From: Actinoplanes sp.
GTDB lineage: Bacteria > Actinomycetota > Actinomycetes > Mycobacteriales > Micromonosporaceae
Length of the DNA stretch: 64,000 bases
Direction of reading: 5' to 3'
Assembly: GCA_032160305.1 (NCBI GenBank)
Contig: JAVHVY010000376.1
Coordinates: forward strand, 6,143-70,142
Shown here: one piece after another, positions 1 to 64,000 of the stretch
How the letters are laid out: each line of letters starts with the position of its first letter
Position numbering within the stretch: position 1 is the stretch's first letter
Notes under the pieces: model-generated
The model's input: only the letters and a program-made list of their open reading frames with translations
Database searches by the model: none
Told to the model about the DNA's origin: nothing
Position numbers and translations under genes: made by a program

Positions 1-172
1 CGCCGAAGATCGTGCCCTCGGCCACCCCGGCGGCCTCGGCGATCCTGCGGGTGCTCACGTCCAGCCCGTGCTCGTGCAGTAACGGGATGGTCGCCGCGAT
101 CAGGGCGGCCCGGCGGTCCTCGGGCGCCATTGCCGCCACCCGCCGTCGTCGCTCGCCCTGCGTGGAAGTCAC
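1..172 (-). CDS. TetR/AcrR family transcriptional regulator, N-terminal part (runs off the window start)
   Basis: Manual translation: MTSTQGERRRRVAAMAPEDRRAALIAATIPLLHEHGLDVSTRRIAEAAGVAEGTIFG, a TetR HTH signature. Start is GTG 172 or ATG 130. Contains a TTA codon at 80-82. Confidence 0.85.
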   Translation of the reverse strand, partial: MTSTQGERRRRVAAMAPEDRRAALIAATIPLLHEHGLDVSTRRIAEAAGVAEGTIFG

Positions 173-184
173 CCGTCGACTCTA

Positions 185-204
185 CTGAGCGAGCACTCAC
201 TCAG
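185..204. promoter_or_regulatory. Imperfect palindrome just upstream of tetR, candidate autoregulatory operator
   Basis: CTGAGCGAGC/ACTCACTCAG, 8 of 10 arm positions complementary. Autoregulation via such sites is typical of TetR genes (inference here). Confidence 0.45.
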
Positions 205-375
205 CCACTGAGATTTGTCACGGATCCGCCGTCCAGTCATCGGATGTCAAGAATGCCTGACTACCGATCCTGGCCATCACCCGGGATGCGTACGGTCCGC
301 CCGACCATGCCGCCCACGCTAGCCCGATTGCTTGCGTCCTTTCGGGAAGGTCCCCTACCATCGATGTACGTCACT

Positions 376-389
376 TTGAATCGATTCAA
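376..389. promoter_or_regulatory. Perfect 14-bp palindrome, LacI-type operator candidate upstream of the rhamnosidase
   Basis: TTGAATCGATTCAA with a central CG, matching the LacI-family TGAA-N-CG-N-TTCA layout; 63 bp before ATG 453. Confidence 0.6.
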
Positions 390-452
390 GTGCCATCTAT
401 TCACATGCCACCCGCCGCCGCAGCGCCGCTCTTCACCACCGAGGAGAACCGC

Positions 453-3400
453 ATGGCACGCACCAGCTCCCTTGGCCGCGCCCTGACAACCGCCGCTCTC
501 ACCCTCGCCGCCTCCATCCCCCTGCACGCTCTGACCGTTTCAGACGCGGCCGCCGCCCTGGTCACCACCCCGGTCAGCCTCAGCGGCGCGCACTGGATCT
601 GGTATCCGGAAGGCAGTCCCGCCACCGCCGCGCCGGTCGCCACCCGCTACCTGCGCCGCACCTTCACCGCCCCGGCCGGCCCGTACACCGACGCGCAACT
701 GGTCGTCACCGGCGATGACACCGTCGACGTCTGGCTCAACGGCAGCTACCTGACCGGTTCGACCCGCGCCGCCGACTCGTGGAAGCAGGCCGCCTACGTC
801 GACCTGGCCGGCGAGCTGCGCTCCGGCAGCAACACCCTCGTGCTCGCCGCGCGCAACAGCAGCGGCCCGGCCGGCGTCCTCGGCAACGTCCGCATCGCCG
901 CCGCCGGCGGCACCGTCGACCTGGTCACCGACGCCGGCTGGCAGGCCGCGCAGACCGTCAACGAGGACTTCGCCGGCAGTTGGGCGACCGCCGCCGACCT
1001 CGGCGCCTACGGCATCGGCCCGTGGAACTCCAACGTGGCCGGCCCGGACGCCGCCGCCGACTCCCCGGTCACGCTCGCCGGCCTGAGCACCGAACACCAG
1101 GTCAACCCGATCGGCATCGACGCGGCCAAGCCGCGCTTCGGCTGGCGGCTGGTCGCCGGCTCCGCCGGAGCGACCCAGGGCCGCTACCAGATCCAGGTGG
1201 GCACGGCCGCCGGCTCCGGCGCCGTCTGGGACAGCGGCCAGGTCAGTTCGAGCAGATCGACCGACATCGCGTACGCGGGACCCGCGCTCGGCAGCAACCG
1301 CGGCTACCACTGGCGGACCCGGGTCTGGGACGCGCAGGGACGGCCCAGCCCGTGGAGCGCCGACGCCACCTTCGACACCGGCCTGACCAGCGGCTGGACC
1401 GCCGGCTTCATCGGCTCGCCGAGCACGGCGAACGTGACCGGCGCCAGCTGGATCTGGTATCCCGAGGGCGACCCGACCACCAGCGCCCCGGCCGCCACCC
1501 GCTACTTCCGGAAGACCTTCACGCTCGGCTCGGTGCCGCGTTCGACGCTGGTAGTGACCGGCGACGACACCGCCGACGTCTGGGTCAACGGTGTCTCGGT
1601 GAGCACGTCGCCGCGGGTGAGCGATTCCTGGAAACGGGCGGCCACCGTCGACGTGACAGCGCGGCTGCACACCGGCGGCAACACCATCGCGATTGCCGCC
1701 ACCAACAGCACCGCCGGGCCGGCCGGCCTGATCGCCAAGCTGACCAGCGGCACGACCACGATCACCACCGACGCGTCGTGGAAGGCGGCGCAGTCCGGGC
1801 CGTCCGGCTGGGAGCAGCCGGCCTTCAACGACTCCGGCTGGGCCGCCGGGAAGGCGCTGGCCGTCTACGGGGCCGGCCCGTGGGGATCGCAGGTCGTGGC
1901 GCCGAACCCCGCGCCGTACCTGAGGAAGGGTTTCGACGTCGGTAAGCCGGTCGCTCGCGCCCGGCTCTTCGCCACCGCGCTCGGGCTGCACGACACCTAT
2001 CTGAACGGCACGCGGGTCGGCGACGAGCGGCTCTCGCCGGGCTGGACCGACTACTCGAAGCGGCTGCAGTATCGCGGTTACGACGTCACCGGCGCGATCC
2101 GGCCGGGCGCCAACGCGCTGGGTGCGGTGCTCGGCAACGGCTGGTACTCCGGCAGCATCGGCTTCGCCGGTAGCCAGCACTGGGGCACCTCGCCCTGGTA
2201 CTCGGCGCAGCTCGTCATCGAATACACCGACGGCACGTCCACAGTGGTCAACAGCGACGCGAGCTGGAAGACCGCCACCGGCGCGATCCTCGCCGACGAC
2301 CTCTACGCCGGCGAGGACCAGGACGCCCGGCTCGCCCCGGCCGGCTGGAACGCGCCCGGCTTCGACGACTCCAGCTGGTCGGCCGTCACCGTCAGGACCG
2401 GTGCGCTGCCGGCGATCGTCGCCCAGGTCGACCCGGGCGTCACCGTTCAGCAGCAGATCCGGCCGATCTCGATCACCCAGCCGAAACCCGGTGTGTGGGT
2501 GGCCGACCTCGGGCAGAACTACGCCGGCTGGGACCGGCTGCGGGTCCGCGGGGCGGCCGGGACGAGAGTGACCCTGCGGCACGCCGAGATCCTGAACGCG
2601 GACGGCACGGTCTACACCGCGAACCTGCGCGCCGCCGCGGCCACGGACACGTTCACGCTGGCCGGCACGGGCGCCGACGAAGTCTTCGAGCCCCGTTTCA
2701 CCGTCCACGGCTACCGCTACGTCGAGCTGACCGGTTTCCCGGGCACGCCGACCGCGGACAACCTCACCGGGCTCGCCGCCTGGACGGCCGGGGGGGCGAC
2801 CGGCACCTTCAGCACCTCCGACCCGCTGGTCAACCAGATCCAGCACAACATCCTCTGGGGCGCCCGCTCCAATATGCTCTCCATCCCGACCGACTGCCCG
2901 CAACGCGACGAGCGGTACGGCTGGACCGGTGACATCGCCGCCTTCTCGGCGACGTCCACGTTCAACTTCGACGCCCAGGGACTGCTGGACAAGTTCGCCG
3001 ACGACCTGACCGACGCCCAGCACTCCGACGGCGCGTTCACCGACGTGGCGCCGGACGTGCTCGGCCGCGCGGGCAAAGCCGGCTGGGGCGACGCGGGCGT
3101 GATCGTGCCCTACAACGTGTGGCAGCGCTACGGCGATCTGCAGGTCATCGACCAGCACTTCGCGGCGATGACCCGCTGGATCGACTACCTGCGCTCCACC
3201 GCCGGCAGCGACCTGATCCGCAACCAGGACACCTACGGCGACTGGCTCAACGTCGACGACGGCACCGCCAACGACCTGACCAGCACGGCGTTCTTCGGCT
3301 GGTCGGCCCGGTTGGTCTCCCGGATGGCCGCCGCGACCGGGCGCACCGCTGAGGCGTCGTCGTACGGGACGCTGGCCGACCAGATCGCGGCGGCGTTCAC

Positions 3401-4106
3401 CGCGAGATTCGTGGCCGCTGACGGGACCGTGGGCAGCAACAGCCAGACCGGGTATGTGCTGGCGCTCGCCTTCGGGCTGGTCCCTTCCGCCCGGCAGCAG
3501 GCGGTGGCCGACAAACTGGCCGCGAAGGTGGCGTCGCGCAACGGGCACCTGTCGGTCGGCTTCATGGGCGTGGAGAACCTGCTGCCCGCACTGGCCGAAC
3601 ACGGGCACCTGGACACGGCGTACCAGATCCTGCGGCAGCCTGACTACCCCGGCTGGGGCTACATGAGCTCCCGCGGGGCGACGACGATCTGGGAACGCTG
3701 GGACGGCATCCGCCCCGACGGGAGCCAGCAGGACCTGAGCATGAACTCCTTCAACCACTACGGCCTGGGCTCGGTCGGGGACTGGCTCTACCGTACGGTC
3801 GGCGGGGTGGCCCCCGCCTCACCCGGCTACCAGAAGATCCTGATCGCACCGAAACCCGGCGGTGGCCTGACCACGGCGACCTCCGACCTGACCACGGACT
3901 ACGGCCAGACCCGCAGCTCCTGGTCCACGTCCGGCACGACATTGACGCTGCAGGTGATCGTCCCGCCGAACGCGACCGCGACCGTCCGGATCCCGTCGAC
4001 CTCGGCGGTCGCCGCACCGGACCAGGCAGTGCCGCTGGGCTCGGCGAACGGCGTCGCGTCGTACGCCGTGGCGTCCGGGAGCTACACCTTCACCACGACG
4101 GCATGA
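453..4106 (+). CDS. Secreted alpha-L-rhamnosidase, GH78, with two CBM67-like modules
   Basis: RBS GAGGAG 441-446 and a signal-like N-terminus. GH78 motifs DCPQRDERYGWTGD, GATTIWERW and SFNHYGLGSV. Two WIWYPEG...GDD...GPW modules. Confidence 0.95.
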   Translation: MARTSSLGRALTTAALTLAASIPLHALTVSDAAAALVTTPVSLSGAHWIWYPEGSPATAAPVATRYLRRTFTAPAGPYTDAQLVVTGDDTVDVWLNGSYLTGSTRAADSWKQAAYVDLAGELRSGSNTLVLAARNSSGPAGVLGNVRIAAAGGTVDLVTDAGWQAAQTVNEDFAGSWATAADLGAYGIGPWNSNVAGPDAAADSPVTLAGLSTEHQVNPIGIDAAKPRFGWRLVAGSAGATQGRYQIQVGTAAGSGAVWDSGQVSSSRSTDIAYAGPALGSNRGYHWRTRVWDAQGRPSPWSADATFDTGLTSGWTAGFIGSPSTANVTGASWIWYPEGDPTTSAPAATRYFRKTFTLGSVPRSTLVVTGDDTADVWVNGVSVSTSPRVSDSWKRAATVDVTARLHTGGNTIAIAATNSTAGPAGLIAKLTSGTTTITTDASWKAAQSGPSGWEQPAFNDSGWAAGKALAVYGAGPWGSQVVAPNPAPYLRKGFDVGKPVARARLFATALGLHDTYLNGTRVGDERLSPGWTDYSKRLQYRGYDVTGAIRPGANALGAVLGNGWYSGSIGFAGSQHWGTSPWYSAQLVIEYTDGTSTVVNSDASWKTATGAILADDLYAGEDQDARLAPAGWNAPGFDDSSWSAVTVRTGALPAIVAQVDPGVTVQQQIRPISITQPKPGVWVADLGQNYAGWDRLRVRGAAGTRVTLRHAEILNADGTVYTANLRAAAATDTFTLAGTGADEVFEPRFTVHGYRYVELTGFPGTPTADNLTGLAAWTAGGATGTFSTSDPLVNQIQHNILWGARSNMLSIPTDCPQRDERYGWTGDIAAFSATSTFNFDAQGLLDKFADDLTDAQHSDGAFTDVAPDVLGRAGKAGWGDAGVIVPYNVWQRYGDLQVIDQHFAAMTRWIDYLRSTAGSDLIRNQDTYGDWLNVDDGTANDLTSTAFFGWSARLVSRMAAATGRTAEASSYGTLADQIAAAFTARFVAADGTVGSNSQTGYVLALAFGLVPSARQQAVADKLAAKVASRNGHLSVGFMGVENLLPALAEHGHLDTAYQILRQPDYPGWGYMSSRGATTIWERWDGIRPDGSQQDLSMNSFNHYGLGSVGDWLYRTVGGVAPASPGYQKILIAPKPGGGLTTATSDLTTDYGQTRSSWSTSGTTLTLQVIVPPNATATVRIPSTSAVAAPDQAVPLGSANGVASYAVASGSYTFTTTA

Positions 4107-4109
4107 CCA

Positions 4110-4147
4110 GGGGGAAAGGCGGGAGCGCTCGCTCCCGCCTTTCCCCC
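4110..4147. terminator. Strong hairpin between convergent genes
   Basis: Perfect 17-bp inverted repeat GGGGGAAAGGCGGGAGC / GCTCCCGCCTTTCCCCC with a 4-nt loop, 3 bp after the GH78 stop. Confidence 0.8.
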
Positions 4148-4195
4148 GAATCCACGTCTGTTCTGGTCGAGGAGATCGGGTAAGGGCGGACCGGC

Positions 4196-5242
4196 TCAGG
4201 CGGACGCGGCGTAGCTGGTTGCCTCGGTCGCCTTGAGGCTCGCCCAGACCTCGCGGCCGGGTTCGAGTTCGAGCTGGACTGCTGCTGCCGGGGTCACGTC
4301 GGCGGCCACCCGGACCGGGCCGGTCAGCTCGATGCGCAGGGCGTCGCCGTGCCGGGCGACCGAGGCCACCGTCGCCCGCCAGGTGTTGCGGGGGCTGCCG
4401 GTGGGCCGGGCCGCGTAGAGCGCCACCGCGGACGGTGGGAAGGCCACGAACACGTCGCCGTTCTGGGCGGTCGCCGTGGTCAGCGCGAAATCGCCGGGCA
4501 GGGTGACCGTGCTGCCGGCCGAGACTCCACGGTAGAGGTTCAGGCCGACCAGGCGGGCGACGTAGTCCGTCTGCGGGCGGGTGGTGATCTGGGTGGCGTC
4601 GCCGGTCTGGACGACCCGGCCGTCCTCGACGATGATCAGGCGGTCGGCGAGCATCATCGCGTCCAACGGGTCGTGGGTGACGATGATCGTGGCGCCGGGG
4701 AAGCCGGCCAGGTGCCCGCGGAGCCGGGCCCGGGTTTCGAGGCGGGTGCGGGCGTCCAGGGCGGCCAACGGCTCGTCGAGCAGCAGCAGGTGCGGGTCGG
4801 TGGCGAGTGCGCGGGCGAGGGCGACGCGCTGGGCCTGACCGCCGGAGAGTTCCCGGGGGCGTTTGCGCTGGTGCTCGGCCAGGCCGACCCGGTCCAGCCA
4901 GGCGGCGGCGGTGGCTCGGGCGGTGGCGCGGGGCACGTGCCGGGAGCGGGGGCCGAACGCGACGTTCTCCAGGGCCGACAGGTGCGGGAACAACAGGTAG
5001 TCCTGGAAGACCACCCCGATCCGGCGGCGTTCGGGCTCGACGAACGGCTCGTCGAGGCGGTGCCCGTTCAGCCGGAGGTAGCCGTCGTCGAGGGCGATCA
5101 GCCCGGCGAGGGCGCGCAGGGCGGTCGACTTGCCGGCGCCGTTCGGGCCGAGCAGCGCGACCACTTCGCCGGGGGCGGCGGTGAGGGCGAGGTCGAGGGT
5201 GAAGCCGGGCCGGCGTACGACCAGGTGCGCGTCGAGGCTCAT
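4196..5242 (-). CDS. modC: Molybdate ABC transporter ATP-binding protein with C-terminal TOBE domain
   Basis: Walker A GPNGAGKS, signature LSGGQ, Walker B LLLLDE. ATG at 5242 overlaps the modB stop (ATGA). Confidence 0.9.
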   Translation of the reverse strand: MSLDAHLVVRRPGFTLDLALTAAPGEVVALLGPNGAGKSTALRALAGLIALDDGYLRLNGHRLDEPFVEPERRRIGVVFQDYLLFPHLSALENVAFGPRSRHVPRATARATAAAWLDRVGLAEHQRKRPRELSGGQAQRVALARALATDPHLLLLDEPLAALDARTRLETRARLRGHLAGFPGATIIVTHDPLDAMMLADRLIIVEDGRVVQTGDATQITTRPQTDYVARLVGLNLYRGVSAGSTVTLPGDFALTTATAQNGDVFVAFPPSAVALYAARPTGSPRNTWRATVASVARHGDALRIELTGPVRVAADVTPAAAVQLELEPGREVWASLKATEATSYAASA

Positions 5243-6018
5243 GGTGAGATCCACTTGTCCCGCAGCCCGGCCAGGACGGCGACGGAGACGACCAGCAGCA
5301 GCAGGCTGAGCACGATGGCCGCGTCCACGTCCTGTTCCAGGGCCAGGTACACGGCCAGCGGCATGGTCTGGGTCCGGCCGGGGAAGTTGCCGGCGAAGGT
5401 GATGGTCGCCCCGAACTCGCCCAGGGCCCGCGCCCAGCAGAGCACCGCCCCGGCGGCCACACCGGGCGCGATCATCGGCAGGGTGACCCGCCGGAAGGTG
5501 GTCCACCGGGAGGCGCCCAGCGTCGCCGCGGCCTCCTCGAACCGGGCGTCCGCCCCGCGCAGTGCTCCTTCGACGCTGATCACCAGGAACGGCATGGCCA
5601 CGAACGCCTCGGCCACCACGACGCCGGCTGTGCTGAACGGCAGGGTGATGCCGAACGTCGAGTCGAGCCAGGCGCCGAGCAGCCCGCGCCGGCCGAGCAC
5701 GAGCAGCAGAGCCACGCCACCGACCACGGGCGGCAGCACCAGCGGCACGGTGACCAGCGCCCGGACCAGCCGGCGACCCGGAAACGTGGTCCGGGCCAGC
5801 AGCCACGCCAGCGGCACCCCGAGCACCAGGCAGACCGCTGTCGCCAGGGTCGCGGTCAGCAGCGACAGCCGCAGGGCGGTCAGGATGCCGGGCTCCGTCA
5901 ACCGTCGGGGCAGCGTCGACCAGGGCGCCCGGACGAGCAACCCGACGAGCGGCAGGACGAGGAACGCCAGCCCGATCAGGGCGGGCACCGCCAGCGCCAG
6001 CGGTGCCCGTACCGTCAT
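5239..6018 (-). CDS. modB: Molybdate ABC transporter permease
   Basis: PLVLPPVVGG, EAA motif FEEAAATLGAS, ARALGEFGATITFAG; lies between modA and modC. Confidence 0.92.
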   Translation of the reverse strand: MTVRAPLALAVPALIGLAFLVLPLVGLLVRAPWSTLPRRLTEPGILTALRLSLLTATLATAVCLVLGVPLAWLLARTTFPGRRLVRALVTVPLVLPPVVGGVALLLVLGRRGLLGAWLDSTFGITLPFSTAGVVVAEAFVAMPFLVISVEGALRGADARFEEAAATLGASRWTTFRRVTLPMIAPGVAAGAVLCWARALGEFGATITFAGNFPGRTQTMPLAVYLALEQDVDAAIVLSLLLLVVSVAVLAGLRDKWISP

Positions 6019-6026
6019 CCGCTTGC

Positions 6027-6824
6027 TCAGGGCTGTCGGAATCCCGCGTCGGTCAGCACCGTCAGTGCCGGGGCCGACTGCACGTAGGCCACGAAGGCGG
6101 CTGCTCCGGCCGCGTTCGGGGCGTTCTTCAGAGCGACGATCGGGTAGTCGTTGATCGCCTGGGCAGACTCGGGGAACTCGACGCCGTCCACGTCGCCGGC
6201 GGACGCCCCGGCGTCGGTGCGGTAGACCAGGGCCGCGTCCACCTCACCCAGCTTGACCTTAGACAGAGCGGCCTTGACGTCCTGCTCCAGGGTCACCGGG
6301 GTGATCTTGACGTTTGCCGCGGCCAGAGCTTTCTTGGCCGCGGCGCCACAGGGCACCTGCTCGGCGCAGAGAGCCACCTTGAGGTCGGGCCTCGCCAGCG
6401 CGGCCAGCGACGAGATGCCCTTCGGGTTGCCCTTCGGTACCGCGATCACCAGCTGGTTCCTGACGAAGGTGGTCGGGACGCCGGCACCGTCGCCGGCGTC
6501 CGTGACCGTCCGCATAGTCGCCGGGCTGGCGGCGGCGAAGACGTCCGCGGGCGCCCCGGAGGTGATCTGCTGGGCGAGCGCCGAGCTTCCCCCGTACGAG
6601 AAGGTCACGTGTGTTGCGGGGTGTGCCGCCTCGAAGTCCTTGCCGATCCGGGTGAATGACTCGGTCAGCGACGCCGCGGCGAGCACCGTGATCGGTCCGC
6701 TCACCGCGGCCGCCGCGCTGGAACCGCCGGACGGCGTCGATGTCGTGTCGCTTGCGCCGCCACACGCGGCGGTGCTCGCCAGCACCGCGGTCAGCGCGAC
6801 CGCGGCAGGCATCCTTGCCCTCAT
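6027..6824 (-). CDS. modA: Molybdate ABC transporter substrate-binding lipoprotein
   Basis: Lipobox TAC; motifs AAASL, SYGGSSALAQQI, VPCG, DAALVYRTDA. Confidence 0.93.
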   Translation of the reverse strand: MRARMPAAVALTAVLASTAACGGASDTTSTPSGGSSAAAAVSGPITVLAAASLTESFTRIGKDFEAAHPATHVTFSYGGSSALAQQITSGAPADVFAAASPATMRTVTDAGDGAGVPTTFVRNQLVIAVPKGNPKGISSLAALARPDLKVALCAEQVPCGAAAKKALAAANVKITPVTLEQDVKAALSKVKLGEVDAALVYRTDAGASAGDVDGVEFPESAQAINDYPIVALKNAPNAAGAAAFVAYVQSAPALTVLTDAGFRQP

Positions 6825-7219
6825 TTACCGTCCCCTCGCTCCACGACCACGTTCGTCGATTTGATCACGGCGACCGCCGTCGACCCGACCTCCAGGCCCA
6901 GGTCGTCGACGGCCTCCCGGCTCATCAGCGACACCACCCGGAACGGGCCGGCCTGGATGTCCACCTGCGCCATCACCGCGTCGCGGGTGACAGCGGTGAC
7001 GATGCCGCGCATCCGATTGCGTGCGGAGGACAGGCGGGCGCCGGCCGCCGGCTCGTCGGCCAGGGACCGGGCGAAGCCGGCCAGTTCGGCGCCGGCGATG
7101 CTGCGATGTCCGTTCTCGTCGCGCACCGCCGGGAGGCGGCCTGCGTCCACCCAGCGGCGCACGGTATCCGTGCTGACCCCGAGCAACTCGGCCGCCGCGC
7201 CGATCCGATATGCCGTCAC
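6821..7219 (-). CDS. MerR/excisionase-type HTH-TOBE molybdate-binding regulator
   Basis: YRIGAAAELLGVSTDTVRRW HTH followed by a TOBE/Mop domain (SARN...VIKSTNV). GTG 7219 has RBS GGTGGAG; stop overlaps modA start. Confidence 0.85.
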   Translation of the reverse strand: MTAYRIGAAAELLGVSTDTVRRWVDAGRLPAVRDENGHRSIAGAELAGFARSLADEPAAGARLSSARNRMRGIVTAVTRDAVMAQVDIQAGPFRVVSLMSREAVDDLGLEVGSTAVAVIKSTNVVVERGDGK

Positions 7220-7429
7220 AATCTCCACCCTAGTGCCGCACATGCCAGGGCGAACAGGGTGACCAGCTCGCAGATGCCGAACCGTTGCGTCATCGGTCGC
7301 AGCATGTGCATGGCGAATGGGGCGGCCCGCGGAGGTGACGGCTGAGCCGCGCGGACCGGATCTTGGGACCTTCGAGCAATGTTCGCGACTTCATGGTGAC
7401 TTGGCCCGGAGACCGGGTACACACACAGG

Positions 7430-8458
7430 ATGACTGTCAGCGGCGACCGGCTCGGGTTGGCGGACCCGCGGCGGGAGTTCAGCACCCGGGGCATGCCGCC
7501 GGGGCCCCGCCGGCCACGTAGGCCCGCGCCCGTGCCGCCCCCGACCGGCGTCGCCGACCTGCCCCGATTCCTGCGAGCCTGGGCGGTGCGCGCCGACGCC
7601 GACGACCTGGCCTCGGCGTACGCGGGGTGTGACGTGGCCGTGGCCACGGCGACCGGCTGGGACTCGCCGGCGGCGCTGGCCGCCGCGTACTCCCTGCGCT
7701 CGTCCGTGGGCCGCCGGCTCGGCGAACTGCCCGCGGCCGGCCGGGACGCACGGACGGCGACCGACCTGCTGCGCGCCGCCGGCGCCGACCCGGGCGCCGA
7801 TGTGGTCAAGCTGGCGGTGGCCCGGCGGGTCGCCGTGCTGGTCGACCGCGGCGAGCTCGAGGACGCCGACGACCTGCTCGTGGACGCCGGCCTGGACAGC
7901 GGCGATGCGCGGCTCGCGGTGCGCTATGTGCGGGGGCGACTGCACGCCGCCGCCGGGCGACCGGGGGAGGCGCTGACCGACCTGTTCCACTGCGGACAGC
8001 AGCTCGCCACCCGCAACGCCGACCGGCCCACGGTGCTGCCGTGGCGGTCCGCGGCCGCGTCGGCGCTGGCGACGACCGGGGCCACGGAGTCGGCGGCCCG
8101 GCTGGTCGGCGACGAGGTGGCGATGGCCCGGCGGGCGGGCACGGCGTCGGCGCTGGGCCGGGCGTTGCGGGTGCAGGGACGTCTCCTGCCGGGGCCGGAC
8201 GGCATCGCGGTACTCGAGGAGTCGCTGCGGGTGCTGGAGGGAGCGCCGCAGCGCTTCGAACTGGCCGGGGCGCTGGTCGACTGTGGGTTGCAGCTCACCG
8301 CGGCCAGGCGCCGCCCGCAGGCCCGTCGCCTGCTGCGCGACGGCCTGGAACTGGCCCAGCGCTGCGGCTCGCCGGCGCTGGCGCAGACGGCCCGGTCCGC
8401 CTACGTGGCCGCCGGTGGGAAGGTCCGGCCGCCGGTCCCGCCGCCCCGCACCGGTTAG
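7430..8458 (+). CDS. LAL-like (large ATP-binding LuxR) regulator fragment: helical/TPR region only
   Basis: Resembles LAL C-terminal halves (LPWRSAAA, ALGRALRV, ARRLLRDGLELAQRCG) but has no Walker A and stops before a LuxR HTH. Confidence 0.6.
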   Translation: MTVSGDRLGLADPRREFSTRGMPPGPRRPRRPAPVPPPTGVADLPRFLRAWAVRADADDLASAYAGCDVAVATATGWDSPAALAAAYSLRSSVGRRLGELPAAGRDARTATDLLRAAGADPGADVVKLAVARRVAVLVDRGELEDADDLLVDAGLDSGDARLAVRYVRGRLHAAAGRPGEALTDLFHCGQQLATRNADRPTVLPWRSAAASALATTGATESAARLVGDEVAMARRAGTASALGRALRVQGRLLPGPDGIAVLEESLRVLEGAPQRFELAGALVDCGLQLTAARRRPQARRLLRDGLELAQRCGSPALAQTARSAYVAAGGKVRPPVPPPRTG

Positions 8459-9693
8459 CCGACCGGCAGCCGCCACGGCCGTACGACCAGGGCCAGCACC
8501 AGGTTGGCCGCGACCATGCCGCCGGCCACCACCAGGGCCATGGCGACCGCGCTCGCGCCGAGTACGCCGACCACCGGGGCGGCGATCGCGCCGACGCCGA
8601 ACTGGACCGCGCCGAGCAGGGCCGCCGCGGTGCCGGCCGCCTCGCCGTGCCGGGACAGCGCGAGCGCCGGGGCGTTCGGCAACGCGAGCCCGGTGGCGGC
8701 GAGCACCACCCAGAGCGGGATCAGCACGCCGATCAGGCCGCCGAAGCCGGTCGAGGCGTTCAGCAGCAGGGTCAGTCCGGCCACGGCGCCGACCGCCAGC
8801 GCGGTCGTCAGGACCCGGGCCGGCGACCATCGGCGCAGCAGCCGCACGTTGAACTGGGTGGCGGTGATCAGGCCGACCGCGCCGGCGCCGAAGACGAAGC
8901 CGAACTGCCGCTGGCTCATGCCGTACTGCTCCTGGAAGACGAACGAGGAGCCGGAGACGTAGGCGAACAGGGCAGCCATCGCGAGGCCGGCGACGCAGAT
9001 CAGCCCCAGGTACGCCCGGTCGGTGAACAGCCGTCTGTAGTCGCGCAGGGTGCCGGCCACGCCGCCGTTGCGCCGCCGGTCGGCGGGCAGCGTCTCGGGC
9101 AGGAACAGCGTGGTCACCGTCAGGATCGCGATGCCGAACAGAGCGAGCACGACGAAGACGCCGCGCCAGGAGGTCCAGCTCAGGACGATGCCGCCGAGGG
9201 TCGGCGCGAGGATCGGGGCTGCGCCCATCACCAGCATCAGCCGGGAGAACAGCTTGGCGGCGGGCAGGCCGACGAACAGGTCCCGCACGATCGCCATCGC
9301 GACCACCGCGGCGGCCGCCGCGCCCAGGCCCTGCAGCACCCGCAGCGTGCCGAGGACGGCCAGGTTCGGCGCGATCACGCAGAGTACGGAGGCGAGGATA
9401 TGCACGCCGACGCCGATCAGCAGCGGCGTGCGCCGGCCGACCGCGTCGGAGACCGGTCCGACCAGCAACTGGCCCAGGGCCAGCCCGGCCAGGGTGCCGG
9501 TGAGGGTGAGCTGCACGGCGGCGGCGGTGGTCCGCAGGTCGCCGGTGATCGTCGGGAGCGACGGCAGGTACATGTCGATCGTCAGCGGGCCCAGCGCGAT
9601 CAGGAAGCCGAGCACCAGCACGAGGCTCAGCCGCTGGCGGGGCGACATCAGCTCGCCGGGGGATTTCTCGACGCGTTCGGCAACGATGGTCAT
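8455..9693 (-). CDS. Bcr/CflA family multidrug efflux MFS transporter
   Basis: LGPLTIDMYLPSLP, GPVSDAVGRR, RVLQGLG, AIVRD, APILAPTLGG; about 12 hydrophobic segments. Confidence 0.92.
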   Translation of the reverse strand: MTIVAERVEKSPGELMSPRQRLSLVLVLGFLIALGPLTIDMYLPSLPTITGDLRTTAAAVQLTLTGTLAGLALGQLLVGPVSDAVGRRTPLLIGVGVHILASVLCVIAPNLAVLGTLRVLQGLGAAAAAVVAMAIVRDLFVGLPAAKLFSRLMLVMGAAPILAPTLGGIVLSWTSWRGVFVVLALFGIAILTVTTLFLPETLPADRRRNGGVAGTLRDYRRLFTDRAYLGLICVAGLAMAALFAYVSGSSFVFQEQYGMSQRQFGFVFGAGAVGLITATQFNVRLLRRWSPARVLTTALAVGAVAGLTLLLNASTGFGGLIGVLIPLWVVLAATGLALPNAPALALSRHGEAAGTAAALLGAVQFGVGAIAAPVVGVLGASAVAMALVVAGGMVAANLVLALVVRPWRLPVG

Positions 9694-9821
9694 ACCCCGG
9701 ACAAGTGCGCGTCAGCTGCGGGGATTCCCGCGTCGCGCAATGTCGTGCGCCGCGTCACAGCGTACGACAATGGTTTGTTGCAGCCTGGTAAAAGCCCGAC
9801 GCGTCAAGCTGAATGGTGAAA

Positions 9822-11354
9822 TCAGGCTCGCTTCCACCGCTGGTTCACGCTGCCTTTGCAGTCGTAGATGATCAGCTGGGCGCCGTTCGAGGTGTTTCCG
9901 GCCCGGATGTCCACGCACCGGCCGGACACCGGGTTGACCAGCTCACCTGCCGCGTCGAGGACGAACTGCTGGTTGTCCGCCGCGTTGCAGGTGTTGAGCT
10001 GCAGCACCGCGCTGTTGGACGTGGAGGCCTGGGAGACCTCGACGCACAGGTTGTACTTCGTCTGCAGCGCGCCGTTGCTGAACGCCCACTTCTGCGGGTC
10101 GGTGCCGTTGCAGGTGTACATCTGCAGGTCCTGACCGGGGGTGTACTTCCCCGCCGGCACGTCGACGCACTTGCCGTTCAAGGCGCTCACCAGTTGGTTC
10201 CCGCCGGCGGTGGTCAGCGTCAGCCCGTACGCGCTGAGGATCGGGTTGACCGGCTGGAACCAGGTGTTGCCGCCGACCGTGCAGTCGCCGGTGCTGCCCG
10301 ACGCGACACCCTGGGCCTGGTTGCCCGAGAGGAACGAGCCGCCCGAGTCACCCGGCTCGGCGCAGGCCGACGTGCGGCTCAGACCGGTGACCGTGCCCTG
10401 GGAGTACCTGATCGTCTCGTCCCGGCTCTGCAGCGTGCCGCAGCGCCAGCCGGTGGTCTGCCCGGAACGGCAGACCGAGCTGCCGATCGCCGCGTCCGTA
10501 GAGCCGGAGACCAGCACCATTGCCCTGTCGTAGTTGTTCACCCAGGGCTGCGACGTCCAGGTGTTGTCGCCGTCGGCGGTGCGGATGAACGAGTAGTCCT
10601 TGCCCGGGAACACCGAGCCGGCGAAGACGCCCTGGTCGACGCCCGTGTAGCCGGTTGTCTTGTCGCCCTTGCTGCCGCAGTGCCCGGCGCTGACGAAACC
10701 GCCGGCCACGGCGAAGCCGACCGAGCAGTAGTCGGATCCGTTGATCACGTACTGGTCGCCGCCGCGGATGTCGTCGATCGTCTTCGGCTGCTCGGCGTCG
10801 GTCTCGACCTTGACCGTGCCGGCGCCGCTGTCCTTGGCGAACTTCGTCGCGGCGGCCACATCGCCCGGGCTCGCGACGACGACCACGCTGTTGGTCTCGA
10901 CGTCGACGTACCAGCCGTGGATCCCGGCGCCGGCCCTGCCCGCGTTGCGGTCCAACGTGGCGCGGGCCCGGTCCAGCTCGGCCTGGCCGCGCTGCACGAT
11001 CCTCGCGTCCGCACCGCCGGCCCGCACCTCGTCGGCCTGGGCCGGGTCGGTGACGGCCACGGTCAGCTTGTCGGCGCCGTCCGGGATCCAGGCCCCGCCG
11101 TACGCGCTGCCCAGTTCCTTCTTCAGCCTGCGCTGGACCACCGGCGCGCCGGCCTCGGTGGTCAGCCGGGTGGCGATCTCCTCGTCGGTCAGGTTCAGGT
11201 CGCGGCGCATCGCGTCGACCATGCCCGGCGCCAGGTCGAAGCCGGCGCTCGGCGGGGGTGTCGGATCCTCGTCCGCGAAACTGACGAACGGGGTCGATGC
11301 GACCGCGGTGACCGCGACCGCGCCGACGACGATCCATTTCGTACGGAGAGCCAT
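9822..11354 (-). CDS. Secreted S1 serine protease (alpha-lytic/streptogrisin C-like) with prodomain and ricin B lectin domain, paralog 1
   Basis: Signal peptide, pro-region, catalytic triad SAGHC / DYSFI / GDSGG, C-terminal QxW repeats. Confidence 0.92.
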   Translation of the reverse strand: MALRTKWIVVGAVAVTAVASTPFVSFADEDPTPPPSAGFDLAPGMVDAMRRDLNLTDEEIATRLTTEAGAPVVQRRLKKELGSAYGGAWIPDGADKLTVAVTDPAQADEVRAGGADARIVQRGQAELDRARATLDRNAGRAGAGIHGWYVDVETNSVVVVASPGDVAAATKFAKDSGAGTVKVETDAEQPKTIDDIRGGDQYVINGSDYCSVGFAVAGGFVSAGHCGSKGDKTTGYTGVDQGVFAGSVFPGKDYSFIRTADGDNTWTSQPWVNNYDRAMVLVSGSTDAAIGSSVCRSGQTTGWRCGTLQSRDETIRYSQGTVTGLSRTSACAEPGDSGGSFLSGNQAQGVASGSTGDCTVGGNTWFQPVNPILSAYGLTLTTAGGNQLVSALNGKCVDVPAGKYTPGQDLQMYTCNGTDPQKWAFSNGALQTKYNLCVEVSQASTSNSAVLQLNTCNAADNQQFVLDAAGELVNPVSGRCVDIRAGNTSNGAQLIIYDCKGSVNQRWKRA

Positions 11355-11506
11355 GCTGAGGTCCTTTCGGACACACCGGTGACGCGCCCACCGGCCGCGA
11401 GCGCGTCACTCTGGTGATTTCACTGTCGGGAGACAGATATCGGAGTCTTGCGATCTGTTCCGGCAGTGTCAACCGAACGATCAGCCACGAATCGGCCGCG
11501 AAGGGA

Positions 11507-13057
11507 TCAGCCGCGCCGCCATTTCTGGATCGCCGCGCCCGTGCAGTCCCAGGTTTGCAGCACCGCGCCGTCGTTGCCGTTCCAGTCCTTGATGTCCAGA
11601 CACTTGTTGGCCTGCGGGTTTATCAAGTCACTGGCGGCGGACAGCACCCATTGCTGGGCGGCGTTGCCGCTGCAGCCGACGATCTGAACGGCGGCGCCTC
11701 TGGCAGTCGAGGCCCCCGCCACGTCCATGCATTTGTTGTTCGACGTGACTAGTTGACCGCCGGTCGCCGTCCACTTCTGAGCGTTGGTGCCGTTGCAGCC
11801 CCACATTTGCAGCCGTACGCCGTCGGAGAAATTGGCGTTCGGCACGTCTACGCACTTGTTGTTCCAATTGCTCAGGATCGCGTTGCCGCCCCCGCCGCCA
11901 CCGCTCGTGGTCAGCGACAGGCCGTACGTGCCGAGGATCTCGTTCACCGGCTGGAACCACATCGTGCCCCCGGAGCTGCAGTTGCCGGTGCCGCCGGAGG
12001 TGACGCCCTGGGCCTGGTTGCCGGAGATCCACGAGCCGCCGGAGTCGCCCGGCTCGGCGCACGCGTTACTGCGCGACAGGCCGGAGACGGCGCCCTGCGA
12101 GTAGACGACGGTCTCGTTGCGGCCCAGGATCGTGCCGCAGCGCCACCCGGTGGTACGCCCGGATCGGCAGACCGAGCTGCCGATCGCGGCGTCCGTCGAG
12201 CCGGCCACCAGCACGTTGCCGCCCGAGTAGTTGTTGACCCACGGCTGCGGCGTCCATGAGCCGTTGGTGCGGATCCAGGAGAAGTCGTTGCCGGGGAACT
12301 GCGACGCGGCGAAGGTGCCCTGGGCGACGTTGTTGTAGCCGAGGGTGGGACTGCCCGCGCCACCGCAGTGGCCGGCGCTGACGAATCCGCCGGCGACCGC
12401 GAAGCCGATCGAGCAGAGCGTGTTGCCGTTGATCACGTACTGGTCGCCGCCGCGGATGTCGTACATCGGCCGGGGCTGTTCGGCACTGCTCCGCACGGTG
12501 ACGGCCCCGGCGCCGCTGTCGCGGGCGAACGTCGCCGCCGCCGCGGTGCCGCCGGGCTTGGCCAGGACCACCACGCTGTTGGTCTCGACGTCGACGTACC
12601 AGCCGCGTACGCCCGCGTCTCTCGCCGTGCTCGCGTGCCGGTCCATCGCCGAGCGGGCCGCGTCGAGCTCGGCCTGGCCACGCTTGACGACCTTGACGTC
12701 GGCGCCCTCGGCGTGGACCCGGGCGCCCTGTTTGGCGTCGGTGACCGCGACGGTCAGCCGGCTCCCGCCGGCGGGAATCCAGGCGCCGGCGTAGGCCTTG
12801 CCGAGCTGGCGCAGGAGCCGTCGCTGGACGACCGGGGCGGCGGCCTCGGCGGCGAGCCGGGCGGCGATCTGGTCGTCGGTGAGTTTCAGGTCGCGGCGCA
12901 GCGCGGCCAGCATGCCGGGCGCCATGTCGAAGCGGGAGTTGCCGGCCGCGGTGGGTGCGGCCGGCGCCGGACCGTTGGCGTAGCTGAACTGAGCTGTGAG
13001 GCAGACGGTGGTGGCGGCCACCGCGCCGACCACCAGCCAGCGCGCAGGACGGGGCAT
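11507..13057 (-). CDS. Secreted S1 serine protease with prodomain and ricin B lectin domain, paralog 2
   Basis: ATG 13057 (MPRPARWLVV), triad SAGHC / DFSWI / GDSGG, Gly linker, ricin repeats. Confidence 0.93.
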   Translation of the reverse strand: MPRPARWLVVGAVAATTVCLTAQFSYANGPAPAAPTAAGNSRFDMAPGMLAALRRDLKLTDDQIAARLAAEAAAPVVQRRLLRQLGKAYAGAWIPAGGSRLTVAVTDAKQGARVHAEGADVKVVKRGQAELDAARSAMDRHASTARDAGVRGWYVDVETNSVVVLAKPGGTAAAATFARDSGAGAVTVRSSAEQPRPMYDIRGGDQYVINGNTLCSIGFAVAGGFVSAGHCGGAGSPTLGYNNVAQGTFAASQFPGNDFSWIRTNGSWTPQPWVNNYSGGNVLVAGSTDAAIGSSVCRSGRTTGWRCGTILGRNETVVYSQGAVSGLSRSNACAEPGDSGGSWISGNQAQGVTSGGTGNCSSGGTMWFQPVNEILGTYGLSLTTSGGGGGGNAILSNWNNKCVDVPNANFSDGVRLQMWGCNGTNAQKWTATGGQLVTSNNKCMDVAGASTARGAAVQIVGCSGNAAQQWVLSAASDLINPQANKCLDIKDWNGNDGAVLQTWDCTGAAIQKWRRG

Positions 13058-13140
13058 GTCGTTCCTTCCGCGCACGCTCGCGCGGGGCGTCCGGGACGGG
13101 GACGGGACGCGCCGGGCGTGCTGACTTGGGGGAGTCAGGG

Positions 13141-13158
13141 AAGGAGAGCGCTCTCCTT
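13141..13158. promoter_or_regulatory. Perfect 18-bp palindrome, LacI-type operator candidate upstream of the protease pair
   Basis: AAGGAGAGCGCTCTCCTT; shares the GAGCGCTC core with the CelR/CebR box TGGGAGCGCTCCCA. Confidence 0.6.
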
Positions 13159-13406
13159 ATCGAAGTCTGTCGATACTCGTTAACACTGTCAAGAAATCGC
13201 ACCGATTTGTTTCTGCCGTGTGCGCAGGGTGACTTCCCTGCCGCGTGCTAGATTGGGCCCGTTGCCGCTCTCGTACCAAATATTTGCCAGCGCCTGGTGG
13301 GTATCTGAACCCACCGGGCGTTTGTCGTCTCTGGTGGCCCAGACTCGCGGGCGGTGACCGGGATCCGCGCGGTGCGGATCTCCGCGGTTTTTTGAGAGGG
13401 TTCGAC

Positions 13407-13610
13407 ATGGCTGTCGGCACAGTGAAGTGGTTCAACGCGGACAAGGGCTTCGGCTTCATCACCCAGGACGGCGGTGCGCCGGACGTGTTCGCCCACTTCT
13501 CGGCCATCGCCGCGGACGGGTACCGCAGTCTCGAGGAGAACCAGCGCGTCGAGTTCGACGTCGAGCAGGGTCAGAAGGGCCCGCAGGCCAAGAACATCCG
13601 GCTGATCTGA
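13407..13610 (+). CDS. cspA: Cold-shock protein, 67 aa
   Basis: [18 protein letters not shown]...DVFAHFSAI (RNP1/RNP2 motifs); RBS GAGAGGG. Confidence 0.95.
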
Positions 13611-13627
13611 CGTAGTACCAAGCGTGC

Positions 13628-13656
13628 GGGGGTCGTGGCCGATGGTCACGGCCCCC
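13628..13656 (+). terminator. Hairpin downstream of csp
   Basis: GGGGGTCGTGGCC-GAT-GGTCACGGCCCCC, 13-bp stem with two G-U pairs; no U tract. Confidence 0.5.
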
Positions 13657-13680
13657 GACCGTGTCCGCCCCCCGACAGAG

Positions 13681-14424
13681 ATGAGCGGTGTGAAGACGCA
13701 ATCCGGAGCTCCCTACGCGGCAACCACGCACAGCCCGCTGCAGCGGCGCCTGCTGCGCAACGCCTCCTTCCCGCCCCGCCAGGCCCAGCAGGACTCGCTG
13801 CGGCTGCGGGCGGTGCCGCTGGTGCCCGAGATCGATCTCTTCCTCGCCGAGGACCCGGTGCTGCTCTGGGCCCGCCTCGAAGCCGACGCCCACGGCAGCC
13901 TGACCGCCCCGTTCTGGGCCACGGCCTGGACCGGCGGCCAGGCGCTCGCCCGCTACGTGCTGGACAATCCGGAACTCCTCGCCGGCCGCAAGGTTCTCGA
14001 CGTGGCCTCCGGCTCCGGGCTGGTCGCCATCGCCGCCGCCCTGGCCGGCGCGGCCGAGGTCATCGCCAACGACATCGACGAGTACGCCATCGAGGCGCTG
14101 CGCGCGAACGCGAACGCCAACGGCACCCGGATCCACCCCGACGCCCGCGACCTGACCGACGGCGACGGCGGCGACGCCGAGGTGATCCTGGTCGGCGACT
14201 GCCTCTACAGCGCCGAACTGGCCGCCCGGGTGCTGCCGTTCGTGGCCCGCGCCCAGTCCCGCGGCGCGACCGTGCTGCTCGGCGACCCCGGCCGCGGCTT
14301 CACGCCTTCCCACCTGCTCGAAACACTGGCGACCTATCATTTGCCTGCGATGGGTATCGCGGAGGACGGCCAGCACGAACGGGCAAGCGTGTTGACCCCG
14401 GTGAGCACGGTCGCGGTCGGGTAG
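13681..14424 (+). CDS. Class I SAM-dependent methyltransferase (lysine methyltransferase / Methyltransf_16-like)
   Basis: PFWATAWTGGQALARY, SAM motif VLDVASGSGLVAIAA, ILVGDCLY, LGDPGR. Start uncertain. Confidence 0.8.
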   Translation: MSGVKTQSGAPYAATTHSPLQRRLLRNASFPPRQAQQDSLRLRAVPLVPEIDLFLAEDPVLLWARLEADAHGSLTAPFWATAWTGGQALARYVLDNPELLAGRKVLDVASGSGLVAIAAALAGAAEVIANDIDEYAIEALRANANANGTRIHPDARDLTDGDGGDAEVILVGDCLYSAELAARVLPFVARAQSRGATVLLGDPGRGFTPSHLLETLATYHLPAMGIAEDGQHERASVLTPVSTVAVG

Positions 14425-14514
14425 CGGCCCGGCTGGTCGCCGTTGCCCGGCCGACGTGTCAGGCTGAGGCGCGGGCCCTCGGCGGGCGACGATCGATGGG
14501 CGGCGGTAGTGGGG

Positions 14515-15681
14515 ATGATCAAGGTTGTCGGACTGGTCCTGCATCCGCGACGCGACTGCGGGTCGGCGATCGACGCCATCGTCGCCTGGGCCGATTCCCG
14601 CGAGGTGACCGTCCTCGGCCTGCACGACGAGATCACCCGGATCGACTGCGACGCCGTCGCCGTCTCGGCCGAGGAGATGGTCGAGCGCGCCGGGCTGCTG
14701 GTCAGCCTGGGCGGCGACGGCACCATGCTGCGCACGATGCGGCTGGTCGAGGGCCGCAAGACGCCGGTGCTCGGCGTCAACATCGGCCGGCTCGGCTTCC
14801 TCGCCGAGGTCAACCTGCCCGACCTGGCGCAGGCGCTGTCCTCGATCGATCAGCACCAATTCATCACCGAGTCGCGTACGGCGGTGCGCACGGTGCTGCC
14901 CGACGGCCAGGACGTGTCGGCGTTCAACGACATCGCCCTGGTCCGGGTGCCCGGCGACGGGCTGGCCAACGTCGGCATCACCGTCGAGGGCAGCAAGTTC
15001 GTCAACTACGCCGCCGACGCGGTGATCGTCGCCACGCCGACCGGCTCGACCGCGTACAGCTTCTCGGCCGGCGGACCGATCGTCTCGCCGAACGTCGAGG
15101 GACTGCTGGTCAGCGCAGCCGCCGCGCACTCCTCGTTCAACCGGTCGCTGATGCTCTCGATGGACGAGCGACTGGAGCTGGACGTACTGCCGACCAGCGG
15201 CCGGCTCGCCGTCGAGGTGGACGGCATCATCCAGGGCTACGTCACCGGCGGCGACCGGCTGGTGATCACCCCGATCCCGACCGCCGCCCTGGTGATCCGG
15301 CTCGGCGCCACCTCGTTCTACGAGCGGGCCCGGCGCAAGCTGCGGGTCGAGGGCAGCGCCCAGATCCCGTCCGGCGACGCCGCCGACGCGACCGTCGTGG
15401 ACAGCTTCGAGCAGCAGCGCTACGAGATCCTGCTCGGCGGCGAGGTGGCCGGGGTGCTGCACTACCGGCGGCACGGCCTCGGCGTCGATCTGATGCACAC
15501 CGAGATCGACCAGTCGTTCGAGGGCCGCGGGCTGGCCAGCCGGCTGGCCGCCGCCGCACTCGACGACGCCCGCCGGCGGGCCTCACCGGTGACGGTGACC
15601 TGCCCGTTCGTCAGCGGTTACATCGAGCGCCACCCGGAATTCCAGGATCTGGTGGCCGGAGAACGGAGGACTTCCGGATGA
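14515..15681 (+). CDS. NAD(+) kinase fused to a C-terminal YjdJ-like GNAT domain
   Basis: LGGDGT, GVNIGRLGFL, FND, ATPTGSTAYSFSAGGP; C-terminal HTEID...EGRGLASRL...TCPFV. Confidence 0.88.
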   Translation: MIKVVGLVLHPRRDCGSAIDAIVAWADSREVTVLGLHDEITRIDCDAVAVSAEEMVERAGLLVSLGGDGTMLRTMRLVEGRKTPVLGVNIGRLGFLAEVNLPDLAQALSSIDQHQFITESRTAVRTVLPDGQDVSAFNDIALVRVPGDGLANVGITVEGSKFVNYAADAVIVATPTGSTAYSFSAGGPIVSPNVEGLLVSAAAAHSSFNRSLMLSMDERLELDVLPTSGRLAVEVDGIIQGYVTGGDRLVITPIPTAALVIRLGATSFYERARRKLRVEGSAQIPSGDAADATVVDSFEQQRYEILLGGEVAGVLHYRRHGLGVDLMHTEIDQSFEGRGLASRLAAAALDDARRRASPVTVTCPFVSGYIERHPEFQDLVAGERRTSG

Positions 15682-15971
15682 GCGACAGCGTCTGCGCCCA
15701 CCTCGACCAGGTCGAGGACGTCACCCCGTCCGGCGACGGCTGCGTCGAGTGTCTCGAAACCGGCGACCGCTGGGTGCACCTGCGGCTCTGCATGACCTGC
15801 GGGCACGTCGGGTGCTGCGACTCCTCGCCCAACAGGCACGCCACCGCGCACTACCACGCCGAGGACCACCTGCTGGTCACCTCGTACGAGCCGGGCGAGG
15901 ACTGGTGGTGGTGCTACGCCGACGACGTGGCCTTCGAGGTCGCGCACGCCAAGACCTACTCCCATAGCTGA
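15678..15971 (+). CDS. UBP-type zinc finger protein, 97 aa
   Basis: CAHL...CVEC...HLRLCMTCGHVGCCDSSPNRHATAH...WWWCY; ATGA overlap with the NAD kinase stop. Confidence 0.88.
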   Translation: MSDSVCAHLDQVEDVTPSGDGCVECLETGDRWVHLRLCMTCGHVGCCDSSPNRHATAHYHAEDHLLVTSYEPGEDWWWCYADDVAFEVAHAKTYSHS

Positions 15972-15994
15972 ACCTGCAAAGCTGAGGACTCTTC

Positions 15995-17653
15995 ATGGGC
16001 CAGCCCGCGATCCTGACCGTCGACGACGATGCTTCCGTCTCCCGCGCCATCGCCCGTGACCTGCGCCGCCGGTACGGCGCCGACTACCGCGTCATCCGCG
16101 CCTCCGCCGCCGCCGAGGCCCTGGAAGCGCTACGCGAGATCAAGCTGCGCGGCGGCCGGGTCGCCGTGCTGCTCGCCGACTACCGGATGCCGCAGATGAA
16201 CGGCATCGAATTCCTCGAACAGGCGATGGATCTGTTCCCGCACGCCCGTCGCGCGCTGCTCACCGCCTACGCGGACACCGACGCGGCGATCTCGGCGATC
16301 AACATCGTCGACGTCGACCACTACCTGCTCAAACCCTGGGACCCGCCGGAGGAGAAGCTCTACCCGGTGATCGACGCCCTGCTGGACGCCTGGCAGGCCA
16401 CCGGCGACCGGGAGCTCGAGAACATCCGGGTGGTCGGGCACCGATGGAGCGAGCCGTCGTACCAGATCCGCGACTTCCTCGCCCGCAACCTGGTGCCGTA
16501 CCGCTGGTACGCGGCCGACGACCCGGAGGGCCGCCGGCTGCTCGACGCCGCCGGAGTCGGTCCCGAGTCGATCCCGCTGGTGGTGACCGCCGACGGCCGG
16601 GCGATGTCGCAGCCGACCAATTCCGAGGTCGCCGAGGCGGCCGGGCTGTCGGTCGCCCCGGAACGCGACTTCTACGATCTGATCATCGTCGGCGGCGGCC
16701 CGGCCGGCCTCGGCGCCGCCGTCTACGGCGCCTCCGAAGGGCTCAAGACCCTGATGGTCGAACGCCAGGCCGTCGGCGGCCAGGCCGGGCAGAGCTCCCG
16801 GATCGAGAACTACCTGGGCTTCCCGGACGGCATCTCCGGCGCCCAGCTCACCGACCGGGCCCGCCGGCAGGCCGGCAAGTTCTCCGCGGAGGTGCTGAAC
16901 ACCCGCGAGGTGACCGGGCTGCGTACGGACGGCTCGGCCCGGACGCTGACCTTCGACGACGGCGGCGAGGTCTCCGCGCACTCGATCCTGCTGGCCACCG
17001 GGGTCGCGTACCGGCCGCTGGTGGCGGACGGGATCGCCGCGCTGACCGGCTCGGGCGTGTACTACGGCTCGGCCTCCACCGAGGGCCCGTCCTGCGCGGG
17101 CAGCGACGTCTACATCATCGGCGGGGCCAACTCGGCCGGCCAGGCGGCACTGTTCTTCTCCCGCTACGCCCGCAGCGTCACCCTGCTGGTGCGCGGCGGG
17201 TCGCTTGAGGCGTCGATGTCGTACTACCTGATCCAGCAGCTCAACCAGATCGACAACGTGCACATCCGGACCCGGTGCGAGGTGCTCAGCGCGCAGGGCG
17301 ACGGTCACCTGCAGGCGATCACCATCTGCGACGGCAAGAACGGCATGGAGACGACCGTCGAGTGCGGATACCTGTTCGTCTTCATCGGCGCCGAGCCGCG
17401 CACGGACTGGCTGGGCCGCACCGTGGCGCGCGACGAGAAGGGCTTCGTCTACACCGGGCCGGATCTGCTGACAAACGGAACCCGTCCGGCGGGATGGGAT
17501 CGAGACCGCGATCCGTTCTACTTGGAGTGCAGTGTTCCCGGCATCTTTGCCGCCGGCGACGTCCGGGCCAACTCGGTGAAACGGGTGGCCTCGGCGGTCG
17601 GCGAGGGCGCGATGGCCGTCACGCTGGTCCATCGTTATCTGGAGGCGCAATGA
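15995..17653 (+). CDS. Response-regulator receiver fused to a thioredoxin-reductase-like FAD oxidoreductase lacking CxxC
   Basis: REC: VDDD, ADYRMP, LLTAY, LLKPW. Flavoprotein: GGGPAG, GGANSAGQAA, GIFAAGDVR. CxxC position reads YYGSASTEG. Confidence 0.93.
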   Translation: MGQPAILTVDDDASVSRAIARDLRRRYGADYRVIRASAAAEALEALREIKLRGGRVAVLLADYRMPQMNGIEFLEQAMDLFPHARRALLTAYADTDAAISAINIVDVDHYLLKPWDPPEEKLYPVIDALLDAWQATGDRELENIRVVGHRWSEPSYQIRDFLARNLVPYRWYAADDPEGRRLLDAAGVGPESIPLVVTADGRAMSQPTNSEVAEAAGLSVAPERDFYDLIIVGGGPAGLGAAVYGASEGLKTLMVERQAVGGQAGQSSRIENYLGFPDGISGAQLTDRARRQAGKFSAEVLNTREVTGLRTDGSARTLTFDDGGEVSAHSILLATGVAYRPLVADGIAALTGSGVYYGSASTEGPSCAGSDVYIIGGANSAGQAALFFSRYARSVTLLVRGGSLEASMSYYLIQQLNQIDNVHIRTRCEVLSAQGDGHLQAITICDGKNGMETTVECGYLFVFIGAEPRTDWLGRTVARDEKGFVYTGPDLLTNGTRPAGWDRDRDPFYLECSVPGIFAAGDVRANSVKRVASAVGEGAMAVTLVHRYLEAQ

Positions 17654-17724
17654 GCGAGCGTGTCGAGCCATTCACCTGGCACAGGGTGATCGCGGCAAGC
17701 GAAGAGAGTCGGGATCATGAGTGA
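17650..17724 (+). other. Intercistronic 24-codon mini-ORF, possible MIRU-like insert
   Basis: ATG 17650 overlaps the upstream TGA (ATGA); MSERVEPFTWHRVIAASEESRDHE ends inside the start of the kinase gene. Confidence 0.45.
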
Positions 17725-19192
17725 GCCCCAGGCTGTGGAAGCCATCTCGCTCCAGCCCTGCGACCCCGGCAAGCTGACCCGCACCGAGCTGCGCAGCCTG
17801 TTCCTGTTCGAAAAGCTGACGGATGAACAGCTCGACTGGATCGCCGCGCACGGCTGCACCCTGCACGCCCCGGCCGGCAGTCTGGTGCTCCGCGAGGGTG
17901 ACCCGGCCGAGCAGTTCTTCATCCTGCTCAGCGGTACGATCGCGCTGAGCCGGCGGATCGGCCAGGACGACGTCCAGACCAGCCGGACCGAGCAGTGCGG
18001 CGTCTACATGGGCGCGACGCAGGCGTACATCCGCGACGAGGGTGTCGAGCGTAAGTACATGGCCACCATGCGCGCGCTGGACGATGCGGATTTCTTCGTG
18101 CTCACCGCGGCCGACTTCGGCTGGATGATGCGCGAGTGGTGCCCGATGGCGATCCACCTGCTCGAAGGCCTTGCCCTCGGGATGCGCAACACCCAGGCCG
18201 CGATCAGCGAACGGCAGCGGCTGGTCGCCCTCGGCGCGCTCTCGGCCGGGCTGATGCACGAGCTGAACAATCCTGCCGCCGCCGCGTCCCGAGCCACCGG
18301 TGCGCTGCGCCAGCGGGTCGCCGGGATGCGCCACAAGCTCGGCATGCTGGCCGCCGGCAAGGTGCCCGCCGACCGCCTCGACGCCCTGGTCGAGTTGCAG
18401 GAAGAGGTCATCGAGAAGGCGGCGAAAGCGCCGGTGCTGACCGCCATGCAGGCCGCCGACCGCGAGGACGAGCTCGGCGACTGGATGGAGCAGAACAAGG
18501 TCACCGGGGGCTGGGACCTGGCGCCGGTCTTCGCCCAGGGCGGCATCGACGTCGACTGCCTGGGGGAGATCCGGGCCAAGGTGGCCTCGCCGGGCCTGCT
18601 CGACCAGGCGATCCACTGGATCGGCTACGCGCTGGAGACCGAGCAGCTGATGAGCGACATCGAGGACGCGACCGGCCGGGTGTCCTCGCTGGTCTCGGCG
18701 GCGAAGCAGTATTCGCAGCTGGACCGGGCCGCGCACCAGTGGATCGACGTGCACACCGGCCTGGACAGCACGCTGGTCATGCTGACCCACAAGATCGGCA
18801 AAGGCGTCAAGGTGGTCAAGGACTACGACCGCGGCCTGCCCGAGATCCCGGCGCATCCGGCCGAGCTCAACCAGGTCTGGACCAACCTGATCGACAACGC
18901 GGTGCAGGCGATGAACGGTGTCGGGACACTGACCATCACCACCTACAAGCAGGACGACTTCGTCTGCGTGTCGGTCGGCGACACCGGCCCGGGTGTGCCC
19001 GAGGAGCTGCGCCAACGGGTCTTCGAGCCGTTCTTCACGACCAAGCCGGTGGGTGAGGGTACGGGCCTGGGGCTGGACATCTCGTACCGGATCGTGGTCG
19101 GCGGGCACGGCGGGGACATCGTGCTGAACTCCCAGCCCGGCGACACCACCTTCACGGTCAGCCTGCCGATCACGGAGCCGTCCTCGCGTTGA
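17717..19192 (+). CDS. Cytoplasmic sensor histidine kinase with N-terminal cNMP-binding-like domain
   Basis: H box MHELNNP, N box VWTNLIDNA, G1 DTGPG, F/G2 FFTTKPVGEGTGLGL. N-terminal LFLFEKL...VLREGDPAEQFFILLSG. No transmembrane segment. Confidence 0.92.
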   Translation: MSEPQAVEAISLQPCDPGKLTRTELRSLFLFEKLTDEQLDWIAAHGCTLHAPAGSLVLREGDPAEQFFILLSGTIALSRRIGQDDVQTSRTEQCGVYMGATQAYIRDEGVERKYMATMRALDDADFFVLTAADFGWMMREWCPMAIHLLEGLALGMRNTQAAISERQRLVALGALSAGLMHELNNPAAAASRATGALRQRVAGMRHKLGMLAAGKVPADRLDALVELQEEVIEKAAKAPVLTAMQAADREDELGDWMEQNKVTGGWDLAPVFAQGGIDVDCLGEIRAKVASPGLLDQAIHWIGYALETEQLMSDIEDATGRVSSLVSAAKQYSQLDRAAHQWIDVHTGLDSTLVMLTHKIGKGVKVVKDYDRGLPEIPAHPAELNQVWTNLIDNAVQAMNGVGTLTITTYKQDDFVCVSVGDTGPGVPEELRQRVFEPFFTTKPVGEGTGLGLDISYRIVVGGHGGDIVLNSQPGDTTFTVSLPITEPSSR

Positions 19193-19247
19193 GTCGTTGA
19201 GGTGCGGCCGGGGCCGAGGCCGAAGACCTGAGCCGCGCGGGAAGTGA

Positions 19248-19295
19248 CTGACGGCGCTGACGCGACCCCGGTGTGGGGTGCGGCAGCGCCGTCAG
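19248..19295. terminator. Hairpin between convergent genes
   Basis: 12-bp perfect arms CTGACGGCGCTG / CAGCGCCGTCAG with further inner pairing. Confidence 0.5.
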
Positions 19296-19333
19296 GCGTG
19301 GACCTGTTCGGGCGTACCGGAAAAGGTTTTGAT

Positions 19334-19840
19334 CTAGAGCAGGCCGCGGACGTAGGCGGCCTGGCCGGCGTGCTGGGTGTCGTCGTTGAGAACGCTGATC
19401 AGGCGCACGCCGAGGGTTACCGGCGGGTCCCAACGTTCGTCGACGACCCGGTCCAGGTCGGCGGCCGACAGGCTGTCGATGACACTCAGCGTGCGGCCGT
19501 GCACGGCGGTGTAGTAGTCCACCAGGACGTGCCAGCTCTGCGGGGCCACCGCCGCGACCTGCGCCGGGGTGTGCCCGTAGCCGATGTCGCCGGGTTCGGA
19601 CTTGAGGCCGAATGGCGGTCCCCAGTCGGCGTCGACATAGACCTGGTCGCCGTCGATCAGGTCCGCCACGTGGTGGTCCTGGACCCGGCTCAGGTGCCAG
19701 ACCAGCCAGCCGACCGGGTTGGCCCAGCCGGCCGGCGCCCAGCGCAACTGCTCCGGGGTCAGGTCCTTGACCGCGGCGCGGACCAGGCCTGGCAGCCGGC
19801 CGAAGGCGTCGTTGAGCACGTCGTTATGGTTCACGGTCAT
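19334..19840 (-). CDS. DinB family / mycothiol-transferase-like protein
   Basis: NPVGWLVWHLSRVQDHH, DERWDPPVTLGVRL, DDTQHAGQAAY; ATGA overlap with the upstream gene. Confidence 0.85.
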   Translation of the reverse strand: MTVNHNDVLNDAFGRLPGLVRAAVKDLTPEQLRWAPAGWANPVGWLVWHLSRVQDHHVADLIDGDQVYVDADWGPPFGLKSEPGDIGYGHTPAQVAAVAPQSWHVLVDYYTAVHGRTLSVIDSLSAADLDRVVDERWDPPVTLGVRLISVLNDDTQHAGQAAYVRGLL

Positions 19841-20619
19841 CCGCTCCCTTGCGAACTGATGACGGCGCCGCCGGCGGCGCCGCCCGAGCCGACCGAGCCG
19901 CCGCCGAAGCCGACCGAGCCGCCGCCGCCCGGGTTGGTGCCCGGGTTGGCGCCCTGCGCCGGCTGCCCGGTGGTCGGGGTGGCGCCGGTCGGCGCGGTCG
20001 TGGTGGTGCCGGCAGGGGAGGTCGTGGTGGCGGCCGTCGACGGGGTCGGTGCCGCGGGCGCGTTGTTCGCGCCGCTGGGCGGGCCGGCGGTCGGCGTGTT
20101 CGCCGGGGCCGGCTGCGGCGTTGCCCTGGGCGACTTCCCGACGTTGCCCAGCGTCGTGCCGGAGGTGTTGCCGCTCGCCCCGACCGCGGCGGCGATCGGC
20201 TCGCCCAGGGCTTTTTCGGCCAGCCAGATCCCGGCCATCGCCAACACGAAGACGGCGCCGGCGGCGGCGGCGACGTGGCCCCAGCGGATCTGCTGGCTAC
20301 GGGCCTGCTCGGGCAGGGTGTGTGACGGCAGGTCGTCCTCGGACGTCGCCGCGGCGACCGCCGGGGTGCCCACCGCGGCCGGCGCCTTGATGAAGGTCGG
20401 CGCCAGGGTCTGCAGCTTGTGTGCGCCGTGTTTCAGCGACCGCTCGTAGATCTCGGTGCCGACCGAACCGACGACGCTGGCCACGGCCGCGCCGATCAGG
20501 GTGCCGGCGACGCCGAGGAACGATCCGACGACCGCCGCGCAGACCGCGGCGAGGGCGCCGGCCAGGATTTTCGGGACGTTGATGTCGGAGAGGATCTTCT
20601 CCGGTGCGTGCTCGCTCAT
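19837..20619 (-). CDS. Hypothetical membrane protein with Pro/Thr/Gly-rich tail
   Basis: Hydrophobic LAGALAAVCAAVVGSFLGVAGTLIGAAVASVV, a second TM-like segment and a low-complexity C-terminus. Confidence 0.7.
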   Translation of the reverse strand: MSEHAPEKILSDINVPKILAGALAAVCAAVVGSFLGVAGTLIGAAVASVVGSVGTEIYERSLKHGAHKLQTLAPTFIKAPAAVGTPAVAAATSEDDLPSHTLPEQARSQQIRWGHVAAAAGAVFVLAMAGIWLAEKALGEPIAAAVGASGNTSGTTLGNVGKSPRATPQPAPANTPTAGPPSGANNAPAAPTPSTAATTTSPAGTTTTAPTGATPTTGQPAQGANPGTNPGGGGSVGFGGGSVGSGGAAGGAVISSQGSG

Positions 20620-20669
20620 GTCCTCCTCGCTGGAACGTCGATGTACTTCACGTCGTGCTCTACCGCATT

Positions 20670-20693
20670 GTTCCCGGGCTCGACGGGTTGAAC
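20670..20693 (-). promoter_or_regulatory. Possible SigB/SigF-family promoter for the membrane protein-dinB operon
   Basis: Minus strand GTTC-N14-GGGAAC, an imperfect match to the GTTT-N-GGGTA type consensus. Confidence 0.3.
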
Positions 20694-20741
20694 CAGCCTC
20701 TTTCGGCCGGCATGTCCCGGATCGGGCGGATGATCACGCCC

Positions 20742-22523
20742 TCACTGTGGGTGGATCAGGTGGCGGGTGAGCCAGTCGACAGCCTCGCGCAGATACTCCG
20801 CTCGCGACCAGCGGTGCAGCAGCTCGTGGCCCTCGTCGGGGAAGAGCAGGTACCGGTGCTCGGCGCCGCGGGCCAGCAGCGCCGCGACCACCTGCTCGGC
20901 CTCGATCACCGGGACGTTGCTGTCGTTCTCGCCGTGCACGACCAGTAGCGGCGCGCGCAGCCGGTCGATCCGGGTGATCGGCGACAACTCGCGCAGCAGC
21001 TCCGCGTCCAGCACCGGGTCGCCGTACTTGGAGACCGCGGCGGCCGCGATCCACGGCTCGGTGTGTTCGTAGAAGGTGGCGAAGTTGGCTATCCCGCAGA
21101 CGTCGATGCCGACCGCGAACAGCTCCGGGAAGGTGGTCAGGGCCGCCAGGGTGAGGTAACCGCCGTACGAGCGGCCCATCACGCCGACCCGGGCCGGATC
21201 GGCCACCCCGGTCGTGACCAGGTGGCGTACGCAGGAGCGGACGTCTTCGATGCCGTCGACGCGCAGCTTGCCGTTGTCCGCGTTCACGAAGGTGCGGCCG
21301 AATCCCGCCGAGCCGCGCACGTTCGGGGCGAAGACCGCGATGCCCCGGTCCACCAGCGACTGGAAGAGCGGGCCGTGCCCGGGACGTTCCTGTGCCTCGG
21401 GGCCGCCGTGGAACCAGACGACCGCCGGGTGCGGGCCGGGCGTGGCCGGGCGGAAGAGCCAGCCGGTCAGCTGCAGGCCGTCGTGGGCGCTGAAGCGCTC
21501 CAGGGTCGGCCGGACCGCGTTCGGGGCGGCCGGCTCGACCGAGACCGGGTGCAGGCCGGCGGCGTCGTACGTCCAGGTGCCGTGCGGCTGTCCGGGGCCC
21601 TCGGCGGTGAAGATGAGCGTGCTGCCGTCGGTGCTCCAGGCGATGCCGCTGACCACGCTGCCGGGCAGCGGCGTGACCGGCTCGCTGCCGCCGTGCACCA
21701 GGTCGAGGACGGTGAGCTCGGAGAGGCCGCCGCGGACGTTCCACAGCACGGCGACCCGGCGGCCGTCGGCGGTGAGCGCGAAGGACTCGACCTCGGCCGT
21801 CTCCGACGCGGCCAGCACCTCGGCGGCACCGTCCCGCACCCGGATCAGGACCGGATATTCACCGGCGTCGCTGCGGGCGTAGACGGAGCCGTCCGGGCCG
21901 AAGACCGCCGCTTCGCCGCTGGTGACCCACTCGTCGATGCCGGTGACGAGGTCGCGGACGACCACGTAGCGGCTGCCGCGCGGGCCGTGCCGCAGCAGGG
22001 CCCGGCGGCGGTCGACGCTGACGTCGAAGAGCGACAGCAACTCGCCCGCGGCGATCACCGTGCGTTCGGCGGTGACCGGGTCGATGACCAGGGTGGTGTG
22101 CAGATTCTCGGTGACGGCGAGCAGGGAGCGGCCGGGCAGCCAGCGGATGTTGTCGGCGGTGTCGGTGCCCATCCCGGCCACCTGGTGCAGTTCGGAGCCG
22201 TCCGGCCGGACCAGCCAGACCTCGTGCCGGGGCGCGCCGCCCGGGGCGAGCAGGCAGGCCAGCCAGCCGCCGCCGGTGGACCACTGGACCTGTGCGACGG
22301 GGTGCTCGCCGGTGTCGACCAGGAAGGCCAGCTCGCTGCCGACGGGCTGCACCCACACCGTGGGGGTGCCGCTGCGGTCCGAGACGTACGCCGCGTGCCG
22401 GCCGTCCGGCGACAACGCCGGCGACCAACTTCCGGACACTTCCGAAGGGAGGTCTCCCGAGCGCAGATTCGTCCAGCCAACGGGCAGAACGGTGACGTCG
22501 ACACGGTTGAGCTGACCGGTCAT
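20742..22523 (-). CDS. S9 family (prolyl oligopeptidase/acylaminoacyl) peptidase, cytoplasmic
   Basis: Beta-propeller N-terminus; HGGPE, NVRGSAGFG, nucleophile GRSYGG, HGENDSNVP, DEGH; no signal peptide. Confidence 0.92.
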   Translation of the reverse strand: MTGQLNRVDVTVLPVGWTNLRSGDLPSEVSGSWSPALSPDGRHAAYVSDRSGTPTVWVQPVGSELAFLVDTGEHPVAQVQWSTGGGWLACLLAPGGAPRHEVWLVRPDGSELHQVAGMGTDTADNIRWLPGRSLLAVTENLHTTLVIDPVTAERTVIAAGELLSLFDVSVDRRRALLRHGPRGSRYVVVRDLVTGIDEWVTSGEAAVFGPDGSVYARSDAGEYPVLIRVRDGAAEVLAASETAEVESFALTADGRRVAVLWNVRGGLSELTVLDLVHGGSEPVTPLPGSVVSGIAWSTDGSTLIFTAEGPGQPHGTWTYDAAGLHPVSVEPAAPNAVRPTLERFSAHDGLQLTGWLFRPATPGPHPAVVWFHGGPEAQERPGHGPLFQSLVDRGIAVFAPNVRGSAGFGRTFVNADNGKLRVDGIEDVRSCVRHLVTTGVADPARVGVMGRSYGGYLTLAALTTFPELFAVGIDVCGIANFATFYEHTEPWIAAAAVSKYGDPVLDAELLRELSPITRIDRLRAPLLVVHGENDSNVPVIEAEQVVAALLARGAEHRYLLFPDEGHELLHRWSRAEYLREAVDWLTRHLIHPQ

Positions 22524-22541
22524 ATCCGGATCCCTTCCCTT

Positions 22542-24314
22542 CTATATCTCCTTGTCCTGCAGCCACATTTCCAGCAGGGCCAGCTGCCAGAGCTGGTTCG
22601 CGCCGAGGGTGGTCCTGGGAGTATTCGGGTCGGTGAACAGGGCGTCAACGTACTCGGGCCGGAACAGCCCGCGGGCCCGTGCCGCCGGTGCGGTCAGCGC
22701 TTCCCGGACCATCTCCAGCATCGGTCCTTCGAGGTGCCGAATCCCGGGAACCGGGAAGTAACCCTTGGTCCGGTCGATCACCTCGTCGGGCACCACGCCG
22801 CGGGCGGCGTCCTTGAGCACGCCCTTGCCGCCCTGGGCCAGTTTCAGCTCCGGCGGGCAGGCCGCGGCCAGTTCGACCAGCTCGTGGTCGAGGAACGGCA
22901 CCCGCGCTTCCAGCCCCCAGGCCATGGTCATGTTGTCGACCCGTTTGACCGGGTCGTCGACGAGCATCACCTGCGAATCGAGCCGCAGGGCCGCGTCGAC
23001 CGCGGTGGTCGCGCCGGGCCGGGCGAAACTGGCCGCGACGAACTCGCGGCTGACGTCCGCGTCGATCAACCACTGCGGCGCGAGCTGGGCGGCCAGCTCC
23101 CGGTGCGGGCGATCGAAGAACTCATTGGCGTACGCGTCGACCGCCCCGCCCCGGGCCACGCCCGCCAGGGGCGGATACCAGCTGTACCCGGCCAGGATCT
23201 CATCGGCGCCCTGGCCGGACTGCACGACCGTGACCTGCTTCGCGACGTCCTCGCTGAGCAGGTTGAAGGCGATGCAGTCGTGGCTGACCATCGGCTCGCT
23301 CATCGCGGCGACCGTGCGGGCCACCGCGGGCAGGAACCGGTCCTTGCCGATCCGGATCTGGTGGTGTTCGGTGTCGAACTGCTTGGCGATCAGGTCCGAG
23401 TACGCGAACTCGTCGCCGCTCTCCCCGGCCGCGGCTTCGAAGCCGATGCTGAAGGTGCTCAGCCCGCGCTGCCCGTGCTCGGCCAGCAGCGCCACGATGT
23501 AGCTGGAGTCCAGTCCGCCGCTGAGCAGTACCCCGACCGGCACGTCGGCCACCATCCGGCGCTCGACCGCCGTACGCAGCTTCTCGTGCACCGCCTCGGC
23601 CCACTCGGCGCGGCTCATGGTCAGCGTCCGGGAGAACGACGCCGCCCAGTAGCCGCGCTCGGTGCTGCTTCCGTCCGCCTGGATGATCCGGACCGTGGCC
23701 GGCGGCAGCTTGCGCACCCCCTCGATGATCGTCCGTGGCGCCGGCACGACGGAGTGGAACGTCATGTACTGCTGCAGCGCGATCCTGTCCAGCGAGGTGT
23801 CCACGTCTCCCGCCGCCAGCAGCGCGGGCAGCGTCGAGGCGAAACGCAGCCGGCCCGGCCGCTCGGCCAGATACAGCGGCTTGATGCCGAGCCGGTCGCG
23901 GGCCAGCATCGTGGTCCCGCTGGCGTGCTCGGTGATCGCGAAGGCGAACATCCCGAGGAAGTGCCGCACACAGTCGGCGCCCCACCGGTGGTACGCCTTC
24001 AGGATCACCTCGGTGTCGGAGGTGGAGAAGAACGTGTAGCCGTGCCCGCGCAGCTCCTCGCGCAGCTGCTGATAGTTGTAGATGCAGCCGTTGAAGACCA
24101 GGGTCAGGCCGAGCTGCTCGTCGGTCATCGGCTGGGCGCCGGCGTCGGAGAGGTCGATGATCTTCAGCCGGCGGTGCCCGAAGGCCGCCCGGCCCCGCTG
24201 CCAGAGCCCTTCGCCGTCCGGACCGCGGGTGGCCAGGCACGGCAACATCCGGCGGACCGCTTCAGGGTCTGCCGGGCTGCCGTCGAACCTCAGTTCGCCG
24301 CCGATTCCACACAT
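22542..24314 (-). CDS. Asparagine synthase-like glutamine amidotransferase, N-acetylglutaminylglutamine amidotransferase type
   Basis: Ntn Cys (MCGIGGE), GHRRLKIIDL, FNGCIYNY, PP-loop SGGLDSS, GQGADE, LVDDPVKRVDNMTMAWGLEARVPFLD. Confidence 0.93.
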   Translation of the reverse strand: MCGIGGELRFDGSPADPEAVRRMLPCLATRGPDGEGLWQRGRAAFGHRRLKIIDLSDAGAQPMTDEQLGLTLVFNGCIYNYQQLREELRGHGYTFFSTSDTEVILKAYHRWGADCVRHFLGMFAFAITEHASGTTMLARDRLGIKPLYLAERPGRLRFASTLPALLAAGDVDTSLDRIALQQYMTFHSVVPAPRTIIEGVRKLPPATVRIIQADGSSTERGYWAASFSRTLTMSRAEWAEAVHEKLRTAVERRMVADVPVGVLLSGGLDSSYIVALLAEHGQRGLSTFSIGFEAAAGESGDEFAYSDLIAKQFDTEHHQIRIGKDRFLPAVARTVAAMSEPMVSHDCIAFNLLSEDVAKQVTVVQSGQGADEILAGYSWYPPLAGVARGGAVDAYANEFFDRPHRELAAQLAPQWLIDADVSREFVAASFARPGATTAVDAALRLDSQVMLVDDPVKRVDNMTMAWGLEARVPFLDHELVELAAACPPELKLAQGGKGVLKDAARGVVPDEVIDRTKGYFPVPGIRHLEGPMLEMVREALTAPAARARGLFRPEYVDALFTDPNTPRTTLGANQLWQLALLEMWLQDKEI

Positions 24315-24407
24315 CGTCCGACCTCCTTGGGGGCAGTCGGAAGCGCACCCAAGAAGGACCAGGCTCTGCGTCCGATATTTCGGTTCTGTATCTGAGTTGT
24401 GAACGTC

Positions 24408-27008
24408 TTAGCTCAGCAGCCAGGTGTCCTTCGAGCCGCCGCCGCGGGAGGAATTGACGATCATGCTCCCGGCCGGGGCGACCCGGGTCAGGGCGGCGGG
24501 CGCCACCACGGACTGCTTGCCGGTGAAGACGAAGGCGCGCAGGTCGACGTGTCGGGGCGCCAGCTGGTGGCCGTCGAAGACCGGGAGGGTCGACAGGTCG
24601 ACCACCTCCTGGGCGACCCAGCGATGCGGCGCGGCCTGGATCTGGCGCCGGAGCGCCTGCAGGTCCTCGCGCGAGGCGTACGGCCCGATCACGATCCGGT
24701 CGCCGCCGTAGCCGTCGACCGGTTTGCAGACCAGCTCCTCGAGCCGGCTGAGCACCTCGGAACGCTGCTCGCGGATCCCGCACAGGTAGGTCGGCACGTC
24801 CGCCAGCAGCGGCTTCTCACCCAGGTAGTACTCGATCAGCTGGTGGACGAAGGCGTACACGGCCTTGTCGTCGCCGATGCCGTTGCCCAGCGCGTTGGCC
24901 AGCACGATCGTGTCCGCGTGCAGGGCCGCGACCAGGCTCGGCCCGAGCGGCATCCCGTCGGCGCCGGGGGAGTGCACCAGGCTGTCCTCGCCCATCCGTA
25001 GGTAGATCACGTCCACCTTGTGCTTGCGGCCGTTCTCCAGCCGGACGACGATCGCGTCGTCGACCAGCAGATCGGTGCTGCGGACCAGCGGGACGCCCAT
25101 CTCCTCGGCGAGCATCCGGTGCTCGAACCAGGCCGAATCGTCCGGGCCCTGGCTGAGCACGACCACCTTCGGCTCGTCGTCGGCGGCCGGTCCGGCCGCC
25201 TCGAGCAGGGCCTGCCTGAGCAGCGCCGGGGTGTCTTCGATGCTGAGCAGGCCGGCCGGGCGGGGCAGCTCGGGCAGCACCGCCTCGGCGAGCCGGCGGT
25301 TCTGCATCGCGTAGCCGATGCCGGACGGCACCCGCAGGTTGTCCTCCAGCACGCACCAGTTGCCGGCTCCGTCGCGAACCAGGTCGACGCCGGCCACCTG
25401 GGTCCGGACCCCGCTGCGCCGGACCAGCGCGCCGCTGGGCCGCAACTCGGGCGAGCCGTCGATGACCCACTCGGGCACGACGCCGTCGGCGACGACGACG
25501 CGCTCGTTGTAGACGTCGTTGACGAAGGCGTCGAGCGCCTTCACCCGCTGGATCAGCCCGGATTCGAGCTGCTCGCGGTCGCGGGCCGGGACGATCCGGG
25601 GTACCAGGTCGAAGGGGAACAGCCGGACGGCCGCCTCCCCGGCCACGCTGAAGGTGATCCCGCGGGCGCGCTGTTCGTCGGCCTTGGCGTCCTCGCGGCG
25701 GCGCAGGCCCGCCGGTCCCAGAGCATTCAGGACATTCACGATCCCCGCGTACGCCGGGTTCACCTCGCCGTCCGGGAAGGCCTCGTCGCCGGCCGCCGCA
25801 TAGGGGGTGAGCCTGCCGGGGATCGTCTGCCCGTGCGGGCCGATGCCGGTCGCCCCGCCCCGGGTGTCGGCGACCACCAGGTCGACGATGTCCGAGATGC
25901 GGCCCCGGCGCTGCATCTCGCGGCGCTGCCGGGCGGCTGAGCTGCCCCGGCTGAGCTGCTGCACGGACAGGTCGAAGACCTGCTCCCAGTCGCCCAGTTC
26001 TTCGAGCTGCGGGCGCAGATCGCCGACCAGCCGTTCGACGGCGACCGCGGCCGGGATCGGCACGGGCGAGCGGGGCAGGTCGAGCAGGTCGCCCTCCAGG
26101 CCGGAACGGGCGGCGCGCCACATCGCCGCCCGGTGCAGCGGCGGCCGGGTCGCCCCGATCGGCTTGCCGGCCCGGTAATCCTGGCGGGCCCGCAGCACCA
26201 GGCCGCGGAACAGCCCGGCCAGCAGCACGACCGTGTCCGCGTCCGGGCTGGAGTCGGTGACCCGCAGCTCGACCGTGGGCAGGTGCGCGGAGGGGCGCAC
26301 GTCGAAGTAGATCATCTTCGGGTCGGTGATGGTGCCCGAGGCGATCAGGTCGGCGACCAGGGCGTCGTGGTCGGCGGCCGAGGTCACCTCGCCGCTGTCC
26401 CCGGCCGTGGGCCAGCGCATCCAGATCAGCGACCGGGTGCTGGCGTAGCCGGAGTCCTCACCCATCCAGTACGGCGAGCTGGCCGACAGGGCGAGCAGCA
26501 CCGGCAGCGCGGGCATCACCCGCTGGGCCACCGCGACGGCCTCGTCGGGGTCGGGGATGCCGACGTGCACCTGGGCGCCGCAGATCAACTGCTCGCGGAC
26601 CAGCAGCTGGTAGTCGTCCAGCATCCGGCGGTAGCGGGAGGTCGGGGTGACCGGCAGTGAGTCGAGGTCGACCAGTGGGACGGTGCCTGCGGCGACCAGC
26701 CCGAGCCCGAGCGATTCGGCGACACCGATGGCCCGCCGGCGCAGCTCGACGATCCCGTCCCGCAGGCCGTCCAGCGTCGCCGCGACCGGGGTGTTCGTCT
26801 CGACCACCGACCGGTGCAGCTCCGCCGAGTAATTGGCCTGGTCCAGCTGGTCGAGGATCTCGGGGGCGCGGGGTACGAGCTCCCGGGTGCGGAGGTCGAC
26901 GACGTGCAGTTCTTCCTCGACGCCGAGGGTCAGATCGGTGCTGAGATCGCTGCCTGCCTCCTCCGTTCCATCGCCCTCTGTGATCCTGAGTGACTCCGTC
27001 ATTACCAA
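24408..27008 (-). CDS. YbdK/GCS2 carboxylate-amine ligase fused to a circularly permuted type 2 ATP-grasp domain
   Basis: N-terminal LGVEEELHVVD, QLICGAQVHVG, DVRPSAHLPTVELR. C-terminal VLEDNLRVPSGIGY, NALGNG, KPVDGYGG, HVDLRAF, VNSSRGGGSKDTW. Confidence 0.92.
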   Translation of the reverse strand: MVMTESLRITEGDGTEEAGSDLSTDLTLGVEEELHVVDLRTRELVPRAPEILDQLDQANYSAELHRSVVETNTPVAATLDGLRDGIVELRRRAIGVAESLGLGLVAAGTVPLVDLDSLPVTPTSRYRRMLDDYQLLVREQLICGAQVHVGIPDPDEAVAVAQRVMPALPVLLALSASSPYWMGEDSGYASTRSLIWMRWPTAGDSGEVTSAADHDALVADLIASGTITDPKMIYFDVRPSAHLPTVELRVTDSSPDADTVVLLAGLFRGLVLRARQDYRAGKPIGATRPPLHRAAMWRAARSGLEGDLLDLPRSPVPIPAAVAVERLVGDLRPQLEELGDWEQVFDLSVQQLSRGSSAARQRREMQRRGRISDIVDLVVADTRGGATGIGPHGQTIPGRLTPYAAAGDEAFPDGEVNPAYAGIVNVLNALGPAGLRRREDAKADEQRARGITFSVAGEAAVRLFPFDLVPRIVPARDREQLESGLIQRVKALDAFVNDVYNERVVVADGVVPEWVIDGSPELRPSGALVRRSGVRTQVAGVDLVRDGAGNWCVLEDNLRVPSGIGYAMQNRRLAEAVLPELPRPAGLLSIEDTPALLRQALLEAAGPAADDEPKVVVLSQGPDDSAWFEHRMLAEEMGVPLVRSTDLLVDDAIVVRLENGRKHKVDVIYLRMGEDSLVHSPGADGMPLGPSLVAALHADTIVLANALGNGIGDDKAVYAFVHQLIEYYLGEKPLLADVPTYLCGIREQRSEVLSRLEELVCKPVDGYGGDRIVIGPYASREDLQALRRQIQAAPHRWVAQEVVDLSTLPVFDGHQLAPRHVDLRAFVFTGKQSVVAPAALTRVAPAGSMIVNSSRGGGSKDTWLLS

Positions 27009-27484
27009 GACCGCCTATGTCGTCGTCCAGTTGCCCGGAGCCTTGTCGGCTCGTGTGCCGAAACTGTCACGCGCCCATCTCGGCAATCGACCAAGCATGT
27101 CGATCGTGACACACGTTCCGATGAACATCAGTGCATGACGATTTCCGTCCGGAGCGCAACATTACGGATCGTGGTGGCCCGCTGCGCCGAAAGTGATGAA
27201 CCCTCCCAGTGTGCTCCGCCACGGCGTCGGCCGAACGGCCAGTCGGCGGGTGCCGCGACGCATCTATGCACGAACGGGCCAGCGAAAGGTGACGAAAAAG
27301 CCCGTAGACTGCAATTCGCCGGGTGCCGGACAGCGGTTCGGACGGGCGCCCCGCGACGGAGGGGTGGCGCGTGCCGAGCGTCGATCCGATGGTCCGGCCC
27401 GGCGAGGTCGTTCTCGTGGGGCCATCCGCGAGAAGATCGCATACTTCCGGTCGCTCGATCCGGTCGGTGCGGGAGAATAGCCCG

Positions 27485-27880
27485 GTGGCCAGACCCCGGA
27501 GCACGAACGCCTGCCCGTGCGGGCTCGGCCAGCCGTACGACGAGTGCTGCGGGCCGGCGCACCGCGGCCAGCCCCCGGTCAGCGCCGAGGCCCTGATGCG
27601 TTCCCGCTATGCCGCCTTCGCCCTCGACGACACGGCGTACGTGCTCAGCTCGTGGCATCCGGACACCCGGCCGGCGTCCGTCGAGTCCGATCCCGACCTG
27701 CGCTGGGTCGGTCTCGACCTGCTCGTCACCAGCGGCGGCGGGATGTTTGACACCGAGGGCGTCGTCGAGTTCGTGGCGCACTTCCGCGACGGCGGCCGGG
27801 CGGGCGAGATGCGCGAGGTGAGCCGCTTCGTGCGGCACGCCGGCCGTTGGGTCTACTGGGGCCCGCTGATCAGCGGTTAG
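27485..27880 (+). CDS. YchJ / SEC-C motif protein
   Basis: CPCG...[35 protein letters not shown]...WVY; GTG 27485 with RBS GGGAG. Confidence 0.88.
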
Positions 27881-27939
27881 CGCCCGGGTGTGCTGCAGTG
27901 GTCACCGGATCATCGTCGAACGTCAGGCAGGAGCGGTCA

Positions 27940-28797
27940 ATGTCGACCAGTCACCAGCGGCCGATCGAGGACGGCATCGTCCGCGACTTCAAGGTCAATC
28001 TCTCCTACGGCGGCTATCTGCACCTGGACGAGATCCTGTCGGCGCAGCACCCGGTCAGCGTGCCCGCGCACCACGACGAGCTGCTCTTCATCCTCCAGCA
28101 CCAGACCTCCGAACTGTGGCTCAAGCTCGTCCTGCACGAACTGCGCGCGGTGCAGCGCCAGCTCGCCGCCGACGAACTGCGGCCGGCGTTGAAGGGCCTG
28201 GCCCGGGTCAAACACATCCAGCGCACCCTGACCGAGCAGTGGTCGGTGCTGGCCACCCTGACCCCGAGCGAGTACGCCGAGTTCCGCAGCTTCCTCGGCA
28301 CGTCGTCGGGCTTCCAGTCGTACCAGTACCGGGCGGTCGAGTTCATGCTCGGCAACAAGGACGAACGGATGCTCTCGATCTTCGACGACGATCCGCGGGC
28401 CGGCGCGCTGCTGAGCGAGGCTCTGGAAGCGCCGAGCGTCTACGACGAGTTCCTGCGCTACCTCGCCCGGCACGGCCATCCGGTGCCCGTGGAGCTGCTG
28501 CAGCGCGACGTGCGGCTGCCGTATCAGTACAACGCCGACCTGGTTCCCGTCTTCCGGCACATCTACGAGAACGCGGAGCAGCACTGGGCGGCGTACGAGG
28601 CGTGTGAGGAACTGGTCGACCTGGAGGAGAACTTCCAGTTGTGGCGGTTCCGGCACCTCAAGACCGTGGAGCGGACCATCGGCGTACGGCGGGGGACCGG
28701 CGGATCGAGCGGCGTCGCCTTCCTGCGCGCGGCCCTGGACCTGACCTTCTTCCCCGAGCTGTACGCCGTCCGCACCGAGATCGGAGTGCCCCGTTGA
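27940..28797 (+). CDS. kynA: Tryptophan 2,3-dioxygenase
   Basis: [47 protein letters not shown]...GTGGSSG. Confidence 0.95.
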
Positions 28798-30023
28798 CCG
28801 ACGACCTGCTCGACCGGGCCCGGGCCCTGGACGCGGCCGACCCGCTCGCCGGGTACCGGGAGCAGTTCATCACCCCGCCCGACTTCGACGTGATCTCCTA
28901 CCTGGACGGTAATTCCCTCGGCCGCCCGCTGGAGGCGACCGCCCGGCTGCTCGACGACTTCGTCCGCCGCCAGTGGGCGGGCCGGCTGATCCGCGGCTGG
29001 ACGGACGGCTGGATGCAGTGGCCGCTGCGGCTCGGCGACCGGCTCGGCGAGGTGGCGCTGGGCGCCGCCCCGGGCCAGGTCGTGGTGGCCGACTCGACCA
29101 CGGTGCTGCTCTACAAGATGGCCCGGGCGGCCGTCGACGCGCGGCCCGGCCGGCGCAGGATCGTGCTCGACACCGACAACTTCCCGACCGACCGCTATAT
29201 CATCGAGGCGATCGCGGCCGAGCGCGGGCTGAGCCTGGTCTGGATCGAGACCGACCCGGCCGCCGGGATCCGGCCCGGCCAGGTCGCCGACGCGGTCGGC
29301 GAGGACACCGCGCTGGTGCTCTTCAGCCAGGTGGCGTACCGGTCGGGGTGGCTGGCGGACGCGCCGGAGATCACCCGGATCGCGCACGCCGCCGGGGCGC
29401 TGATGCTGTGGGACCTGAGCCATTCGGTCGGCTCGGTGCCGCTGGCGCTGGACGACTGGGGCGTCGACATCGCGGTGGGCTGCACGTACAAATACCTCAA
29501 CGGCGGCCCCGGCGCGCCGGCCTTCGCCTATCTGCGCGCCGCGCTGCAGTCCGAGGTGCGTCAGCCGATCTGGGGCTGGATGGGGCACCGGGCCTCGTTC
29601 GAGATGGGCCCGGGCCACGAGCCGGCGCCGGGGGTCCGGGCGCTACTCAGCGGCACCCCGCCGATCCTCGCGATGGTCCCGCTGGAGGCCAACCTGGACA
29701 TGCTCGCGGCCGCCGGGATCGGCGCGGTCCGGGCCAAATCCGAGAAGCTGACCGGGTACGCCCTGGAGCTGGCCGACCGCTGGCTGGCGCCACTCGGCGT
29801 GCAGGTGGCCGGCCCCCGCGAGCCGTACCGCCGGGGCGGGCACATCACGCTGCGCCGCCCCGGCTTCGAGCAGCTCCTCGAACCGTTGTGGCAGCGGGGC
29901 GTGTTCCCCGACTACCGCCGTCCGGACGGGCTGCGGATCGGGCCGGCCCCGCTGAGCACCAGTTTCACCGAGCTGCACCGCGGCCTCGCCACCCTGCGCG
30001 ACCTGCTGGCGGAGCATCGGTGA
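28794..30023 (+). CDS. kynU: Kynureninase (PLP-dependent)
   Basis: [36 protein letters not shown]; TTG start overlaps the kynA stop. Confidence 0.93.
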
Positions 30024-31009
30024 TCGTCGCCGACAGCCTGTGGTGGGGTGGCCGGCTGCACACCGGCGTGGCCCTGGCCGGCCGCCGGATCGTGCCGGTG
30101 GCCGAGATCCCGCCCGATACGCCGGTCCGGCGGCTGCCCGGGACGGTGCTGCCCGGGCTGGTCGACGCCCACGTGCACTCCGCGCTGGTCGCGCTGGGCA
30201 CGCTGCGGGCCGCCGGGATCGCGGCGGTCTGGGATCTGGGCGGGGCGCCGGCCCGGGTGCGCGCCCTGAGCAAGCGCCCGGACCTGCCCCGGATGCGCTA
30301 CGCGGGTCCGTTCCTGATCGCGCCCGGCGGCTATCCGAGCGACCGCTCCTGGGCCCCGGCCGGGAGCTGCCGGGAGATCCACTCGGCCGCGGACGCCGCC
30401 GACGCCGTCGGGGAGGCGCACGCGGCCGGCGCGACGCTCATCAAGGCGACCGCCCACGCGGGCGGCCCGCTGCTGCCGGCGCGGACCCTGGCCGCCCTGG
30501 TCGGGGCGGCGCACGCGGGTGGGCTGCCGGTAGTCGTGCACGCTGAAGGGCCCGGCACCGTCGCGGCCGCCTACGAGGCGGGCGCCGACCTGCTGGCGCA
30601 CACCCCGTGGACCGAGGTGGCCGACGCGGCCCTGGTCCGGGACTGTGCCGCGCGGATGACCTGGATCAGCACCCTCGACATCCACGGGTGGGGGTCGCCG
30701 ACCCCGGCCCGGGCCACCGCGATCGGCAACCTGCGGTGTTTCCGGGAGCATGGCGGAGCGGTCCGTTACGGCACCGACCTGGGTAACGGCCCGTTGCCGC
30801 CGGGCGTCAACGCCCGGGAGATCCGGGCGCTGCTGGAGGCGGGCCTGAGCCCGGCGGAGATCATCGCGGCGATGACCGAGGACGATCAGGACGAGCTGGG
30901 CTGGATTCCGGGTGGGCTGGGCGACGATCCGGCGACCTTCGCCGACGAGCTGGCCACCGCCCGGGTGCTCGGGCCGCCGGTCGGCCCCGGGTGTGAGCTC
31001 AAAAGCTGA
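30020..31009 (+). CDS. Metal-dependent amidohydrolase (TIM barrel)
   Basis: PGLVDAHVH, IKAT, VVVHAEG, LAHTP, YGTDLGN give a full metal-ligand set; GTGA overlap with the kynU stop. Confidence 0.85.
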   Translation: MIVADSLWWGGRLHTGVALAGRRIVPVAEIPPDTPVRRLPGTVLPGLVDAHVHSALVALGTLRAAGIAAVWDLGGAPARVRALSKRPDLPRMRYAGPFLIAPGGYPSDRSWAPAGSCREIHSAADAADAVGEAHAAGATLIKATAHAGGPLLPARTLAALVGAAHAGGLPVVVHAEGPGTVAAAYEAGADLLAHTPWTEVADAALVRDCAARMTWISTLDIHGWGSPTPARATAIGNLRCFREHGGAVRYGTDLGNGPLPPGVNAREIRALLEAGLSPAEIIAAMTEDDQDELGWIPGGLGDDPATFADELATARVLGPPVGPGCELKS

Positions 31010-32012
31010 CGGTCTCCCCGGTCGTCGCGCTGACCCGGGCCGCGTCCAGCACGTCCATCGTCCGGACCGCGTCCCACGGGTCGACGGGGACGGGCCCCGC
31101 GCCGCTGATCGCCGCCGCGAAGGCCGGGTAGAACGTGTCCCACCGGCCGCGCTCGCTGCGTACCGGGGCGAGCGTCGCGCCCCGGTAGAGCCGGCCCCAG
31201 GCGTGCTCGGGCTCGGCGCCCCAGCGCTCGCCCAGGTCCGCCGGCGACCGGCCCGCCTTCAGGGCCGCCTCCTGACCGTCCAACCCGTCCACGATGAACG
31301 AGCCGGTGGTGCCGGTCACCCGCAGCCGCGGGCCCGGCGCGGCCTGCCGCCAGCTGCCGGTCAGGTGCGACTCCACGCCGTTCAGGTGGTGCAACGCCAC
31401 GAAGAACTCGTCCTCGAGCTCAGTGCCGCCGTGCAACTCCGCGTAGAGCCGGTCGGCCGGGCCGAAGAGCAGCATGGCCTGGTCCACCAGGTGCGAGCCG
31501 AAGTCGAGCAGGGTCCCGCCGCCGGAGCCGGGCATCTGCCGGGCCGGGTCCCAGCGTTCGAGCCGGGACTCGAACCGCCGGACCTCGCCCAGCGTGCCCG
31601 CGCCGATCAGCCGGCGGACGGTGAGCAGGTCCGAATCCCAGCGGCGGTTCTGGTAGACGGTCAACAGCACGCCCGCCTCGCCGGCCAGCGTGACGACCTC
31701 CCGGGCCGCCTCAGCGTCCAGGGCGAACGGCTTGTCCACGACCACCGCCAGGCCCAGCGCGATCGCCTCGCGGGCCAGCTCGGCATGCGTCGCCGCCGGA
31801 GTCGTCACGGTGACACCCTGCACGCCCGCGGCGGCCAGCTCGGCCAGCGAGTCGAACGCGGCCACCCCGGGATGATCTTTCTTCAGAACGGCCCGGCGCT
31901 CCGCCGACCGGGTCACCACCCCGACGAATTCCACGTCGGGTGCCGACGCGATCAACGGGGCGTGAAAGATCCGCCCGCCCGAGCCGTAACCGACCACTCC
32001 CCAGCGCACCAT
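30999..32012 (-). CDS. Gfo/Idh/MocA family oxidoreductase
   Basis: GVVGYGSGG, VVVDKPF, YQNRRWD, LLDFGSHLVD. Confidence 0.9.
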   Translation of the reverse strand: MVRWGVVGYGSGGRIFHAPLIASAPDVEFVGVVTRSAERRAVLKKDHPGVAAFDSLAELAAAGVQGVTVTTPAATHAELAREAIALGLAVVVDKPFALDAEAAREVVTLAGEAGVLLTVYQNRRWDSDLLTVRRLIGAGTLGEVRRFESRLERWDPARQMPGSGGGTLLDFGSHLVDQAMLLFGPADRLYAELHGGTELEDEFFVALHHLNGVESHLTGSWRQAAPGPRLRVTGTTGSFIVDGLDGQEAALKAGRSPADLGERWGAEPEHAWGRLYRGATLAPVRSERGRWDTFYPAFAAAISGAGPVPVDPWDAVRTMDVLDAARVSATTGETVSF

Positions 32013-32124
32013 GGTCGAGAGTCTACGACTGGGCCATTGGACGAGAACGCGCTCCGCGAGCTACGGTCGGCCTCCGTCAGCCCCGGGCCACCGCCATGAC
32101 CCCGAGTCACCAGGTGGTCGGCCC

Positions 32125-33255
32125 ATGCACACCCGTCGCGCCCTTCTCGGCGCCGCTTTCGCCACCGTCGCGGCCGTCCCGCTGGCCGCCCTCGTCCGCG
32201 CGAACGCCGCCACCGCCCTGTCCCTGCGGGTCACCAACAACACCGGCGCGTTCGGCGACAACGAGATCTTCCTCTACCTCGTCGGCACCAATCTGGATAC
32301 CGGGCGGCAGGGCCACGTCAGCGCCGACGGCGTCTTCCGCGAGGCGTCCCCCGCCGACAACAACCAGTCCGACGGCTTCGCCGACCTGTCGATCCCGTTG
32401 ACCGGCAACCCGATCTCGCTGCCGCACATGTCGGGCCGGGTCTACTTCTCGCTCGGCGCCAAGCTGAAGTTCAAGGTCGTCGGCGCCAACGCGCTGCAGC
32501 ACCCGGCCGGCTGGGTCGCCACCGATCCCAGCTTCGGCGTGCTCTACGACGTCGTCGAGTTCACGTTCAACGGCGCCGGGATGTTCTGCAACACCACCAG
32601 CGTCGACATGTTCAGCGTCCCCGCGGACATCACGCTGACCGGGACCAGGACGCAGACGACCGGGGCGCTCAAGCCGGGTGCCCGGGCGGCCATCTTCGCG
32701 GCCATCAAGCAGATTCCGGGGTTCGCGCCGCTGATCGTGGCCGACCGCCGGGTGATCGCGCCCGGTCACGGGCTGGAAGCGGGCCTGTTCGCGGCCGATT
32801 TCTACGACTCCTACGTCGACCAGGTGCTGGCACGCTACGCCGGGACGGACCTGCGGATCGTCGCCAATGCCCGCACTTTCACCGGCCGCGTCGCCGGGGG
32901 CACGTTCACCTTCGACAACGGCGCCGCCCCGATGGCCCGGCCGAGCACCCGCGACATCCTCTTCTGCGACGGTGCGCTGGCCGCGCCGAACGACGGGATC
33001 ACCGGGCCGGTCGCGGCGGTGCTGGGTGCGGCGTACAACCGGTCGACGCTGCTGACCAGCGCCGACCAGCCGGCCACCGACCCGGCCGGCTTCTACCCGG
33101 ACGCCGTCACCAACCACTACAGCCGCGTGCTGCACGACAACTACCAGGACGGAAAGGTCTACGGGTTCGCCTTCGACGACGTGGCCGACTTCGCCTCGTT
33201 CATCCAGGACAGCGCGCCGACCTCGGTCACGCTGAACCTGTCGCCCTTCGCCTGA
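32125..33255 (+). CDS. Tat-secreted beta-1,3-glucanase, GH64
   Basis: Twin-arginine signal MHTRRALL; MSGRVYFS, VEFTFN, NTTSVDMF, TNHYSR, YGFAFDDV. Confidence 0.9.
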   Translation: MHTRRALLGAAFATVAAVPLAALVRANAATALSLRVTNNTGAFGDNEIFLYLVGTNLDTGRQGHVSADGVFREASPADNNQSDGFADLSIPLTGNPISLPHMSGRVYFSLGAKLKFKVVGANALQHPAGWVATDPSFGVLYDVVEFTFNGAGMFCNTTSVDMFSVPADITLTGTRTQTTGALKPGARAAIFAAIKQIPGFAPLIVADRRVIAPGHGLEAGLFAADFYDSYVDQVLARYAGTDLRIVANARTFTGRVAGGTFTFDNGAAPMARPSTRDILFCDGALAAPNDGITGPVAAVLGAAYNRSTLLTSADQPATDPAGFYPDAVTNHYSRVLHDNYQDGKVYGFAFDDVADFASFIQDSAPTSVTLNLSPFA

Positions 33256-33283
33256 GCGGCCCCACCCCGGCCGGCCGGTGGGC

Positions 33284-33445
33284 ATGGGCAAGGAGAACGT
33301 CGAGGAGTTCGGCGCCGCCGCGGCGGGGGAACCGGCGCTGACCGCGTTCCTGGCCGACGCGGTGAGCGAGCTGGCCCACGTGCAGGCTGCTCAGATCTCG
33401 GCCGCCACGGGCGATCTGGCCGAGCTGACCTCGGACGATGGCTGA
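33284..33445 (+). CDS. Small acidic hypothetical ORF, 53 aa, possibly a remnant
   Basis: MGKENVEEFGAAAAGEPALTAFLADAVSELAHVQAAQISAATGDLAELTSDDG; mostly G/C third positions; no recognised family. Confidence 0.3.
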   Translation: MGKENVEEFGAAAAGEPALTAFLADAVSELAHVQAAQISAATGDLAELTSDDG

Positions 33446-33559
33446 CGAGCTCCTGGTCCGGGCCGGTGATCTCTGAGCCGCTTTCGGCGAGTGGGCCGGG
33501 CGAGAGACCGATCACTTCGGCTGTTACCGGGTGGCCGCAGGAGGCAGTCTGAGAGCGAG

Positions 33560-34807
33560 ATGAGTTCCCGCAAATTCGCCGCGCTGCGCAACCCCGACTG
33601 CCGTCCGTACCTGTTCGGGGCCGGGCTCGCGATGATGGCCGACAACGTTGAGCACGTCATCACCTACTGGGTGCTGTGGCAGAAGTTCCATTCGCCCGCG
33701 CTGGCCGGCTTCCAGGTGATCAGCCACTGGGTGCCGTTCCTGCTGTTCTCGGTGTACTTCGGGTCGCTGGCCGACCGGTTCGACTGCCGCCGGGTGATCC
33801 AGGTCGCGCAGGGCCTCTTCATGCTCGTCTCGGCCGCCTGGGGTGTGCTCTTCCTGGCCGGCTCGCTGCGCGTCTGGGAGGCCTGCCTGCTGTTGGTGCT
33901 GCACGGGCTGGCCGGGTCGCTGTGGGGTCCCGGCGAGCAACTGATGCTGCACGACTTCGTCGGCGACGAGAACCTGCCCAGCGCGGTCCGGCTGAACGCC
34001 ACCTTCAAGAGCCTGGGCATCCTGTTCGGGCCGGTGGTCGGCTCGGTGCTGCTGCTCGGGCTGGGCCCGACCGCCGGGATCTTCGCCAACATCGCGATCT
34101 ACCTGCCGCTGACGCTCTTCCTGTTCCGGACGACGTTCACCGGGCACACCCGCAACGGCGACGTGCGCGGGGAGCGGCTCACCGTGGTCGACGCGGTGCG
34201 GGTGCTCCGGCAGGTCGGCGCCAACCACACCCTGGTCAGCATGATCATCCTGGGCGGGCTGGGCTCGTTCTTCATCGGGGCGTCGATGCAGTCGTCGATG
34301 CCGATCTTCGCCGCGGATCTGGGCTCGGCCGGCGCGGGCACGGCGTACGGGGTACTGCTGTTCGCCAACGGCGCGGGCGGGGTGCTCGGCGGCATCCTGC
34401 TGGAGGCGACCGGCTGGGTGAAACCGAACGTGTTCGCGGCCGTGGTCAGCACCGGGATCTACGGCCTGACCACGGTGTTCTTCGCCGCCACGACGAGTTA
34501 CCCGTTGGCACTGCTGGCGCTGGTCATCGGCGGCGTGGCCAACCTGGCGTCGATGTCGATCGGCCAGACCGTGGTCCAGCTGCTCGCGCCGCCGGCCGAC
34601 CGGGGCCGGGTGATCGGCGTCTACGGCATGTCCGCCAGCGGGCTGCGCTTCGGCAGCGGGATCACGGTCGGCCTGTTCGGGGCGGTGGTCGGCATCCACT
34701 GGTCGCTCGGCCTCAGCGCCGCCGCGCTGTGCGTGGGCACCGTGCTGGCCGGCGTCTACGCGCGGGGCGGTCGCCGGTCCCGCTCAGCCGTGGACAGCCG
34801 CGGCTAG
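33560..34807 (+). CDS. MFS transporter
   Basis: About 12 TM segments; motif A GSLADRFDCRR; NLPSAVRLN; RGRVIGVY. Confidence 0.88.
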   Translation: MSSRKFAALRNPDCRPYLFGAGLAMMADNVEHVITYWVLWQKFHSPALAGFQVISHWVPFLLFSVYFGSLADRFDCRRVIQVAQGLFMLVSAAWGVLFLAGSLRVWEACLLLVLHGLAGSLWGPGEQLMLHDFVGDENLPSAVRLNATFKSLGILFGPVVGSVLLLGLGPTAGIFANIAIYLPLTLFLFRTTFTGHTRNGDVRGERLTVVDAVRVLRQVGANHTLVSMIILGGLGSFFIGASMQSSMPIFAADLGSAGAGTAYGVLLFANGAGGVLGGILLEATGWVKPNVFAAVVSTGIYGLTTVFFAATTSYPLALLALVIGGVANLASMSIGQTVVQLLAPPADRGRVIGVYGMSASGLRFGSGITVGLFGAVVGIHWSLGLSAAALCVGTVLAGVYARGGRRSRSAVDSRG

Positions 34808-34925
34808 CCCGACCCGGTCCTTACCCCCTCGGCCTTCGCCGGGTACATCGCCAGGTCGGCGCGGCGCGGCCTCGCGGGTGCAGACCAGTTGCCCGGGTTG
34901 AGCGTTGCCTTCAGCCGCTGAGCCT

Positions 34926-36416
34926 TCAGCCGCCGACCGGGACCATCGCGCCGAGCAGCCGGTCCAGCGGGATGCTGGCGAAGCCGACCCGAACGTCGCT
35001 CGCCCCGTACGGCAGCCAGAAGCGGCCGTCGTGCACCATCCCGCCGCACGAGTAGACGACGTTGGGGACGTAGCCTTCGCGTTCGGTCTCGTCGGGGTCC
35101 AGCAGCCCCTGCGGCAGGTCGGCGAGCACCCGCTCCGGGTCGTCCAGGTCGAGCAGCATCGCGCCGATCGCGTAGCGGCGCATCGGGCCGACGCCGTGGG
35201 TCAGCACCAACCAGCCCGCCTCGGTCTCCACCGGCGAGCCGCAGTTGCCGACCTGGATCAGATCCCAGCCCCGGTGTGGCTTGAGCAGCGGGATGGCCTC
35301 CTGCCACTGCATCTGCTCATCGCGTACGGACAGTCCGAGCGTCTCGCCGTCCGAGCGGCACAGGGCCAGGTCCCGCCCGCCGACGGCCCGGGGGAACAGT
35401 GCCATGCCCTTGTTGCGGGCGGCCGGCCCGCGCATCGCGGTGACCTCGAAATGGCGCAGGTCCCGGCTGTGCAGCATCCGGCCGCCGATCTGCCGCCCGT
35501 CGTACGCGGTATAGGTCGCGTGGTAGGCAATTCGCCCGTCCGGCTCCTGAACCTGCACGAACCGGGCGTCCTCCATGCCGTTGCTCTCGGCCGGGGTGGC
35601 CGGCCAGAGCACCCGCTGGTGCAGCGCAACGGCCACCGGGAAGACGGCCGCGTAGTCGCTCGCCACGATTCGCCGGATCACTTCCAGCGTCTGCGGCGAG
35701 GTGGTCCGGGCCAGCAGCTCGCCGGGCAGGTGCGCGAGGACGTCCTCGAACTCCTCGTCGTCGTAGCGCTCGGGTAGCGCGTTCATGATGAAGGCCGAGA
35801 CCTCGTTGTCCAGATTCTCCTCGTGCAGGCCGGCCAGTAGCAGGTCGCGCCGGTGTCGGGCGCCGGTCCGCTGGCCGATCATCAGCGGCCCGCTACGGTC
35901 TTCGAGCCGGATGGTGTCACCGGGCCCGAGGATCGCCGAGCAGAAGCCGACCGAGGAGATGTGCCCTTCGCCGATCTGCCGCAGGCTGATCGCCACCCGC
36001 AGTTGGCTCTGCGAGAGGTCGTTCTGGTCGGGGTGCGGCACCATCGACGGGTTGCACAGCGCCGCCGCCTCGACCGCGAACTCGTGACTGAAGTACGCCC
36101 CGATCAGCGCCCGCCCGTTCGGCGTCAGCTCCACCTCGTGTGGGACGCGGTGGTGAACCAGGTCGTAATGATGCTGGAAGGTGCCGCAGATGTCGTGGTG
36201 GCGTCCGGCGAAGCGGGCCAGGACGTCCTCGAGCAGCCGGACGGTCTCGTCCTCCTCGAGGTGCAGGATCCGCTCGATCAGGCGGGACGCCCTGTTCTGC
36301 ACCAGCTGGGCGTCCTCGCCGGGGACGAAGAGTTTGATGACCACGCGGGTGTCGTCCGGTTCCATGACGAGGTCGTGGCGGACGGCGACGGCTGAAGTAT
36401 TCATAACTGCGGTCAC
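34926..36416 (-). CDS. GH130-like glycosidase/phosphorylase with long N-terminal extension
   Basis: EAAALCNPS, GEGHISS, GMEDARF, TYTAYDG, RNKGMALFPR, GNCGSP, THGVGPMRRY, GYVPNVVYSCG. Start is 36416 or 36404. Confidence 0.82.
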   Translation of the reverse strand: MTAVMNTSAVAVRHDLVMEPDDTRVVIKLFVPGEDAQLVQNRASRLIERILHLEEDETVRLLEDVLARFAGRHHDICGTFQHHYDLVHHRVPHEVELTPNGRALIGAYFSHEFAVEAAALCNPSMVPHPDQNDLSQSQLRVAISLRQIGEGHISSVGFCSAILGPGDTIRLEDRSGPLMIGQRTGARHRRDLLLAGLHEENLDNEVSAFIMNALPERYDDEEFEDVLAHLPGELLARTTSPQTLEVIRRIVASDYAAVFPVAVALHQRVLWPATPAESNGMEDARFVQVQEPDGRIAYHATYTAYDGRQIGGRMLHSRDLRHFEVTAMRGPAARNKGMALFPRAVGGRDLALCRSDGETLGLSVRDEQMQWQEAIPLLKPHRGWDLIQVGNCGSPVETEAGWLVLTHGVGPMRRYAIGAMLLDLDDPERVLADLPQGLLDPDETEREGYVPNVVYSCGGMVHDGRFWLPYGASDVRVGFASIPLDRLLGAMVPVGG

Positions 36417-36417
36417 G

Positions 36418-37497
36418 CTAGCCGCCTGACGGTCGGGTCGCGCCGCGGGACGCCAGTTGCCGTGCGTGCTGCAAAGTGGCGAGAAGCGCGAGAGTGGATT
36501 CGGCACCTTGGTTCACATTAGGCCCATCTGGAGTGAGCCCGTCATATCCTCCACCGGTTTGCGGGTCGAACATGACCACCGACGTATCGTTGTCGCCCAG
36601 GAACCAGGCGATCGCCTGGAGCAACGGCGCGTCCCACCGATCGTCACCGGTCACGGCGGCCGCAGTGGCACAGGCGTCCGCGGTGGCGGCGGTCTCGATC
36701 GCCTGCTGGTCGTGCCGGTGCTTGGGGATCCCGGGCCGCCAGCCGCCGACCGGCACGGTCGACAGGTGGCCCCGGTGCTCCTGCATCCGGCAGAGCCAGG
36801 ACAGCATCCGCAGCCCGTCGGCGAGCAGCGGCTCGTCGCCGAGCAGGTCGCCGGCCGCGATCAGCACCTCGGCCAGCGCCGGGTTGGCGTAGGTCAGCTC
36901 GCGCTCCGGCCACACCCACTCCGGGTCCGAACCGGGCATCCCGATCACGGTCGCCGCGTCGGCCAGCAGGTCGGCGGCCGTCGACGAGTGCGGGTCGGCG
37001 CGCAGCACCTCCGCCGCGCCCAGCCCGGCAAAGGCCATCGCCCGCGACCACGTCGAGCGTTGCCGGGCGGCGATCCCGAACGCCTCGCGAGCCTCGGCCC
37101 GGATCCACGGCACGCTGCTGCGGCTGGCGGCCGTGCCCAACCCCCAGACCGCGCGGCCCCACCAGTCTCCCGTCGACGGCTCGTCGGTCCAGCGTCGGTC
37201 GTGGCCCATCCGGTTGCGGCACCGCCCGTCCGGGGCGAGCGCGTGGGTCAGGAAGGCCAGATACCGTTCGGCCAGGCCGGCGACCACGGCGGTGGGCTGG
37301 CGCTCCCGGCTCACGACCAGCAGTCCGCGGGCCACGTCGTCGACGCAGTAGCCGTGCTCCCGGCGCGCGATCGCGTTACGGGCGTGCTCGAACAGGCCGG
37401 TGTCGTCGGAGAGCCGGGCGAGGTGCGCCCAGTTCGGCTCGGGCGCGTCGGCGAGGGTGAGCGGCGGCGGTACGAGCCGCAGGGTCTGCACAGTCAC
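36418..37497 (-). CDS. Glycosyltransferase-associated six-hairpin-like domain protein
   Basis: HLARLSDDTGLFEHA, GYCVDDVARGL, DQQAIE, WFLGDN, GGGYDGL...NQGAESTLA. Fold assignment is from family knowledge. Confidence 0.75.
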   Translation of the reverse strand: MTVQTLRLVPPPLTLADAPEPNWAHLARLSDDTGLFEHARNAIARREHGYCVDDVARGLLVVSRERQPTAVVAGLAERYLAFLTHALAPDGRCRNRMGHDRRWTDEPSTGDWWGRAVWGLGTAASRSSVPWIRAEAREAFGIAARQRSTWSRAMAFAGLGAAEVLRADPHSSTAADLLADAATVIGMPGSDPEWVWPERELTYANPALAEVLIAAGDLLGDEPLLADGLRMLSWLCRMQEHRGHLSTVPVGGWRPGIPKHRHDQQAIETAATADACATAAAVTGDDRWDAPLLQAIAWFLGDNDTSVVMFDPQTGGGYDGLTPDGPNVNQGAESTLALLATLQHARQLASRGATRPSGG

Positions 37498-37616
37498 GCG
37501 GTGCCTGCCTTAGGCGCGCGCTCGCGGCCTTCGCTGCGCTCGGTGCACTCGCTCACGCCCGTGCCGGCCTTAGGCGTGCGCTCGCGGCCCTCGCTGCGCT
37601 CGGTGCACTCGCTCAT
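37494..37616 (-). repeat. Two tandem 60-bp units forming a 40-aa mini-ORF coupled to both neighbours (MIRU-like)
   Basis: Units 37501-37560 and 37561-37620. MSECTERSEGRERTPKAGTG-VSECTERSEGRERAPKAGTA. ATG overlaps the upstream TGA; TGA overlaps the downstream GTG. Confidence 0.75.
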
Positions 37617-38761
37617 GCCGGCAGCTTCGCGGCGTTCGGGATCTGGCTGCGGTCGGCCAGCAGCCGGGTCGCGAGCGCCGCGTAGCGGGCGGCGACGGCG
37701 GGCCAGCGCAGGGTCGGGCCGCCGGTCAGCCCGCTCAGCCCGGCCACGTGTGGCTGAGTGATCAGATGCCCGATCGCCGCGGCCATCGCCTCCGGGTTCT
37801 GGTGCGGGACGAGCAGCCCCGGACCGTCGGCGAGCAACTCGACGGCGTGCGGGAACTCCGTCGCGACCACCGGTACGTCCGCGCCGACCGCCTCGATCAG
37901 CACCCCCGAGGTGACCTGCTCGGTCGAGTCGTACGGCAGCAGCACCACGTCGGCCGAGCGGATCAGCCGGCTCAGGGTGGCCTGGTCGTGATAGACGTCG
38001 TCCCAGGTCACCGAGTCGGCCACGCCCAGTTCGGCGGCCAGCGCCTGCAGCGACCCGCGGTAGACGTCGCCGTCTTTGGCGAGCACGTTCGGGTGGGTCC
38101 GGCCGGCCACGGTATAGGTCGGGGCCGGGTGCCGGTCCTGCAGCAGGGCCAGCGCGCGCAGTGCCCATTCGATGCCCTTACCCGGGCCGAGCAGGCCCCA
38201 GGTGAGCAGATGCGGGCGCTCGCGATGGTCGCGCGGGGCGCTGGAGTGGCTGGCCGCGCCGTGCGGGATCACCGTCACCTTGCGCGGGTCGACGTGGTAT
38301 CCGGCGGTCAACCGGTGCCGGGCGGTGTCGGTCATCGTCACCACGGCGTCGGCCCGCGCGGCCATCTTCTCCAGGACCGCACGCTGCAACGGGTCCGGGT
38401 TGCTCAGCACGGTGTGCAGCACGACGATCGAGGGCACCTTGAGCCCGCGCAGCAGCGGCAGCACCTCCGCGCCGGCGTCGCCGGGGTAGATGCCGTACTC
38501 GTGCTGGAGGATCGCCACGTCGAAGCGGTTCAGGGCGTTGGTCGCGGCGACCCAACCGCCCAGTGCGCCGGTGCGCCAGGTGTGCACCACCTGGGGCGCC
38601 TGGCGGTCCAGTGGCAGTCCGCCCGCCTTGTCGTCGGCCAGCAGGCGGACCACACCGCTGCCGCCCAGCGTGTTCAGGTGGGTCGCGAGTGCCGCATTGA
38701 ACGTCGCCAAACCGCATTGGGTCGGTGGATAGGTGCTGAGAAAGCCGTACGTCGCGGGCAT
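37613..38761 (-). CDS. GT4 family glycosyltransferase
   Basis: STYPPTQCGLATF, LQHEYGI, WGLLGPGKGIE, QVTSGVLIEA; ATG 38761. Confidence 0.9.
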   Translation of the reverse strand: MPATYGFLSTYPPTQCGLATFNAALATHLNTLGGSGVVRLLADDKAGGLPLDRQAPQVVHTWRTGALGGWVAATNALNRFDVAILQHEYGIYPGDAGAEVLPLLRGLKVPSIVVLHTVLSNPDPLQRAVLEKMAARADAVVTMTDTARHRLTAGYHVDPRKVTVIPHGAASHSSAPRDHRERPHLLTWGLLGPGKGIEWALRALALLQDRHPAPTYTVAGRTHPNVLAKDGDVYRGSLQALAAELGVADSVTWDDVYHDQATLSRLIRSADVVLLPYDSTEQVTSGVLIEAVGADVPVVATEFPHAVELLADGPGLLVPHQNPEAMAAAIGHLITQPHVAGLSGLTGGPTLRWPAVAARYAALATRLLADRSQIPNAAKLPA

Positions 38762-38918
38762 GACCAGCCCTTTCTTGTCAGCGGCTGCCCCCGACGCAGG
38801 TTCTGGTCGGCGCTGGTGGGCACGCCGGCGCCGCCGCGCGGGCGACTCGCCGGCCAATCGGAGAAATGATTCCGATCAGCGCGTATTGCACCTAGCGACG
38901 TTAACAAGAACCGTTTGT

Positions 38919-39920
38919 TCAGCTGACGATTTTGCGGTAAATCCGCAGGTAGTCGTCGACCATGCGGTCCGCGCCGAAGCGTTCCCGGGCCCGTTCGCGG
39001 CACGACGCCCGGTCGATGCCGCCGATCGCCGCGACGGCCGCGACGGCCTCGTCGACCGTCTCCACCAGCCGGCCGGTCACCCCGTCGTCGACCACCTCCG
39101 GCATCGAACCCTTGCGGTAGGCGACCACCGGGGTCCCGCAGGCCATCGCCTCCACCACCGAGAGCCCGAACGGCTCGGCGAAGCCGATCGGGTGCAGCAG
39201 CGCCGCCGCCGAGCCCAGGATCCGGCCCCGGTCCGCCGGCCCGACCGAGCCGAGGTAGACCACCCGGTCCCCGTCGATGCGCGGCTCCACCAGCTCCCGG
39301 AAGTAGTTCTGGTCCTGCACGATGCCGCAGACGATCAGTCGGCGGCCGGCCCGGCGGGCGATCTCGATCGCGTCGTGGGTGCCCTTGTCCGGGTGGATCC
39401 GGCCGAACGCGACCAGGTCGGCGCTACCGGCCGGGTCGAAGGGCAGTTCGTCGAGGTCGATGCCGTGATACACGGTGCCGAGATAGTCGAGGTCCGGCGA
39501 GCGGTCGCTGTCGGAGATCGAGACGAAGGAGGACCGGCTGCGCGCGTACGCGGGCAGGATCCTGGGTCCGGAAAAGCCGTGGATCGTGGTCAGCATCGGG
39601 GCGCCGCAGAAGCCGGAGAAGGCCAGCGGCAGCCAGTCGAGGTGGTTGTGCACGAGGTCGAACTCGCCGGAGCGGCCGAGCGCGTGCGCGACGTGGATGG
39701 CCTCCCAGACCCGCCCGTCGATCGACGGATCCGTCTCGTAGCCGGTCGCCACGACGCCGTCGAGGGTGGCCTTCGTGACCGAGTCGAGGGTGGCGAAGAG
39801 GGTCACCTCGACGCCGCGTGCGGTCAGACCCTCGGCGAGCAGGCTGGTGATCAGCTCCCACGGCCCGTAGTGGACCGGTGGCGTACGCCAGGCGATCGGC
39901 CCCAGCAACGCCACCTTCAC
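38919..39920 (-). CDS. GT4 family glycosyltransferase
   Basis: PPVHYGPWE, FGRIHPDKG, EPFGLSVVEAMACGTPV. Confidence 0.92.
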   Translation of the reverse strand: MKVALLGPIAWRTPPVHYGPWELITSLLAEGLTARGVEVTLFATLDSVTKATLDGVVATGYETDPSIDGRVWEAIHVAHALGRSGEFDLVHNHLDWLPLAFSGFCGAPMLTTIHGFSGPRILPAYARSRSSFVSISDSDRSPDLDYLGTVYHGIDLDELPFDPAGSADLVAFGRIHPDKGTHDAIEIARRAGRRLIVCGIVQDQNYFRELVEPRIDGDRVVYLGSVGPADRGRILGSAAALLHPIGFAEPFGLSVVEAMACGTPVVAYRKGSMPEVVDDGVTGRLVETVDEAVAAVAAIGGIDRASCRERARERFGADRMVDDYLRIYRKIVS

Positions 39921-40002
39921 GACAAAAGCTCCATTTCGACGATAACCACGTGTTCAGTATGCCGTGCCCGTCTACCCGCCGATCCCGTGCTAGAGAAGAC
40001 CC

Positions 40003-41703
40003 ATGGCAGGCGAGTGGTGGAAGACGGCGGTCGTCTATCAGATCTATCCGCGCAGTTTCGCCGACGCGGACGGTGACGGGATGGGCGATCTGCGGGGCGT
40101 CATCGCTCACCTGGACTACCTGGCCGGCCTCGGCGTGGACGTGCTCTGGCTGTCGCCGGTCTACCCGTCCCCGCAGGACGACAACGGCTACGACATCAGC
40201 GACTACCAGGACATCGATCCGCTGTTCGGCTCGCTGGAGATCTTCGACGAACTGCTCGCCGGGGTGCACGAGCGCGGCCTGAAGCTGGTGATGGACCTGG
40301 TCGTCAACCACACCTCGGACGAGCACCCGTGGTTCGCCGAGAGCCGGTCGTCGGTGGACAACCCGAAACGGGACTGGTACTGGTGGCGGCCGCCGCGTGC
40401 GGGCATGGCCGGCGGGACGCCCGGGGCGGAACCGACCAACTGGGGCTCCTTCTTCGGCGGCCCGGTCTGGGAGTTCGACGCGGCGACCGGCGCTTACTAC
40501 CTGCACCTGTTCTCAGCCAAGCAACCCGACCTGAACTGGGAGAATCCGCAGGTCCGCGAGGCCGTCTACGCGATGATGCGCTGGTGGCTCGACCGGGGCG
40601 TGGACGGCTTCCGGATGGACGTCATCAACATGATCTCCAAGGACACCGCGCTGCCCGACGGCAACCTGCCCACCGGCGGGGCGTACGCGGACGGTTCGGC
40701 GTCCTTCATCGACGGCCCGCGGATCCACGAATTCCTGCACGAGATGTACGACCAGGTCTTCCACGGCCGCGAGGCGCTGCTGACCGTGGGCGAGATGCCG
40801 GGCGTGACGGTCGAGGAGGCGATCCGCTACACCGACCCGACCCGTCAGGAAGTCGACATGGTCTTCCAGTTCGACCACGTCTGGGCGGACCGCGGCCCCG
40901 ACCCGTGGCAGCTGATCCCGCTGCGGCTCACCACCTTGAAGGCGATCTTCGGGCGCTGGCAGGCCGGCCTGGCCGAGCGGGGCTGGAACAGTCTCTACTG
41001 GAACAACCACGACCAGCCGCGGGTGGTCTCCCGCTACGGCGACGACGCTGACTTCCGGGTCGAGTCGGCCAAGATGCTCGGCACCGTGCTGCACCTGCAC
41101 CGCGGGACGCCGTACGTCTACCAGGGCGAAGAGCTCGCGATGACCAACTATCCGTTCCGGACGATCGCCGACTTCCGCGACATCGAGGCCCTCGGGCAGT
41201 ACGCGGACGCCGTCGGCAAACTCGGCCGCTCCCCGGAAGAGGTGCTGACCGTCCTGCGCGCCCGCGGCCGGGACAACGCCCGCACACCGATGCAGTGGGA
41301 CGACTCGCCGCAGGCCGGCTTCACCACCGGAACGCCGTGGCTGGCGGTCAACCCGAACCACACCACGGTCAACGCCGCCGCCGCGGTGGCCGACCCGGAT
41401 TCGGTCTACCACCACTACCGCAAGCTCGCCGAGCTGCGGCACAGCGAGCCGGCCGTGGTGGCGGGCGACTTCACCATGCTGCTTCCGCACGACGAACGGC
41501 TCTACGCCTTCACCCGGCGGCTCGGCACGACTGAGCTGCTGGTGATCGGCAACTTCAGCGCCGACACGGTCGCCGCCGGGATCGACGACGCCGCGGCGTG
41601 GGCAGCCGCCGAACTGGTGCTGACCAACACCGCGACGCCGGGCGACGATCTCATCTTGGGGCCATGGCAGGTAGTGGTGTACCGCCGCGCGGTCACCCGG
41701 TGA
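40003..41703 (+). CDS. GH13 alpha-glucosidase / oligo-1,6-glucosidase
   Basis: YQIYPRSF, DNGYDISDY, DLVVNHTSDEH, QPDLN, GFRMDV, VGEM, NNHDQPR, RDNARTPMQW. Confidence 0.95.
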   Translation: MAGEWWKTAVVYQIYPRSFADADGDGMGDLRGVIAHLDYLAGLGVDVLWLSPVYPSPQDDNGYDISDYQDIDPLFGSLEIFDELLAGVHERGLKLVMDLVVNHTSDEHPWFAESRSSVDNPKRDWYWWRPPRAGMAGGTPGAEPTNWGSFFGGPVWEFDAATGAYYLHLFSAKQPDLNWENPQVREAVYAMMRWWLDRGVDGFRMDVINMISKDTALPDGNLPTGGAYADGSASFIDGPRIHEFLHEMYDQVFHGREALLTVGEMPGVTVEEAIRYTDPTRQEVDMVFQFDHVWADRGPDPWQLIPLRLTTLKAIFGRWQAGLAERGWNSLYWNNHDQPRVVSRYGDDADFRVESAKMLGTVLHLHRGTPYVYQGEELAMTNYPFRTIADFRDIEALGQYADAVGKLGRSPEEVLTVLRARGRDNARTPMQWDDSPQAGFTTGTPWLAVNPNHTTVNAAAAVADPDSVYHHYRKLAELRHSEPAVVAGDFTMLLPHDERLYAFTRRLGTTELLVIGNFSADTVAAGIDDAAAWAAAELVLTNTATPGDDLILGPWQVVVYRRAVTR

Positions 41704-41732
41704 AACGGCTCAGCCGGTGAAACGGCTCAGCC
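41699..41732. repeat. 17-bp direct tandem duplication at convergent gene ends
   Basis: GGTGAAACGGCTCAGCC x2. Confidence 0.8.
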
Positions 41733-41873
41733 GGTGATCGTGTTCCACGAGTAGGCGAGCAGCGCGAAGGCCGCGCCGAGCAGCGCCAGCGAGACCCCGC
41801 GGGTGCCGATCGGTAGCGCGGCGAGCACGAGCAGGATCACGGCGACGAGGTAGAAAAGGGCAGGCAATGACAT
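41727..41873 (-). CDS. Small hydrophobic membrane protein, 48 aa
   Basis: MSLPALFYLVAVILLVLAALPIGTRGVSLALLGAAFALLAYSWNTITG; RBS GAGGAG 5 nt upstream; two TM-like segments. Confidence 0.7.
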   Translation of the reverse strand: MSLPALFYLVAVILLVLAALPIGTRGVSLALLGAAFALLAYSWNTITG

Positions 41874-41908
41874 CGGAACTCCTCGATAGGTTGGGTGGCA
41901 GAGCGGCA

Positions 41909-41935
41909 ATACCCCGCTGTCGAGGATTTTCAAAC
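41909..41935 (-). promoter_or_regulatory. SigF/SigB-family promoter candidate for the 48-aa gene
   Basis: Minus strand GTTT-N17-GGGTAT, matching the actinobacterial group 3 stress sigma consensus. Confidence 0.55.
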
Positions 41936-42051
41936 CACGGTGCGCGTCGGCGCCTTGACCCGCGCAGTGTCGGGGGCCACTCGGGAGCCGGGTGGGTGCA
42001 AGTGGGGAGCGGGTGCTCAGGCGGGCGTACGGGCACCCGATCCCAGGTTGC

Positions 42052-43290
42052 GTGCACACCTTCGCGACCTCAACCGTTGCCCGCCGGCGTCTGCGGGCCG
42101 GGCTGGCCGTGGCCGTCCTCGCTGCCGGCCTGGGCTGGGCCCCGCACGCCGCCCAGGGTGACGAGGTCACCCCGCCGGTAGCCACCGAGTCAGCGGAGCC
42201 CACGGCACCGCCCGAGCCGGTCCCGCCCACGGCACCGCCCGAGCCGGTCCCGCCCACAGCACCGCCCGAGCCGGTCCCGCCCACAGCACCGGCAACGCCG
42301 GTCCCGCCGACCGCGACTGTCCCGCCCCCGCCGAGGGTTACGCCCCCGGTGTCGGTGACGCCGGTCGCAGTGCGGATCATGCCGCTCGGGGACTCGATCA
42401 CCGCGGGTGTTGGCAGCAGCGCCGGCAGCGGCTACCGGCAGGTGCTGCGGGGCGAGCTGGCGGCGAACGGGTTGCGCGTGGACTTCGTCGGCTCCCAGCG
42501 GCGCGGGCCGGGGCCGGACGCCGACAACGAGGGGCATCCGGGCTGGCGTACGGACCAGCTCATCGACGGCCTGCGACCGTGGCTGGCCGCGGCCCGGCCC
42601 GACGTGGTGCTGCTCGACATCGGCACCAACGACCTGCTCCGCAACGTCCACCCGGACTCCGCGCCGGGTCGCACCGCCAACTTGATCGACCGGATCACCC
42701 GCCAGCTGCCGAAGGCGCGGGTAATCGTCGCGAAACTGCTGGTCGTCGGGCGGGACGCGGCCCGGTTCCGGCGTTTCAACGCGGCCCTCGCCGCCGTGGT
42801 GGCGGCGCGCGGGCCCCGGGTGACGATGGCCGACATGTCCCGGGTGCCCGCCGCCGAGACGGGTGACGGCGTGCACCCGACCGACCTCGGCTACCGGCAG
42901 ATGGCCTACCAGTGGTACCAGGCGCTGCGCCCGGTGCTGGCCGGCCGCGCCGGGCGGTGGATGCCGGCGCCCGACCCGTTCCCGATGCCGGCGGTGCGGC
43001 TCTCCCGTCCGGTCGCCGTCCGGCGGGGCGCCGCGGTCGTCCTCACGGGACGCTTGACCGCGCGGCTGACCAGCGGCGATCTCGGTCGGGTGCCGGTGCG
43101 GTTGACGTACCGCCGGGCCGGTACCGACCGCTGGGTGTCGATGGGCGCGCGAAGCACCGATGCCGCGGGCGCGGTGATCTTCAGCCGCCGCCAGCAGCCT
43201 TCGGGTTACTACCAGGCGACCGTCGTGAGTGGTCGCGCCGCCGGCCGGCGCAGCCCGGTGATCCGCGCCCCGGCCGGCGCAGCCCGGTGA
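42052..43290 (+). CDS. Secreted SGNH/GDSL hydrolase with Pro-rich linker
   Basis: Signal-like N-terminus; block I MPLGDSIT, GHPGW, DIGTND, DGVHP. Confidence 0.85.
   Translation: MHTFATSTVARRRLRAGLAVAVLAAGLGWAPHAAQGDEVTPPVATESAEPTAPPEPVPPTAPPEPVPPTAPPEPVPPTAPATPVPPTATVPPPPRVTPPVSVTPVAVRIMPLGDSITAGVGSSAGSGYRQVLRGELAANGLRVDFVGSQRRGPGPDADNEGHPGWRTDQLIDGLRPWLAAARPDVVLLDIGTNDLLRNVHPDSAPGRTANLIDRITRQLPKARVIVAKLLVVGRDAARFRRFNAALAAVVAARGPRVTMADMSRVPAAETGDGVHPTDLGYRQMAYQWYQALRPVLAGRAGRWMPAPDPFPMPAVRLSRPVAVRRGAAVVLTGRLTARLTSGDLGRVPVRLTYRRAGTDRWVSMGARSTDAAGAVIFSRRQQPSGYYQATVVSGRAAGRRSPVIRAPAGAAR
42199..42306 (+). repeat. 27-bp coding tandem repeat x4 (PTAPPEPVP)
   Basis: CCCACGGCACCGCCCGAGCCGGTCCCG units; the fourth is diverged. 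Confidence 0.9.
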
Positions 43291-43336
43291 TCCGCGCCGC
43301 CGGCCGGCGCAGCCCGGTGATCCGGGCCGCCGGCCG
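43234..43336 (+). repeat. 30-bp tandem repeat x3.5 across the SGNH stop; one unit is 29 bp
   Basis: CGCGCCGCCGGCCGGCGCAGCCCGGTGATC at 43234, 43264 (1-nt deletion), 43293 and partial at 43323. Confidence 0.85.
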
Positions 43337-43437
43337 CTGACCCGCGGTCAGCTCGCCGCGGGCCGAATCCAGACCTGACAGAGCCCTTCGGAGCAGGAAC
43401 GATTCCGAACCTGCCGCCTCAAGGCAGACATCTGCGG

Positions 43438-45777
43438 TCAGTCGTGGCCGGGCGGTTTCTGCCCGGCCAGCCAGCCGGCCACCTGTGCACGGGAGGTGAA
43501 ACCGAGCTTGCTGAGAATGTTCTCCACGTGACCCTCGGCGGTGCGCTGCGCGACGACCAGCCGGGCGGCGATCTCCCGGTTGCTGAGGCCCTGTGCCATC
43601 AGCGCCGCCACCTCGCGTTCCCGCTTCGTCAGGCCGGTGCCCGCGGCCGCCTCGGGCCGTGGCTCGGGCATCGTGACCCGGGGCCGGCGTTCCAGCGCCA
43701 CCGCCACCGCGTCGGCCGTGGACAGCTCGAAACCCCGCCGCCGCGCCGCCTCGAAGGCCTCGGTGCCGAGCCGGGCCCGCACCGCGGCCTCCGTCTCGCC
43801 CCTAAAGTCGTACAGGGTCCGGAACGTTCCCGGCGAGGTGTGCATCGCCTGCCACATCCGGTCGGAAGCGCCGAGCAGGATCGCCGAACGGTGATCGCGG
43901 CGCTCGCTGCCGGCCGTCCACGCCAGCGCCTCGACCGCCAGCCCGACGGTGAACTGCTCGTCCTGCAGAACCTTCCGGATGACCAGGCTCTCCTTGGCCG
44001 CGGCGGCCGCACCCGCGGTGTCGCCGTCGCGCCAGTGCAGCACGCTCAACGCCCACAACGCGAACGACCGCCACCACACCTCGCCGCTGGCCGCGCCCAG
44101 ATCCCGGCCGGCGATCAGGTCCGGATACCCGTCCGGGGGGTGCCCGGCGAGGCCCCGGGACAGGCCGAGCACGATCAGCGTCCACATCTCGCCGCTGGCC
44201 GCGTCGATCTCCCGGAAGCCGGCCAGCGCCCGCTCGAACAGCGGCAGCGCCCAGGTGTACTCGCCGGCGAACATCGCCTGGCAGCCCTCGATCAGCGTCA
44301 GCCAGGCCCGCTCCGGCGACGGCGGCAGGCCCTCGGCCAGCTCGTAGGCGTCCGCCAGCAGCGCGGTGGCCCGGTCCGGGGCGCCCTGTATCGTGGCGAT
44401 CCAGGACGCCACCCGCAACGCCTTGACCCGGGTCCAGTCCCGGGGCGCCGGCATCGCCAGAGCCCGGTCCAGCCAATGCCGCCCCTCGGAGAAGAAGCCA
44501 CGGACGAACCAGTGGTTCTGCAGGTCGGCGGCGAACCGCAGGGCGCGTTCGGCGGGCCCGGCGGTCACCGCCCACTCCAGTGCCACCCGCAGATTGGCCT
44601 GCTCGTGCCGCAGTCGCAGCGTCAGCGTCGTCTGTTTGGACGAGACCCAGTTGCGGTCCGAACGGGCGGCCAGGCCGGCGAACCAGTCGCAGTGCCGCCG
44701 GGCCACCGCATCGTGTTCCCCGGCGGAGAGCAGCCGGGCCGCGCCGTACTCCCGGGTGACCTCGAGCATTTTGTAGCGGGCGTTGACCTCACCGGACCGG
44801 GTGAGGATCGACTTGTCGACCAGCGAGGCGATCAGGTCGAGGATCCGCTCCGCCGGCAGCGCCTCGTCCGCGCACACCACCTCGGCCGCGTCCAGTTCCA
44901 GGCCGCCGGAGAAGACCGAGACCCGCGACCACAGCGTACGTTCGGCCTCGGAACACAGCTCCCAGCTCCACTCGATCAGGGCGCGCAGGGTCTGCTGGCG
45001 GGCCGGAGCGTTGCGGGCGCCGGCGGTCAGCAGCCGGTACCGGTCGGTCAGCCGGTCCAGGATCTGGTCGAGGGAGAGCACCCGCAGCCGGGCCACGGCC
45101 AACTCGATCGCCAGCGGCATCCCCTCCACCGCCTGGCACAGCTTGCCGATCGTGACGCAGTTCTCCGGGGTCACCGCGAAGTCGGGCAGCACGGCGGCGG
45201 CGCGTTCGACGAGCAGGCTGGCGGCCTCGTAACGGGACAGGTCGGCCATCGTCCAGGCGGTGTCGCCGCCGGGCACCGAGAGCGGCTGGACGGTCAGGTT
45301 GGCCTCGCCGCCGAGCCGCAACGCCTGCCGGCTCGTGGCGAGAATGCGCAGCTCGGGACACGTACGCAACAGGGTCCCGGCCAGATCGGCGCAGGCGCCG
45401 ACGAGGTGTTCGCAGTTGTCCAGGATGAGCAGCGCCTGCTGGTCGGCCAGGAACGCGGCCAGGCCCGGCGCGCCGGGACTGATGGCCACCTCGCGCACCC
45501 CGACCGCCTCGGCGACGGTGACCGCGACCAGGTCGGGATCGCGCAACTCGGCCAGCTCGACGAACCACACCCCGTCCGGAAAGCTGCGCCGCACCTCGGC
45601 GCCGACCCGCTGCGCCAGCCGCGTCTTGCCCACGCCGCCGGCCCCGGTCAGCGTGACGAGCCGGCTGCCGGCGAGCATCCGCCGGACGACCGCCACCTCC
45701 TGGCGGCGGCCGACGAAGCTGGTCACCTCGGCGGGCAGATTTCCGAGATATCCACGTGAGGTCGTGGCGATGCTCAT
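43438..45777 (-). CDS. STAND/NB-ARC ATPase-TPR-LuxR transcriptional regulator
   Basis: SFVGR, Walker A GAGGVGKT, LILDNCEHL, ILATSR, EGMPLAIELA; C-terminal LTKREREVAALMAQGLSNREIA...TAEGHVENILSKLG. Confidence 0.92.
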   Translation of the reverse strand: MSIATTSRGYLGNLPAEVTSFVGRRQEVAVVRRMLAGSRLVTLTGAGGVGKTRLAQRVGAEVRRSFPDGVWFVELAELRDPDLVAVTVAEAVGVREVAISPGAPGLAAFLADQQALLILDNCEHLVGACADLAGTLLRTCPELRILATSRQALRLGGEANLTVQPLSVPGGDTAWTMADLSRYEAASLLVERAAAVLPDFAVTPENCVTIGKLCQAVEGMPLAIELAVARLRVLSLDQILDRLTDRYRLLTAGARNAPARQQTLRALIEWSWELCSEAERTLWSRVSVFSGGLELDAAEVVCADEALPAERILDLIASLVDKSILTRSGEVNARYKMLEVTREYGAARLLSAGEHDAVARRHCDWFAGLAARSDRNWVSSKQTTLTLRLRHEQANLRVALEWAVTAGPAERALRFAADLQNHWFVRGFFSEGRHWLDRALAMPAPRDWTRVKALRVASWIATIQGAPDRATALLADAYELAEGLPPSPERAWLTLIEGCQAMFAGEYTWALPLFERALAGFREIDAASGEMWTLIVLGLSRGLAGHPPDGYPDLIAGRDLGAASGEVWWRSFALWALSVLHWRDGDTAGAAAAAKESLVIRKVLQDEQFTVGLAVEALAWTAGSERRDHRSAILLGASDRMWQAMHTSPGTFRTLYDFRGETEAAVRARLGTEAFEAARRRGFELSTADAVAVALERRPRVTMPEPRPEAAAGTGLTKREREVAALMAQGLSNREIAARLVVAQRTAEGHVENILSKLGFTSRAQVAGWLAGQKPPGHD

Positions 45778-46053
45778 AAAGGCACGGTAGTGGGTGCGGC
45801 CGGTGATCGCGGAGAGCCAGATTGTCGAGCCTGGACGGTATCTGGACGAACCAGACATCAACCGGGATCATGGTACGCGCATCGCCCCGAAGCCTGAGTC
45901 GATCTCACGTATGTCGGCGGTGGCCCGGGCAGTTCCCCTGCGGGATAACAGGACACGCGTAGTGATTCAGGTATTTTCCCCGTGTTCGTAGCGTGAGGAT
46001 TCGGACCAGGATGGGGAGATGTTCGCGGACGTTCGAGTCGAGAGGGGTGCCGC

Positions 46054-46707
46054 ATGGGCCGCCACACCGCCGAGTGGCCGGAACCCGATCCGTCCGGTCT
46101 GGAGGTTCGGGCCGTCAGCCCTGGCACGCGGCCTCCACTGCACGCCGATCTGTTCGCACCCTCGGCCGGCGCCGCCGCCGAGCGGGTCGAGGCTCAGCGC
46201 GCCGCCGAGGCCTTCGACCAACTGGTGCAGCCGCATTGGGCCGCACTGCTGGCGTACGTTCAGCGACTCACCGACGGTGACGATGCGCTGGCGGAGTCCA
46301 TCGTCAAGGAAACGATGTACCGGGTCGCCCAGGATCCCTCGCGGTGTCCGCAGCGGTCCTCGGCCATCGGGCCCTGGCTGGTGCTGACCGCCTGCAACGT
46401 GTTGCGCGACGGGCAGCGCCACGCCCCGGCCGGGCATGACGATCGGCCCGACATGTCGCGCCTCGCGGCGGCGGGTTCCATCGGCGCGGTCGTGCCCGGC
46501 ACCACCGTCGCGGGGGCGCTCGAGGGGCTTTCCGAGGCGCACCGGGAGCTGCTGGTCGAGCTCTTCTACGACGATGTGAGCCTCGAGAAGGCCGCGCACG
46601 ACCGTGGTATTTCGGTCGAGACCATGAAATCCGGGCTGTACTTCGCGATGCGCTCGCTGCGAGCTGTACTCGATCAGCAACTGGCCGACCGGCACGGCCC
46701 GCAGTAA
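46054..46707 (+). CDS. Divergent ECF sigma factor
   Basis: Region 2-like FDQLVQPH...AESIVKET...PWLVLTACN; region 4-like LSEAHRELLVELFY...ETMKSGLYFAMRSLR. Confidence 0.75.
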   Translation: MGRHTAEWPEPDPSGLEVRAVSPGTRPPLHADLFAPSAGAAAERVEAQRAAEAFDQLVQPHWAALLAYVQRLTDGDDALAESIVKETMYRVAQDPSRCPQRSSAIGPWLVLTACNVLRDGQRHAPAGHDDRPDMSRLAAAGSIGAVVPGTTVAGALEGLSEAHRELLVELFYDDVSLEKAAHDRGISVETMKSGLYFAMRSLRAVLDQQLADRHGPQ

Positions 46708-46724
46708 CACGGGTCCGCGGTGGG

Positions 46725-48173
46725 TCAGCGCGGCGGGCGCCGGCCCGAGTACACGGTCACCGTCGTGCTCGCCGTACGCCCGGAAAGATGCACTGCCCGG
46801 ATGGTCAGCACTCGCGTGCCCGGTCCGAGGTCCAGGGTGGTGGTGCGGTCGGAACGCGGCGCCGAGACGACCAGCCGGCCGTCGACGTAGACATCGAAGC
46901 GGTTCATCAGCCCACTCGGTGTGCTGGTGGTCCAGAGTGGACGGATGGTGCCCCTGGTGTAGAAATAGCCGCGGCCCGATCGGACCGCGCCGGTCAGCCT
47001 GGACAGCCGCAGGCGGGCCGGCCCGGCCGCCGCGATCGCCCGGATCGCCGGCAACTGGGCGTAGAGGGTGTCGCCGGGGCATTCGGTACGGCCCGTGTCG
47101 CGGTGCCCGGCGATCCGGTTCAGGACCGGGGTCGCCCCTTCGGCGTAGCGGTCACTGCCGGTGGAGACCAGGGTGGTCCGCCCACTCGCGAGGTTGCCGT
47201 ACATGCCGATCTTGTACGCGGCCACCTGGGCGATCACGTTCTTGACCGTCGCGCTGACCGCGGTGTTGCGGTAGTCGCCGATGACCGCGATGGCGGCGCT
47301 GTGCATGTTGAAGCCGAGCGTGTGCGCGCCCAGTACGGGCCGGGTCACCCCGCCCCGGCGGCCCTCGAAGAGCTTGCCGCACTTGTCGACCAGGAAGTTG
47401 TAGCCGATGTCGTTCCAGCCCTTGCTGCGCACGTGGTATGCCTCGATGCCGCGGACGATGCGGGGCGAGTCGGCGCAGTTGTAGTCGCCGGGATCCGCGG
47501 TGTGGTGCACGAAGAGCACCTGGACGTCGGTGGTGTACGCGGGCGGCTCCACGACGATCGACTCGTTCGCGCCCCAACCGGTCCGGCTGACCAGGTTGGG
47601 CGCCGGGCGCGGCTGATAGCCGACCTGGCCGCGCCCGGTGCTCCGGATCGCCGCCGGCCGGCGGTAGGCGGCCGGTACCAGCAGCGGCTCGCCGGAATCG
47701 GGGTTGATCAGGTCGAGTCGCAGGCCGGCCGGGATCGGCGTTGCGCCGACGATCCGGGTCTGGACGCCGTCGGAGTCGCCGACCCAGATCGGGTCGGTGC
47801 TGCCACGGCCCGGACTGAGCCCGTCGGCGGCGGTGGGTTCGTCCACCGCGAGAGCGCGCCAGGCGCTCCAGCGGTGACCGGCCAGCGCGTGGGTGCGCAC
47901 CTCGACGCTGACTCCGAGCGCGGCGCGCGGGTCGCTCCAGGTCGCACCGAGCAGGGCGAACGGCTTGGTGGCGTGGCCGGCCTGCCCGGGGCCGATCGCG
48001 GTCAGCGCCACGGTGCGAAAGCCGGTGCCACCCAGCTCGATCGTCTGCAGCGCCGGCCCGGCCGGTCCGGCGATCGGCGCCTGGCCGGGCTGGGTCGCCA
48101 CCACCGCGGTGGCCGCCGCACCGGTCAGCGCCGCGGCGGCGACTATTCGGGTGCTCGTCTGAACCAGGTTCAT
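46725..48173 (-). CDS. Secreted N-acetylmuramoyl-L-alanine amidase (PGRP-like Amidase_2)
   Basis: ATG 48173 with signal; FVHHTA, GWNDIGYNF, GAHTLGFN, GHRD...TECPG (His/His/Cys Zn set). Confidence 0.88.
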   Translation of the reverse strand: MNLVQTSTRIVAAAALTGAAATAVVATQPGQAPIAGPAGPALQTIELGGTGFRTVALTAIGPGQAGHATKPFALLGATWSDPRAALGVSVEVRTHALAGHRWSAWRALAVDEPTAADGLSPGRGSTDPIWVGDSDGVQTRIVGATPIPAGLRLDLINPDSGEPLLVPAAYRRPAAIRSTGRGQVGYQPRPAPNLVSRTGWGANESIVVEPPAYTTDVQVLFVHHTADPGDYNCADSPRIVRGIEAYHVRSKGWNDIGYNFLVDKCGKLFEGRRGGVTRPVLGAHTLGFNMHSAAIAVIGDYRNTAVSATVKNVIAQVAAYKIGMYGNLASGRTTLVSTGSDRYAEGATPVLNRIAGHRDTGRTECPGDTLYAQLPAIRAIAAAGPARLRLSRLTGAVRSGRGYFYTRGTIRPLWTTSTPSGLMNRFDVYVDGRLVVSAPRSDRTTTLDLGPGTRVLTIRAVHLSGRTASTTVTVYSGRRPPR

Positions 48174-48266
48174 GCGTCCCCCCGGAAGAAAGAATTGATC
48201 ACGGCCGAATAGGCCGAATCCAGGATGAAACGAATTCACCACCCACGTGCCCAATTGCCCCAGCAG

Positions 48267-48280
48267 GTGACATCCGTCAC
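48267..48280. promoter_or_regulatory. CRP/GlxR-like site in the amidase / GGDEF-EAL divergent region
   Basis: GTGA-CATCCG-TCAC (GTGA-N6-TCAC). Confidence 0.35.
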
Positions 48281-48741
48281 TTGAGGTGAATGCGGCGGCA
48301 CGGAAGTCTCGACGAGCGGTTACGGCAAATTGGCTGAAAGGCTGTCGTAATGGGTCGCTCGATCGGGGATCTTGGGAAAGTCGGATCACGCCGTGTGAGC
48401 CGATGAGCGAGCGACGATCCGGCGGGCAGCATGGTCGCCCCGGGGCCTTGCGGCCCAGGGCCCGCCGGGGAGCCAGAGGCGAATCCACGCGCTCTCGTCG
48501 TAGGTCCCCACGCCGGGGTTGCGCGGCGTCCGGCGGTGTCCGGCCGCCCCGCAACCCCGGTCGGGCCGGCCGGAGCTGTTCATGCCGGCCCGGGCGGCCG
48601 TCGACGGGCACCGGTGGATCGTCACTCGCGCCGACCCCTCCTGGCCTGCCCGGGGTGCTGACCTCGTGGTCCGTGCGACGCGCTCGACCGGGCACCTCGC
48701 CAATCCGTAATGTCGGCGACAGTCCTGCCGAAAGGGGGTTC

Positions 48742-51009
48742 GTGACCTCCGCGCGCGGATCTTGGCCAGCCTGGCTCTATGTCGGGCTGGGCGCGAGTGT
48801 CGCCACCGCGTTCGGCTTCGGGCCGCAGACGCTGCAGACTCCGGCCAGCCTGGCAATCCTGGTCGGCGGGCTGTGGGCGCTGACCTACGGGCCCCGGCGC
48901 AATGCGGCGGGCGTACGGGGCCCGTGGAACCTGCTGCTCCTGGGCGCGGCGCTGTTCATCGTCGCCGTGATCATCCGGGCGGTCGTACCAGGCGCCAACG
49001 CGAGTCCGCCCGGCCCGATGGTGCTGCTGCCGGACGCCGTGGTCGTCCCCGGGTACCTGGCGACGGGTGTCGCCTTCGCCGGGATGCTGCGCCGGCGGCG
49101 GGCCGCCGAGGACGACCCCGCACGGGCCGACGCGCTGCTGGCGGGCCTCGCCGTGGCGTTCATGACCTGGACCTACCTGATCGTGCCGTCGATGGATCAG
49201 GTTGACCTGACCGTGCCGCGGACAGCGAACGCGTTCTTTCCGATCATCGACGTGGTGCTGGTCGTGCTGGTCTCCCAGCTGGCCCTGGCCGGCGGTACCC
49301 GGCAGCCGGCGTTGTGGTTGCTCATCGTGTCGTCGTCATTACTCTTGGTCGCGGACTTTCTCTTCACCCTGCGCGACGGTGGGCTGCTGTCGGTACCGGT
49401 GCACGTCACGGACACCATTTTCATGTTCACCTTCATGTTGCTCGGCGCCTCCGCGCTGCACCCGTCCATGCGGACGCTCACCGAGCCGCAGAATGTCGAG
49501 GTCACCGACCTGGGCCGGGCCCGGCTCATGGCGATCGCCGTGATGGTCGTCGGCCCCGTGGTCATCACGACGGTGAAGCCCGCGGAGTCGCCGTTGATCG
49601 GCGGGGTGCGCGCCGCGCTGTGCGTCCTGCTGATCCTCGGCATCTTCGGCCGGGTGGTCCGCTCCAACAACTCGCGGGCCCGGGCCGAACGGGTGACCCG
49701 GCGCCGTGCCACCCACGACCAGCTCACCGACCTGCCCAACCGGGAACTGCTCGCCGAGACGATCACCGCCTGGGGGGACGCGGCGGCCGGCGCGAGCCAG
49801 GAGATCAGCCTGCTCTTCATCGACCTGGACCGCTTCAAGATGGTCAACGACCACTGGGGCCACCGGGTCGGCGACGAGCTGTTGTGCCAGGTGGCGGGCC
49901 GGTTGAGTGCCCAGGTCCGGGCCGAGGATCTGGTCTGCCGGATCGGCGGCGACGAGTTCGTCATCGCGCTGGCCAGCCCGTCGCACTCGCGGCTGGCCGA
50001 GTCGCTGGCCGACCGGGTGCTGGCGGAATTCGTCCGCCCGTTCGTGCTGTCGGTCGGCAGCGTGATCGTTTCCGCGTCGATCGGGGTGGCCAAGACGGTC
50101 GGCGGTGCCGAGGCGTTGGAACTGGTCCGGGACGCGGACACGGCCATGTACAAGGCCAAGGGCTCTGGGCGCAACGCGTACGCGTTGTTCGACACCTCGC
50201 TGCGCGACGAGGTCCGGGACCGGATGAACCTGGAACAGGCCCTGCGCGGGGCCCTGCGCAACGGCGAGCTGTCGGTGCAGTTCCAGCCCCTCGTCGACCT
50301 GGCCACCGACGAGCTGGACGGCTTCGAGGCGCTGATGCGCTGGAACCACCCGCAGCTCGGTTCCGTCTCCCCGGTGGACTTCATCCCGGTCGCCGAGGAG
50401 ACCGGCCTGATCGTGGAGAGCGGCACCTGGCTGCTCCGCGAGTCGGCCGCCCAGCTGGCCCGATGGATCGCCGAACGCCCGTTCGCCGCCCGCCAGCTGC
50501 ACGTCTCGGTCAACGTCTCGGTACGCCAGCTGCGCGACCAGGCCCTGATCGGGATCGTCCGCGACGTGCTCGCCGAGACCGGCCTCAAGCCGTCGAGCCT
50601 GTGGCTGGAGATCACCGAGTCGGGCGTGATGGAGGACATCGAGACGGCCCTGACGACGCTCAACGCGCTGCGGGCTCTCGGCGTCGTGATGTGCATCGAC
50701 GACTTCGGCACCGGCTACTCCTCGCTGAGCTACCTCAACCGGCTGCCGGTCGGCATCGTCAAGATCGACCGGTCGTTCATCTCGGGGGTCGGCGACAACG
50801 GGGTGAACGAGCCGATCGTGCGGGCGGTGCTGGCGATGACCCGGACGATGGGCCTGCGTGTGGTCGCCGAGGGCGTGGAGACCGAGGCGCAGCGGGACTG
50901 GCTCCGCGCGCAGCATTGTGAGCTGGCCCAGGGCTGGTTCTACGGCAAGGCCCAGCCGCCCGCGGCGCTCGGCGAATGGGTCCACCGCCCGGCCTACGCC
51001 GGCGGCTGA
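48742..51009 (+). CDS. Membrane-bound diguanylate cyclase/phosphodiesterase (GGDEF-EAL)
   Basis: GTG 48742 with RBS AAAGGGGG; multi-TM N-terminus; DLDRFK, RAED I-site then RIGGDEF, FEALMRW, DDFGTGYSSL, KIDRSF, EGVET. TTA codon at 49339. Confidence 0.93.
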   Translation: MTSARGSWPAWLYVGLGASVATAFGFGPQTLQTPASLAILVGGLWALTYGPRRNAAGVRGPWNLLLLGAALFIVAVIIRAVVPGANASPPGPMVLLPDAVVVPGYLATGVAFAGMLRRRRAAEDDPARADALLAGLAVAFMTWTYLIVPSMDQVDLTVPRTANAFFPIIDVVLVVLVSQLALAGGTRQPALWLLIVSSSLLLVADFLFTLRDGGLLSVPVHVTDTIFMFTFMLLGASALHPSMRTLTEPQNVEVTDLGRARLMAIAVMVVGPVVITTVKPAESPLIGGVRAALCVLLILGIFGRVVRSNNSRARAERVTRRRATHDQLTDLPNRELLAETITAWGDAAAGASQEISLLFIDLDRFKMVNDHWGHRVGDELLCQVAGRLSAQVRAEDLVCRIGGDEFVIALASPSHSRLAESLADRVLAEFVRPFVLSVGSVIVSASIGVAKTVGGAEALELVRDADTAMYKAKGSGRNAYALFDTSLRDEVRDRMNLEQALRGALRNGELSVQFQPLVDLATDELDGFEALMRWNHPQLGSVSPVDFIPVAEETGLIVESGTWLLRESAAQLARWIAERPFAARQLHVSVNVSVRQLRDQALIGIVRDVLAETGLKPSSLWLEITESGVMEDIETALTTLNALRALGVVMCIDDFGTGYSSLSYLNRLPVGIVKIDRSFISGVGDNGVNEPIVRAVLAMTRTMGLRVVAEGVETEAQRDWLRAQHCELAQGWFYGKAQPPAALGEWVHRPAYAGG

Positions 51010-51118
51010 CCCGGTCGAGGGCGGCGAACTGCGCAACGTCAAGCCCGGTTGAGGGCAACACGCCGGAGCCGCCCGGACCGGTGGGTCACGGGCGGCTCCT
51101 GGCTCACAAAGTTCCAGG

Positions 51119-51277
51119 TCAGGCCTTGGTGTCGGCCTCCAGGTGTTCCTTCTCCGCTTCGGCGGGCTCGTGCAGCGGGCTGTCCGGGCCGTCCGACGAC
51201 TTCAGTTGCTGCTCCTTGCGGCGCTGACGAGCAGCCTCGGCCAGCACCTCCGGCGTCGGGACAAGGGACTTGGTCAT
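51119..51277 (-). CDS. Small charged hypothetical protein, 52 aa
   Basis: MTKSLVPTPEVLAEAARQRRKEQQLKSSDGPDSPLHEPAEAEKEHLEADTKA; RBS GGAGG 4 nt upstream. Confidence 0.5.
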   Translation of the reverse strand: MTKSLVPTPEVLAEAARQRRKEQQLKSSDGPDSPLHEPAEAEKEHLEADTKA

Positions 51278-51908
51278 GGGACCTCCCACGGGCCAGGGCC
51301 CGGCGCCGCTGCCGCCACAGTGCGTCGGGCCGTTCCGATCGATAGTCCGAGAGTACGGCGGCCGAACGATTCGGCACGCCGATACGGCTGCATGAGCCCT
51401 GCAGATGCGCCGCGAGCACCACGGATGAGTGTTGTCGTCATGACAGAGTGCGAGGAACTTTCCGAACGCCGGCCGGGCGCCCTGGTCGGGACCGCCGGGC
51501 CGCGCACCGTCGAGCCAGGCCGGGAGCCGGGCCTCAGCCGGGTCCCTCCGGAGCGTGCGCCGGCCCCGGCCACGCTGGCTATACAGTCCGGCGTCGATGG
51601 ACGCTACGCCCGGGAACGGATCGACCATCAGGCCGCCGCTGGGCTGCTGACCTGGACCTGATCCGGGTTCTCCGGCCGCCGGCCACGACGACGGTGCCAG
51701 CCGACGAACCGGTCCGGATTATGGCGGTACGGCGGGACAATCCACTCACGGACCCGGCCCGATCACCCCGGTACCGGCACCCGTGCGAGGATCCCGTACG
51801 CCGCCCGGTCCGGATGCCGGGCGGCCGCCGTCGCCCCTGAACGAGCACTCGGGTCACGATCTGACCCGCCACCGCGACCCGGGCGCGGCGCATCGCTACC
51901 GTTGTCGG

Positions 51909-52448
51909 GTGTCTGAGATCCCGTGGTGGGGGCTGCCCCTCGTCGCCGCCGTGTTCGCCCTGGTCGGCGCTGGTGTGACGGTGCTGGTCATCGCGCGCAA
52001 CAACTACGTCCGCGGCCGGGTACGCAAGACCCGCCGGTGGTATTCCGAGCGTAAGGACGCCTACATCACCCTGCTCGCGGTCTTCGAACGTGACATCTAC
52101 CGGCTCCGCGCCGGATACGCCGCCGGGACGCCGAAACCGGACGCGCTGGCCTATCTCGACGAGGTCGGCCCGGCCCTGATGCAGGTGCGGCTGCTCGCCT
52201 CGGGCCCGGTCCGCAGCGCCGCCCTGTCGGTGCACAAGGTGCTCGAACAGCTGCACGGCCCCGGACCGGAGCCGGGGCCGGACACGACAGCGCCGTTCCT
52301 CGAACTGCTCGGCCACGCGCCGCTGCTGATGCAGGAGTTCGAAGTGGCGATCCGCGACGAGCTGGAGATCGCGCCGACCCCGCCGCCGGCCCCGCTGATC
52401 GGCGCCACCCCGGGTCAGCGGCGCTCCCTCGCCCGCAACAAGGACTGA
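51909..52448 (+). CDS. Hypothetical protein with N-terminal membrane anchor
   Basis: GTG 51909; IPWWGLPLVAAVFALVGAGVTVLVIA then a helical soluble part; strong G/C third-position bias. Confidence 0.65.
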   Translation: MSEIPWWGLPLVAAVFALVGAGVTVLVIARNNYVRGRVRKTRRWYSERKDAYITLLAVFERDIYRLRAGYAAGTPKPDALAYLDEVGPALMQVRLLASGPVRSAALSVHKVLEQLHGPGPEPGPDTTAPFLELLGHAPLLMQEFEVAIRDELEIAPTPPPAPLIGATPGQRRSLARNKD

Positions 52449-52511
52449 CCGGATCGTTGCGGCACCGCCGCGGTCCGTGCCTGGTCCGGCACCCGCCGGC
52501 GGTCCCGAATG

Positions 52512-53159
52512 TCAACCGGGCGGCAGCGGTTGCGGCTGGACCGGGCGGAGGACCTGATCGGAGACGGTTCGCGCATCCGGACCCCCGCACGCGTGCCGGG
52601 CCGCCTGCTCCGCGGTATTCAGGTCGAAGTCCCCGGCGACGTCGCCGACCGGAACGACGCGCAGGATGTCCTGGTGGGCGCGCAGGTAGTCGCGGGCGCC
52701 GTGATCACCGGCCGCCGACTCGGCGACGCCGGCCCAGTGCTCGCGGCCGAGCAGCACCGGATGGCCGCGGCGGGCGTCATAGCCACCCGTCGCCAGGGCC
52801 GCCGGGGTGGCGTCGGCGGTGATCCGGCGTACGGCGGCCGGGGTGACGCCGGGCATGTCGACCAGCAGGACCACCGCGGCCCCGGCCGGGCTCGGCCGCA
52901 ACGCCGCCAGGCCGGCCCGCAACGACGAGGCCATTCCGGTGGACCACTGTGGATTGTCGACGAAGTCCAGCTCCGGCGCGGCGGCCCGGACCTGGTCGGC
53001 TCCGGCGCCGATCACCACCACGGTACGGGCGCAGCCCGCCTCGGTCAGCGTCCGGGCCGCGTGCCGCACGAGCAACTCGCCGCGCCACTCGACGAGGGCC
53101 TTCGGCCGTCCGAAACGGCGGCCGGCGCCTGCGGCGAGAACCAGCCCGGCGATCTCCAT
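52512..53159 (-). CDS. Nucleotidyltransferase, MocA/MobA-like
   Basis: LVLAAGAGRRFGRPKAL, NPQWSTGMASSL, LVDMP, GHPVLLG, GDHGAR. Confidence 0.85.
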   Translation of the reverse strand: MEIAGLVLAAGAGRRFGRPKALVEWRGELLVRHAARTLTEAGCARTVVVIGAGADQVRAAAPELDFVDNPQWSTGMASSLRAGLAALRPSPAGAAVVLLVDMPGVTPAAVRRITADATPAALATGGYDARRGHPVLLGREHWAGVAESAAGDHGARDYLRAHQDILRVVPVGDVAGDFDLNTAEQAARHACGGPDARTVSDQVLRPVQPQPLPPG

Positions 53160-53239
53160 AGGCACAGCGTATCGGCGGGGTGTGCCGCCTGACGGGAACC
53201 CGACTGAGCGGCCTGGTGCGAGCACCCTACGCTGCACGG

Positions 53240-54574
53240 ATGCACGTAGCGATCGTCGGCGCCGGGCCTACCGGCCTGTTCAGTGCCATTGCTCTGGCCG
53301 GCCGGGGACATCGGGTGACCGTGGTGGACCGCGATCGGGGCCCGGCCGTGGACGGGTCGTGGGCGCGCAGGGGCGTCATGCAGTTCCACCATCCGCACGG
53401 GCTGCGCCAGCAGGTCATCACCTGTCTGGAGGCGGAGCTGCCCCCGGTGAAGGACGCGCTGCTGGCCGCGGGCGCGGTGGTGACCGTGCTGCCGGCCGAG
53501 GGCCCGCGCCCGGAACGGTTGCTGGGGATGCAGTGCCGCCGGTCCACTTTCGAGCGGGTGCTGCGTGCGGTGGCCGTCGGCACGCCCGGCGTCACGCTGC
53601 TGAGCGGCCACGCCGACGACGTGCTGCCGGCCGGTGGCCGTGCGGCCGGCCTGCTGGTCGACGGCCGGGAGCTGGCGGCCGATCTGGTGCTGAACGCCTC
53701 CGGACGCGGCGGCCGGATCGGCGACGGGCTGCGCGGGCCGCAGGAGGGCGCCGACTGCGGGATCGCCTACGTCTCCCGGCACTACGAGCTGCTGCCCGGC
53801 GCCGAAATCGGGCCGGTGAACCGCCCGATCGGCCTGATGCTGCGGTTCCCCGGCTATCTGGCCGGCGTGTTCCTGCAGGACAACCGGACGGTGTGCCTGC
53901 TGATCGCCCGGCTGAGCACCGACCGCGCCCTGGCCGGCCTGCGGCACGAGGCGGCCTTCGACGCGGCCGTCCGGGCCGTCCCGGGCATCGACACCTGGGT
54001 CAGCCCGCAGCGGTGCCGGCCCATCACCGGTGTGCTGCCCGGCGGCCACCTGCGCAACTCGTACCGGGGACAGCTGCGCGACGGCCGGGTCGTGCTGCCC
54101 GGCCTGATCCACGTCGGGGACGCGGTCTGCACCACCAACCCGACCGCGGGCCGGGGAATGGCCACCTCGCTGATGCAGGCCTGCGAACTGCTCAGGCTGC
54201 TCGACAGCGGCGACGACCTCGAAACGGTCACGTTCGGCTTCGACGCCTGGTGCCACGAGCAGATCCGCCCCTGGTACGCCGACCACCTGGCCTGGGACGC
54301 CGACGAGGTGCGCCAGTGGTCGGGCCAGGACGTCGATCTGAGCCGTCCGCTGACCTCGGGCCACATCGTCGCCGCGGGGCAGGCCGACCCGTCGCTGATG
54401 CGGCCGATCGGCGCCTACCTGGGGATGACCGCGCTGCCCCAGACCCTGCTGGCGATCGAACCGCGGGCCCACGAGCTCTACGCCGGGGGCTGGCGGCCGC
54501 CGCTGCCGGTCGGGCCGAGCCGCGACGAACTCGTCACCCTGATCACCCCGATCGCGGCTGCCGCCGCCCGCTGA
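53240..54574 (+). CDS. FAD-dependent oxidoreductase/monooxygenase
   Basis: IVGAGPTG, VDRD, RGVMQFHHPH, DLVLNASGR, VGDAVCTTNPTAGRGM. Confidence 0.85.
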   Translation: MHVAIVGAGPTGLFSAIALAGRGHRVTVVDRDRGPAVDGSWARRGVMQFHHPHGLRQQVITCLEAELPPVKDALLAAGAVVTVLPAEGPRPERLLGMQCRRSTFERVLRAVAVGTPGVTLLSGHADDVLPAGGRAAGLLVDGRELAADLVLNASGRGGRIGDGLRGPQEGADCGIAYVSRHYELLPGAEIGPVNRPIGLMLRFPGYLAGVFLQDNRTVCLLIARLSTDRALAGLRHEAAFDAAVRAVPGIDTWVSPQRCRPITGVLPGGHLRNSYRGQLRDGRVVLPGLIHVGDAVCTTNPTAGRGMATSLMQACELLRLLDSGDDLETVTFGFDAWCHEQIRPWYADHLAWDADEVRQWSGQDVDLSRPLTSGHIVAAGQADPSLMRPIGAYLGMTALPQTLLAIEPRAHELYAGGWRPPLPVGPSRDELVTLITPIAAAAAR

Positions 54575-55973
54575 GCCCGCGCAACGCGGCCAGCCCGAGC
54601 GCGCTGCGCGGCTGGTAGGCGACCCGCCACAAGCCACCGTGCGCGGCCCCGAACGCCTCGTCCTGCCAGGCCAGGTCGGCGGCCGGCCGCGGTCGGCGCA
54701 GCTGGTGCACGAGCAGGGCGGCCATGAGTTTGTTCGAGGTGGTCGGGGCGAAAACCTCCACCCCGAAGAGATGCGCCCCCGCGTACGCCGCGGCCAGCAG
54801 CCGGTTGTTCGTCACCGACCGGGTGTTCGTCGGCGGGGCGACGGCGAAACTGGTCGTCACCCCGTCCTGCCGGGAGATCGTGGCCCGCCAGCGCTGGATC
54901 CGCTTCGCCAGGGCGTAGTTCGGTCCCTGCTGGGCGATGAGGCTGTCGGCGATGCCCGGATCCGCGTCGCCGGGATAGTTCGGCCGCAGCAGCCGCCCGC
55001 CGGAGAGCCGCCCGGTCAGCCGGGCCCGCCGGCTGCGGTCCCGGAACCGTTCGCCGGCCTGGGTGACCGCGGAGTGCGGGACGGCGTACACGTCAGTCGG
55101 CGTGGCCAGGAAGGCCAGCGCGGTGTCCGGACGCTGCTGGCGGACGTGCACGGTCAGCGCGTCGACCGCCGCCGACAGTCGGGCGTAGACCGCTCCGGGA
55201 GCGTAGACGTAGTTGCCGAGGACCAGCCGGCCGTCGATGCCGGCCAGCCACTCGGCGACCGCCGGCAGGTCGGTGAGCAGGTCGGCGCCGTTCTCCGGAA
55301 TGATCAGCCGGCCGGCGGCGCCCTCGGCGGTGCGCCGGATCCGGGCCTGCAGCTCGGGCCGGGGCAGGTCGACGCCGACCACCGTGCCGCCCCAGCCGAG
55401 CACCGCGGGCAGCGGGCCCATCTCCGCGGCCGCCCCGAGCACCACCACGCTCAGATCGGCCAGGTCGAGCCAGTCCGGGTTGGCGGCGACCTCGCGGACC
55501 ATCTCGACGCAGGACTGCTCGATGGTCCCGGCGGCGGCCCAGACGTCCAGCTGCCGCTGGAGCCCGGCGCCGCGGAGCAGCTCACCCGCGTACGGAAGGA
55601 TCAGCTCGGTCTCGGGTTTCTCCGGGCCCGTCACCGTGACCGTCCGCAGTGGCCGGTGGGCCGGGACTCTCAGCGCCTCGGCCAGCGTGAGCTCCGCGCC
55701 GTCCTGCTCGGCCCGCATCCGGTTCTGCACGGCGGCCAGCCCCGCCCGGGCGATCGCGTAACCCGCGCCCGGTGCCAGCCCGGCCTCGACCAGTGCCCGG
55801 AAGTGCCGCGAATAACCGCGCCGCCAGTTCTGTTCCCGCCGGGCCGCTTCGGCCGCGGCCGGGTCGACGGCCTGCATCGCCTCGGCCACCACCGCCCGGC
55901 CCAGGGCCGAACTACTGCGCTCGCCGGTCGCCGTCCGGGGGAAAACCACATCGGTCACCGGCACAGTCTCCAC
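54543..55973 (-). CDS. Hypothetical protein with a Rossmann-like motif
   Basis: Coherent 476-aa frame; VVVLGAAAEMGP...VVGVD, FLATPTD, QQGPNYALAKR, HGGLWR; family not recognised. Confidence 0.75.
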   Translation of the reverse strand: METVPVTDVVFPRTATGERSSSALGRAVVAEAMQAVDPAAAEAARREQNWRRGYSRHFRALVEAGLAPGAGYAIARAGLAAVQNRMRAEQDGAELTLAEALRVPAHRPLRTVTVTGPEKPETELILPYAGELLRGAGLQRQLDVWAAAGTIEQSCVEMVREVAANPDWLDLADLSVVVLGAAAEMGPLPAVLGWGGTVVGVDLPRPELQARIRRTAEGAAGRLIIPENGADLLTDLPAVAEWLAGIDGRLVLGNYVYAPGAVYARLSAAVDALTVHVRQQRPDTALAFLATPTDVYAVPHSAVTQAGERFRDRSRRARLTGRLSGGRLLRPNYPGDADPGIADSLIAQQGPNYALAKRIQRWRATISRQDGVTTSFAVAPPTNTRSVTNNRLLAAAYAGAHLFGVEVFAPTTSNKLMAALLVHQLRRPRPAADLAWQDEAFGAAHGGLWRVAYQPRSALGLAALRGLSGRRQPRSG

Positions 55974-56021
55974 CTTCGGCCGCCGCCATGGGCAGGAGGC
56001 AGGGTTGGACCGGCTGGCAGG

Positions 56022-56061
56022 AGAAGGCCGAGGATCCGTGGCGGCGGATCCCCGGCCTTCT
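56022..56061. terminator. Hairpin downstream of the FMN reductase
   Basis: AGAAGGCCG-A-GGATCCG / CGGATCC-C-CGGCCTTCT, 16 bp with one mismatch and a 6-nt loop. Confidence 0.55.
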
Positions 56062-56164
56062 ATCTCGCCACGCTAGCGCCTGGGCATGGTGGCCCGATCG
56101 TGGACGATGCCAGGGAGGTTGCAACCGCCACGCATTCGCCAGCGCCGTTGGAGCGGGCAGGCCG

Positions 56165-56644
56165 TCACCAGGCTCGCGCGGTGACGTATTTCTCCGCAAC
56201 GGCCGCCGATTCACCCAACTCGGCCTCGGTCACCGTCAGCTCGTCGCCCACCTCGGCGCCCACCTCGGCCAGCAGTTGCCGCAGCAGGGCGCCGGCGGCG
56301 GCGGCCTGCGGCGCGATCCCGGCGGTGACGACCGGGACGGCCCGCTTACCGGCCAGAGCGGCGGCCGGGAGCTGGTCGAGGAGCACTTTCAGGACGCCGG
56401 TGTAGCTGCCCTTGTAGGTGGGTGTCGCGACGACGAGCACCTCGGCCGCCCGGATCAGAGCGAGGGCGCCGGCGGTGTCCGGGTCGCCGGGGGTGAGCAG
56501 CCCGGCCCCGAGCGCCCCGGCGTCGACCACCGCGGGCTCGGCGGCGCCTTGGGCGTGTGCGATCGCCGTTGCGACCGCGGTGGCCAGGACGAGGGTCCGG
56601 GAACCGGGACGGGGATTTCCGGAGACGACGACGATCGTGGACAT
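56165..56644 (-). CDS. NAD(P)H-dependent FMN reductase, SsuE-like
   Basis: VVSGNPRPGSRT, ATPTYKGSYTGVLKVLLD; ATG 56644. Confidence 0.88.
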   Translation of the reverse strand: MSTIVVVSGNPRPGSRTLVLATAVATAIAHAQGAAEPAVVDAGALGAGLLTPGDPDTAGALALIRAAEVLVVATPTYKGSYTGVLKVLLDQLPAAALAGKRAVPVVTAGIAPQAAAAGALLRQLLAEVGAEVGDELTVTEAELGESAAVAEKYVTARAW

Positions 56645-56720
56645 CGGGTGGTCCCCCTGGGCTGTGGTCCAGAATCTGGGAGGCATGCTGTCGAGACCAC
56701 CGTGCGTTGCCGTTCACCGT

Positions 56721-56774
56721 CCTGTCAACGGGCGTCCCATATCCTAGTAAGCCTATGGGAAACCTGTTGACAGG
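56721..56774. promoter_or_regulatory. Nested inverted repeats in the FMN reductase / cupin divergon, Rrf2 (CymR)-like box
   Basis: CCTGTCAAC...GTTGACAGG flank CCCATA-N12-TATGGG; AT-rich core ATATCCTAGTAAGCCTATGGGAAA. Confidence 0.45.
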
Positions 56775-56804
56775 TTCGGGTGTGGCGGACGACAGTGGGG
56801 CACT

Positions 56805-57227
56805 GTGAGCGACGACTTCCACCGTAGACTGCACCACGTCGCGCCGCTCGGTCTCAGTGGTGAGACCGCGCAGACGGCCGGCATGACGCGGATCGAGGCG
56901 ATCAGCGGGCGGACCGTCGGCAGCCGGGCGCTGTGGATGGGTGAGACGCATGTCGCCGCCGCCACCGCCAGCGGCAACCACCACCACGGCGAGTCGGAGA
57001 CGGCGATCTACGTCGTGCGCGGCAAGCCGGTCTTCGTTTTCCTCGACGAACAGACCGGCGCGGAGACGCGTCTCGAGACGAAGCCCGGCGACTACGTCTT
57101 CGTGCCGCCGTGGGTGCCGCACCGCGAGGAGAATCCGGACCCGGCGAACGTGGCGGTCGTGGTGATCGCCCGTACGACGCAGGAGGCCATAGTGGTCAAC
57201 CTGCCCTCTCTCGAACGCGCTGACTGA
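56805..57227 (+). CDS. Cupin domain protein (RmlC-like)
   Basis: Motif 1 SGNHHHGESETAIYVVRG, motif 2 PGDYVFVPPWVPHRE. Confidence 0.8.
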   Translation: MSDDFHRRLHHVAPLGLSGETAQTAGMTRIEAISGRTVGSRALWMGETHVAAATASGNHHHGESETAIYVVRGKPVFVFLDEQTGAETRLETKPGDYVFVPPWVPHREENPDPANVAVVVIARTTQEAIVVNLPSLERAD

Positions 57228-57328
57228 ACCATTTCGGTGGACGCCATCCCCCCTTCGCCGAGGGGATCGCGCCGTTTCAGTCGCCGCCGAGATCCGGCCG
57301 GCGACTCGTTCTGCCCTCGGGAGGAACA

Positions 57329-57838
57329 GTGTCCGTGCTCGCCACCCATCCCACCTCGTCCCGGCGTGCCCGGATCGGCCGCCCCCGGCTCGCCCGGCTG
57401 CGCACGATCCCGGGGACCGTCACCGTGACCATCAGCGTCGACGCCGTCGGCACTCCCGAGGGCGAACGTGTCCTGGCCGTCCTGCGTGATCTGGTCGCCG
57501 CCGCCGGCTCGGTCGTGCTCGTCCCGCCGCCGGACGGCACCGGCGCCGGGCTGCGCCTGGATCCGCGTTCCCGGATCGCCACCCGCGACGGCAAACCGCT
57601 CGATCTGAGTCGTCTCGAGTTCGACCTGCTGCTGTTCTTCGCCCGGCATCCGAACGAGGTCTTCACCCGCAGTCAGTTGCTGCTGCAGGTGTGGGGCCAC
57701 AAGCACACCACCAAACGCACGGTCGACGTGCACGTCAGCCGGCTGCGCACGAAGGTCGGCGAACCCGAAGTGATCACCACGGTCTACGGCGTCGGCTACC
57801 GGTTGGCCGACGAGGTGCCGGTGGCGCTCGGCGATTAG
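57329..57838 (+). CDS. OmpR-type winged-helix DNA-binding protein without a receiver domain
   Basis: LSRLEFDLLLFF...FTRSQLL...VW...RTVDVHVSRLRTK...TVYGVGY; RBS GGAGG. Confidence 0.8.
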   Translation: MSVLATHPTSSRRARIGRPRLARLRTIPGTVTVTISVDAVGTPEGERVLAVLRDLVAAAGSVVLVPPPDGTGAGLRLDPRSRIATRDGKPLDLSRLEFDLLLFFARHPNEVFTRSQLLLQVWGHKHTTKRTVDVHVSRLRTKVGEPEVITTVYGVGYRLADEVPVALGD

Positions 57839-58018
57839 GCCATCCGTATCCCGACTGGGTGATAGCGCCGTGGCTCCGACTCTGGCCTGATCCGGACCAG
57901 GGTGTGCGCCGAGCCGCTCGGCGTCTACGGCGTATCGGGCTTCTGACCCATCTTTTTACCCATGGTGTGAAGGTGGTCACTCGCGAGTGGCCGCCGTACG
58001 CATGAGTAGGACACATAT

Positions 58019-59266
58019 GTGACAGTCGATCCCCCCGCGGGGGACATTGATGAGATTCGCCTCGCCATCCGCAAGGAGTGCCGCATGCCCGCCGAAACGC
58101 CGATCGATTCGAAACGAAAGGTCGAGCGCGGAGAGTTGACCCCCGGCTGTCCCGCGCACGCCGGCCCGGACGACGTCTGGAAGGTGCAGGACTTCGGCAC
58201 CGCCCGGGCGATGCTGCGCCACACCGAGACCCGGCAGGCCGGATTCGGCATCGAGCGGATGGACCGGAGGAGCGGCAAAATGCGGATGCCGGTGCTCTTT
58301 CGCGATGGTGCGGAGCACCGCGAGCACCGCCGGCAGACCGCCAAGTACTTCACCCCGAAGAAGGTCGACACCTCGTACCGGGAGCTGATGGGGCGGCTTG
58401 CCGATGAGCAGTGCGATCTGCTGCGCCGCCGGGGCGAGGCGGATCTGTCCCAGTTGTCGTTCCGGCTGGCCGTGGCCGTCGCCGCCGAGGTCATCGGCCT
58501 CACCGAGAGCGTCCCCGGCATGGCGAAGAGGCTGGAGCGGTTCTTCGAGGAGCCCGACGGCACGCCCGGCCGGCGTAACCCGAAAGCGGCGTACAAGCAA
58601 TGGCGGTCGCACCTGAACATGGCGCTGTTCTACTGGCGTGACGTGCGCCCGGCCGTGGCCGCGCGCAAGGCCAAGAGCCGCGACGACCTGATCTCGCACC
58701 TGCTCGGCGAGGACTGTACCAAGCCCGAGATCCTCGGCGAGTGCATGACGTTCGCCGCCGCCGGCATGATCACCACCCGCGAGTTCATCACGGTCGCGGC
58801 CTGGCACCTCTTCAGCGACGACGCCCTGCGGCTGGCCTACGTGGAAGGCACCGAGAAGCAGCGCGTCGCGATCCTGCACGAGATCCTGCGACTCGAACCG
58901 GTCATCGGCAACCTGTTCCGCCGCACCACAGCCGAGATCCAGGTCGGCGACGTGACGATCCCGGCCGGCGCCCACGTCGACATCAGCGTCGCGGCGACCA
59001 ACCTGGACTCGGCCGCGGTCGGCGCCGACCCCGGCGCGGTGTGCCCGGCCCGGCTCGTCGCCGACGGCGTCGGCGACGCCGGCCTGTCCTTCGGCGACGG
59101 CCCGCACCGCTGCCCGGGCGCCTACATCGCCATCCAGGAGACCGACATCTTCCTGACCAAGCTGTTCGCCCTGCCCGGCCTGACCCTGGTCCAGGAGCCG
59201 ACCACCCGGATCCGGCCGGAGATCGCCAGTTACGAACTGGTCGGCATGCGCCTTAGGGTGAACTGA
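58019..59266 (+). CDS. Cytochrome P450
   Basis: I-helix AAGMITT, EILR (ExxR), heme motif FGDGPHRCPG. Start may be ATG 58085. Confidence 0.92.
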   Translation: MTVDPPAGDIDEIRLAIRKECRMPAETPIDSKRKVERGELTPGCPAHAGPDDVWKVQDFGTARAMLRHTETRQAGFGIERMDRRSGKMRMPVLFRDGAEHREHRRQTAKYFTPKKVDTSYRELMGRLADEQCDLLRRRGEADLSQLSFRLAVAVAAEVIGLTESVPGMAKRLERFFEEPDGTPGRRNPKAAYKQWRSHLNMALFYWRDVRPAVAARKAKSRDDLISHLLGEDCTKPEILGECMTFAAAGMITTREFITVAAWHLFSDDALRLAYVEGTEKQRVAILHEILRLEPVIGNLFRRTTAEIQVGDVTIPAGAHVDISVAATNLDSAAVGADPGAVCPARLVADGVGDAGLSFGDGPHRCPGAYIAIQETDIFLTKLFALPGLTLVQEPTTRIRPEIASYELVGMRLRVN

Positions 59267-59275
59267 CCCGTTCGC

Positions 59276-59403
59276 CGAGGACCGGGACGGCGAAGCCGAT
59301 CTCCTTGGTGACGGCTAAGCGGGGACTAACTGCCGGTTCATCGAGGACCGGGAAGGCGAAGCCGATCTCCCTGGTGACGGCGAAGCGGGGACTAACTGCC
59401 GGT
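59276..59403. repeat. Tandem duplication, two 62-bp units with 66-bp period
   Basis: CGAGGACCGGGA(C/A)GGCGAAGCCGATCTCC(T/C)TGGTGACGGC(T/G)AAGCGGGGACTAACTGCCGGT at 59276 and 59342; 3 substitutions. Confidence 0.85.
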
Positions 59404-61182
59404 CTGGCCGGATTCGTACCGGAGGGTTTCAGCGACGTTGTCGGCTTCCACGTGTCCCGGTCCGGACACCGGCGGCGCGGCCGGGCGCTCATTGCGGCGC
59501 GGCCGCGCGGTCCTGGCTCGCCGCGCCGGTTCGGTGAGCTCCTTCGGAGCGACCGTCGGCTGGGTGGCCCTCCGCGGCCGCCGGCCGCGGACCGCCCGCG
59601 CCGTCGCCTCCGGCTGTCCGTCGTCTACGGACGGCCTTCGCCCGGGCGAGATCCCGCCCGTCGCCGCCGTCCGCTCCCGGTGATCACCCAGATCCGATCT
59701 GGACGGGGTACGGTCTGCCCTGGTCGTAGTCGGTCCCGGCTCGAATACGACGACCAGTTCGCCCTCGATGGTGACGAAGTCTGAGGCCGGCTCCGCCTCA
59801 GCGGCTCTGGAGCGCGCTGATCCAGGCCCGTTCCGGGCGGCTCCGCTGTGCCGTGATCCGGGCTCGTTCCCGGCGGCTCCGGTACCTCTGGCTCCGGGCT
59901 TAGGGGCGGTCGCCGCCTGCATGGGGACGTCGCGGGACTGGCCCTCGTCGGCCCCGGCTGCCGTCGGCTCGTCGGCCCTGGCTGCCGTCGGCTCGTCGGC
60001 CCCGGCCGTCGGCCTGTCGGCCCTGGCTGCCGTCGCCCTTACGACCGGCTCCGGCTTGCTTTCGGCGGTGGCCGGACCGTCCGGCGGGCGCGCTTGTCCT
60101 CGCCTGGGGTCGTCGCTCAGATCCTGGAGCACCACCCCGGCGGTGGTCAGGCGTTCGGCCACCCCGATGTCGATCCGTTCTTCCCGGCGGACGGCTGCCG
60201 ACAGCCCCAGGTACAGCAGGGCGCCGAGCAGGACTGCCAGCACACAGCCGGCCGGCAGTACGACCAGGTCCGTGCGGGCGGCGTCCGGCAGCAGCGCCCG
60301 CGTCGCGGTCGTCGTGCCCAGCACCCACTCCCGCTGACCCGAGTGGAAGGTCTGGGTGCGCCGCACGTCTCCGGTGCGGTTCTCGGATACCCGGGCGACC
60401 TGGGTCAGCAACCCGCTCGCCGAACGGGTCAGCAACGTCGCGTCCAGCAGGCCGCCGGACTCCGCGGACAGGCTCGCGGTGAGCAGGTCGGTGCCACGGA
60501 CACTCAGTGACAGATAACCGGCCGGCGTGCGGTCGCCAGTCTCGTAGACCGGCGCGAGCACGTCGAAGGACACCTGTTGCCGTGGTGGGGGCAGCGCCGC
60601 GTCGCCCGGCAGCAGGTACGGGTCCGAGAGCGCGATGCCGCCGGCAGTGCGGGCCAGCCGGGCGCCCTCGACCTCGGCCGGGGTGGCTGCCTGGTCGGCC
60701 CCGATGGCGGTGGCGGGCCCGCCGTTCAGGCCGCGGGCGAAGACGGTGAACAGGTGTTGCCGGGCGCCCTTGACCGGGTCGATCGTCAGCCCGGGCACGC
60801 CGCGGGAACGCCAGGTCGCGGCGACGGCGCCGAGCTGGTCGGGGGAGGCGGGGACGAGGAACCGCACGGCGACGGCCGCGGGCAGGTGCTGGGCCACGAT
60901 CGCCGAGGTGATCCCGGTGAAACCGGCCGCGGTGGGCGTCGGCAGGGCGTTCAGGCCGGCGGCGCTCGCGCGTACGGTATCGGTGTAGGCCGAAAGCTGA
61001 CCGCTCACCGTGCTCTGCAGGGCCGCGCTGGTGTCGGTCATCCGGATTTCGGCACTGCGTTGCAGGGCGTTGTGCAGGTGGGCGGCGAGGCCCAGCGACA
61101 CAGCCATCCCGCCCAGAACCATGACGAGGGCGAAGAAAACGGACCACCCGCGTGATAAGCCGCCGGTGCTTTTCCTCGCCAT
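59392..61182 (-). CDS. CHASE-like membrane sensor lacking an output domain, low-complexity tail
   Basis: Two TM segments flank a CHASE-like region (ALSDPYLL, VLAPVY, GYLSLSV); no H box or GGDEF after TM2; 24-bp repeats (ADEPTAAR) in the tail. Confidence 0.7.
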   Translation of the reverse strand: MARKSTGGLSRGWSVFFALVMVLGGMAVSLGLAAHLHNALQRSAEIRMTDTSAALQSTVSGQLSAYTDTVRASAAGLNALPTPTAAGFTGITSAIVAQHLPAAVAVRFLVPASPDQLGAVAATWRSRGVPGLTIDPVKGARQHLFTVFARGLNGGPATAIGADQAATPAEVEGARLARTAGGIALSDPYLLPGDAALPPPRQQVSFDVLAPVYETGDRTPAGYLSLSVRGTDLLTASLSAESGGLLDATLLTRSASGLLTQVARVSENRTGDVRRTQTFHSGQREWVLGTTTATRALLPDAARTDLVVLPAGCVLAVLLGALLYLGLSAAVRREERIDIGVAERLTTAGVVLQDLSDDPRRGQARPPDGPATAESKPEPVVRATAARADRPTAGADEPTAARADEPTAAGADEGQSRDVPMQAATAPKPGARGTGAAGNEPGSRHSGAARNGPGSARSRAAEAEPASDFVTIEGELVVVFEPGPTTTRADRTPSRSDLGDHRERTAATGGISPGRRPSVDDGQPEATARAVRGRRPRRATQPTVAPKELTEPARRARTARPRRNERPAAPPVSGPGHVEADNVAETLRYESGQTGS

Positions 61183-61192
61183 CCACCCGAAT

Positions 61193-62152
61193 TTAGCTGG
61201 ACTTTCGGCTATTTGTCGGAGAATCCTCCTCGGCCACCCGCTCCTCGCCGCGGCGGCGCAGCATTTTCAGGCCCGGCAGCCCCGCGATGGCCAGATGCAG
61301 ATCCTGGGTCACCCCGAGCAGTTGGTGCAGATCGGGGCCGACCTGGTCGAGCTTGCCGAGCAGCGGCATCACGTCGTCGATCAGGTGCTCGCGCAGCCGG
61401 GGCAGCTCGTCGACCATCCGGATCGCCGCGGTGACCTCGTCCGGCGACAGCTCGTCGACGAAGCGGCCGGCCAGCGGCGCCGCCTTCTGCAGCATCGGCA
61501 GATACCCGTCGAGCAGCCGGGACAGCTCCGCGGTCGCCGCCGCGGCCTGCTCGACCGCGGCGGTGGCCGTCCCGGTGGCCGCCGAGGCGTCCCCGAGCAC
61601 CACCCCGGCCGTCGCAGTGGCCCGCTCCGCCTTCTCCAGCACCGCCGAGGCCCCTGCCGTCACGGCCTCGGCCACCGCCACCAGCCGCGACGCCTCGGCG
61701 GTGACGCCGCCGGCCTCGCCGACCAGGTCGGCGGCTCCGGCGGTGACGGTGCCGGCACGGACCACCAGGCCGGCTGCTGCACCGGTGATAGCCGCGGCCT
61801 CGTCGACGATCCGGGATGCGCCGGTGGTCAGGGCTGAGGCTTCCTCGATCGTCAGGGCGGCCGCCGCGGCGGTGGCCTGTGCCGACCGGACCGTCTCCCG
61901 GGCCTGGGCCACGATCACGGTGACCTCGTTGATCAGGCCTTCCGCGCTGTCGGCGATCACTGTGATCCGGGTGACGAGCAGTTCCGCCTGACCGAGCAGG
62001 CTCATCGCCCGCACCGGCACGGTCGAGACGGCCGCGGCGGCCTCGATCACCTGGCCGACGGCAGAGCGGGTCACGTCGACCAACGCGGACGGGGACAGCG
62101 CGATCGACGCGGCCCGGGAGAGCAACGCGGACGGTGACGGAAGAAGGGCCAT
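61193..62152 (-). CDS. Ala-rich helical hypothetical protein
   Basis: Repetitive Ala/Thr helices; C-terminal DELPRLREHL...LDQVGPDLHQLL...GLPGLKMLRRRG. Confidence 0.75.
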   Translation of the reverse strand: MALLPSPSALLSRAASIALSPSALVDVTRSAVGQVIEAAAAVSTVPVRAMSLLGQAELLVTRITVIADSAEGLINEVTVIVAQARETVRSAQATAAAAALTIEEASALTTGASRIVDEAAAITGAAAGLVVRAGTVTAGAADLVGEAGGVTAEASRLVAVAEAVTAGASAVLEKAERATATAGVVLGDASAATGTATAAVEQAAAATAELSRLLDGYLPMLQKAAPLAGRFVDELSPDEVTAAIRMVDELPRLREHLIDDVMPLLGKLDQVGPDLHQLLGVTQDLHLAIAGLPGLKMLRRRGEERVAEEDSPTNSRKSS

Positions 62153-62277
62153 CTCTCCATTGTGCGCCGGTTACTGTCCGTGATGACGACCGAGCCCTGG
62201 GTCGAAAGTTCAGGCTAATTTTCCATAGATCCTTTGTCGGGGCGGCGCAGGGGCCTCCGGCGCGGCAGTATGCAACG

Positions 62278-63204
62278 GTGGCACGTACCGGAAGGTGGAT
62301 CCTGGCCGTGGCGGCAGTGGGGATTCTGGGTGGCGCGGGTCTGGTGGCGGTGGGCATGACCGGCGCCGACGGCGGGCACATTCCCTTCCTCCCCCAGGCC
62401 GTCAGCGACAACCTGGCGCCGTCCGCCGGCCCGACGGCGACGGCGCCGGCCGGCCCGAGCCCCCGGGAACTGGCCGACCGGAAGCGCGCAGCCCAGGTGC
62501 AGGCCCTCGACGCCGCGCTGGAGAAGTACGCGGCGACCGCCCCGGAGTTCTCGGTCGCCGTGCTCGACAGGAAGACCGGCCGGCGCTATTCGTTCCGCGG
62601 CGGCGAGACGTACGAAACCGCCAGCGTGTTCAAGGTCCAGGTGCTCGCCTGCCTGCTGCTCACCGCGCAGGATCAGGGCCGCGACCTGACCTCCACGGAG
62701 CTCAGCCTGGCCAAGCGAATGATCACGCAAAGTGATAACGACGCCACTACAGCCCTGTTCTCCCGGCTCGGTCGCGCGCCGGCGATCACCCGGTGCAACA
62801 AGCGCATCGGGCTGACCTCGACCCGGGTCAGCCCCTCGTGGGGCCTGACCCGCACGACGGCCGACGACCAGGTCACGCTGCTCGCCGAGCTGGCCGACAC
62901 GAAGGGCCCGCTGGACGCGGAATCGCGCGATCTCGCCGACGATCTGATGAGTTCGGTGGACGACGACCAGGACTGGGGTGTCCCGGTCGTCGCCCGGGCC
63001 GGCGAGCACACCACGGTGAAGAACGGCTGGCTGCCCCGGTCGCCCGAGGGCAACCGCTGGATCATCAACACGGTCGGCCGGGTCACCGGCCGCGACACGG
63101 ACGTCTTGATCGCCGTCCTGTCGCACAACCACGCGAGCATGTCCGGCGGCATCGGCGTGGTCGAGAAACTGGCCAAGCAGACCCGGCAGTATCTCAGGTA
63201 CTGA
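62278..63204 (+). CDS. Membrane-anchored/secreted serine hydrolase, class A beta-lactamase-like fold
   Basis: SxxK (ASVFK), SDN, KNG in place of KTG; GTG 62278 followed by a hydrophobic anchor. Confidence 0.82.
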   Translation: MARTGRWILAVAAVGILGGAGLVAVGMTGADGGHIPFLPQAVSDNLAPSAGPTATAPAGPSPRELADRKRAAQVQALDAALEKYAATAPEFSVAVLDRKTGRRYSFRGGETYETASVFKVQVLACLLLTAQDQGRDLTSTELSLAKRMITQSDNDATTALFSRLGRAPAITRCNKRIGLTSTRVSPSWGLTRTTADDQVTLLAELADTKGPLDAESRDLADDLMSSVDDDQDWGVPVVARAGEHTTVKNGWLPRSPEGNRWIINTVGRVTGRDTDVLIAVLSHNHASMSGGIGVVEKLAKQTRQYLRY

Positions 63205-63250
63205 CAGAGATCGTGCCGCGGCCGTGTCCACCGGCCCGGCGCAGCGAATA

Positions 63251-63841
63251 CTAGGCGGTCTCGGGCTCGTCACGGGTTTCCAGGCGGGCCGTCCGGCGTC
63301 TGTTCCACCAGCTGACCGCCTGGCCGACCAGCACGACCAGGGCGATCGCGGCGACCACGCCCTCCCAGGGCTCGGCGAAGATCGAGCCGCCGGCCACCCC
63401 GATCCCGGCGTAGACGACCGCCCAGAGCGTGCAGGCCGGGGCGTTGGCGATCACAAAGGTGCGCCAGCTCAGCCCGAGGAAAGCGGCGGCGAGCAGCACC
63501 GGCACCCGGCCGCCGGGCAGTAGTCGGGAGACGAGCAGCACCGGGATCTGACTCCTGTGCAGGCGTTCCTTGACCGCGGCCAGGTGCTCCTCGTCGCGCA
63601 GCCAGCGCAGCCGCCGGGCCAGCGGCTCCCCGCCGGCCCGGCAGGCCGCATACATGACCAGGTCGCCGAGGTAGGCACCGGCCGCACCGGCGGCGATCAC
63701 CAGGAGGATGGTCAGCGGGTTGGTGCTCAGTGCCAGAGCCGCCGCGCCGCTGACCGCCGCGCCGGTCGGCACGATCGGGATGATCGCCCCGAACGCCACG
63801 ACCAGTAGCAGCCAGCCGATCGTCTGCAGTTCGGCGGTCAC
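63251..63841 (-). CDS. DedA/VTT family membrane protein
   Basis: GAYLGDLVMY, LLVSRLLPGGR, AAFLGLSWRTF; GTGA overlap with the upstream gene. Confidence 0.85.
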   Translation of the reverse strand: MTAELQTIGWLLLVVAFGAIIPIVPTGAAVSGAAALALSTNPLTILLVIAAGAAGAYLGDLVMYAACRAGGEPLARRLRWLRDEEHLAAVKERLHRSQIPVLLVSRLLPGGRVPVLLAAAFLGLSWRTFVIANAPACTLWAVVYAGIGVAGGSIFAEPWEGVVAAIALVVLVGQAVSWWNRRRTARLETRDEPETA

Positions 63842-64000
63842 GCGCCGGGCCCGATCGCCAGCGACTCACCGTGGGCCAGCACCCGGACCCGCGAGTCGGG
63901 TGCGGTGCGCTCGGCGATCCGCGCGAACTCGTTGCCGGGGCCGGAGAACAGGTGTTTCCGTACGCCGGACAGACCGACCGGCCAGAACGTGCCGTAATGC
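63838..64000 (-). CDS. MBL-fold metallohydrolase, C-terminal part (starts beyond the window)
   Basis: Manual translation HYGTFWPVGLSGVRKHLFSGPGNEFARIAERTAPDSRVRVLAHGESLAIGPGA*; HYGTF is typical of this fold. Confidence 0.7.
   Translation of the reverse strand, partial: HYGTFWPVGLSGVRKHLFSGPGNEFARIAERTAPDSRVRVLAHGESLAIGPGA

Follow-up and report, generated by a model that had tools for sequence, protein, structure and literature searches.

Response regulators of the TrxB type, in which a receiver is joined to a module resembling thioredoxin reductase (TrxR), occur in every response-regulator census, and to our knowledge no reaction, signal or phenotype has been assigned to any of them. We likewise know of no described mechanism for a redox flavoprotein as a response-regulator output. 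The Streptomyces coelicolor protein SCO7298 is catalogued as a TrxB-type regulator with no function assigned (PMC9739842). Its transcript rises after polysulfide treatment, independently of AdpA (PMC9952706), and after acid shock (PMC2631018).

Here we analyse a related locus in a 64,000-nucleotide stretch of DNA from the soil actinobacterium Actinoplanes sp. (this whole stretch is called the window). Its sequence places the module in the catalogued TrxB-type class, and it resembles SCO7298 and the kinase SCO7297 in the joining of a receiver (REC) to a TrxR-like module, in the order of the regulator and kinase genes and in the type of kinase. The accompanying genes differ: the Streptomyces loci have a type-B zf-UBP zinc-finger gene after the kinase and no NadK2 (a paralogue of NAD kinase), whereas the window has a NadK2-GNAT fusion gene and a type-A zf-UBP gene upstream, and a 67-bp insertion that bridges regulator and kinase. 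Proteins like SCO7298/SCO7297 carry the NCBI and UniRef name 'fused response regulator/thioredoxin-disulfide reductase', and databases often label the regulator a thioredoxin reductase, which its sequence excludes. New here is that the link to an NAD kinase is traced outside Actinoplanes, where it had not previously been followed.

Gene organization

The four co-oriented genes were confirmed at 14515-19192 of the window (Table 1), and we read them as one predicted operon. The tight linkage reported in a preliminary description was found as stated: the NadK2-GNAT stop codon overlaps the zf-UBP ATG (ATGA), a 23-bp gap separates the zf-UBP gene from the regulator gene, and a mini-ORF bridges the regulator and the kinase, its ATG overlapping the regulator stop (again ATGA) and its TGA lying within the kinase start (ATGAGTGA). 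This bridge ORF is contained in the 67-bp insertion that sets the kinase start apart from the regulator stop. Three related loci (L001, L002 and L009) lack the insertion, their kinase ATG overlapping or abutting the regulator stop; no second copy was found elsewhere in the genome, and the insertion is also present in contigs of four metagenome runs. Contigs from four independent soil-metagenome runs span the NadK/zf-UBP and regulator/kinase junctions with 0-6 mismatches and no gaps, which excludes an assembly artefact at the gene junctions. No 19-residue segment exceeds 1.5 on the Kyte-Doolittle scale in any of the four proteins, so all four are predicted to be cytoplasmic; the kinase, previously described as having no transmembrane segment, indeed reaches a maximum of only 0.81. 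Downstream of the module, a mycothiol S-transferase gene lies in convergent orientation, as it does in L009.

Table 1. Open reading frames of the module, in window coordinates, with Pfam matches
Feature	Position	Strand	Length	Basis
NadK2-GNAT fusion	14515..15681	+	388 aa	PF01513 2.8e-14, PF20143 9.5e-22, PF14542 8.1e-23 (Pfam)
zf-UBP protein	15678..15971	+	97 aa	PF02148 4e-12 (Pfam)
REC-TrxR-like regulator	15995..17653	+	552 aa	PF00072 6.3e-13, PF07992 4.3e-30 (Pfam)
Bridge ORF	17650..17724	+	24 codons	sequence
Soluble histidine kinase	17717..19192	+	491 aa	PF00027 2.4e-9, PF02518 8.1e-24 (Pfam)

The regulator and its output module

The regulator consists of a receiver (residues 1-135), a Cys-less fold like that of thioredoxin (Trx) and glutaredoxin (145-215), and a FAD/NAD(P)H module resembling TrxR and AhpF (226-552). 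The receiver, whose closest type is RpfG/NosR, is intact, with D10-12, D62, T90 and K113 present and conserved. The Trx-like fold reads WSEPS at the CxxC position, and a Pfam search of segment 145-215 gave no family matches. An AF2 model (pLDDT 86.4) comprises the receiver, a Trx fold with the order beta-alpha-beta-alpha-beta-beta-alpha and the TrxR body, and its top Foldseek matches are to AhpF, over ~548 columns.

The dinucleotide-binding glycine motifs of the TrxR-like module are preserved. The FAD motifs GGGPAG, GGQ and GD (G233, G235, G238, G261-Q263 and G521-D522) are invariant, as is the NAD(P)H glycine motif GGANSAG. The dithiol centre is missing: alignment to 4ZN0 and 5UTH puts G358/S359 and T362 at the two Cys positions, and the former CATC site of the window regulator reads G358...T362-E363. 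We searched 97 diverse family representatives for a CxxC and found it in none of them; every one has [FY]YGA...EA at the CATC position, and every one has LVRGxSLxxSMS where TrxR has HRRxxxR. At the latter position the window regulator reads VRGGSLEAS, two of the three basic residues being replaced and only R400, which is invariant, retained; no acidic residue closes the preceding beta-strand. The remodelled former active centre (Y357, G358 and E363) is itself invariant and strongly conserved. The single clade-conserved Cys, C367, recurs across phyla, being kept by 75 of the 80 orthologues that are paired with a kinase; its column holds Cys in 19 of the 97 wider-family representatives and L, M, V or F in the others. 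In the alignment to TrxR, C367 falls on an aromatic residue five positions past the flavin-proximal Cys.

With these features the output cannot be counted among the TrxB-type disulfide reductases. The preliminary description had proposed a receiver-gated, NADPH-dependent reductase, and the two halves of this proposal fared differently. Because the receiver and kinase residues are intact and the two genes are nearly always adjacent (79 of 80 loci), a phosphorylation-controlled flavoprotein is the natural reading of the sequences. The TrxB-type output has to be given up, in view of the absent CxxC and the replaced basic residues, while NADPH-dependent reductase activity is plausible. Regulator identity is 86-93% across Actinoplanes and 64-69% to members from Streptomyces, Nocardia and Amycolatopsis (64-66% for the Streptomyces loci). 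Among distant family members the receiver is often degenerate or exchanged for a CNB-like domain, so phospho-gating is not expected to be family-wide.

The kinase and its sensor domain

The kinase combines a CRP/FNR-type domain (residues ~24-154), which is its only sensor, with an H-box containing H181 and a HATPase_c domain (381-486). H181 is kept in all 74 kinase orthologues, the N, G1, F and G2 boxes are intact (NLIDNA, DTGPG, FEPFF and GTGLGL), and a conserved insert of ~110 residues lies between the two DHp helices.

The sensor domain matches PF00027 (37.5 bits, Pfam cut-off 27.5) and had been labelled a cNMP domain, but in its details it is no canonical cNMP binder. The Glu and Arg of the phosphate-binding cassette (G-E-L...R-[ST]-A) are missing, the window kinase reading GVYMGAT...KYMATMRA, and this region is poorly conserved across the 74 orthologues. 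Since both residues are absent, the domain in this kinase is unlikely to bind a cyclic nucleotide. The best full-domain match in the PDB is the FNR-type regulator DNR (2Z69; 3.4e-6, residues 24-154), while PKA, PKG and CAP align to the N-terminal half only. No Cys or His is conserved in the sensor domain among the kinase orthologues.

Distribution of the core pair and its partners

The conserved unit is the regulator-kinase pair. The kinase gene adjoins the regulator gene in 79 of 80 related loci, which span seven phyla (Actinomycetota, Cyanobacteria, Acidobacteriota, Chloroflexota, Gemmatimonadota, Planctomycetota and Burkholderiales), and ~31% of the Actinomycetes genomes sampled encode the regulator. 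Apart from the partners considered below, we found no other conserved neighbour near the pair, nor a candidate substrate gene.

The zf-UBP protein is a genuine, recurrent third partner, as had been supposed. It occurs in 26 of the 80 regulator loci, against ~0.3 expected from 1-3 copies per genome, and does so in three positions (upstream, divergent, or after the kinase). Among Micromonosporaceae, it is found in 65 of 66 regulator-bearing genomes versus 26 of 55 others. The window protein scores 46.6 bits against PF02148 (cut-off 22.7), shares its Cys/His ligands with RPA1320 (PDB 2IDA, 1.7e-33), and has 8 Cys and 9 His, being of type A with an extra C6/H8/C79 site. The core GC.[DE]C...W.HLR.C..CGH.GCCD.S...HA..H is conserved in the 26 copies linked to the two-component system, and its zinc-ligand Cys are the only conserved cysteines besides C367. 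A conserved C-terminal tail of the Gly-Gly type, which zf-UBP could read, is absent from both regulator and kinase.

NadK2 contains an NAD kinase domain (residues 1-290, with GGDG at 66, NIGRLGFL at 89 and TPTGSTAY at 174) and a minimal GNAT domain of the Acetyltransf_CG type (302-379), which covers the full-length PF14542 profile (1-80) at 80.8 bits (cut-off 30). In the PDB, the former matches Mycobacterium tuberculosis PpnK (1U0R, 5e-35) and the latter At1g77540 and YjdJ. The housekeeping NadK is encoded on another contig (C496) and is 34% identical to NadK2. Members of the NadK2 clade are 54-77% identical to one another and ~34% identical to the housekeeping copy, and the sequences mark NadK2 as a distinct, dedicated paralogue; its best score against the NCBIfam NAD kinase equivalog (174.9 bits, cut-off 299) is low, as expected for a paralogue. 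NadK2 is present in 6% of sampled Actinomycetes, and its fusion to GNAT is limited to Actinoplanes-like genera.

NadK2 adjoins 5 of the 80 regulator loci and is absent from the other 75. In the Actinoplanes-like genera its gene immediately precedes the regulator-kinase pair; in two other families it immediately follows the kinase gene, and one of these two has the order zfUBP-RR-HK-NadK2. On the NadK2 tree, regulator-linked copies occupy at least four clades, and they come in two gene orders. In raw genome counts, uncorrected for phylogeny or genome size, 23 of 25 genomes with NadK2 carry the regulator versus 102 of 376 (27%) others at the class level (p = 8e-11), as do 32 of 36 versus 34 of 85 at the family level. 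The presence of NadK2 therefore nearly implies that of the regulator. The earlier idea of a dedicated NAD kinase that co-occurs with the other three genes thus survives as regards paralogy, linkage in several clades and shared genomes, but not as regards adjacency or the GNAT fusion: NadK2 is a facultative accessory of the regulator module rather than part of its core. Taken together, the kinase at 79 of 80 loci, zf-UBP at 26 against ~0.3 expected and the recurring NAD kinase paralogue, these genes are grouped beyond chance.

Proposed mechanism and alternatives

The explanation that we favour, with moderate confidence, is a cytoplasmic TrxB-type two-component system with a phospho-gated, non-dithiol flavin output, to which zf-UBP and NadK2 are accessories. 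The kinase would phosphorylate the receiver of the regulator. As the flavoprotein has no CxxC, the output would then be a phospho-gated, pyridine-nucleotide-linked flavin reaction that operates without a dithiol relay, and not thioredoxin reduction. TrxR-type enzymes need a rotation between flavin-oxidising and flavin-reducing domain arrangements. Phosphorylation would most likely alter the packing of the receiver and Trx-like fold on the NAD(P)H domain, or dimerisation, and could in this way control that rotation. The usual accessory, zf-UBP, could serve for docking or as a zinc-thiolate switch. The preliminary description cast it as a putative electron acceptor or redox sensor; thiolates bound to zinc accept electrons poorly. 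NadK2, the facultative accessory, could raise the NADP pool upon expression of the operon, and so tie the system to NADP(H) supply.

A more specific version of this account, improbable when all its parts are taken jointly, makes the module a signal-gated NADP(H) switch. The flavoprotein would shuttle reducing equivalents among pyridine nucleotides, or would pass those of NADPH on to an acceptor that is not a thiol, and would be transhydrogenase- or diaphorase-like, by analogy with the soluble transhydrogenase STH, which has no disulfide. NadK2 would set the size of the NADP pool, possibly modulated by the fused minimal GNAT, zf-UBP would be a zinc-thiolate redox switch docking on the former thioredoxin-binding surface near C367, and the FNR-like kinase domain would sense a metabolite that is not a cyclic nucleotide.

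Several other readings of the flavoprotein compete with a phospho-gated flavin reaction. Its automatic name in both JGI and UniRef, 'thioredoxin reductase (NADPH)', implies a true phospho-regulated thioredoxin reductase, and the top sequence and fold matches are indeed TrxR and AhpF. However, this candidate is contradicted by the lack of CxxC, here and in 97 of 97 representatives, and by a TIGR01292 score of 207.9 bits that is far below the cut-off of 343.45; a canonical TrxB is also encoded elsewhere in the same genome, and we consider the annotation extremely improbable as a statement of function. The family-wide loss of thiol chemistry from both ancestral domains could instead point to a signal integrator or pseudoenzyme, which would sense the redox state or NAD(P)H/NAD(P)+ ratio of the cell by its FAD/NAD(P)H module and act through contacts with the kinase DHp insert or zf-UBP, without substrate turnover. 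The relatives with a CNB-like ligand-binding domain for the receiver or with degenerate receivers, the conserved insert of ~110 residues between the DHp helices and the lack of a conserved candidate substrate gene nearby would all suit an integrator. It is nevertheless unlikely, since the strong conservation of both dinucleotide sites and of the invariant Y357, G358 and E363 is a pattern typical of active enzymes, and the high identity across Actinoplanes (86-93%) also speaks against it.

The regulator might also perform sulfur chemistry with a single Cys, C367 forming a persulfide, a sulfenate or a mixed disulfide in the manner of CoA-disulfide, persulfide and peroxide reductases; sulfane sulfur or oxidised thiols of low molecular weight would then be what the module detoxifies. 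This Cys is on the helix that formerly bore the CxxC and is kept by 75 of the 80 orthologues with a paired kinase, polysulfide induces the S. coelicolor orthologue independently of AdpA (PMC9952706), and the convergent mycothiol S-transferase gene lies downstream both in the window and in L009. Yet that neighbour reflects lineage synteny only, just 19 of 97 wider-family representatives have Cys in the column, and the alignment of C367 to a TrxR aromatic residue five positions past the flavin-proximal Cys also disfavours the proposal, which we find quite improbable. Finally, NadK-GNAT could be a mere neighbour, present through local synteny in Micromonosporaceae and functionally unconnected to the two-component system. 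Adjacency in only 5 of 80 regulator loci would agree with this, as would the solitary state of most NadK2 genes, which have no conserved context (16 of a further 20 loci at the family level, and 13 of 24 at the class level, have nothing related within 8 kb), and the spacing of 5-24 kb between NadK2 and regulator on the same contig in some family members, which fits old synteny. But NadK2 adjoins the pair in three families and in at least four clades of its own tree, at one end of the operon or the other, it is nearly restricted to genomes that hold the regulator, and in one genus zf-UBP accompanies NadK2 even without a two-component system; a chance neighbour is thus rather unlikely.

The fixed two-gene core, the recurrent zinc-finger partner and an NAD kinase paralogue nearly confined to regulator genomes provide handles on function, and the last of these directs experiments to NADP(H) metabolism. 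Should the chemistry be borne out, a redox flavoenzyme would join the short list of enzymatic two-component outputs, and bacterial zf-UBP proteins would gain a first function. If the module were truly an NADP(H) switch, it would represent a new two-component output, the direct post-translational control of cofactor redox balance.

Comparison with known systems

The low-Mr TrxB proteins (TIGR01292; 4ZN0, 5UTH and 1F6M) share with the regulator a two-Rossmann fold, the FAD and NAD(P)H glycine motifs and ~30% identity; the window regulator differs from them in having G...T for CxxC and VRGxSLxxS for HRRxxxR, and in its added receiver and Trx-like fold. AhpF (1HYU and 4O5Q), the best full-length structural match, also joins an N-terminal Trx fold to a TrxR-like module, but has two Trx folds and two CxxC centres where the window regulator has one and none, respectively. 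TrxR-type ferredoxin-NADP+ reductases (YumC-like; 3LZW, 2ZBW and 3AB1) have the same disulfide-reductase ancestry, FAD and NAD(P)H, and no redox disulfide. However, they are less similar to the regulator (1e-10 to 1e-18, versus 1e-41 for TrxR), have neither receiver nor Trx-like fold, and keep the HRR motif. STH is a further flavoprotein of the disulfide-reductase family without a disulfide, which works on FAD and NAD(P)H only.

Among the partners, NadK2 carries all NAD kinase motifs of PpnK/NadK (1U0R). The zf-UBP protein belongs to the same zinc-finger family as RPA1320 of Rhodopseudomonas palustris (2IDA) and the ZnF-UBP domains of eukaryotic USP5, USP16 and HDAC6; we know of no ligand of stand-alone bacterial members. 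A pocket for a free C-terminal Gly-Gly is a mark of ZnF-UBP domains; the regulator and kinase have no such conserved tail. The DNR effector domain (2Z69), the only full-length sequence match to the kinase sensor domain, is joined to a DNA-binding domain in DNR but to a kinase in the window. With CheB, the REC-HD-GYP protein RpfG, the REC-GGDEF protein PleD and REC-PP2C proteins, the regulator has in common a receiver that would gate a fused enzyme rather than a DNA-binding domain, and it differs from all of these in that its predicted output is a redox flavoprotein.

Gene organization

The four genes were initially described as co-oriented and closely linked through an ATGA overlap, a 23-bp gap and a mini-ORF bridge, with a kinase lacking a transmembrane segment. 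The coordinates and all Pfam domain calls agree with this description, and a membrane segment is absent from all proteins of the group. The layout is real, as contigs of four independent soil metagenomes run across the gene junctions with no gap; among sequencing runs, only soil-metagenome DNA runs match this sequence. The window has a G+C content of ~70%, and matches of its proteins assign it to Micromonosporaceae, near Actinoplanes; its source assembly comprises 6.06 Mb in 505 contigs and is 91% complete.

Features of the locus and its flanks (window positions)
Feature	Position	Strand	Remarks
Cold-shock protein (Csp) gene	13407-13610	+	upstream of NadK-GNAT; 13-bp gap to methyltransferase gene
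PrmA-like methyltransferase gene	13624-14424	+	90-bp gap to nadK
NadK-GNAT gene	14515-15681	+	Pfam-confirmed domains
zf-UBP gene	15678-15971	+	ATGA overlap with NadK-GNAT; Pfam-confirmed
REC-TrxR-like regulator gene	15995-17653	+	23-bp gap before; Pfam-confirmed
Bridge ORF (24 codons)	17650-17724	+	between regulator and kinase genes
Kinase gene	17717-19192	+	Pfam-confirmed domains
Kinase residues ~181-348	18257-18760		
Mycothiol S-transferase gene	19334-19840	-	DinB/MST, NF047843, 2.7e-66; convergent with kinase

Since a related Actinoplanes locus (L001) has the same Csp-methyltransferase-NadK order, the transcription unit may begin upstream of position 14515. The mycothiol S-transferase gene also lies 3′ of the kinase gene in another related locus (L009), and one is found near the NadK-GNAT gene in a third (L111). 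Though a thiol-redox gene, this neighbour probably reflects lineage synteny.

The bridge ORF starts on the regulator stop codon (ATGA), and its end falls within the kinase start (ATGAGTGA). It sits in a 67-bp insertion that is missing from the close relatives L001, L002 and L009, where the kinase ATG abuts or overlaps the regulator stop. The insertion opens with a sequence that nearly duplicates the start of the kinase gene (ATGAGCGAG versus ATGAGTGAG), the start/stop overlaps are preserved at either end, and the insertion is found in four metagenome runs. This 67-bp insertion is lineage-specific. We rejected a repeated MIRU-like element as its origin, because a second copy is absent from the 6.06-Mb assembly.

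A regulator-kinase pair with optional accessories

A scan of a single genome of each species, based on aligned regulators of diverse origin, yielded 585 confirmed loci. We mapped the window's proteins onto the best 80 of these, which represent Actinomycetota, Cyanobacteria, Acidobacteriota, Chloroflexota, Gemmatimonadota, Planctomycetota and Burkholderiales. A kinase of the same kind directly adjoins the regulator in 79 of the 80 loci, a zf-UBP gene is present in 26 and a NadK gene in five. When every ORF of these loci was clustered without bias, nothing besides regulator, kinase and zf-UBP occurred in more than 8/80; the remaining neighbours are generic (ABC ATPase, SDR, ECF sigma factor, MFS transporter). 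The conserved unit is therefore the regulator-kinase pair, and the other genes are optional accessories.

The most frequent accessory, the zf-UBP protein, matches PF02148 and resembles RPA1320 (PDB 2IDA, function unknown; 1.7e-33). Linked copies fall into two subtypes. Type A, which includes the window's copy, 2IDA and the copies of other phyla, has an extra C6/H8/C79 site and is usually encoded upstream of the pair, while type B lacks this site, has a conserved C-terminal EGPELAP..HP and follows the kinase gene in Streptomyces, Nocardia and their relatives. Among 121 Micromonosporaceae genomes, a zf-UBP gene occurs in 65 of 66 that carry the regulator versus 26 of 55 that do not. A conserved C-terminal tail for a pocket of the ubiquitin-tail type to read is absent from both regulator and kinase. 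Most Micromonosporaceae genomes have one to three zf-UBP genes; the window's own genome has a second paralogue, ~52% identical, outside the window (contig C312, 6795-7049). A tendency to adjoin the regulator or NadK2, the NAD kinase paralogue discussed below, is limited to the subclade that shares at least 60% identity with the window's copy.

Kinase and receiver

The phosphotransfer residues are intact on both sides: the receiver retains D10-12, D62, T90 and K113, and the kinase has complete ATP-binding boxes and a histidine (H181) that is present in 74/74 orthologues. Pfam barely detects HisKA (E = 0.029) because a ~110-residue insert, within residues ~181-348, divides the two DHp helices. 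The conserved positions of this insert lie around ADREDELGDW.

The kinase had been described as carrying a cNMP domain, and its sensor domain indeed passes the Pfam cNMP threshold. However, its phosphate-binding cassette is without the Glu and Arg, and PKA, PKG and CAP match just the first half of the domain. Only DNR, which belongs to the FNR family of regulators, matches across the full domain. Among the orthologues, the domain has no conserved Cys or His that would hint at heme or Fe-S. Judged from these sequence features, the ligand in the window's orthologue is probably not a cyclic nucleotide.

The flavoprotein output

The preliminary reading of the regulator as a receiver fused to a TrxB-like flavoenzyme holds for the receiver, the TrxR fold and the FAD and NAD(P)H motifs; its CxxC, however, is lost. 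The closest solved structures by sequence are TrxRs (1e-41). In alignment with these, G358/S359 takes the place of the first Cys of CATC and T362 that of the second, and E363 corresponds to the Asp next after the second Cys. The dithiol centres have been lost, and the sequence excludes the annotated thioredoxin reductase function. Across 97 full-length representatives of the wider family (35-58% identity), the former CATC region reads [FY]YGA...EA and the TrxR HRRxxxR position reads LVRGxSLxxSMS; among the columns without variation are those of the FAD motifs and of the NAD(P)H motif GGxNSA, as well as Y357, G358, E363, R400 and S409. This conservation indicates that the cofactor sites are retained and that the old active site was remodelled and did not simply decay. 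An invariant Arg follows the second beta-strand of the nucleotide site, with no acidic residue there. By the general rules for Rossmann folds, this pattern would be compatible with NADPH.

We rejected the possibility of a wholly cysteine-free protein: C367, five residues past the lost second Cys position, is kept in 75 of 80 kinase-paired orthologues, and the column is Cys in just 19 of the 97 wider-family representatives.

In an AF2 model (pLDDT 86.4), residues 1-135 form the receiver, 145-215 a beta-alpha-beta-alpha-beta-beta-alpha fold of the Trx/Grx type with WSEPS at the CxxC position, and 226-552 the TrxR body. The best full-length structural matches of this model are to AhpF (alkyl hydroperoxide reductase subunit F). 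For residues 140-225, Pfam gives no match even at E = 10; a Trx fold in this linker is suggested only by the topology of the model and its structural match to AhpF.

Many distant family members (among them P0127, P0140 and P0150) have receivers without the acceptor Asp, and in others (such as P0178, P0184 and P0202) a CNB-like domain replaces REC. In several Micromonosporaceae genomes, the latter form also occurs as a second copy, with matches that cover residues 140-550 only. From such relatives, the Trx-fold and TrxR-like body appears to be a regulated output that is used in differing wirings.

A paralogous NAD kinase

The genome encodes a second NadK elsewhere that is just 34% identical to the window's NadK, so the latter is a paralogue, which we named NadK2; it retains every NAD kinase motif. 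NadK2 orthologues (≥54% identity) occur in 36/121 Micromonosporaceae genomes. The fusion to GNAT occurs in six of the 121, and in five of these six, including the window's genome, it is directly upstream of the regulator. We also inspected 20 further NadK2 loci of the family with 8-kb flanks: 16 had nothing related within the flanks and no common context, one had the pair 2.5 kb away, two had zfUBP-NadK2-GNAT without the pair, and one, a fused copy, had neither the pair nor a zf-UBP gene in its 8-kb flanks. A conserved context of stand-alone NadK2 genes was looked for and not found.

In a class-wide sample, NadK2 occurs in 25 of 401 genomes, and it directly follows the kinase in 7/24 foreign loci examined. 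With larger flanks, the order is regulator-kinase-NadK2 in one family and zfUBP-regulator-kinase-NadK2 in another; Microbispora (L032) has the former order. On the NadK2 tree, linkage to the pair is spread over at least four clades, two with NadK2 upstream and two downstream. The fusion to GNAT is restricted to Actinoplanes-like genera, but NadK2 itself is not.

The NAD kinase was expected to co-occur with the other three genes. Across genomes, it does so with the regulator: uncorrected for phylogeny and genome size, the regulator is found in 23/25 NadK2 genomes versus 102/376 others in the class sample (p = 8e-11), and in 32/36 versus 34/85 in the family sample. Adjacency is rarer, as the 5/80 loci above indicate.

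In one Micromonosporaceae genus, a zfUBP-NadK2-GNAT_CG cluster (L087/L112, L089/L114) occurs with no two-component system on the same contig, and in three other genomes (L157, L167, L170) a GNAT_CG gene lies within 2 kb of an unfused NadK2. NadK2, GNAT_CG and zf-UBP may form a sub-module of their own.

Proposed function and alternatives

The preliminary description interpreted the locus as a redox-signalling operon; its gene content and layout are confirmed, and the interpretation is partly supported. We propose that the kinase phosphorylates D62 of the regulator, and that this would gate an NAD(P)H-driven flavin reaction bypassing any disulfide. The zf-UBP protein could be a partner or a zinc-thiolate switch, and NadK2 would increase the NADP pool in support of the module.

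Alternatively, the flavoprotein might sense rather than catalyse, or C367 might carry out single-Cys sulfur chemistry. The latter would fit the induction of SCO7298, the regulator's Streptomyces coelicolor orthologue, whose transcript is up after polysulfide treatment (PMC9952706). The NadK gene could also be a neighbour only, as might be read from its scarcity beside the regulator; the opposite gene orders in separate families, however, make the linkage hard to attribute to synteny alone.

Relation to known systems

A review on the two-component systems of Streptomyces, published in 2022, lists SCO7298, paired with the kinase SCO7297, as a regulator of 'TrxB' type and gives it no name or function (PMC9739842), and a cyanobacterial census counts the same regulator class (PMC9953108). 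The SCO7298 transcript is also up after acid shock (PMC2631018). Our full-text literature search found SCO7298 only in census listings and these two expression notes, in keeping with the earlier statement that such pairs have no assigned function, and yielded no study on the function of the regulator class, of the kinase or of zf-UBP proteins in bacteria. This module is widespread, and its link to NadK2 points in a specific direction that is open to testing. The window's system is a variant within this catalogued, unstudied kind, with a NadK2-GNAT fusion, a type-A zf-UBP protein and the bridge insertion.

Follow-up and report, generated by a model that had tools for sequence, protein, structure and literature searches.

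We sought to understand what is made by a three-gene locus of an Actinoplanes sp., in which an amidotransferase of the kind known from NAGGN synthesis is accompanied by a fused pair of ligases and a serine peptidase. The locus lies in a 64,000-nucleotide stretch of contig JAVHVY010000376.1, hereafter the window. It consists of three co-oriented open reading frames (ORFs) on the minus strand (24408-27008, 22542-24314 and 20742-22523), found at exactly the coordinates, and with the gaps of 93 bp (fusion/AsnO) and 18 bp (AsnO/S9), that an earlier sequence-only reading had claimed. All three have a GC3 of 0.93-0.95 in a genome of 71% G+C and thus look like real genes. The fusion ORF is open from a TTG at 27008 (866 aa), the start assumed in that reading, but alignment with relatives moves the start to an ATG at 27002, giving 864 aa, the same length as an identical database protein. 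The AsnO-type and S9 proteins are 590 and 593 aa long. The features are:

24408..27002, minus strand: fusion ligase gene, GCS2 plus CP-ATP-grasp, 864 aa (domain matches, alignment of relatives)
25854..26930, minus strand: GCS2/YbdK-type carboxylate-amine ligase domain, residues ~27-385 (PF04107, NF010041)
24414..25787, minus strand: circularly permuted ATP-grasp (CP-ATP-grasp) domain, residues ~408-865 (PF14403, 3N6X)
22542..24314, minus strand: AsnO-type glutamine-dependent amidotransferase, Ntn glutaminase plus AsnB-like synthetase domain (TIGR03104, Cys2, SGGLDS)
20742..22523, minus strand: cytoplasmic S9 serine peptidase with N-terminal beta-propeller, without signal peptide (PF00326 plus PD40, triad)
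27071..27096, minus strand: promoter-like element GCTTG-N15-GGGCGC, 70-95 nt upstream of the ATG

The upstream element is kept as GCTTG-N15-GGGCAC in five Actinoplanes/Winogradskya relatives, and is predicted to act as a promoter. The trio is likewise predicted to be transcribed as one operon.

The N-terminal part of the fusion resembles the YbdK/GCS2 family. It matches PF04107 over residues 28-304 (182 bits), exceeds the cut-offs of the subfamily model NF010041 (358 bits, cut-off 332) and of TIGR02050 (270 bits, cut-off 176), keeps the acidic metal-binding GVEEE motif (with E32 invariant) and has the YbdK structures 1R8G and 1TT4 as its PDB relatives. A linker of ~20 residues separates it from a full-length CP_ATPgrasp_2 domain (PF14403, residues 470-844, 411 bits), whose closest solved structure is 3N6X (E = 1.6e-100, spanning residues 408-865). 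Across nine fusion representatives that are 38-60% identical, 104 columns are invariant, including the motifs GNGxxDDK and, at the C-terminus, NSSxGGGxKDTW. CP-ATP-grasp proteins usually belong to a triad with Alpha-E and transglutaminase (COG2308-COG2307-COG1305), often found with Anbu. The domain studied here shares 43-48% identity with stand-alone members, for instance some to which Alpha-E is fused and some with Alpha-E next in line, but it is fused to GCS2 and partnered by AsnO and S9. The usual partners had been read as missing from the window, and our searches agree: tblastn of two Alpha-E (PF04168) proteins against the whole window gave a best E of 0.67, Ngg was not found by the same means, nothing better than E = 0.2 came from either query, and a Pfam scan of the flanking genes (TDO, kynureninase, a YchJ-like protein, an unknown 260-aa protein and a histidine kinase) yielded no GNAT and no transglutaminase.

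The second protein is an AsnO orthologue, scoring 958 bits against TIGR03104, "N-acetylglutaminylglutamine amidotransferase" (cut-off 570). Its Cys2 nucleophile (MCGI) and SGGLDS PP-loop are invariant in 96 orthologues. The third protein combines a Peptidase_S9 domain (PF00326) with a PD40 propeller, and its triad Ser452/Asp534/His566, in a GxSYGG context, is kept in 59 of 59 orthologues. In the PDB it comes closest to the acylamino-acid-releasing enzymes 1VE6, 2QZP and 5L8S, and by propeller, triad and nearest relatives it resembles the S9C acylaminoacyl-peptidase-like serine peptidases. Together with the invariant motifs of the fusion, the catalytic motifs of all three proteins are present, as had been claimed.

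Is the association of these genes more than a local accident? Co-conservation had been set beforehand as a check that could refute the proposed system, and we found the trio in one orientation and with short gaps in many actinobacterial families. More than 12 such families, together with a few Myxococcota and Pseudomonadota MAGs, contributed the 64 full-length fusion loci of our survey set. AsnO lies directly downstream on the same strand in 59 of the 61 fusion loci with enough downstream sequence, the exceptions being L062 and L070, and the S9 peptidase then follows in 51 of 57 loci with enough sequence. When neighboring ORFs from 82 loci were clustered, only the three families of the cassette recurred (in 81, 78 and 62 loci); the next one was seen in at most 10 loci, at mixed positions, and no recurring transporter, recognition-element, immunity, cell-wall or export gene was found. 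Nor was any small ORF conserved upstream of or within the cassette across distant loci, and tblastx of the upstream regions showed nucleotide-level conservation only, limited to close relatives. The trio is a self-contained conserved cassette, common in ordinary soil actinomycetes rather than in halophiles.

The canonical NAGGN trio comprises AsnO, Ngg and an M42 peptidase (TIGR03104/TIGR03103/TIGR03106), as in asnO-ngg of S. meliloti and PA3459-PA3461 of P. aeruginosa. This pathway and its peptidase have been described (PMC8070244), and there is chemical proof of NAGGN from Micromonospora provocatoris, a member of the same bacterial family (PMC8146288). Like that trio, the cassette brings together an ATP-dependent synthetase, an amidotransferase and a peptidase in one co-oriented unit, and its amidotransferase is orthologous, above the equivalog cut-off. 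Cassette AsnO proteins form one clade (ligase/S9-linked) in the AsnO tree. TIGR03104 scores are the same in fusion and Ngg contexts (940-968 bits), mean identity is 64% between contexts versus 69-70% inside each, and 128 columns are invariant across both, with a single discriminating column (R567 versus L). The two systems differ in the synthetase (GCS2 plus CP-ATP-grasp versus GNAT plus classical ATP-grasp), the cassette having no acetyl-CoA-dependent domain, and in the peptidase, which is a serine S9 enzyme in the cassette and a metallo M42 enzyme (TIGR03106) in the NAGGN trio, the M42 gene being seen after Ngg in the canonical actinobacterial locus L119. They also differ in gene order (ligase-AsnO-peptidase versus AsnO-Ngg-peptidase) and in chromosomal locus.

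The same bacterial families host both cassettes, which are mutually exclusive. Among 61 genomes surveyed within the family, the fusion lay beside AsnO in 8, Ngg beside AsnO in 7, and no genome had both. Among 101 Micromonospora species, 69 carried Ngg, 18 the fusion, 14 neither and none both (0 co-occurrences observed versus 12.3 expected), an exclusivity that may reflect just one or a few evolutionary events, which inflates its P value. Ngg-type and fusion-type loci sit at different chromosomal positions, so the swap was not made in situ. The earlier reading had also named a canonical ngg synthetase elsewhere, supplying the amidotransferase substrate, as a finding that would refute it. None was found in the source genome, where the best TIGR03103 match (183 bits, cut-off 569) falls in a 1195-aa ORF on another contig, in a congeneric genome that is 100% complete, or in 12 named genomes with the trio. 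The strict exclusivity and the near-identical amidotransferases back the proposal that the fusion stands in for Ngg, the GNAT-ATP-grasp synthetase. The closest prior printed notice of a non-canonical AsnO partner concerns Casuarina-infective Frankia, where an atypical asnO-ngg cluster encodes an AsnO >60% and a putative Ngg <15% identical to known ones, with a peptidase adjoining asnO, and was read by its authors as NAGGN (PMC5563000); the GCS2-CP-ATP-grasp ligase is not described there, and that cluster is a candidate equivalent only.

Related cassettes, which use the same AsnO clade or family, vary in their ligases and in the hydrolase slot. Streptomyces has AsnO, GCS2 alone and S9, with no CP-ATP-grasp found anywhere in three complete Streptomyces genomes; others combine AsnO with CP-ATP-grasp and S9, or with separate GCS2-like and CP-ATP-grasp genes and DUF1028, which replaces S9 in some related cassettes. 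In a Pseudofrankia locus (L049), the order is fusion-AsnO-GNAT. Since GCS2-only and CP-ATP-grasp-only variants exist, one ligation suffices to feed AsnO, which leaves it uncertain how many ligations the fusion performs and in what order. The earlier proposal of two ligations needs the qualifier that the Streptomyces cassette runs on GCS2 alone. Products may differ between variants. In Actinomadura and Spirillospora, the S9 slot is occupied by an EgtC-like Ntn amidohydrolase with N-terminal Met-Cys (215 and 210 bits against TIGR03442, below the cut-off of 218.65), and in other cassettes a PuuD-like C26 enzyme fills the hydrolase slot. EgtC-like and PuuD-like enzymes are both gamma-glutamyl-amide hydrolase families. 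In the relatives whose hydrolase is an EgtC paralogue, the ergothioneine pairing of a GCS2-fold gamma-glutamyl ligase (EgtA) with an Ntn gamma-glutamyl amidohydrolase (EgtC) is mirrored. Unlike that pathway, the cassette has no EgtB or EgtD genes, the fusion scores only 22 bits against the EgtA model, and the hydrolase in the window is S9 rather than EgtC-like.

Our combined findings lead us to favor, with some reserve, a non-orthologous replacement within a NAGGN-type pathway that makes a small glutamine-type peptide amide as a compatible solute. The fusion ligase would assemble, at the expense of ATP, a short peptide whose C-terminal carboxylate is left free. One amide bond would come from its GCS2 domain and would most likely give the peptide a gamma-glutamyl-type cap at the N-terminus, substituting for the acetyl group from the GNAT domain of Ngg; the other would come from its CP-ATP-grasp domain, as a counterpart of the Gln-Gln bond made by Ngg. 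The gamma-glutamyl nature of the cap is probable by analogy, given the family-level precedent of GCS2 and the hydrolases of the third slot. The AsnO-type enzyme would then activate the C-terminal carboxylate by adenylation and amidate it with ammonia taken from glutamine, and the S9 peptidase would break down the product once it is unneeded, the same role as M42 in the canonical trio. The product would probably be a related small peptide amide, so far undescribed, that is nitrogen-rich and serves in NAGGN's physiological role as a compatible solute. The earlier reading had likewise suggested a non-acetylated product, acting as a compatible solute or a nitrogen store.

Could the cassette instead make NAGGN itself, with GCS2 carrying out an ATP-dependent N-acetylation (or with acetylation in trans), CP-ATP-grasp forming the Gln-Gln bond and AsnO amidating it? 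This would agree with AsnO proteins that are nearly indistinguishable between contexts, down to one diagnostic column, with the strict exclusivity inside one genus and with the small GNAT after AsnO in Pseudofrankia. However, GNAT is not conserved with the cassette across the 82 clustered loci. Moreover, the carboxylates activated by GS/GCS-fold ligases are of the glutamate type, and acetate as the substrate of such a ligase would, to our knowledge, be unprecedented. The Streptomyces variant, having no second ligase, cannot yield an acetylated dipeptide. The Frankia asnO cluster with its non-homologous "ngg" (PMC5563000) and the isolation of NAGGN from a Micromonospora (PMC8146288), a genus with both cassette types, are also in keeping with this route, but the canonical Ngg of 69 of the 101 Micromonospora species is enough to account for the reported NAGGN. 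On balance, we regard production of NAGGN itself as quite unlikely.

A product that is not an osmolyte, such as a nitrogen or glutamine store, a signaling molecule or a cell-envelope precursor using AsnO-like amidation, would suit the frequency of the cassette in ordinary soil actinomycetes and its dispensability, evident from the 14 Micromonospora species with neither cassette. We hold this to be rather unlikely, as the exclusivity with the NAGGN synthetase points to the same cellular role, the synthetase-amidotransferase-peptidase logic is kept, and the cassette shows no linkage to genes for the cell wall or for export. Highly improbable, in our judgment, is a RiPP-like or tagging system in which the ligases add residues or isopeptide bonds, the AsnB-like enzyme amidates or cyclizes, and S9 matures the product or removes the modification. 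AsnB-like enzymes, ATP-grasp ligases and S9 peptidases are all known from RiPP pathways, Iyer et al. are said to have predicted in 2009 that CP-ATP-grasp and GCS2-fold ligases are peptide-tagging enzymes, and there are weak, sub-threshold matches to lasso cyclase and lasso isopeptidase models. Against these stand the lack of a conserved small ORF upstream or inside across distant loci, with gaps of just 93 and 18 bp, the lack of a recurrent transporter, recognition-element or immunity gene, and the orthology of protein 2 with the small-molecule enzyme AsnO rather than with lasso cyclases (NF033535, 235 bits, cut-off 525). Protein modification, which the sequence-only reading had kept as a side option, gained no support.

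The favored reading, that of an NAGGN-type peptide amide made with a replacement synthetase, can be taken further, if only tentatively: it is possible, though less than likely, that many Actinomycetota make, instead of NAGGN, an unrecognized family of glutamine amides that bear a gamma-glutamyl cap and serve as compatible solutes. Among the hosts would be Actinoplanes, part of Micromonospora, Pseudonocardia, Streptosporangium, Microbacteriaceae and environmental Mycobacterium, as well as Streptomyces in a one-ligase form; the fusion would yield, for instance, gamma-Glu-Gln-Gln-NH2, and the GCS2-only cassettes gamma-Glu-Gln-NH2. If true, two large orphan families, the YbdK/GCS2 carboxylate-amine ligases and the COG2308 CP-ATP-grasp ligases, would thereby be given their first physiological substrates.

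The cassette lies in DNA of about 71% G+C from a 6.06-Mb assembly (505 contigs, 91% complete), and the nearest relatives of the window's proteins are found in Actinoplanes and Winogradskya. The only sequencing runs that contained DNA of the locus were soil-metagenome DNA runs, and for the Streptomyces variants no usable RNA runs turned up. The cassette and its surroundings carry the following features:

9822-11354 and 11507-13075, minus strand: two tandem paralogous secreted proteases, each with a ricin-B lectin domain at the C-terminus besides an alpha-lytic protease prodomain
15995-19192, plus strand: response-regulator receiver/thioredoxin-reductase-like flavoprotein fusion, then a cNMP-binding histidine kinase
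19837-20619, minus strand: 260-aa ORF (GC3 0.93, no Pfam match), separated from the S9 gene upstream by 122 bp
20742-22523, minus strand: S9 peptidase (Peptidase S9 plus PD40 propeller)
22542-24314, minus strand: AsnO-type amidotransferase (TIGR03104)
24408-27008, minus strand: fusion ligase (GCS2/YbdK plus circularly permuted [CP] ATP-grasp)
27071-27096, minus strand: GCTTG-N15-GGGCGC element, ~70-95 nt upstream of the fusion ATG
27323-27880, plus strand: YchJ-like gene, 185 aa (SEC-C motif plus NTF2-like domain; GC3-supported), upstream and divergent
Upstream of the cassette, divergent: tryptophan 2,3-dioxygenase and kynureninase genes

The sequence-only reading had placed three co-oriented genes here, separated by 93 and 18 bp, and the ORFs lie as it described, on the minus strand. 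Their GC3 of 0.93-0.95 marks all three as real genes, and the plus-strand ORFs overlapping them are non-coding by the same measure. Alignment with relatives shifted the fusion start to the ATG at 27002. The N-terminal part of the fusion matches PF04107 and NF010041 (358 bits; cut-off 332) and is followed by a complete CP-ATP-grasp (PF14403, 411 bits), while the second product scores 958 bits against the NCBIfam equivalog TIGR03104, "N-acetylglutaminylglutamine amidotransferase" (cut-off 570). The catalytic motifs claimed to be intact are indeed present and conserved: Cys2 and SGGLDS of AsnO are kept in its orthologues, and Ser452, Asp534 and His566 of the S9 peptidase in 59 of 59. Nine representative fusions, 38-60% identical, share 104 invariant columns. 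The partners reported missing are indeed absent: tblastn of Alpha-E and of Ngg (the GNAT plus ATP-grasp synthetase of the NAGGN osmoprotectant pathway, TIGR03103) against the window gave nothing better than E=0.2, and none of the flanking genes scanned encodes a GNAT or a transglutaminase. Gene content, gaps, domains and absent partners thus show the earlier description to be accurate.

The YchJ-like gene is not conserved beside the cassette in other genera; its ORF extends over the start annotated for tryptophan 2,3-dioxygenase (27847), so the true start of the dioxygenase probably lies later. The 260-aa ORF, probably outside the cassette, is kept only within Actinoplanes relatives, where an MFS transporter gene sometimes separates it from S9. 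The flavoprotein/histidine kinase pair, convergent to the cassette, occupies the same downstream position in several Actinoplanes (L015, L036, L037, L040).

The trio is a self-contained three-gene cassette. A profile built from nine diverse fusions picked up 80 loci in species-representative genomes, 64 with a full-length fusion. AsnO lay directly downstream on the same strand in 59 of the 61 full-length fusion loci with at least 2 kb downstream (median HSP-to-HSP gap ~57 nt), and the S9 peptidase came next in 51 of the 57 with at least 4 kb, one assignment (L052) in these counts having been corrected by eye; the proposed linkage is thus co-conserved. Hosts belong to the Micromonosporaceae, Pseudonocardiaceae, Streptosporangiaceae, Thermomonosporaceae, Frankiaceae, Mycobacteriaceae (MAGs), Nocardiaceae, Propionibacteriaceae, Microbacteriaceae, Dermatophilaceae and Acidimicrobiales, with a few Myxococcota and Pseudomonadota MAGs. 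When every ORF lying up to 6 kb from one of 82 cassette loci was clustered, only the ligase (81/82), AsnO (78/82) and S9 (62/82) families recurred; the next family reached 10 loci in mixed positions. Flanks vary from genus to genus, the other ORFs (SDRs, ABC ATPases, MFS transporters and similar) were scattered, and no GNAT, transporter or regulator recurred as an additional partner across the 82 loci.

The canonical NAGGN trio consists of AsnO, Ngg and an M42 peptidase (PMC8070244). As described there, citing Sagot et al. 2010, a glutamine acetylated by Ngg is linked by the same enzyme to another glutamine, and amidation of the C-terminus falls to AsnO. The cassette shares AsnO with this trio, but its ligase and peptidase differ from Ngg and M42. 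A canonical synthetase encoded elsewhere could have supplied AsnO with its substrate; no Ngg was found in the source genome or in 12 named trio genomes. TIGR03104-class AsnO occurred in 15 genomes of a family survey (one genome per genus, 60 genera), adjoining the fusion in 8, Ngg in 7 and both in none. Among 101 Micromonospora species, 69 carried Ngg, 18 the fusion, 14 neither and none both, against an overlap of 12.3 species expected under independence (probability of zero overlap 1e-11, uncorrected and inflated by shared ancestry). The two cassette types occupy different chromosomal places. In-situ replacement was rejected, since tblastx between fusion-type and Ngg-type loci of Micromonosporaceae found AsnO alone shared and the flanks unrelated.

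In a maximum-likelihood tree built from 96 AsnO sequences, all 69 ligase/S9-linked ones formed one clade (SH-aLRT 96), whose sister group is the Ngg-linked AsnOs found in Micromonosporaceae. Mean identity is 64% across the two contexts versus 69-70% inside each, with 128 columns invariant in both. At the 90% level a single column separates the contexts: the cassette enzymes have R567 (RTTLG), the Ngg-linked ones Leu (LTPLR). Given this likeness, the cassette AsnO probably sees an acyl-peptide carboxylate very similar to that of its Ngg-linked counterpart; that Arg for Leu reflects a cap changed from acetyl to a carboxylate-bearing group is speculation. One genome with the fusion trio (G037) also carries a second, orphan AsnO (L133, contig C307; 904 bits), flanked by a DEAD-box helicase gene and a gene of the sigma-70 family. 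As that assembly has 80% completeness and 4% contamination, the copy may stem from another organism.

AsnO also keeps other company. It was present in 41 of 401 genomes sampled across the phylum, Ngg-linked in 29, and the other 12 had the fusion trio or alternative partner sets. The variants seen were:

GCS2-AsnO-S9: Streptomyces
Divergent GCS2 with CP-ATP-grasp, AsnO and DUF1028
AsnO with CP-ATP-grasp, beside a C26 peptidase
AsnO-S9-CP-ATP-grasp: Nakamurella and Modestobacter
YcaO-AsnO, one pair (locus L033:6714-8756, genome G360): a YcaO protein directly upstream of a TIGR03104-class AsnO

YcaO may thus be yet another type of AsnO partner; a flavin amine oxidase lies downstream of AsnO at this locus. 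Since the Streptomyces AsnOs (L025-L027, with an alpha/beta hydrolase following in L025) nest within the fusion clade, the Streptomyces form looks like a fusion cassette that has lost its ATP-grasp, and three complete Streptomyces genomes (G114, G277, G366) had no CP-ATP-grasp homologue genome-wide at E<=1e-20. The third, hydrolase slot can change its occupant: Actinomadura and Spirillospora have an EgtC paralogue there (L046:12462-13262, L060:12363-13130) that begins Met-Cys and scores 215 and 210 bits against TIGR03442 (cut-off 218.65), with no other ergothioneine genes nearby at either locus. At the Pseudofrankia sp. BMG5.36 locus, S9's place after fusion and AsnO is taken by a GNAT acetyltransferase of 157 aa (L049:12970-13443); no other locus seen has a linked acetyltransferase, and this one bears on whether some variants make an acetylated product. 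GCS2 paralogues that stand alone share 55-60% identity with the fusion N-domain; they lacked conserved neighbours and were uninformative.

These swaps bear on the product. EgtC and C26 enzymes of the PuuD type are hydrolases of gamma-glutamyl amides, gamma-glutamyl chemistry is typical of the GCS2 fold, and the solved structures closest to the S9 peptidase belong to acylamino-acid-releasing enzymes, which remove N-blocked residues. Together these observations point indirectly to a gamma-glutamyl-type group, rather than acetyl, capping the N-terminus. The fusion would use ATP to build a capped di- or tripeptide, AsnO would convert its C-terminus to an amide, and the peptidase would recycle the peptide amide. 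Gene content, linkage, exclusivity, orthology and active sites are shown and support the sequence-only reading; its product chemistry, like the substrates, step order and physiological role, we infer.

Other products were weighed. The likeness of the two AsnO groups would suit synthesis of NAGGN itself by analogous enzymes, which we consider quite unlikely. A role for the product other than as an osmolyte is also improbable, if a little less so. That the cassette is a RiPP or protein-modification system is very unlikely: no conserved precursor ORF, transporter or recognition protein accompanies it, and tblastx and blastn of the 500-nt upstream regions of 67 loci gave no conserved small ORF as a precursor peptide.

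The same 67 upstream regions yielded a promoter-like block at the nucleotide level in close relatives only. The element upstream of the fusion is kept as GCTTG-N15-GGGCAC in five Actinoplanes/Winogradskya relatives, within otherwise unconserved sequence. Actinobacterial SigB/SigF-type stress sigma factors recognise -35/-10 elements of the form GTTT-N15-17-GGGTAY, which GCTTG-N15-GGGCRC resembles, a lead only. A Mycobacterium MAG carries GCTTC-N16-GGGTAC about as far upstream. No Rfam match to a structured RNA leader appeared at E<=0.1 over 19500-28000, and terminator and sigma-70 promoter scans gave nothing of note.

NAGGN is one of few peptide-type compatible solutes. The antiSMASH "NAGGN" cluster class serves as a genome-mining marker and has been discussed for Micromonospora (PMC11537254). 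Oshone et al. (PMC5563000) noted that Frankia asnO clusters with a non-homologous "ngg" and a peptidase, and kept the NAGGN label. The PEG-induced Frankia alni FRAAL1888, listed under "NAGGN synthesis" (PMC5768760), is a 30-kDa amidotransferase beside GS-like genes and not the cassette AsnO. Our literature search found no carboxylate-amine ligase or CP-ATP-grasp linked to AsnO or NAGGN, and the survey of Iyer et al. 2009 may list the neighbourhood. The amidotransferase by itself does not define the NAGGN pathway: a different ligase and peptidase accompany AsnO in 12 of the 41 carriers sampled across the phylum and in 18 of the 87 Micromonospora carriers, so NAGGN product predictions for those clusters are likely wrong or unproven. 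YbdK/GCS2 and the CP-ATP-grasps of Anbu-type operons are large families without an assigned physiological substrate, and the cassette offers a clean, genetically tractable three-gene route to their biochemical function. Present in Streptomyces and Micromonospora strains, it could uncover a new stress-protectant metabolite of soil actinomycetes.

Follow-up and report, generated by a model that had tools for sequence, protein, structure and literature searches.

An amidohydrolase-superfamily protein encoded with kynA and kynU in Actinoplanes is a candidate N-formylkynurenine formamidase

The kynA-kynU-amidohydrolase operon

The stretch of Actinoplanes sp. DNA analysed here (the window, 64,000 nucleotides in all) carries three chained genes on its forward strand. 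The first, kynA (27940..28797, + strand), encodes a tryptophan 2,3-dioxygenase (TDO) of 285 aa that matches PF03301 at 216.5 bits and scores 389.6 bits against TIGR03036, ∼1 bit short of the cut-off of 390.7; its ATG start lies at 27940, with GGAGCGG just upstream. The second, kynU (28794..30023, + strand), encodes a kynureninase of 409 aa that scores 253.9 bits against TIGR01814, above the cut-off of 246.4, and matches PF22580 (KYNU_C) and PF00266. The third (30020..31009, + strand) encodes a 329 aa protein of the amidohydrolase superfamily (P0003), with a PF01979 score of 28.6 bits over a cut-off of 25.

The kynA stop codon TGA (28795-28797) and the TTG start of kynU (28794) share the 4-bp overlap TTGA at 28794-28797, and the kynU stop codon TGA (30021-30023) and the GTG start of the amidohydrolase gene (30020) share the 4-bp overlap GTGA at 30020-30023. 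Coordinates and profile scores thus confirm an earlier note on this DNA, which had read kynA, kynU and a TIM-barrel amidohydrolase as chained by TTGA and GTGA overlaps. Third-position GC is 0.93-0.96 across the three frames (0.93 for kynA), so that all three look coding, and the GTG start is supported by the alignment of homologues, which begins at residue 2 of the amidohydrolase. With a TDO, a kynureninase and a hydrolase joined by 4-bp overlaps at both junctions, the set has the make-up of a tryptophan-to-anthranilate operon.

The 3′ end of the operon is marked by a convergent GFO/IDH/MocA oxidoreductase gene (30999..32012, − strand; PF01408, PF22725, PF02894), which overlaps the stop of the amidohydrolase gene by 11 bp. 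Upstream, a gene for a YchJ/SEC-C-motif protein outside the pathway (27323..27880, + strand; PF17775, PF02810) ends 59 bp before kynA. It occupies the same place at 12 of the 15 Actinoplanes-group loci (L003-L017) and is absent beside the Microbacteriaceae operons, and is therefore regarded as genus-level synteny only. A scan of 27000-31400 for promoters and terminators found none, a result that carries no information in an actinomycete of 71% GC.

Fold and metal centre of the amidohydrolase

The AlphaFold2 model of the amidohydrolase (pLDDT 94.7, pTM 0.92), a fold search of the PDB and the PF01979 match together describe a (β/α)8 barrel with a small composite β-sandwich. The ligand set HxH/Lys/His/His/Asp is intact (H51, H53, K142, H174, H194 and D253), and its six residues sit at the C-terminal ends of barrel strands 1, 4, 5, 6 and 8, the arrangement of the binuclear subtype with a carboxylated lysine. 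Each ligand is conserved in at least 90% of the aligned sequences, in the clade linked to the kynurenine (kyn) genes and in its paralogues. At E ≤0.001, Foldseek gave at least 500 matches in the PDB; every one of the first 50 listed is an amidohydrolase, with 2qs8, 3mtw, 8j85 and 4c5z matched at a TM-score of ∼0.75 by query and E-values of 1e-16 to 1e-18; profile E-values to the cog1228 structures range from 1e-23 to 1e-29. The modelled fold is that of the Xaa-Pro dipeptidase/Cc2672/ochratoxinase group.

Judged by its sequence, the protein is a relative of the Xaa-Pro dipeptidase/Cc2672 enzymes that falls outside every characterised equivalog. Its best NCBIfam match, the Xaa-Pro dipeptidase model NF051886, covers residues 90-217 only at 41.4 bits, below the cut-off of 500, and the ESM Atlas and the source annotations attach only generic ‘amidohydrolase’ labels. 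The profile search gave no match of the amidohydrolase to PF04199 or TIGR03035, which define cyclase-type KynB, and its TIM barrel, with no α/β-hydrolase Pfam match, places it outside the α/β-hydrolase formamidases (AFMID/Bna7/SCO3644).

The cog1228 comparators are the Xaa-Pro dipeptidase 2qs8, the Arg/Lys carboxypeptidase Cc2672 (3mtw), the Sgx9260 prolidases (3feq/3n2c), the ochratoxin amidohydrolase ADH3 (8ihq/8j85) and ochratoxinase (4c5z). The amidohydrolase has the same fold and the same pattern of metal ligands as these enzymes, but only 17-22% identity to them, a length of 329 aa against ∼400-435 aa, and conserved loops of its own (103-GGYP-106, W111 and 217-STLDIHGWG-225), the last of which is the signature of its clade. 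The loop around D220-I-H-G-W-G225 is conserved in the kyn-linked clade only and missing in the paralogues, and is a candidate specificity element. The known cog1228 members, none of which is kyn-linked, act on amides adjacent to a free α-carboxylate and not on aryl formamides; this chemistry, directed at N-acyl-amino-acid and peptide bonds, counts against action on an aryl formamide.

The same comparison could suggest that the enzyme hydrolyses N-acyl- or peptidyl-tryptophan, or a related amide, and so feeds tryptophan to KynA without being a formamidase, since the best structural matches (2qs8, 3mtw, 3feq/3n2c and the ochratoxin amidohydrolases) all release a C-terminal amino acid and the best NCBIfam model is a dipeptidase. 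These matches are, however, remote (17-22% identity; 41 bits where the cut-off is 500 bits), and the kyn-linked clade has an active-site loop that its paralogues lack. One would not expect such a feeder to remain tied to kynA and kynU in ∼64 genomes, let alone to lie between them, and it would leave the formamidase step empty in every one of those genomes, as none has a KynB equivalog. A role in tryptophan supply is thus unlikely.

Linkage to kynA and kynU across genomes

In the tree, the kyn-linked amidohydrolases group together in a single clade (70 sequences, SH-aLRT 98), and 64 of the 70 are encoded directly beside both kynA and kynU. A neighbourhood survey of 67 loci, taken from a protein similarity search against named genomes, contains two gene orders: kynA-kynU-amidohydrolase at the 15 loci of the Actinoplanes group, and kynA-amidohydrolase-kynU, matching the succession of the pathway steps, at ∼45 loci of Microbacteriaceae and Promicromonosporaceae. 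Cut contigs explain most of the loci that deviate from both. Short metagenome contigs carry kynA-amidohydrolase pairs, and in a Nocardia operon (L023) the TDO and amidohydrolase genes overlap by 8 bp and the kynureninase gene is absent. Among 251 Actinomycetes genomes, all eight high-scoring amidohydrolase matches (at least 334 bits) adjoin a TDO gene.

These arrangements bear on the alternative, raised in the earlier note, that N-formylkynurenine is first cleaved by kynureninase and that the amidohydrolase removes the formyl group from the N-formylanthranilate so produced. In the window the amidohydrolase gene does come after kynU rather than kynA, and kynureninases accept N-formylkynurenine, if poorly. 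Against this stand the ∼45 Microbacteriaceae and Promicromonosporaceae genomes in which the amidohydrolase gene lies between kynA and kynU, and the Nocardia operon, in which it is coupled to the TDO gene with no kynureninase. The position after kynU is also shared by the Streptomyces operons of order kynA-kynU-hydrolase, where the hydrolase is reported to be a kynurenine formamidase (Zummo 2012, via PMC4243253). Deformylation after kynureninase is accordingly the less likely of the two orders, and very improbable.

Linkage to the kyn genes does not extend to the entire amidohydrolase family. A sister clade (n=15) with the same metal ligands lies in the dnaE-hisD region without kyn linkage, and a representative at 44% identity (P0158) adjoins hydantoinase A/B genes. 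The wider family is thus not tied to the kyn operon, and the functional claim is confined to the kyn-linked clade. The large neighbour of the sister clade was considered as Mfd and rejected, its Pfam match being to DNA polymerase III alpha. An unlinked TDO co-occurs with the dnaE-locus paralogues in 30 of 35 sampled genomes.

Other candidates for the formamidase step

The claim that the window holds no cyclase-type KynB or α/β-hydrolase formamidase is borne out by both searches: the window has no cyclase-family gene, and three kyn-linked α/β hydrolases used as queries found no match in it at E 1e-4. A weak Abhydrolase_3 signal at ∼20.8-21.3 kb was rejected as a formamidase, as it is part of an S9 prolyl-oligopeptidase-family protein. 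In the genome, which is ∼91% complete, the only PF04199 match (117 bits) is on another contig; the best TIGR03035 (KynB) score reaches 21.5 bits where the cut-off is 223, and comes from an unlinked contig on which MerR and InhA-like genes are the neighbours. A Streptomyces-type α/β hydrolase found no match in the genome at 1e-5. The genome also encodes an Abhydrolase_3 esterase (217 bits), unlinked to the operon and only remotely similar to the kyn-linked α/β hydrolases. Across genomes, no KynB equivalog exceeded the cut-off in any of the 251 Actinomycetes genomes, the source genome included.

The same slot is occupied by a different hydrolase in other lineages. Streptomyces (G091, S. achromogenes) and a genome from one other Micromonosporaceae genus (G263) have the order kynA-kynU-α/β hydrolase, and within a single genus (g81) one genome (G097) has the amidohydrolase beside kynA and another (G202) an α/β hydrolase instead. 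The Streptomyces and G263 order agrees with the published SCO3646-3645-3644 arrangement of S. coelicolor, where the formamidase is SCO3644 (Zummo et al. 2012, cited by PMC4243253 and by bioRxiv 10.1101/2020.07.31.230920); the Streptomyces neighbours, which carry ‘lipase/esterase’ names, are likened to SCO3644 by position, by this naming and by the citations of Zummo 2012. Strict anticorrelation between the amidohydrolase and the α/β-hydrolase formamidases is rejected as an absolute rule by one locus (L076, genome G105), where an Abhydrolase_3/BD-FAE hydrolase gene immediately precedes kynA and the amidohydrolase gene is present as well; there, the α/β hydrolase could be the formamidase.

This locus favours a reading in which the formamidase step is supplied elsewhere, by an unlinked cyclase-family protein, by an unlinked α/β esterase or non-enzymatically, and the amidohydrolase has another role in tryptophan catabolism, possibly the detoxification of a side product or action on another kynurenine-derived amide. 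The PF04199 and Abhydrolase_3 proteins on other contigs could deformylate N-formylkynurenine, and the dnaE-hisD paralogues share the metal ligands with no kyn genes nearby. N-formylkynurenine undergoes slow spontaneous hydrolysis and is also a substrate of unspecific esterases, so that a dedicated formamidase is not strictly required. The cyclase-family protein is nevertheless far below the KynB cut-off and has unrelated neighbours, the esterase bears only remote resemblance to the kyn-linked hydrolases, and both hydrolase types occur together at just one of ∼68 loci. This reading is therefore unlikely.

A proposed non-orthologous kynurenine formamidase

The formamidase reaction is a textbook case of unrelated folds sharing one activity, many bacteria using the cyclase-like KynB, and eukaryotes and Streptomyces using α/β hydrolases. 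The present operon encodes exactly the two known enzymes and this hydrolase, and the amidohydrolase is proposed to fill the hole in the pathway, the missing deformylation. KynA would convert L-tryptophan, by opening its indole ring, to N-formyl-L-kynurenine; at the binuclear metal centre of the amidohydrolase (H51/H53, carboxylated K142, H174, H194 and D253), water would be activated and the formyl group hydrolysed off; and KynU would cleave the L-kynurenine so formed to anthranilate and L-alanine. From genomic context we infer this substrate and reaction, and the third gene probably encodes a non-orthologous N-formylkynurenine formamidase (arylformamidase, EC 3.5.1.9). The earlier note's reading of the amidohydrolase as a non-orthologous formamidase is a prediction that comparative genomics supports well, through the near-constant placement of the gene next to kynA and kynU in either of two orders, the α/β hydrolase in the identical slot and the count of 0/251 for KynB.

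The proposed enzyme would share with KynB its reaction, a binuclear metal centre activating water and its encoding with kynA and kynU. The folds are unrelated: KynB has the cyclase-like fold (PF04199, TIGR03035; structures in PMC4243253), in contrast with the TIM barrel and HxH/Lys/His/His/Asp ligands of the amidohydrolase. With the α/β-hydrolase formamidases it shares the slot after kynA-kynU (Streptomyces, G263), although these enzymes (mammalian AFMID, yeast Bna7 and SCO3644) are serine hydrolases of a different fold with a Ser-His-Asp triad and no metal. No paper in a full-text literature search, and no annotation, was found to name a kynurenine formamidase of the amidohydrolase superfamily.

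We lean towards regarding the amidohydrolase TIM barrel as a further formamidase class, standard in the Microbacteriaceae, the Promicromonosporaceae and the Actinoplanes group, with the dnaE-locus paralogues perhaps doing the same across many more Actinomycetes. If the assignment is true, entire actinobacterial families would have their missing pathway step filled by a third formamidase fold, and the annotation ‘amidohydrolase family protein’ would be corrected on hundreds of genes. The reactions catalysed by cog1228 amidohydrolases would then include aryl-formamide deformylation, and engineered production of kynurenine or anthranilate would gain a metal-dependent option.

In other Micromonosporaceae, the sortase (e8), HNH, DUF5130 and MscS genes near a stand-alone kynU were considered as pathway genes and set aside as local synteny only.

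Organisation of the operon

Tryptophan 2,3-dioxygenase (TDO; KynA), kynureninase (KynU) and the amidohydrolase P0003 are encoded in succession on the forward strand of the window. A GGAGCGG ribosome site precedes the ATG at 27940 that opens the kynA frame, which closes with a TGA at 28795-28797. The kynU frame begins with a TTG at 28794, within a TTGA overlap with kynA, and ends in a TGA at 30021-30023, while the P0003 frame begins with a GTG at 30020, within a GTGA overlap with kynU, and extends to 31009. KynA scores 216.5 bits against PF03301 and 389.6 bits against TIGR03036 (cut-off 390.7); KynU reaches 253.9 bits against TIGR01814, above the cut-off of 246.4. Coordinates and domain scores agree with the overlapping three-gene chain proposed in an earlier note. 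GC at the third position is 0.93-0.96 in all three frames alike, the GC content of the window is 70-75%, and the nearest protein relatives are from Actinoplanes. The operon is bounded at its 3' end by a convergent GFO/IDH/MocA oxidoreductase gene, and 59 bp separate it from a YchJ-like gene on its upstream side. Also upstream, on the minus strand (20742-27008), are genes for an 866-aa fusion of a GCS2 glutamate-cysteine-ligase-like part with a circularly permuted ATP-grasp part, for a 590-aa asparagine synthase and for a 593-aa S9 peptidase that has PD40 repeats; they could form a peptide-modification or amide-ligase cluster.

Fold and metal ligands of P0003

The 329-aa P0003 barely exceeds the PF01979 threshold (28.6 bits vs 25) and matches a Xaa-Pro dipeptidase equivalog only partially (41 bits, cut-off 500). 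In an alignment with 32 representatives drawn from a library of 1.8 billion proteins, D49, H51, H53, D72, K142, H174, H194, D253 and E267 are invariant or nearly so, and conservation extends to a GGYP motif (103-106) and to W111; the ligand set is the one found in binuclear amidohydrolases whose lysine is carboxylated. The AlphaFold2 model is confident (pLDDT 94.7, pTM 0.92). Structure comparison with Foldseek and a profile search against PDB sequences concur on the nearest solved relatives: an Xaa-Pro dipeptidase (2qs8), the Arg/Lys carboxypeptidase Cc2672 (3mtw), prolidases (3feq, 3n2c), ochratoxin amidohydrolases (8ihq, 8j85) and ochratoxinase (4c5z). The TM values of ∼0.75, identities of 17-22% and profile E-values of 1e-23 to 1e-29 therefore place P0003 in the cog1228 neighbourhood, where it is short and divergent, and outside every characterised equivalog. 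The nearest characterised relatives act on peptide-like amides, not aryl formamides, which counts against a formamidase.

Linkage to kynA and kynU

A scan with one genome per GTDB species yields 67 related loci, in which kynA and kynU were located by a tblastn script. The order is kynA-kynU-amidohydrolase in 15/15 loci of the Actinoplanes group. In ∼45 loci of Microbacteriaceae (Cryobacterium, Leifsonia, Agromyces, Rathayibacter and others) and Promicromonosporaceae (Isoptericola, Promicromonospora) it is kynA-amidohydrolase-kynU, the order of the pathway, with the amidohydrolase in the classical position of kynB. The exceptions are mostly contigs ending beside the amidohydrolase gene.

The family profile, run on 251 Actinomycetes genomes, gives two score tiers. 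A TDO gene abuts the amidohydrolase in all eight genomes of the upper tier (at least 334 bits); in the ∼35 genomes of the second tier (190-265 bits) TDO is not near. The tallies over 251 genomes count four unpublished genomes (G006, G035, G029 and G042), of which G006 and G035 belong to the second tier; no conclusion rests on these alone.

Among 51 Micromonosporaceae genomes, one per genus, kynureninase occurs in 43, mostly stand-alone in a conserved context unrelated to the pathway. The amidohydrolase is confined to the window's genome, one congener (kynA-kynU-amidohydrolase) and one further genus. In three genera of the family an amidase-signature gene (PF01425, ∼480-500 aa; L139:3463-4956, L142:6282-7787, L143:6226-7671) is divergent from the stand-alone kynU.

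A clade distinct from the dnaE-locus paralogues

In a maximum-likelihood tree of 88 sequences, the kyn-linked clade (70 rows, SH-aLRT 98), with kynA and kynU both within 2.5 kb in 64/70, separates from a dnaE-locus clade (15 rows, SH-aLRT 100). The genes of the second-tier proteins occupy a conserved housekeeping region, with the DNA polymerase III alpha gene on one side and the histidinol dehydrogenase gene on the other. The metal ligands are common to both clades. The loop 217-STLDIHGWG-225 is peculiar to the kyn-linked clade, which is also set apart by several further fixed residues (L56, W215, F241, G246, L259); such a pattern would be expected from a change of substrate.

The dnaE-hisD paralogues occur in many Actinomycetes families (L110-L124, for example L110:4971-6047 and L112:4914-6029) and are 34-41% identical to P0003. 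An unlinked TDO is present in 30/35 sampled genomes with such a paralogue, against 138/251 overall, kinship being ignored; the paralogue may be a second, unlinked formamidase.

Other candidates for the formamidase step

A TDO is present in 138 of the 251 genomes, and the TDO scores split into groups at ∼380 and ∼220 bits. The cut-off for cyclase-type formamidase KynB (TIGR03035, 223 bits) is reached in none of the 251 genomes; the top score is 146 bits, G042 and G006 are among the top sub-threshold matches, and no weaker cyclase match is beside TDO. The step is formally without an assigned enzyme across most of the class. The window's genome has one cyclase-family protein, which scores 117 bits against PF04199 but 21.5 bits against KynB, its gene lying between those for a MerR regulator and an InhA-like protease. 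A Streptomyces hydrolase query finds no match there at 1e-5, and one unlinked Abhydrolase_3 esterase is only remotely like the kyn-linked alpha/beta hydrolases, so the genome holds no recognised formamidase. The assembly is ∼91% complete in 505 contigs. A generic hydrolase encoded elsewhere could still perform the step.

Typing of TDO neighbours at 40 Actinomycetes loci shows that the slot is also filled by other hydrolases. In two Streptomyces genomes, one of them S. achromogenes by exact protein match, kynA-kynU is followed by an alpha/beta hydrolase (BD-FAE/Abhydrolase_3), named 'alpha/beta hydrolase' or 'lipase/esterase' at source. This order fits the SCO3646-SCO3645-SCO3644 trio, whose SCO3644 is, according to PMC4243253 and bioRxiv 10.1101/2020.07.31.230920, reported as the formamidase by Zummo et al. 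(2012). The same type of operon occurs in one Micromonosporaceae genus (L146), and a single genus, g81, has kynA-amidohydrolase-kynU in one genome (G097) and kynA-alpha/beta hydrolase in another (G202). Together these arrangements have the pattern of non-orthologous displacement at a single step in the pathway. Counter-evidence comes from 1 of ∼68 loci, in genome G105, where both hydrolase types share an operon: kynA-amidohydrolase-kynU-PaaX is immediately preceded by a TetR gene and the gene of a 356-aa Abhydrolase_3/BD-FAE hydrolase (L076:5894-6964).

At two loci of family f4, the gene after kynA-kynU is an ORF (L084:2458-3390, L090:4291-5628) that has no match in Pfam or NCBIfam and whose 150-aa core is 66-72% conserved. 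A related ORF is near kynA at L089:2266-3408 and L094:8499-9377, two loci with no kynU found next to kynA. The ORF could be another occupant of the slot or a miscalled frame.

The linkage, the displacement pattern and the lack of a KynB equivalog in 251 genomes support the proposal of the earlier note, a non-orthologous formamidase in the kynB slot, and on this comparative evidence P0003 is probably a genuine kynurenine formamidase. This function is given for the amidohydrolase in none of the curated models, source annotations, Atlas cluster names or searchable papers. The reaction and the superfamily are each known; their predicted pairing is new.

Substrate

Deformylation of N-formylanthranilate, raised earlier in case kynureninase acts first, is disfavoured. 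N-formylkynurenine is favoured by the ∼45 genomes with the amidohydrolase gene between kynA and kynU, by short metagenome contigs on which it directly follows kynA, and by a basal Nocardia member in which it overlaps the TDO gene by 8 bp. The operon of Nocardia sp. NBC_00881 (L023:22-7017) encodes a GNAT-like protein, a class-III aminotransferase, an amidase-signature enzyme, a class-I/II aminotransferase, a TDO-like protein and the amidohydrolase, with no kynureninase. The amidohydrolase thus tracks TDO rather than kynureninase. The Nocardia operon may encode a route in which tryptophan is converted to kynurenine and then to a transaminated product, for example kynurenate.

Another cluster, in family f47 (L075:5902-9589, L081:1137-4866) and genome G237 (L098:5780-9547), comprises an ACMSD-like Amidohydro_2 protein, a divergent kynureninase (34-37% identical) and a KMO-like FAD monooxygenase. 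It is divergent from kynA at both f47 loci, no kynA was found at L098, and the cluster looks like a 3-hydroxykynurenine branch.
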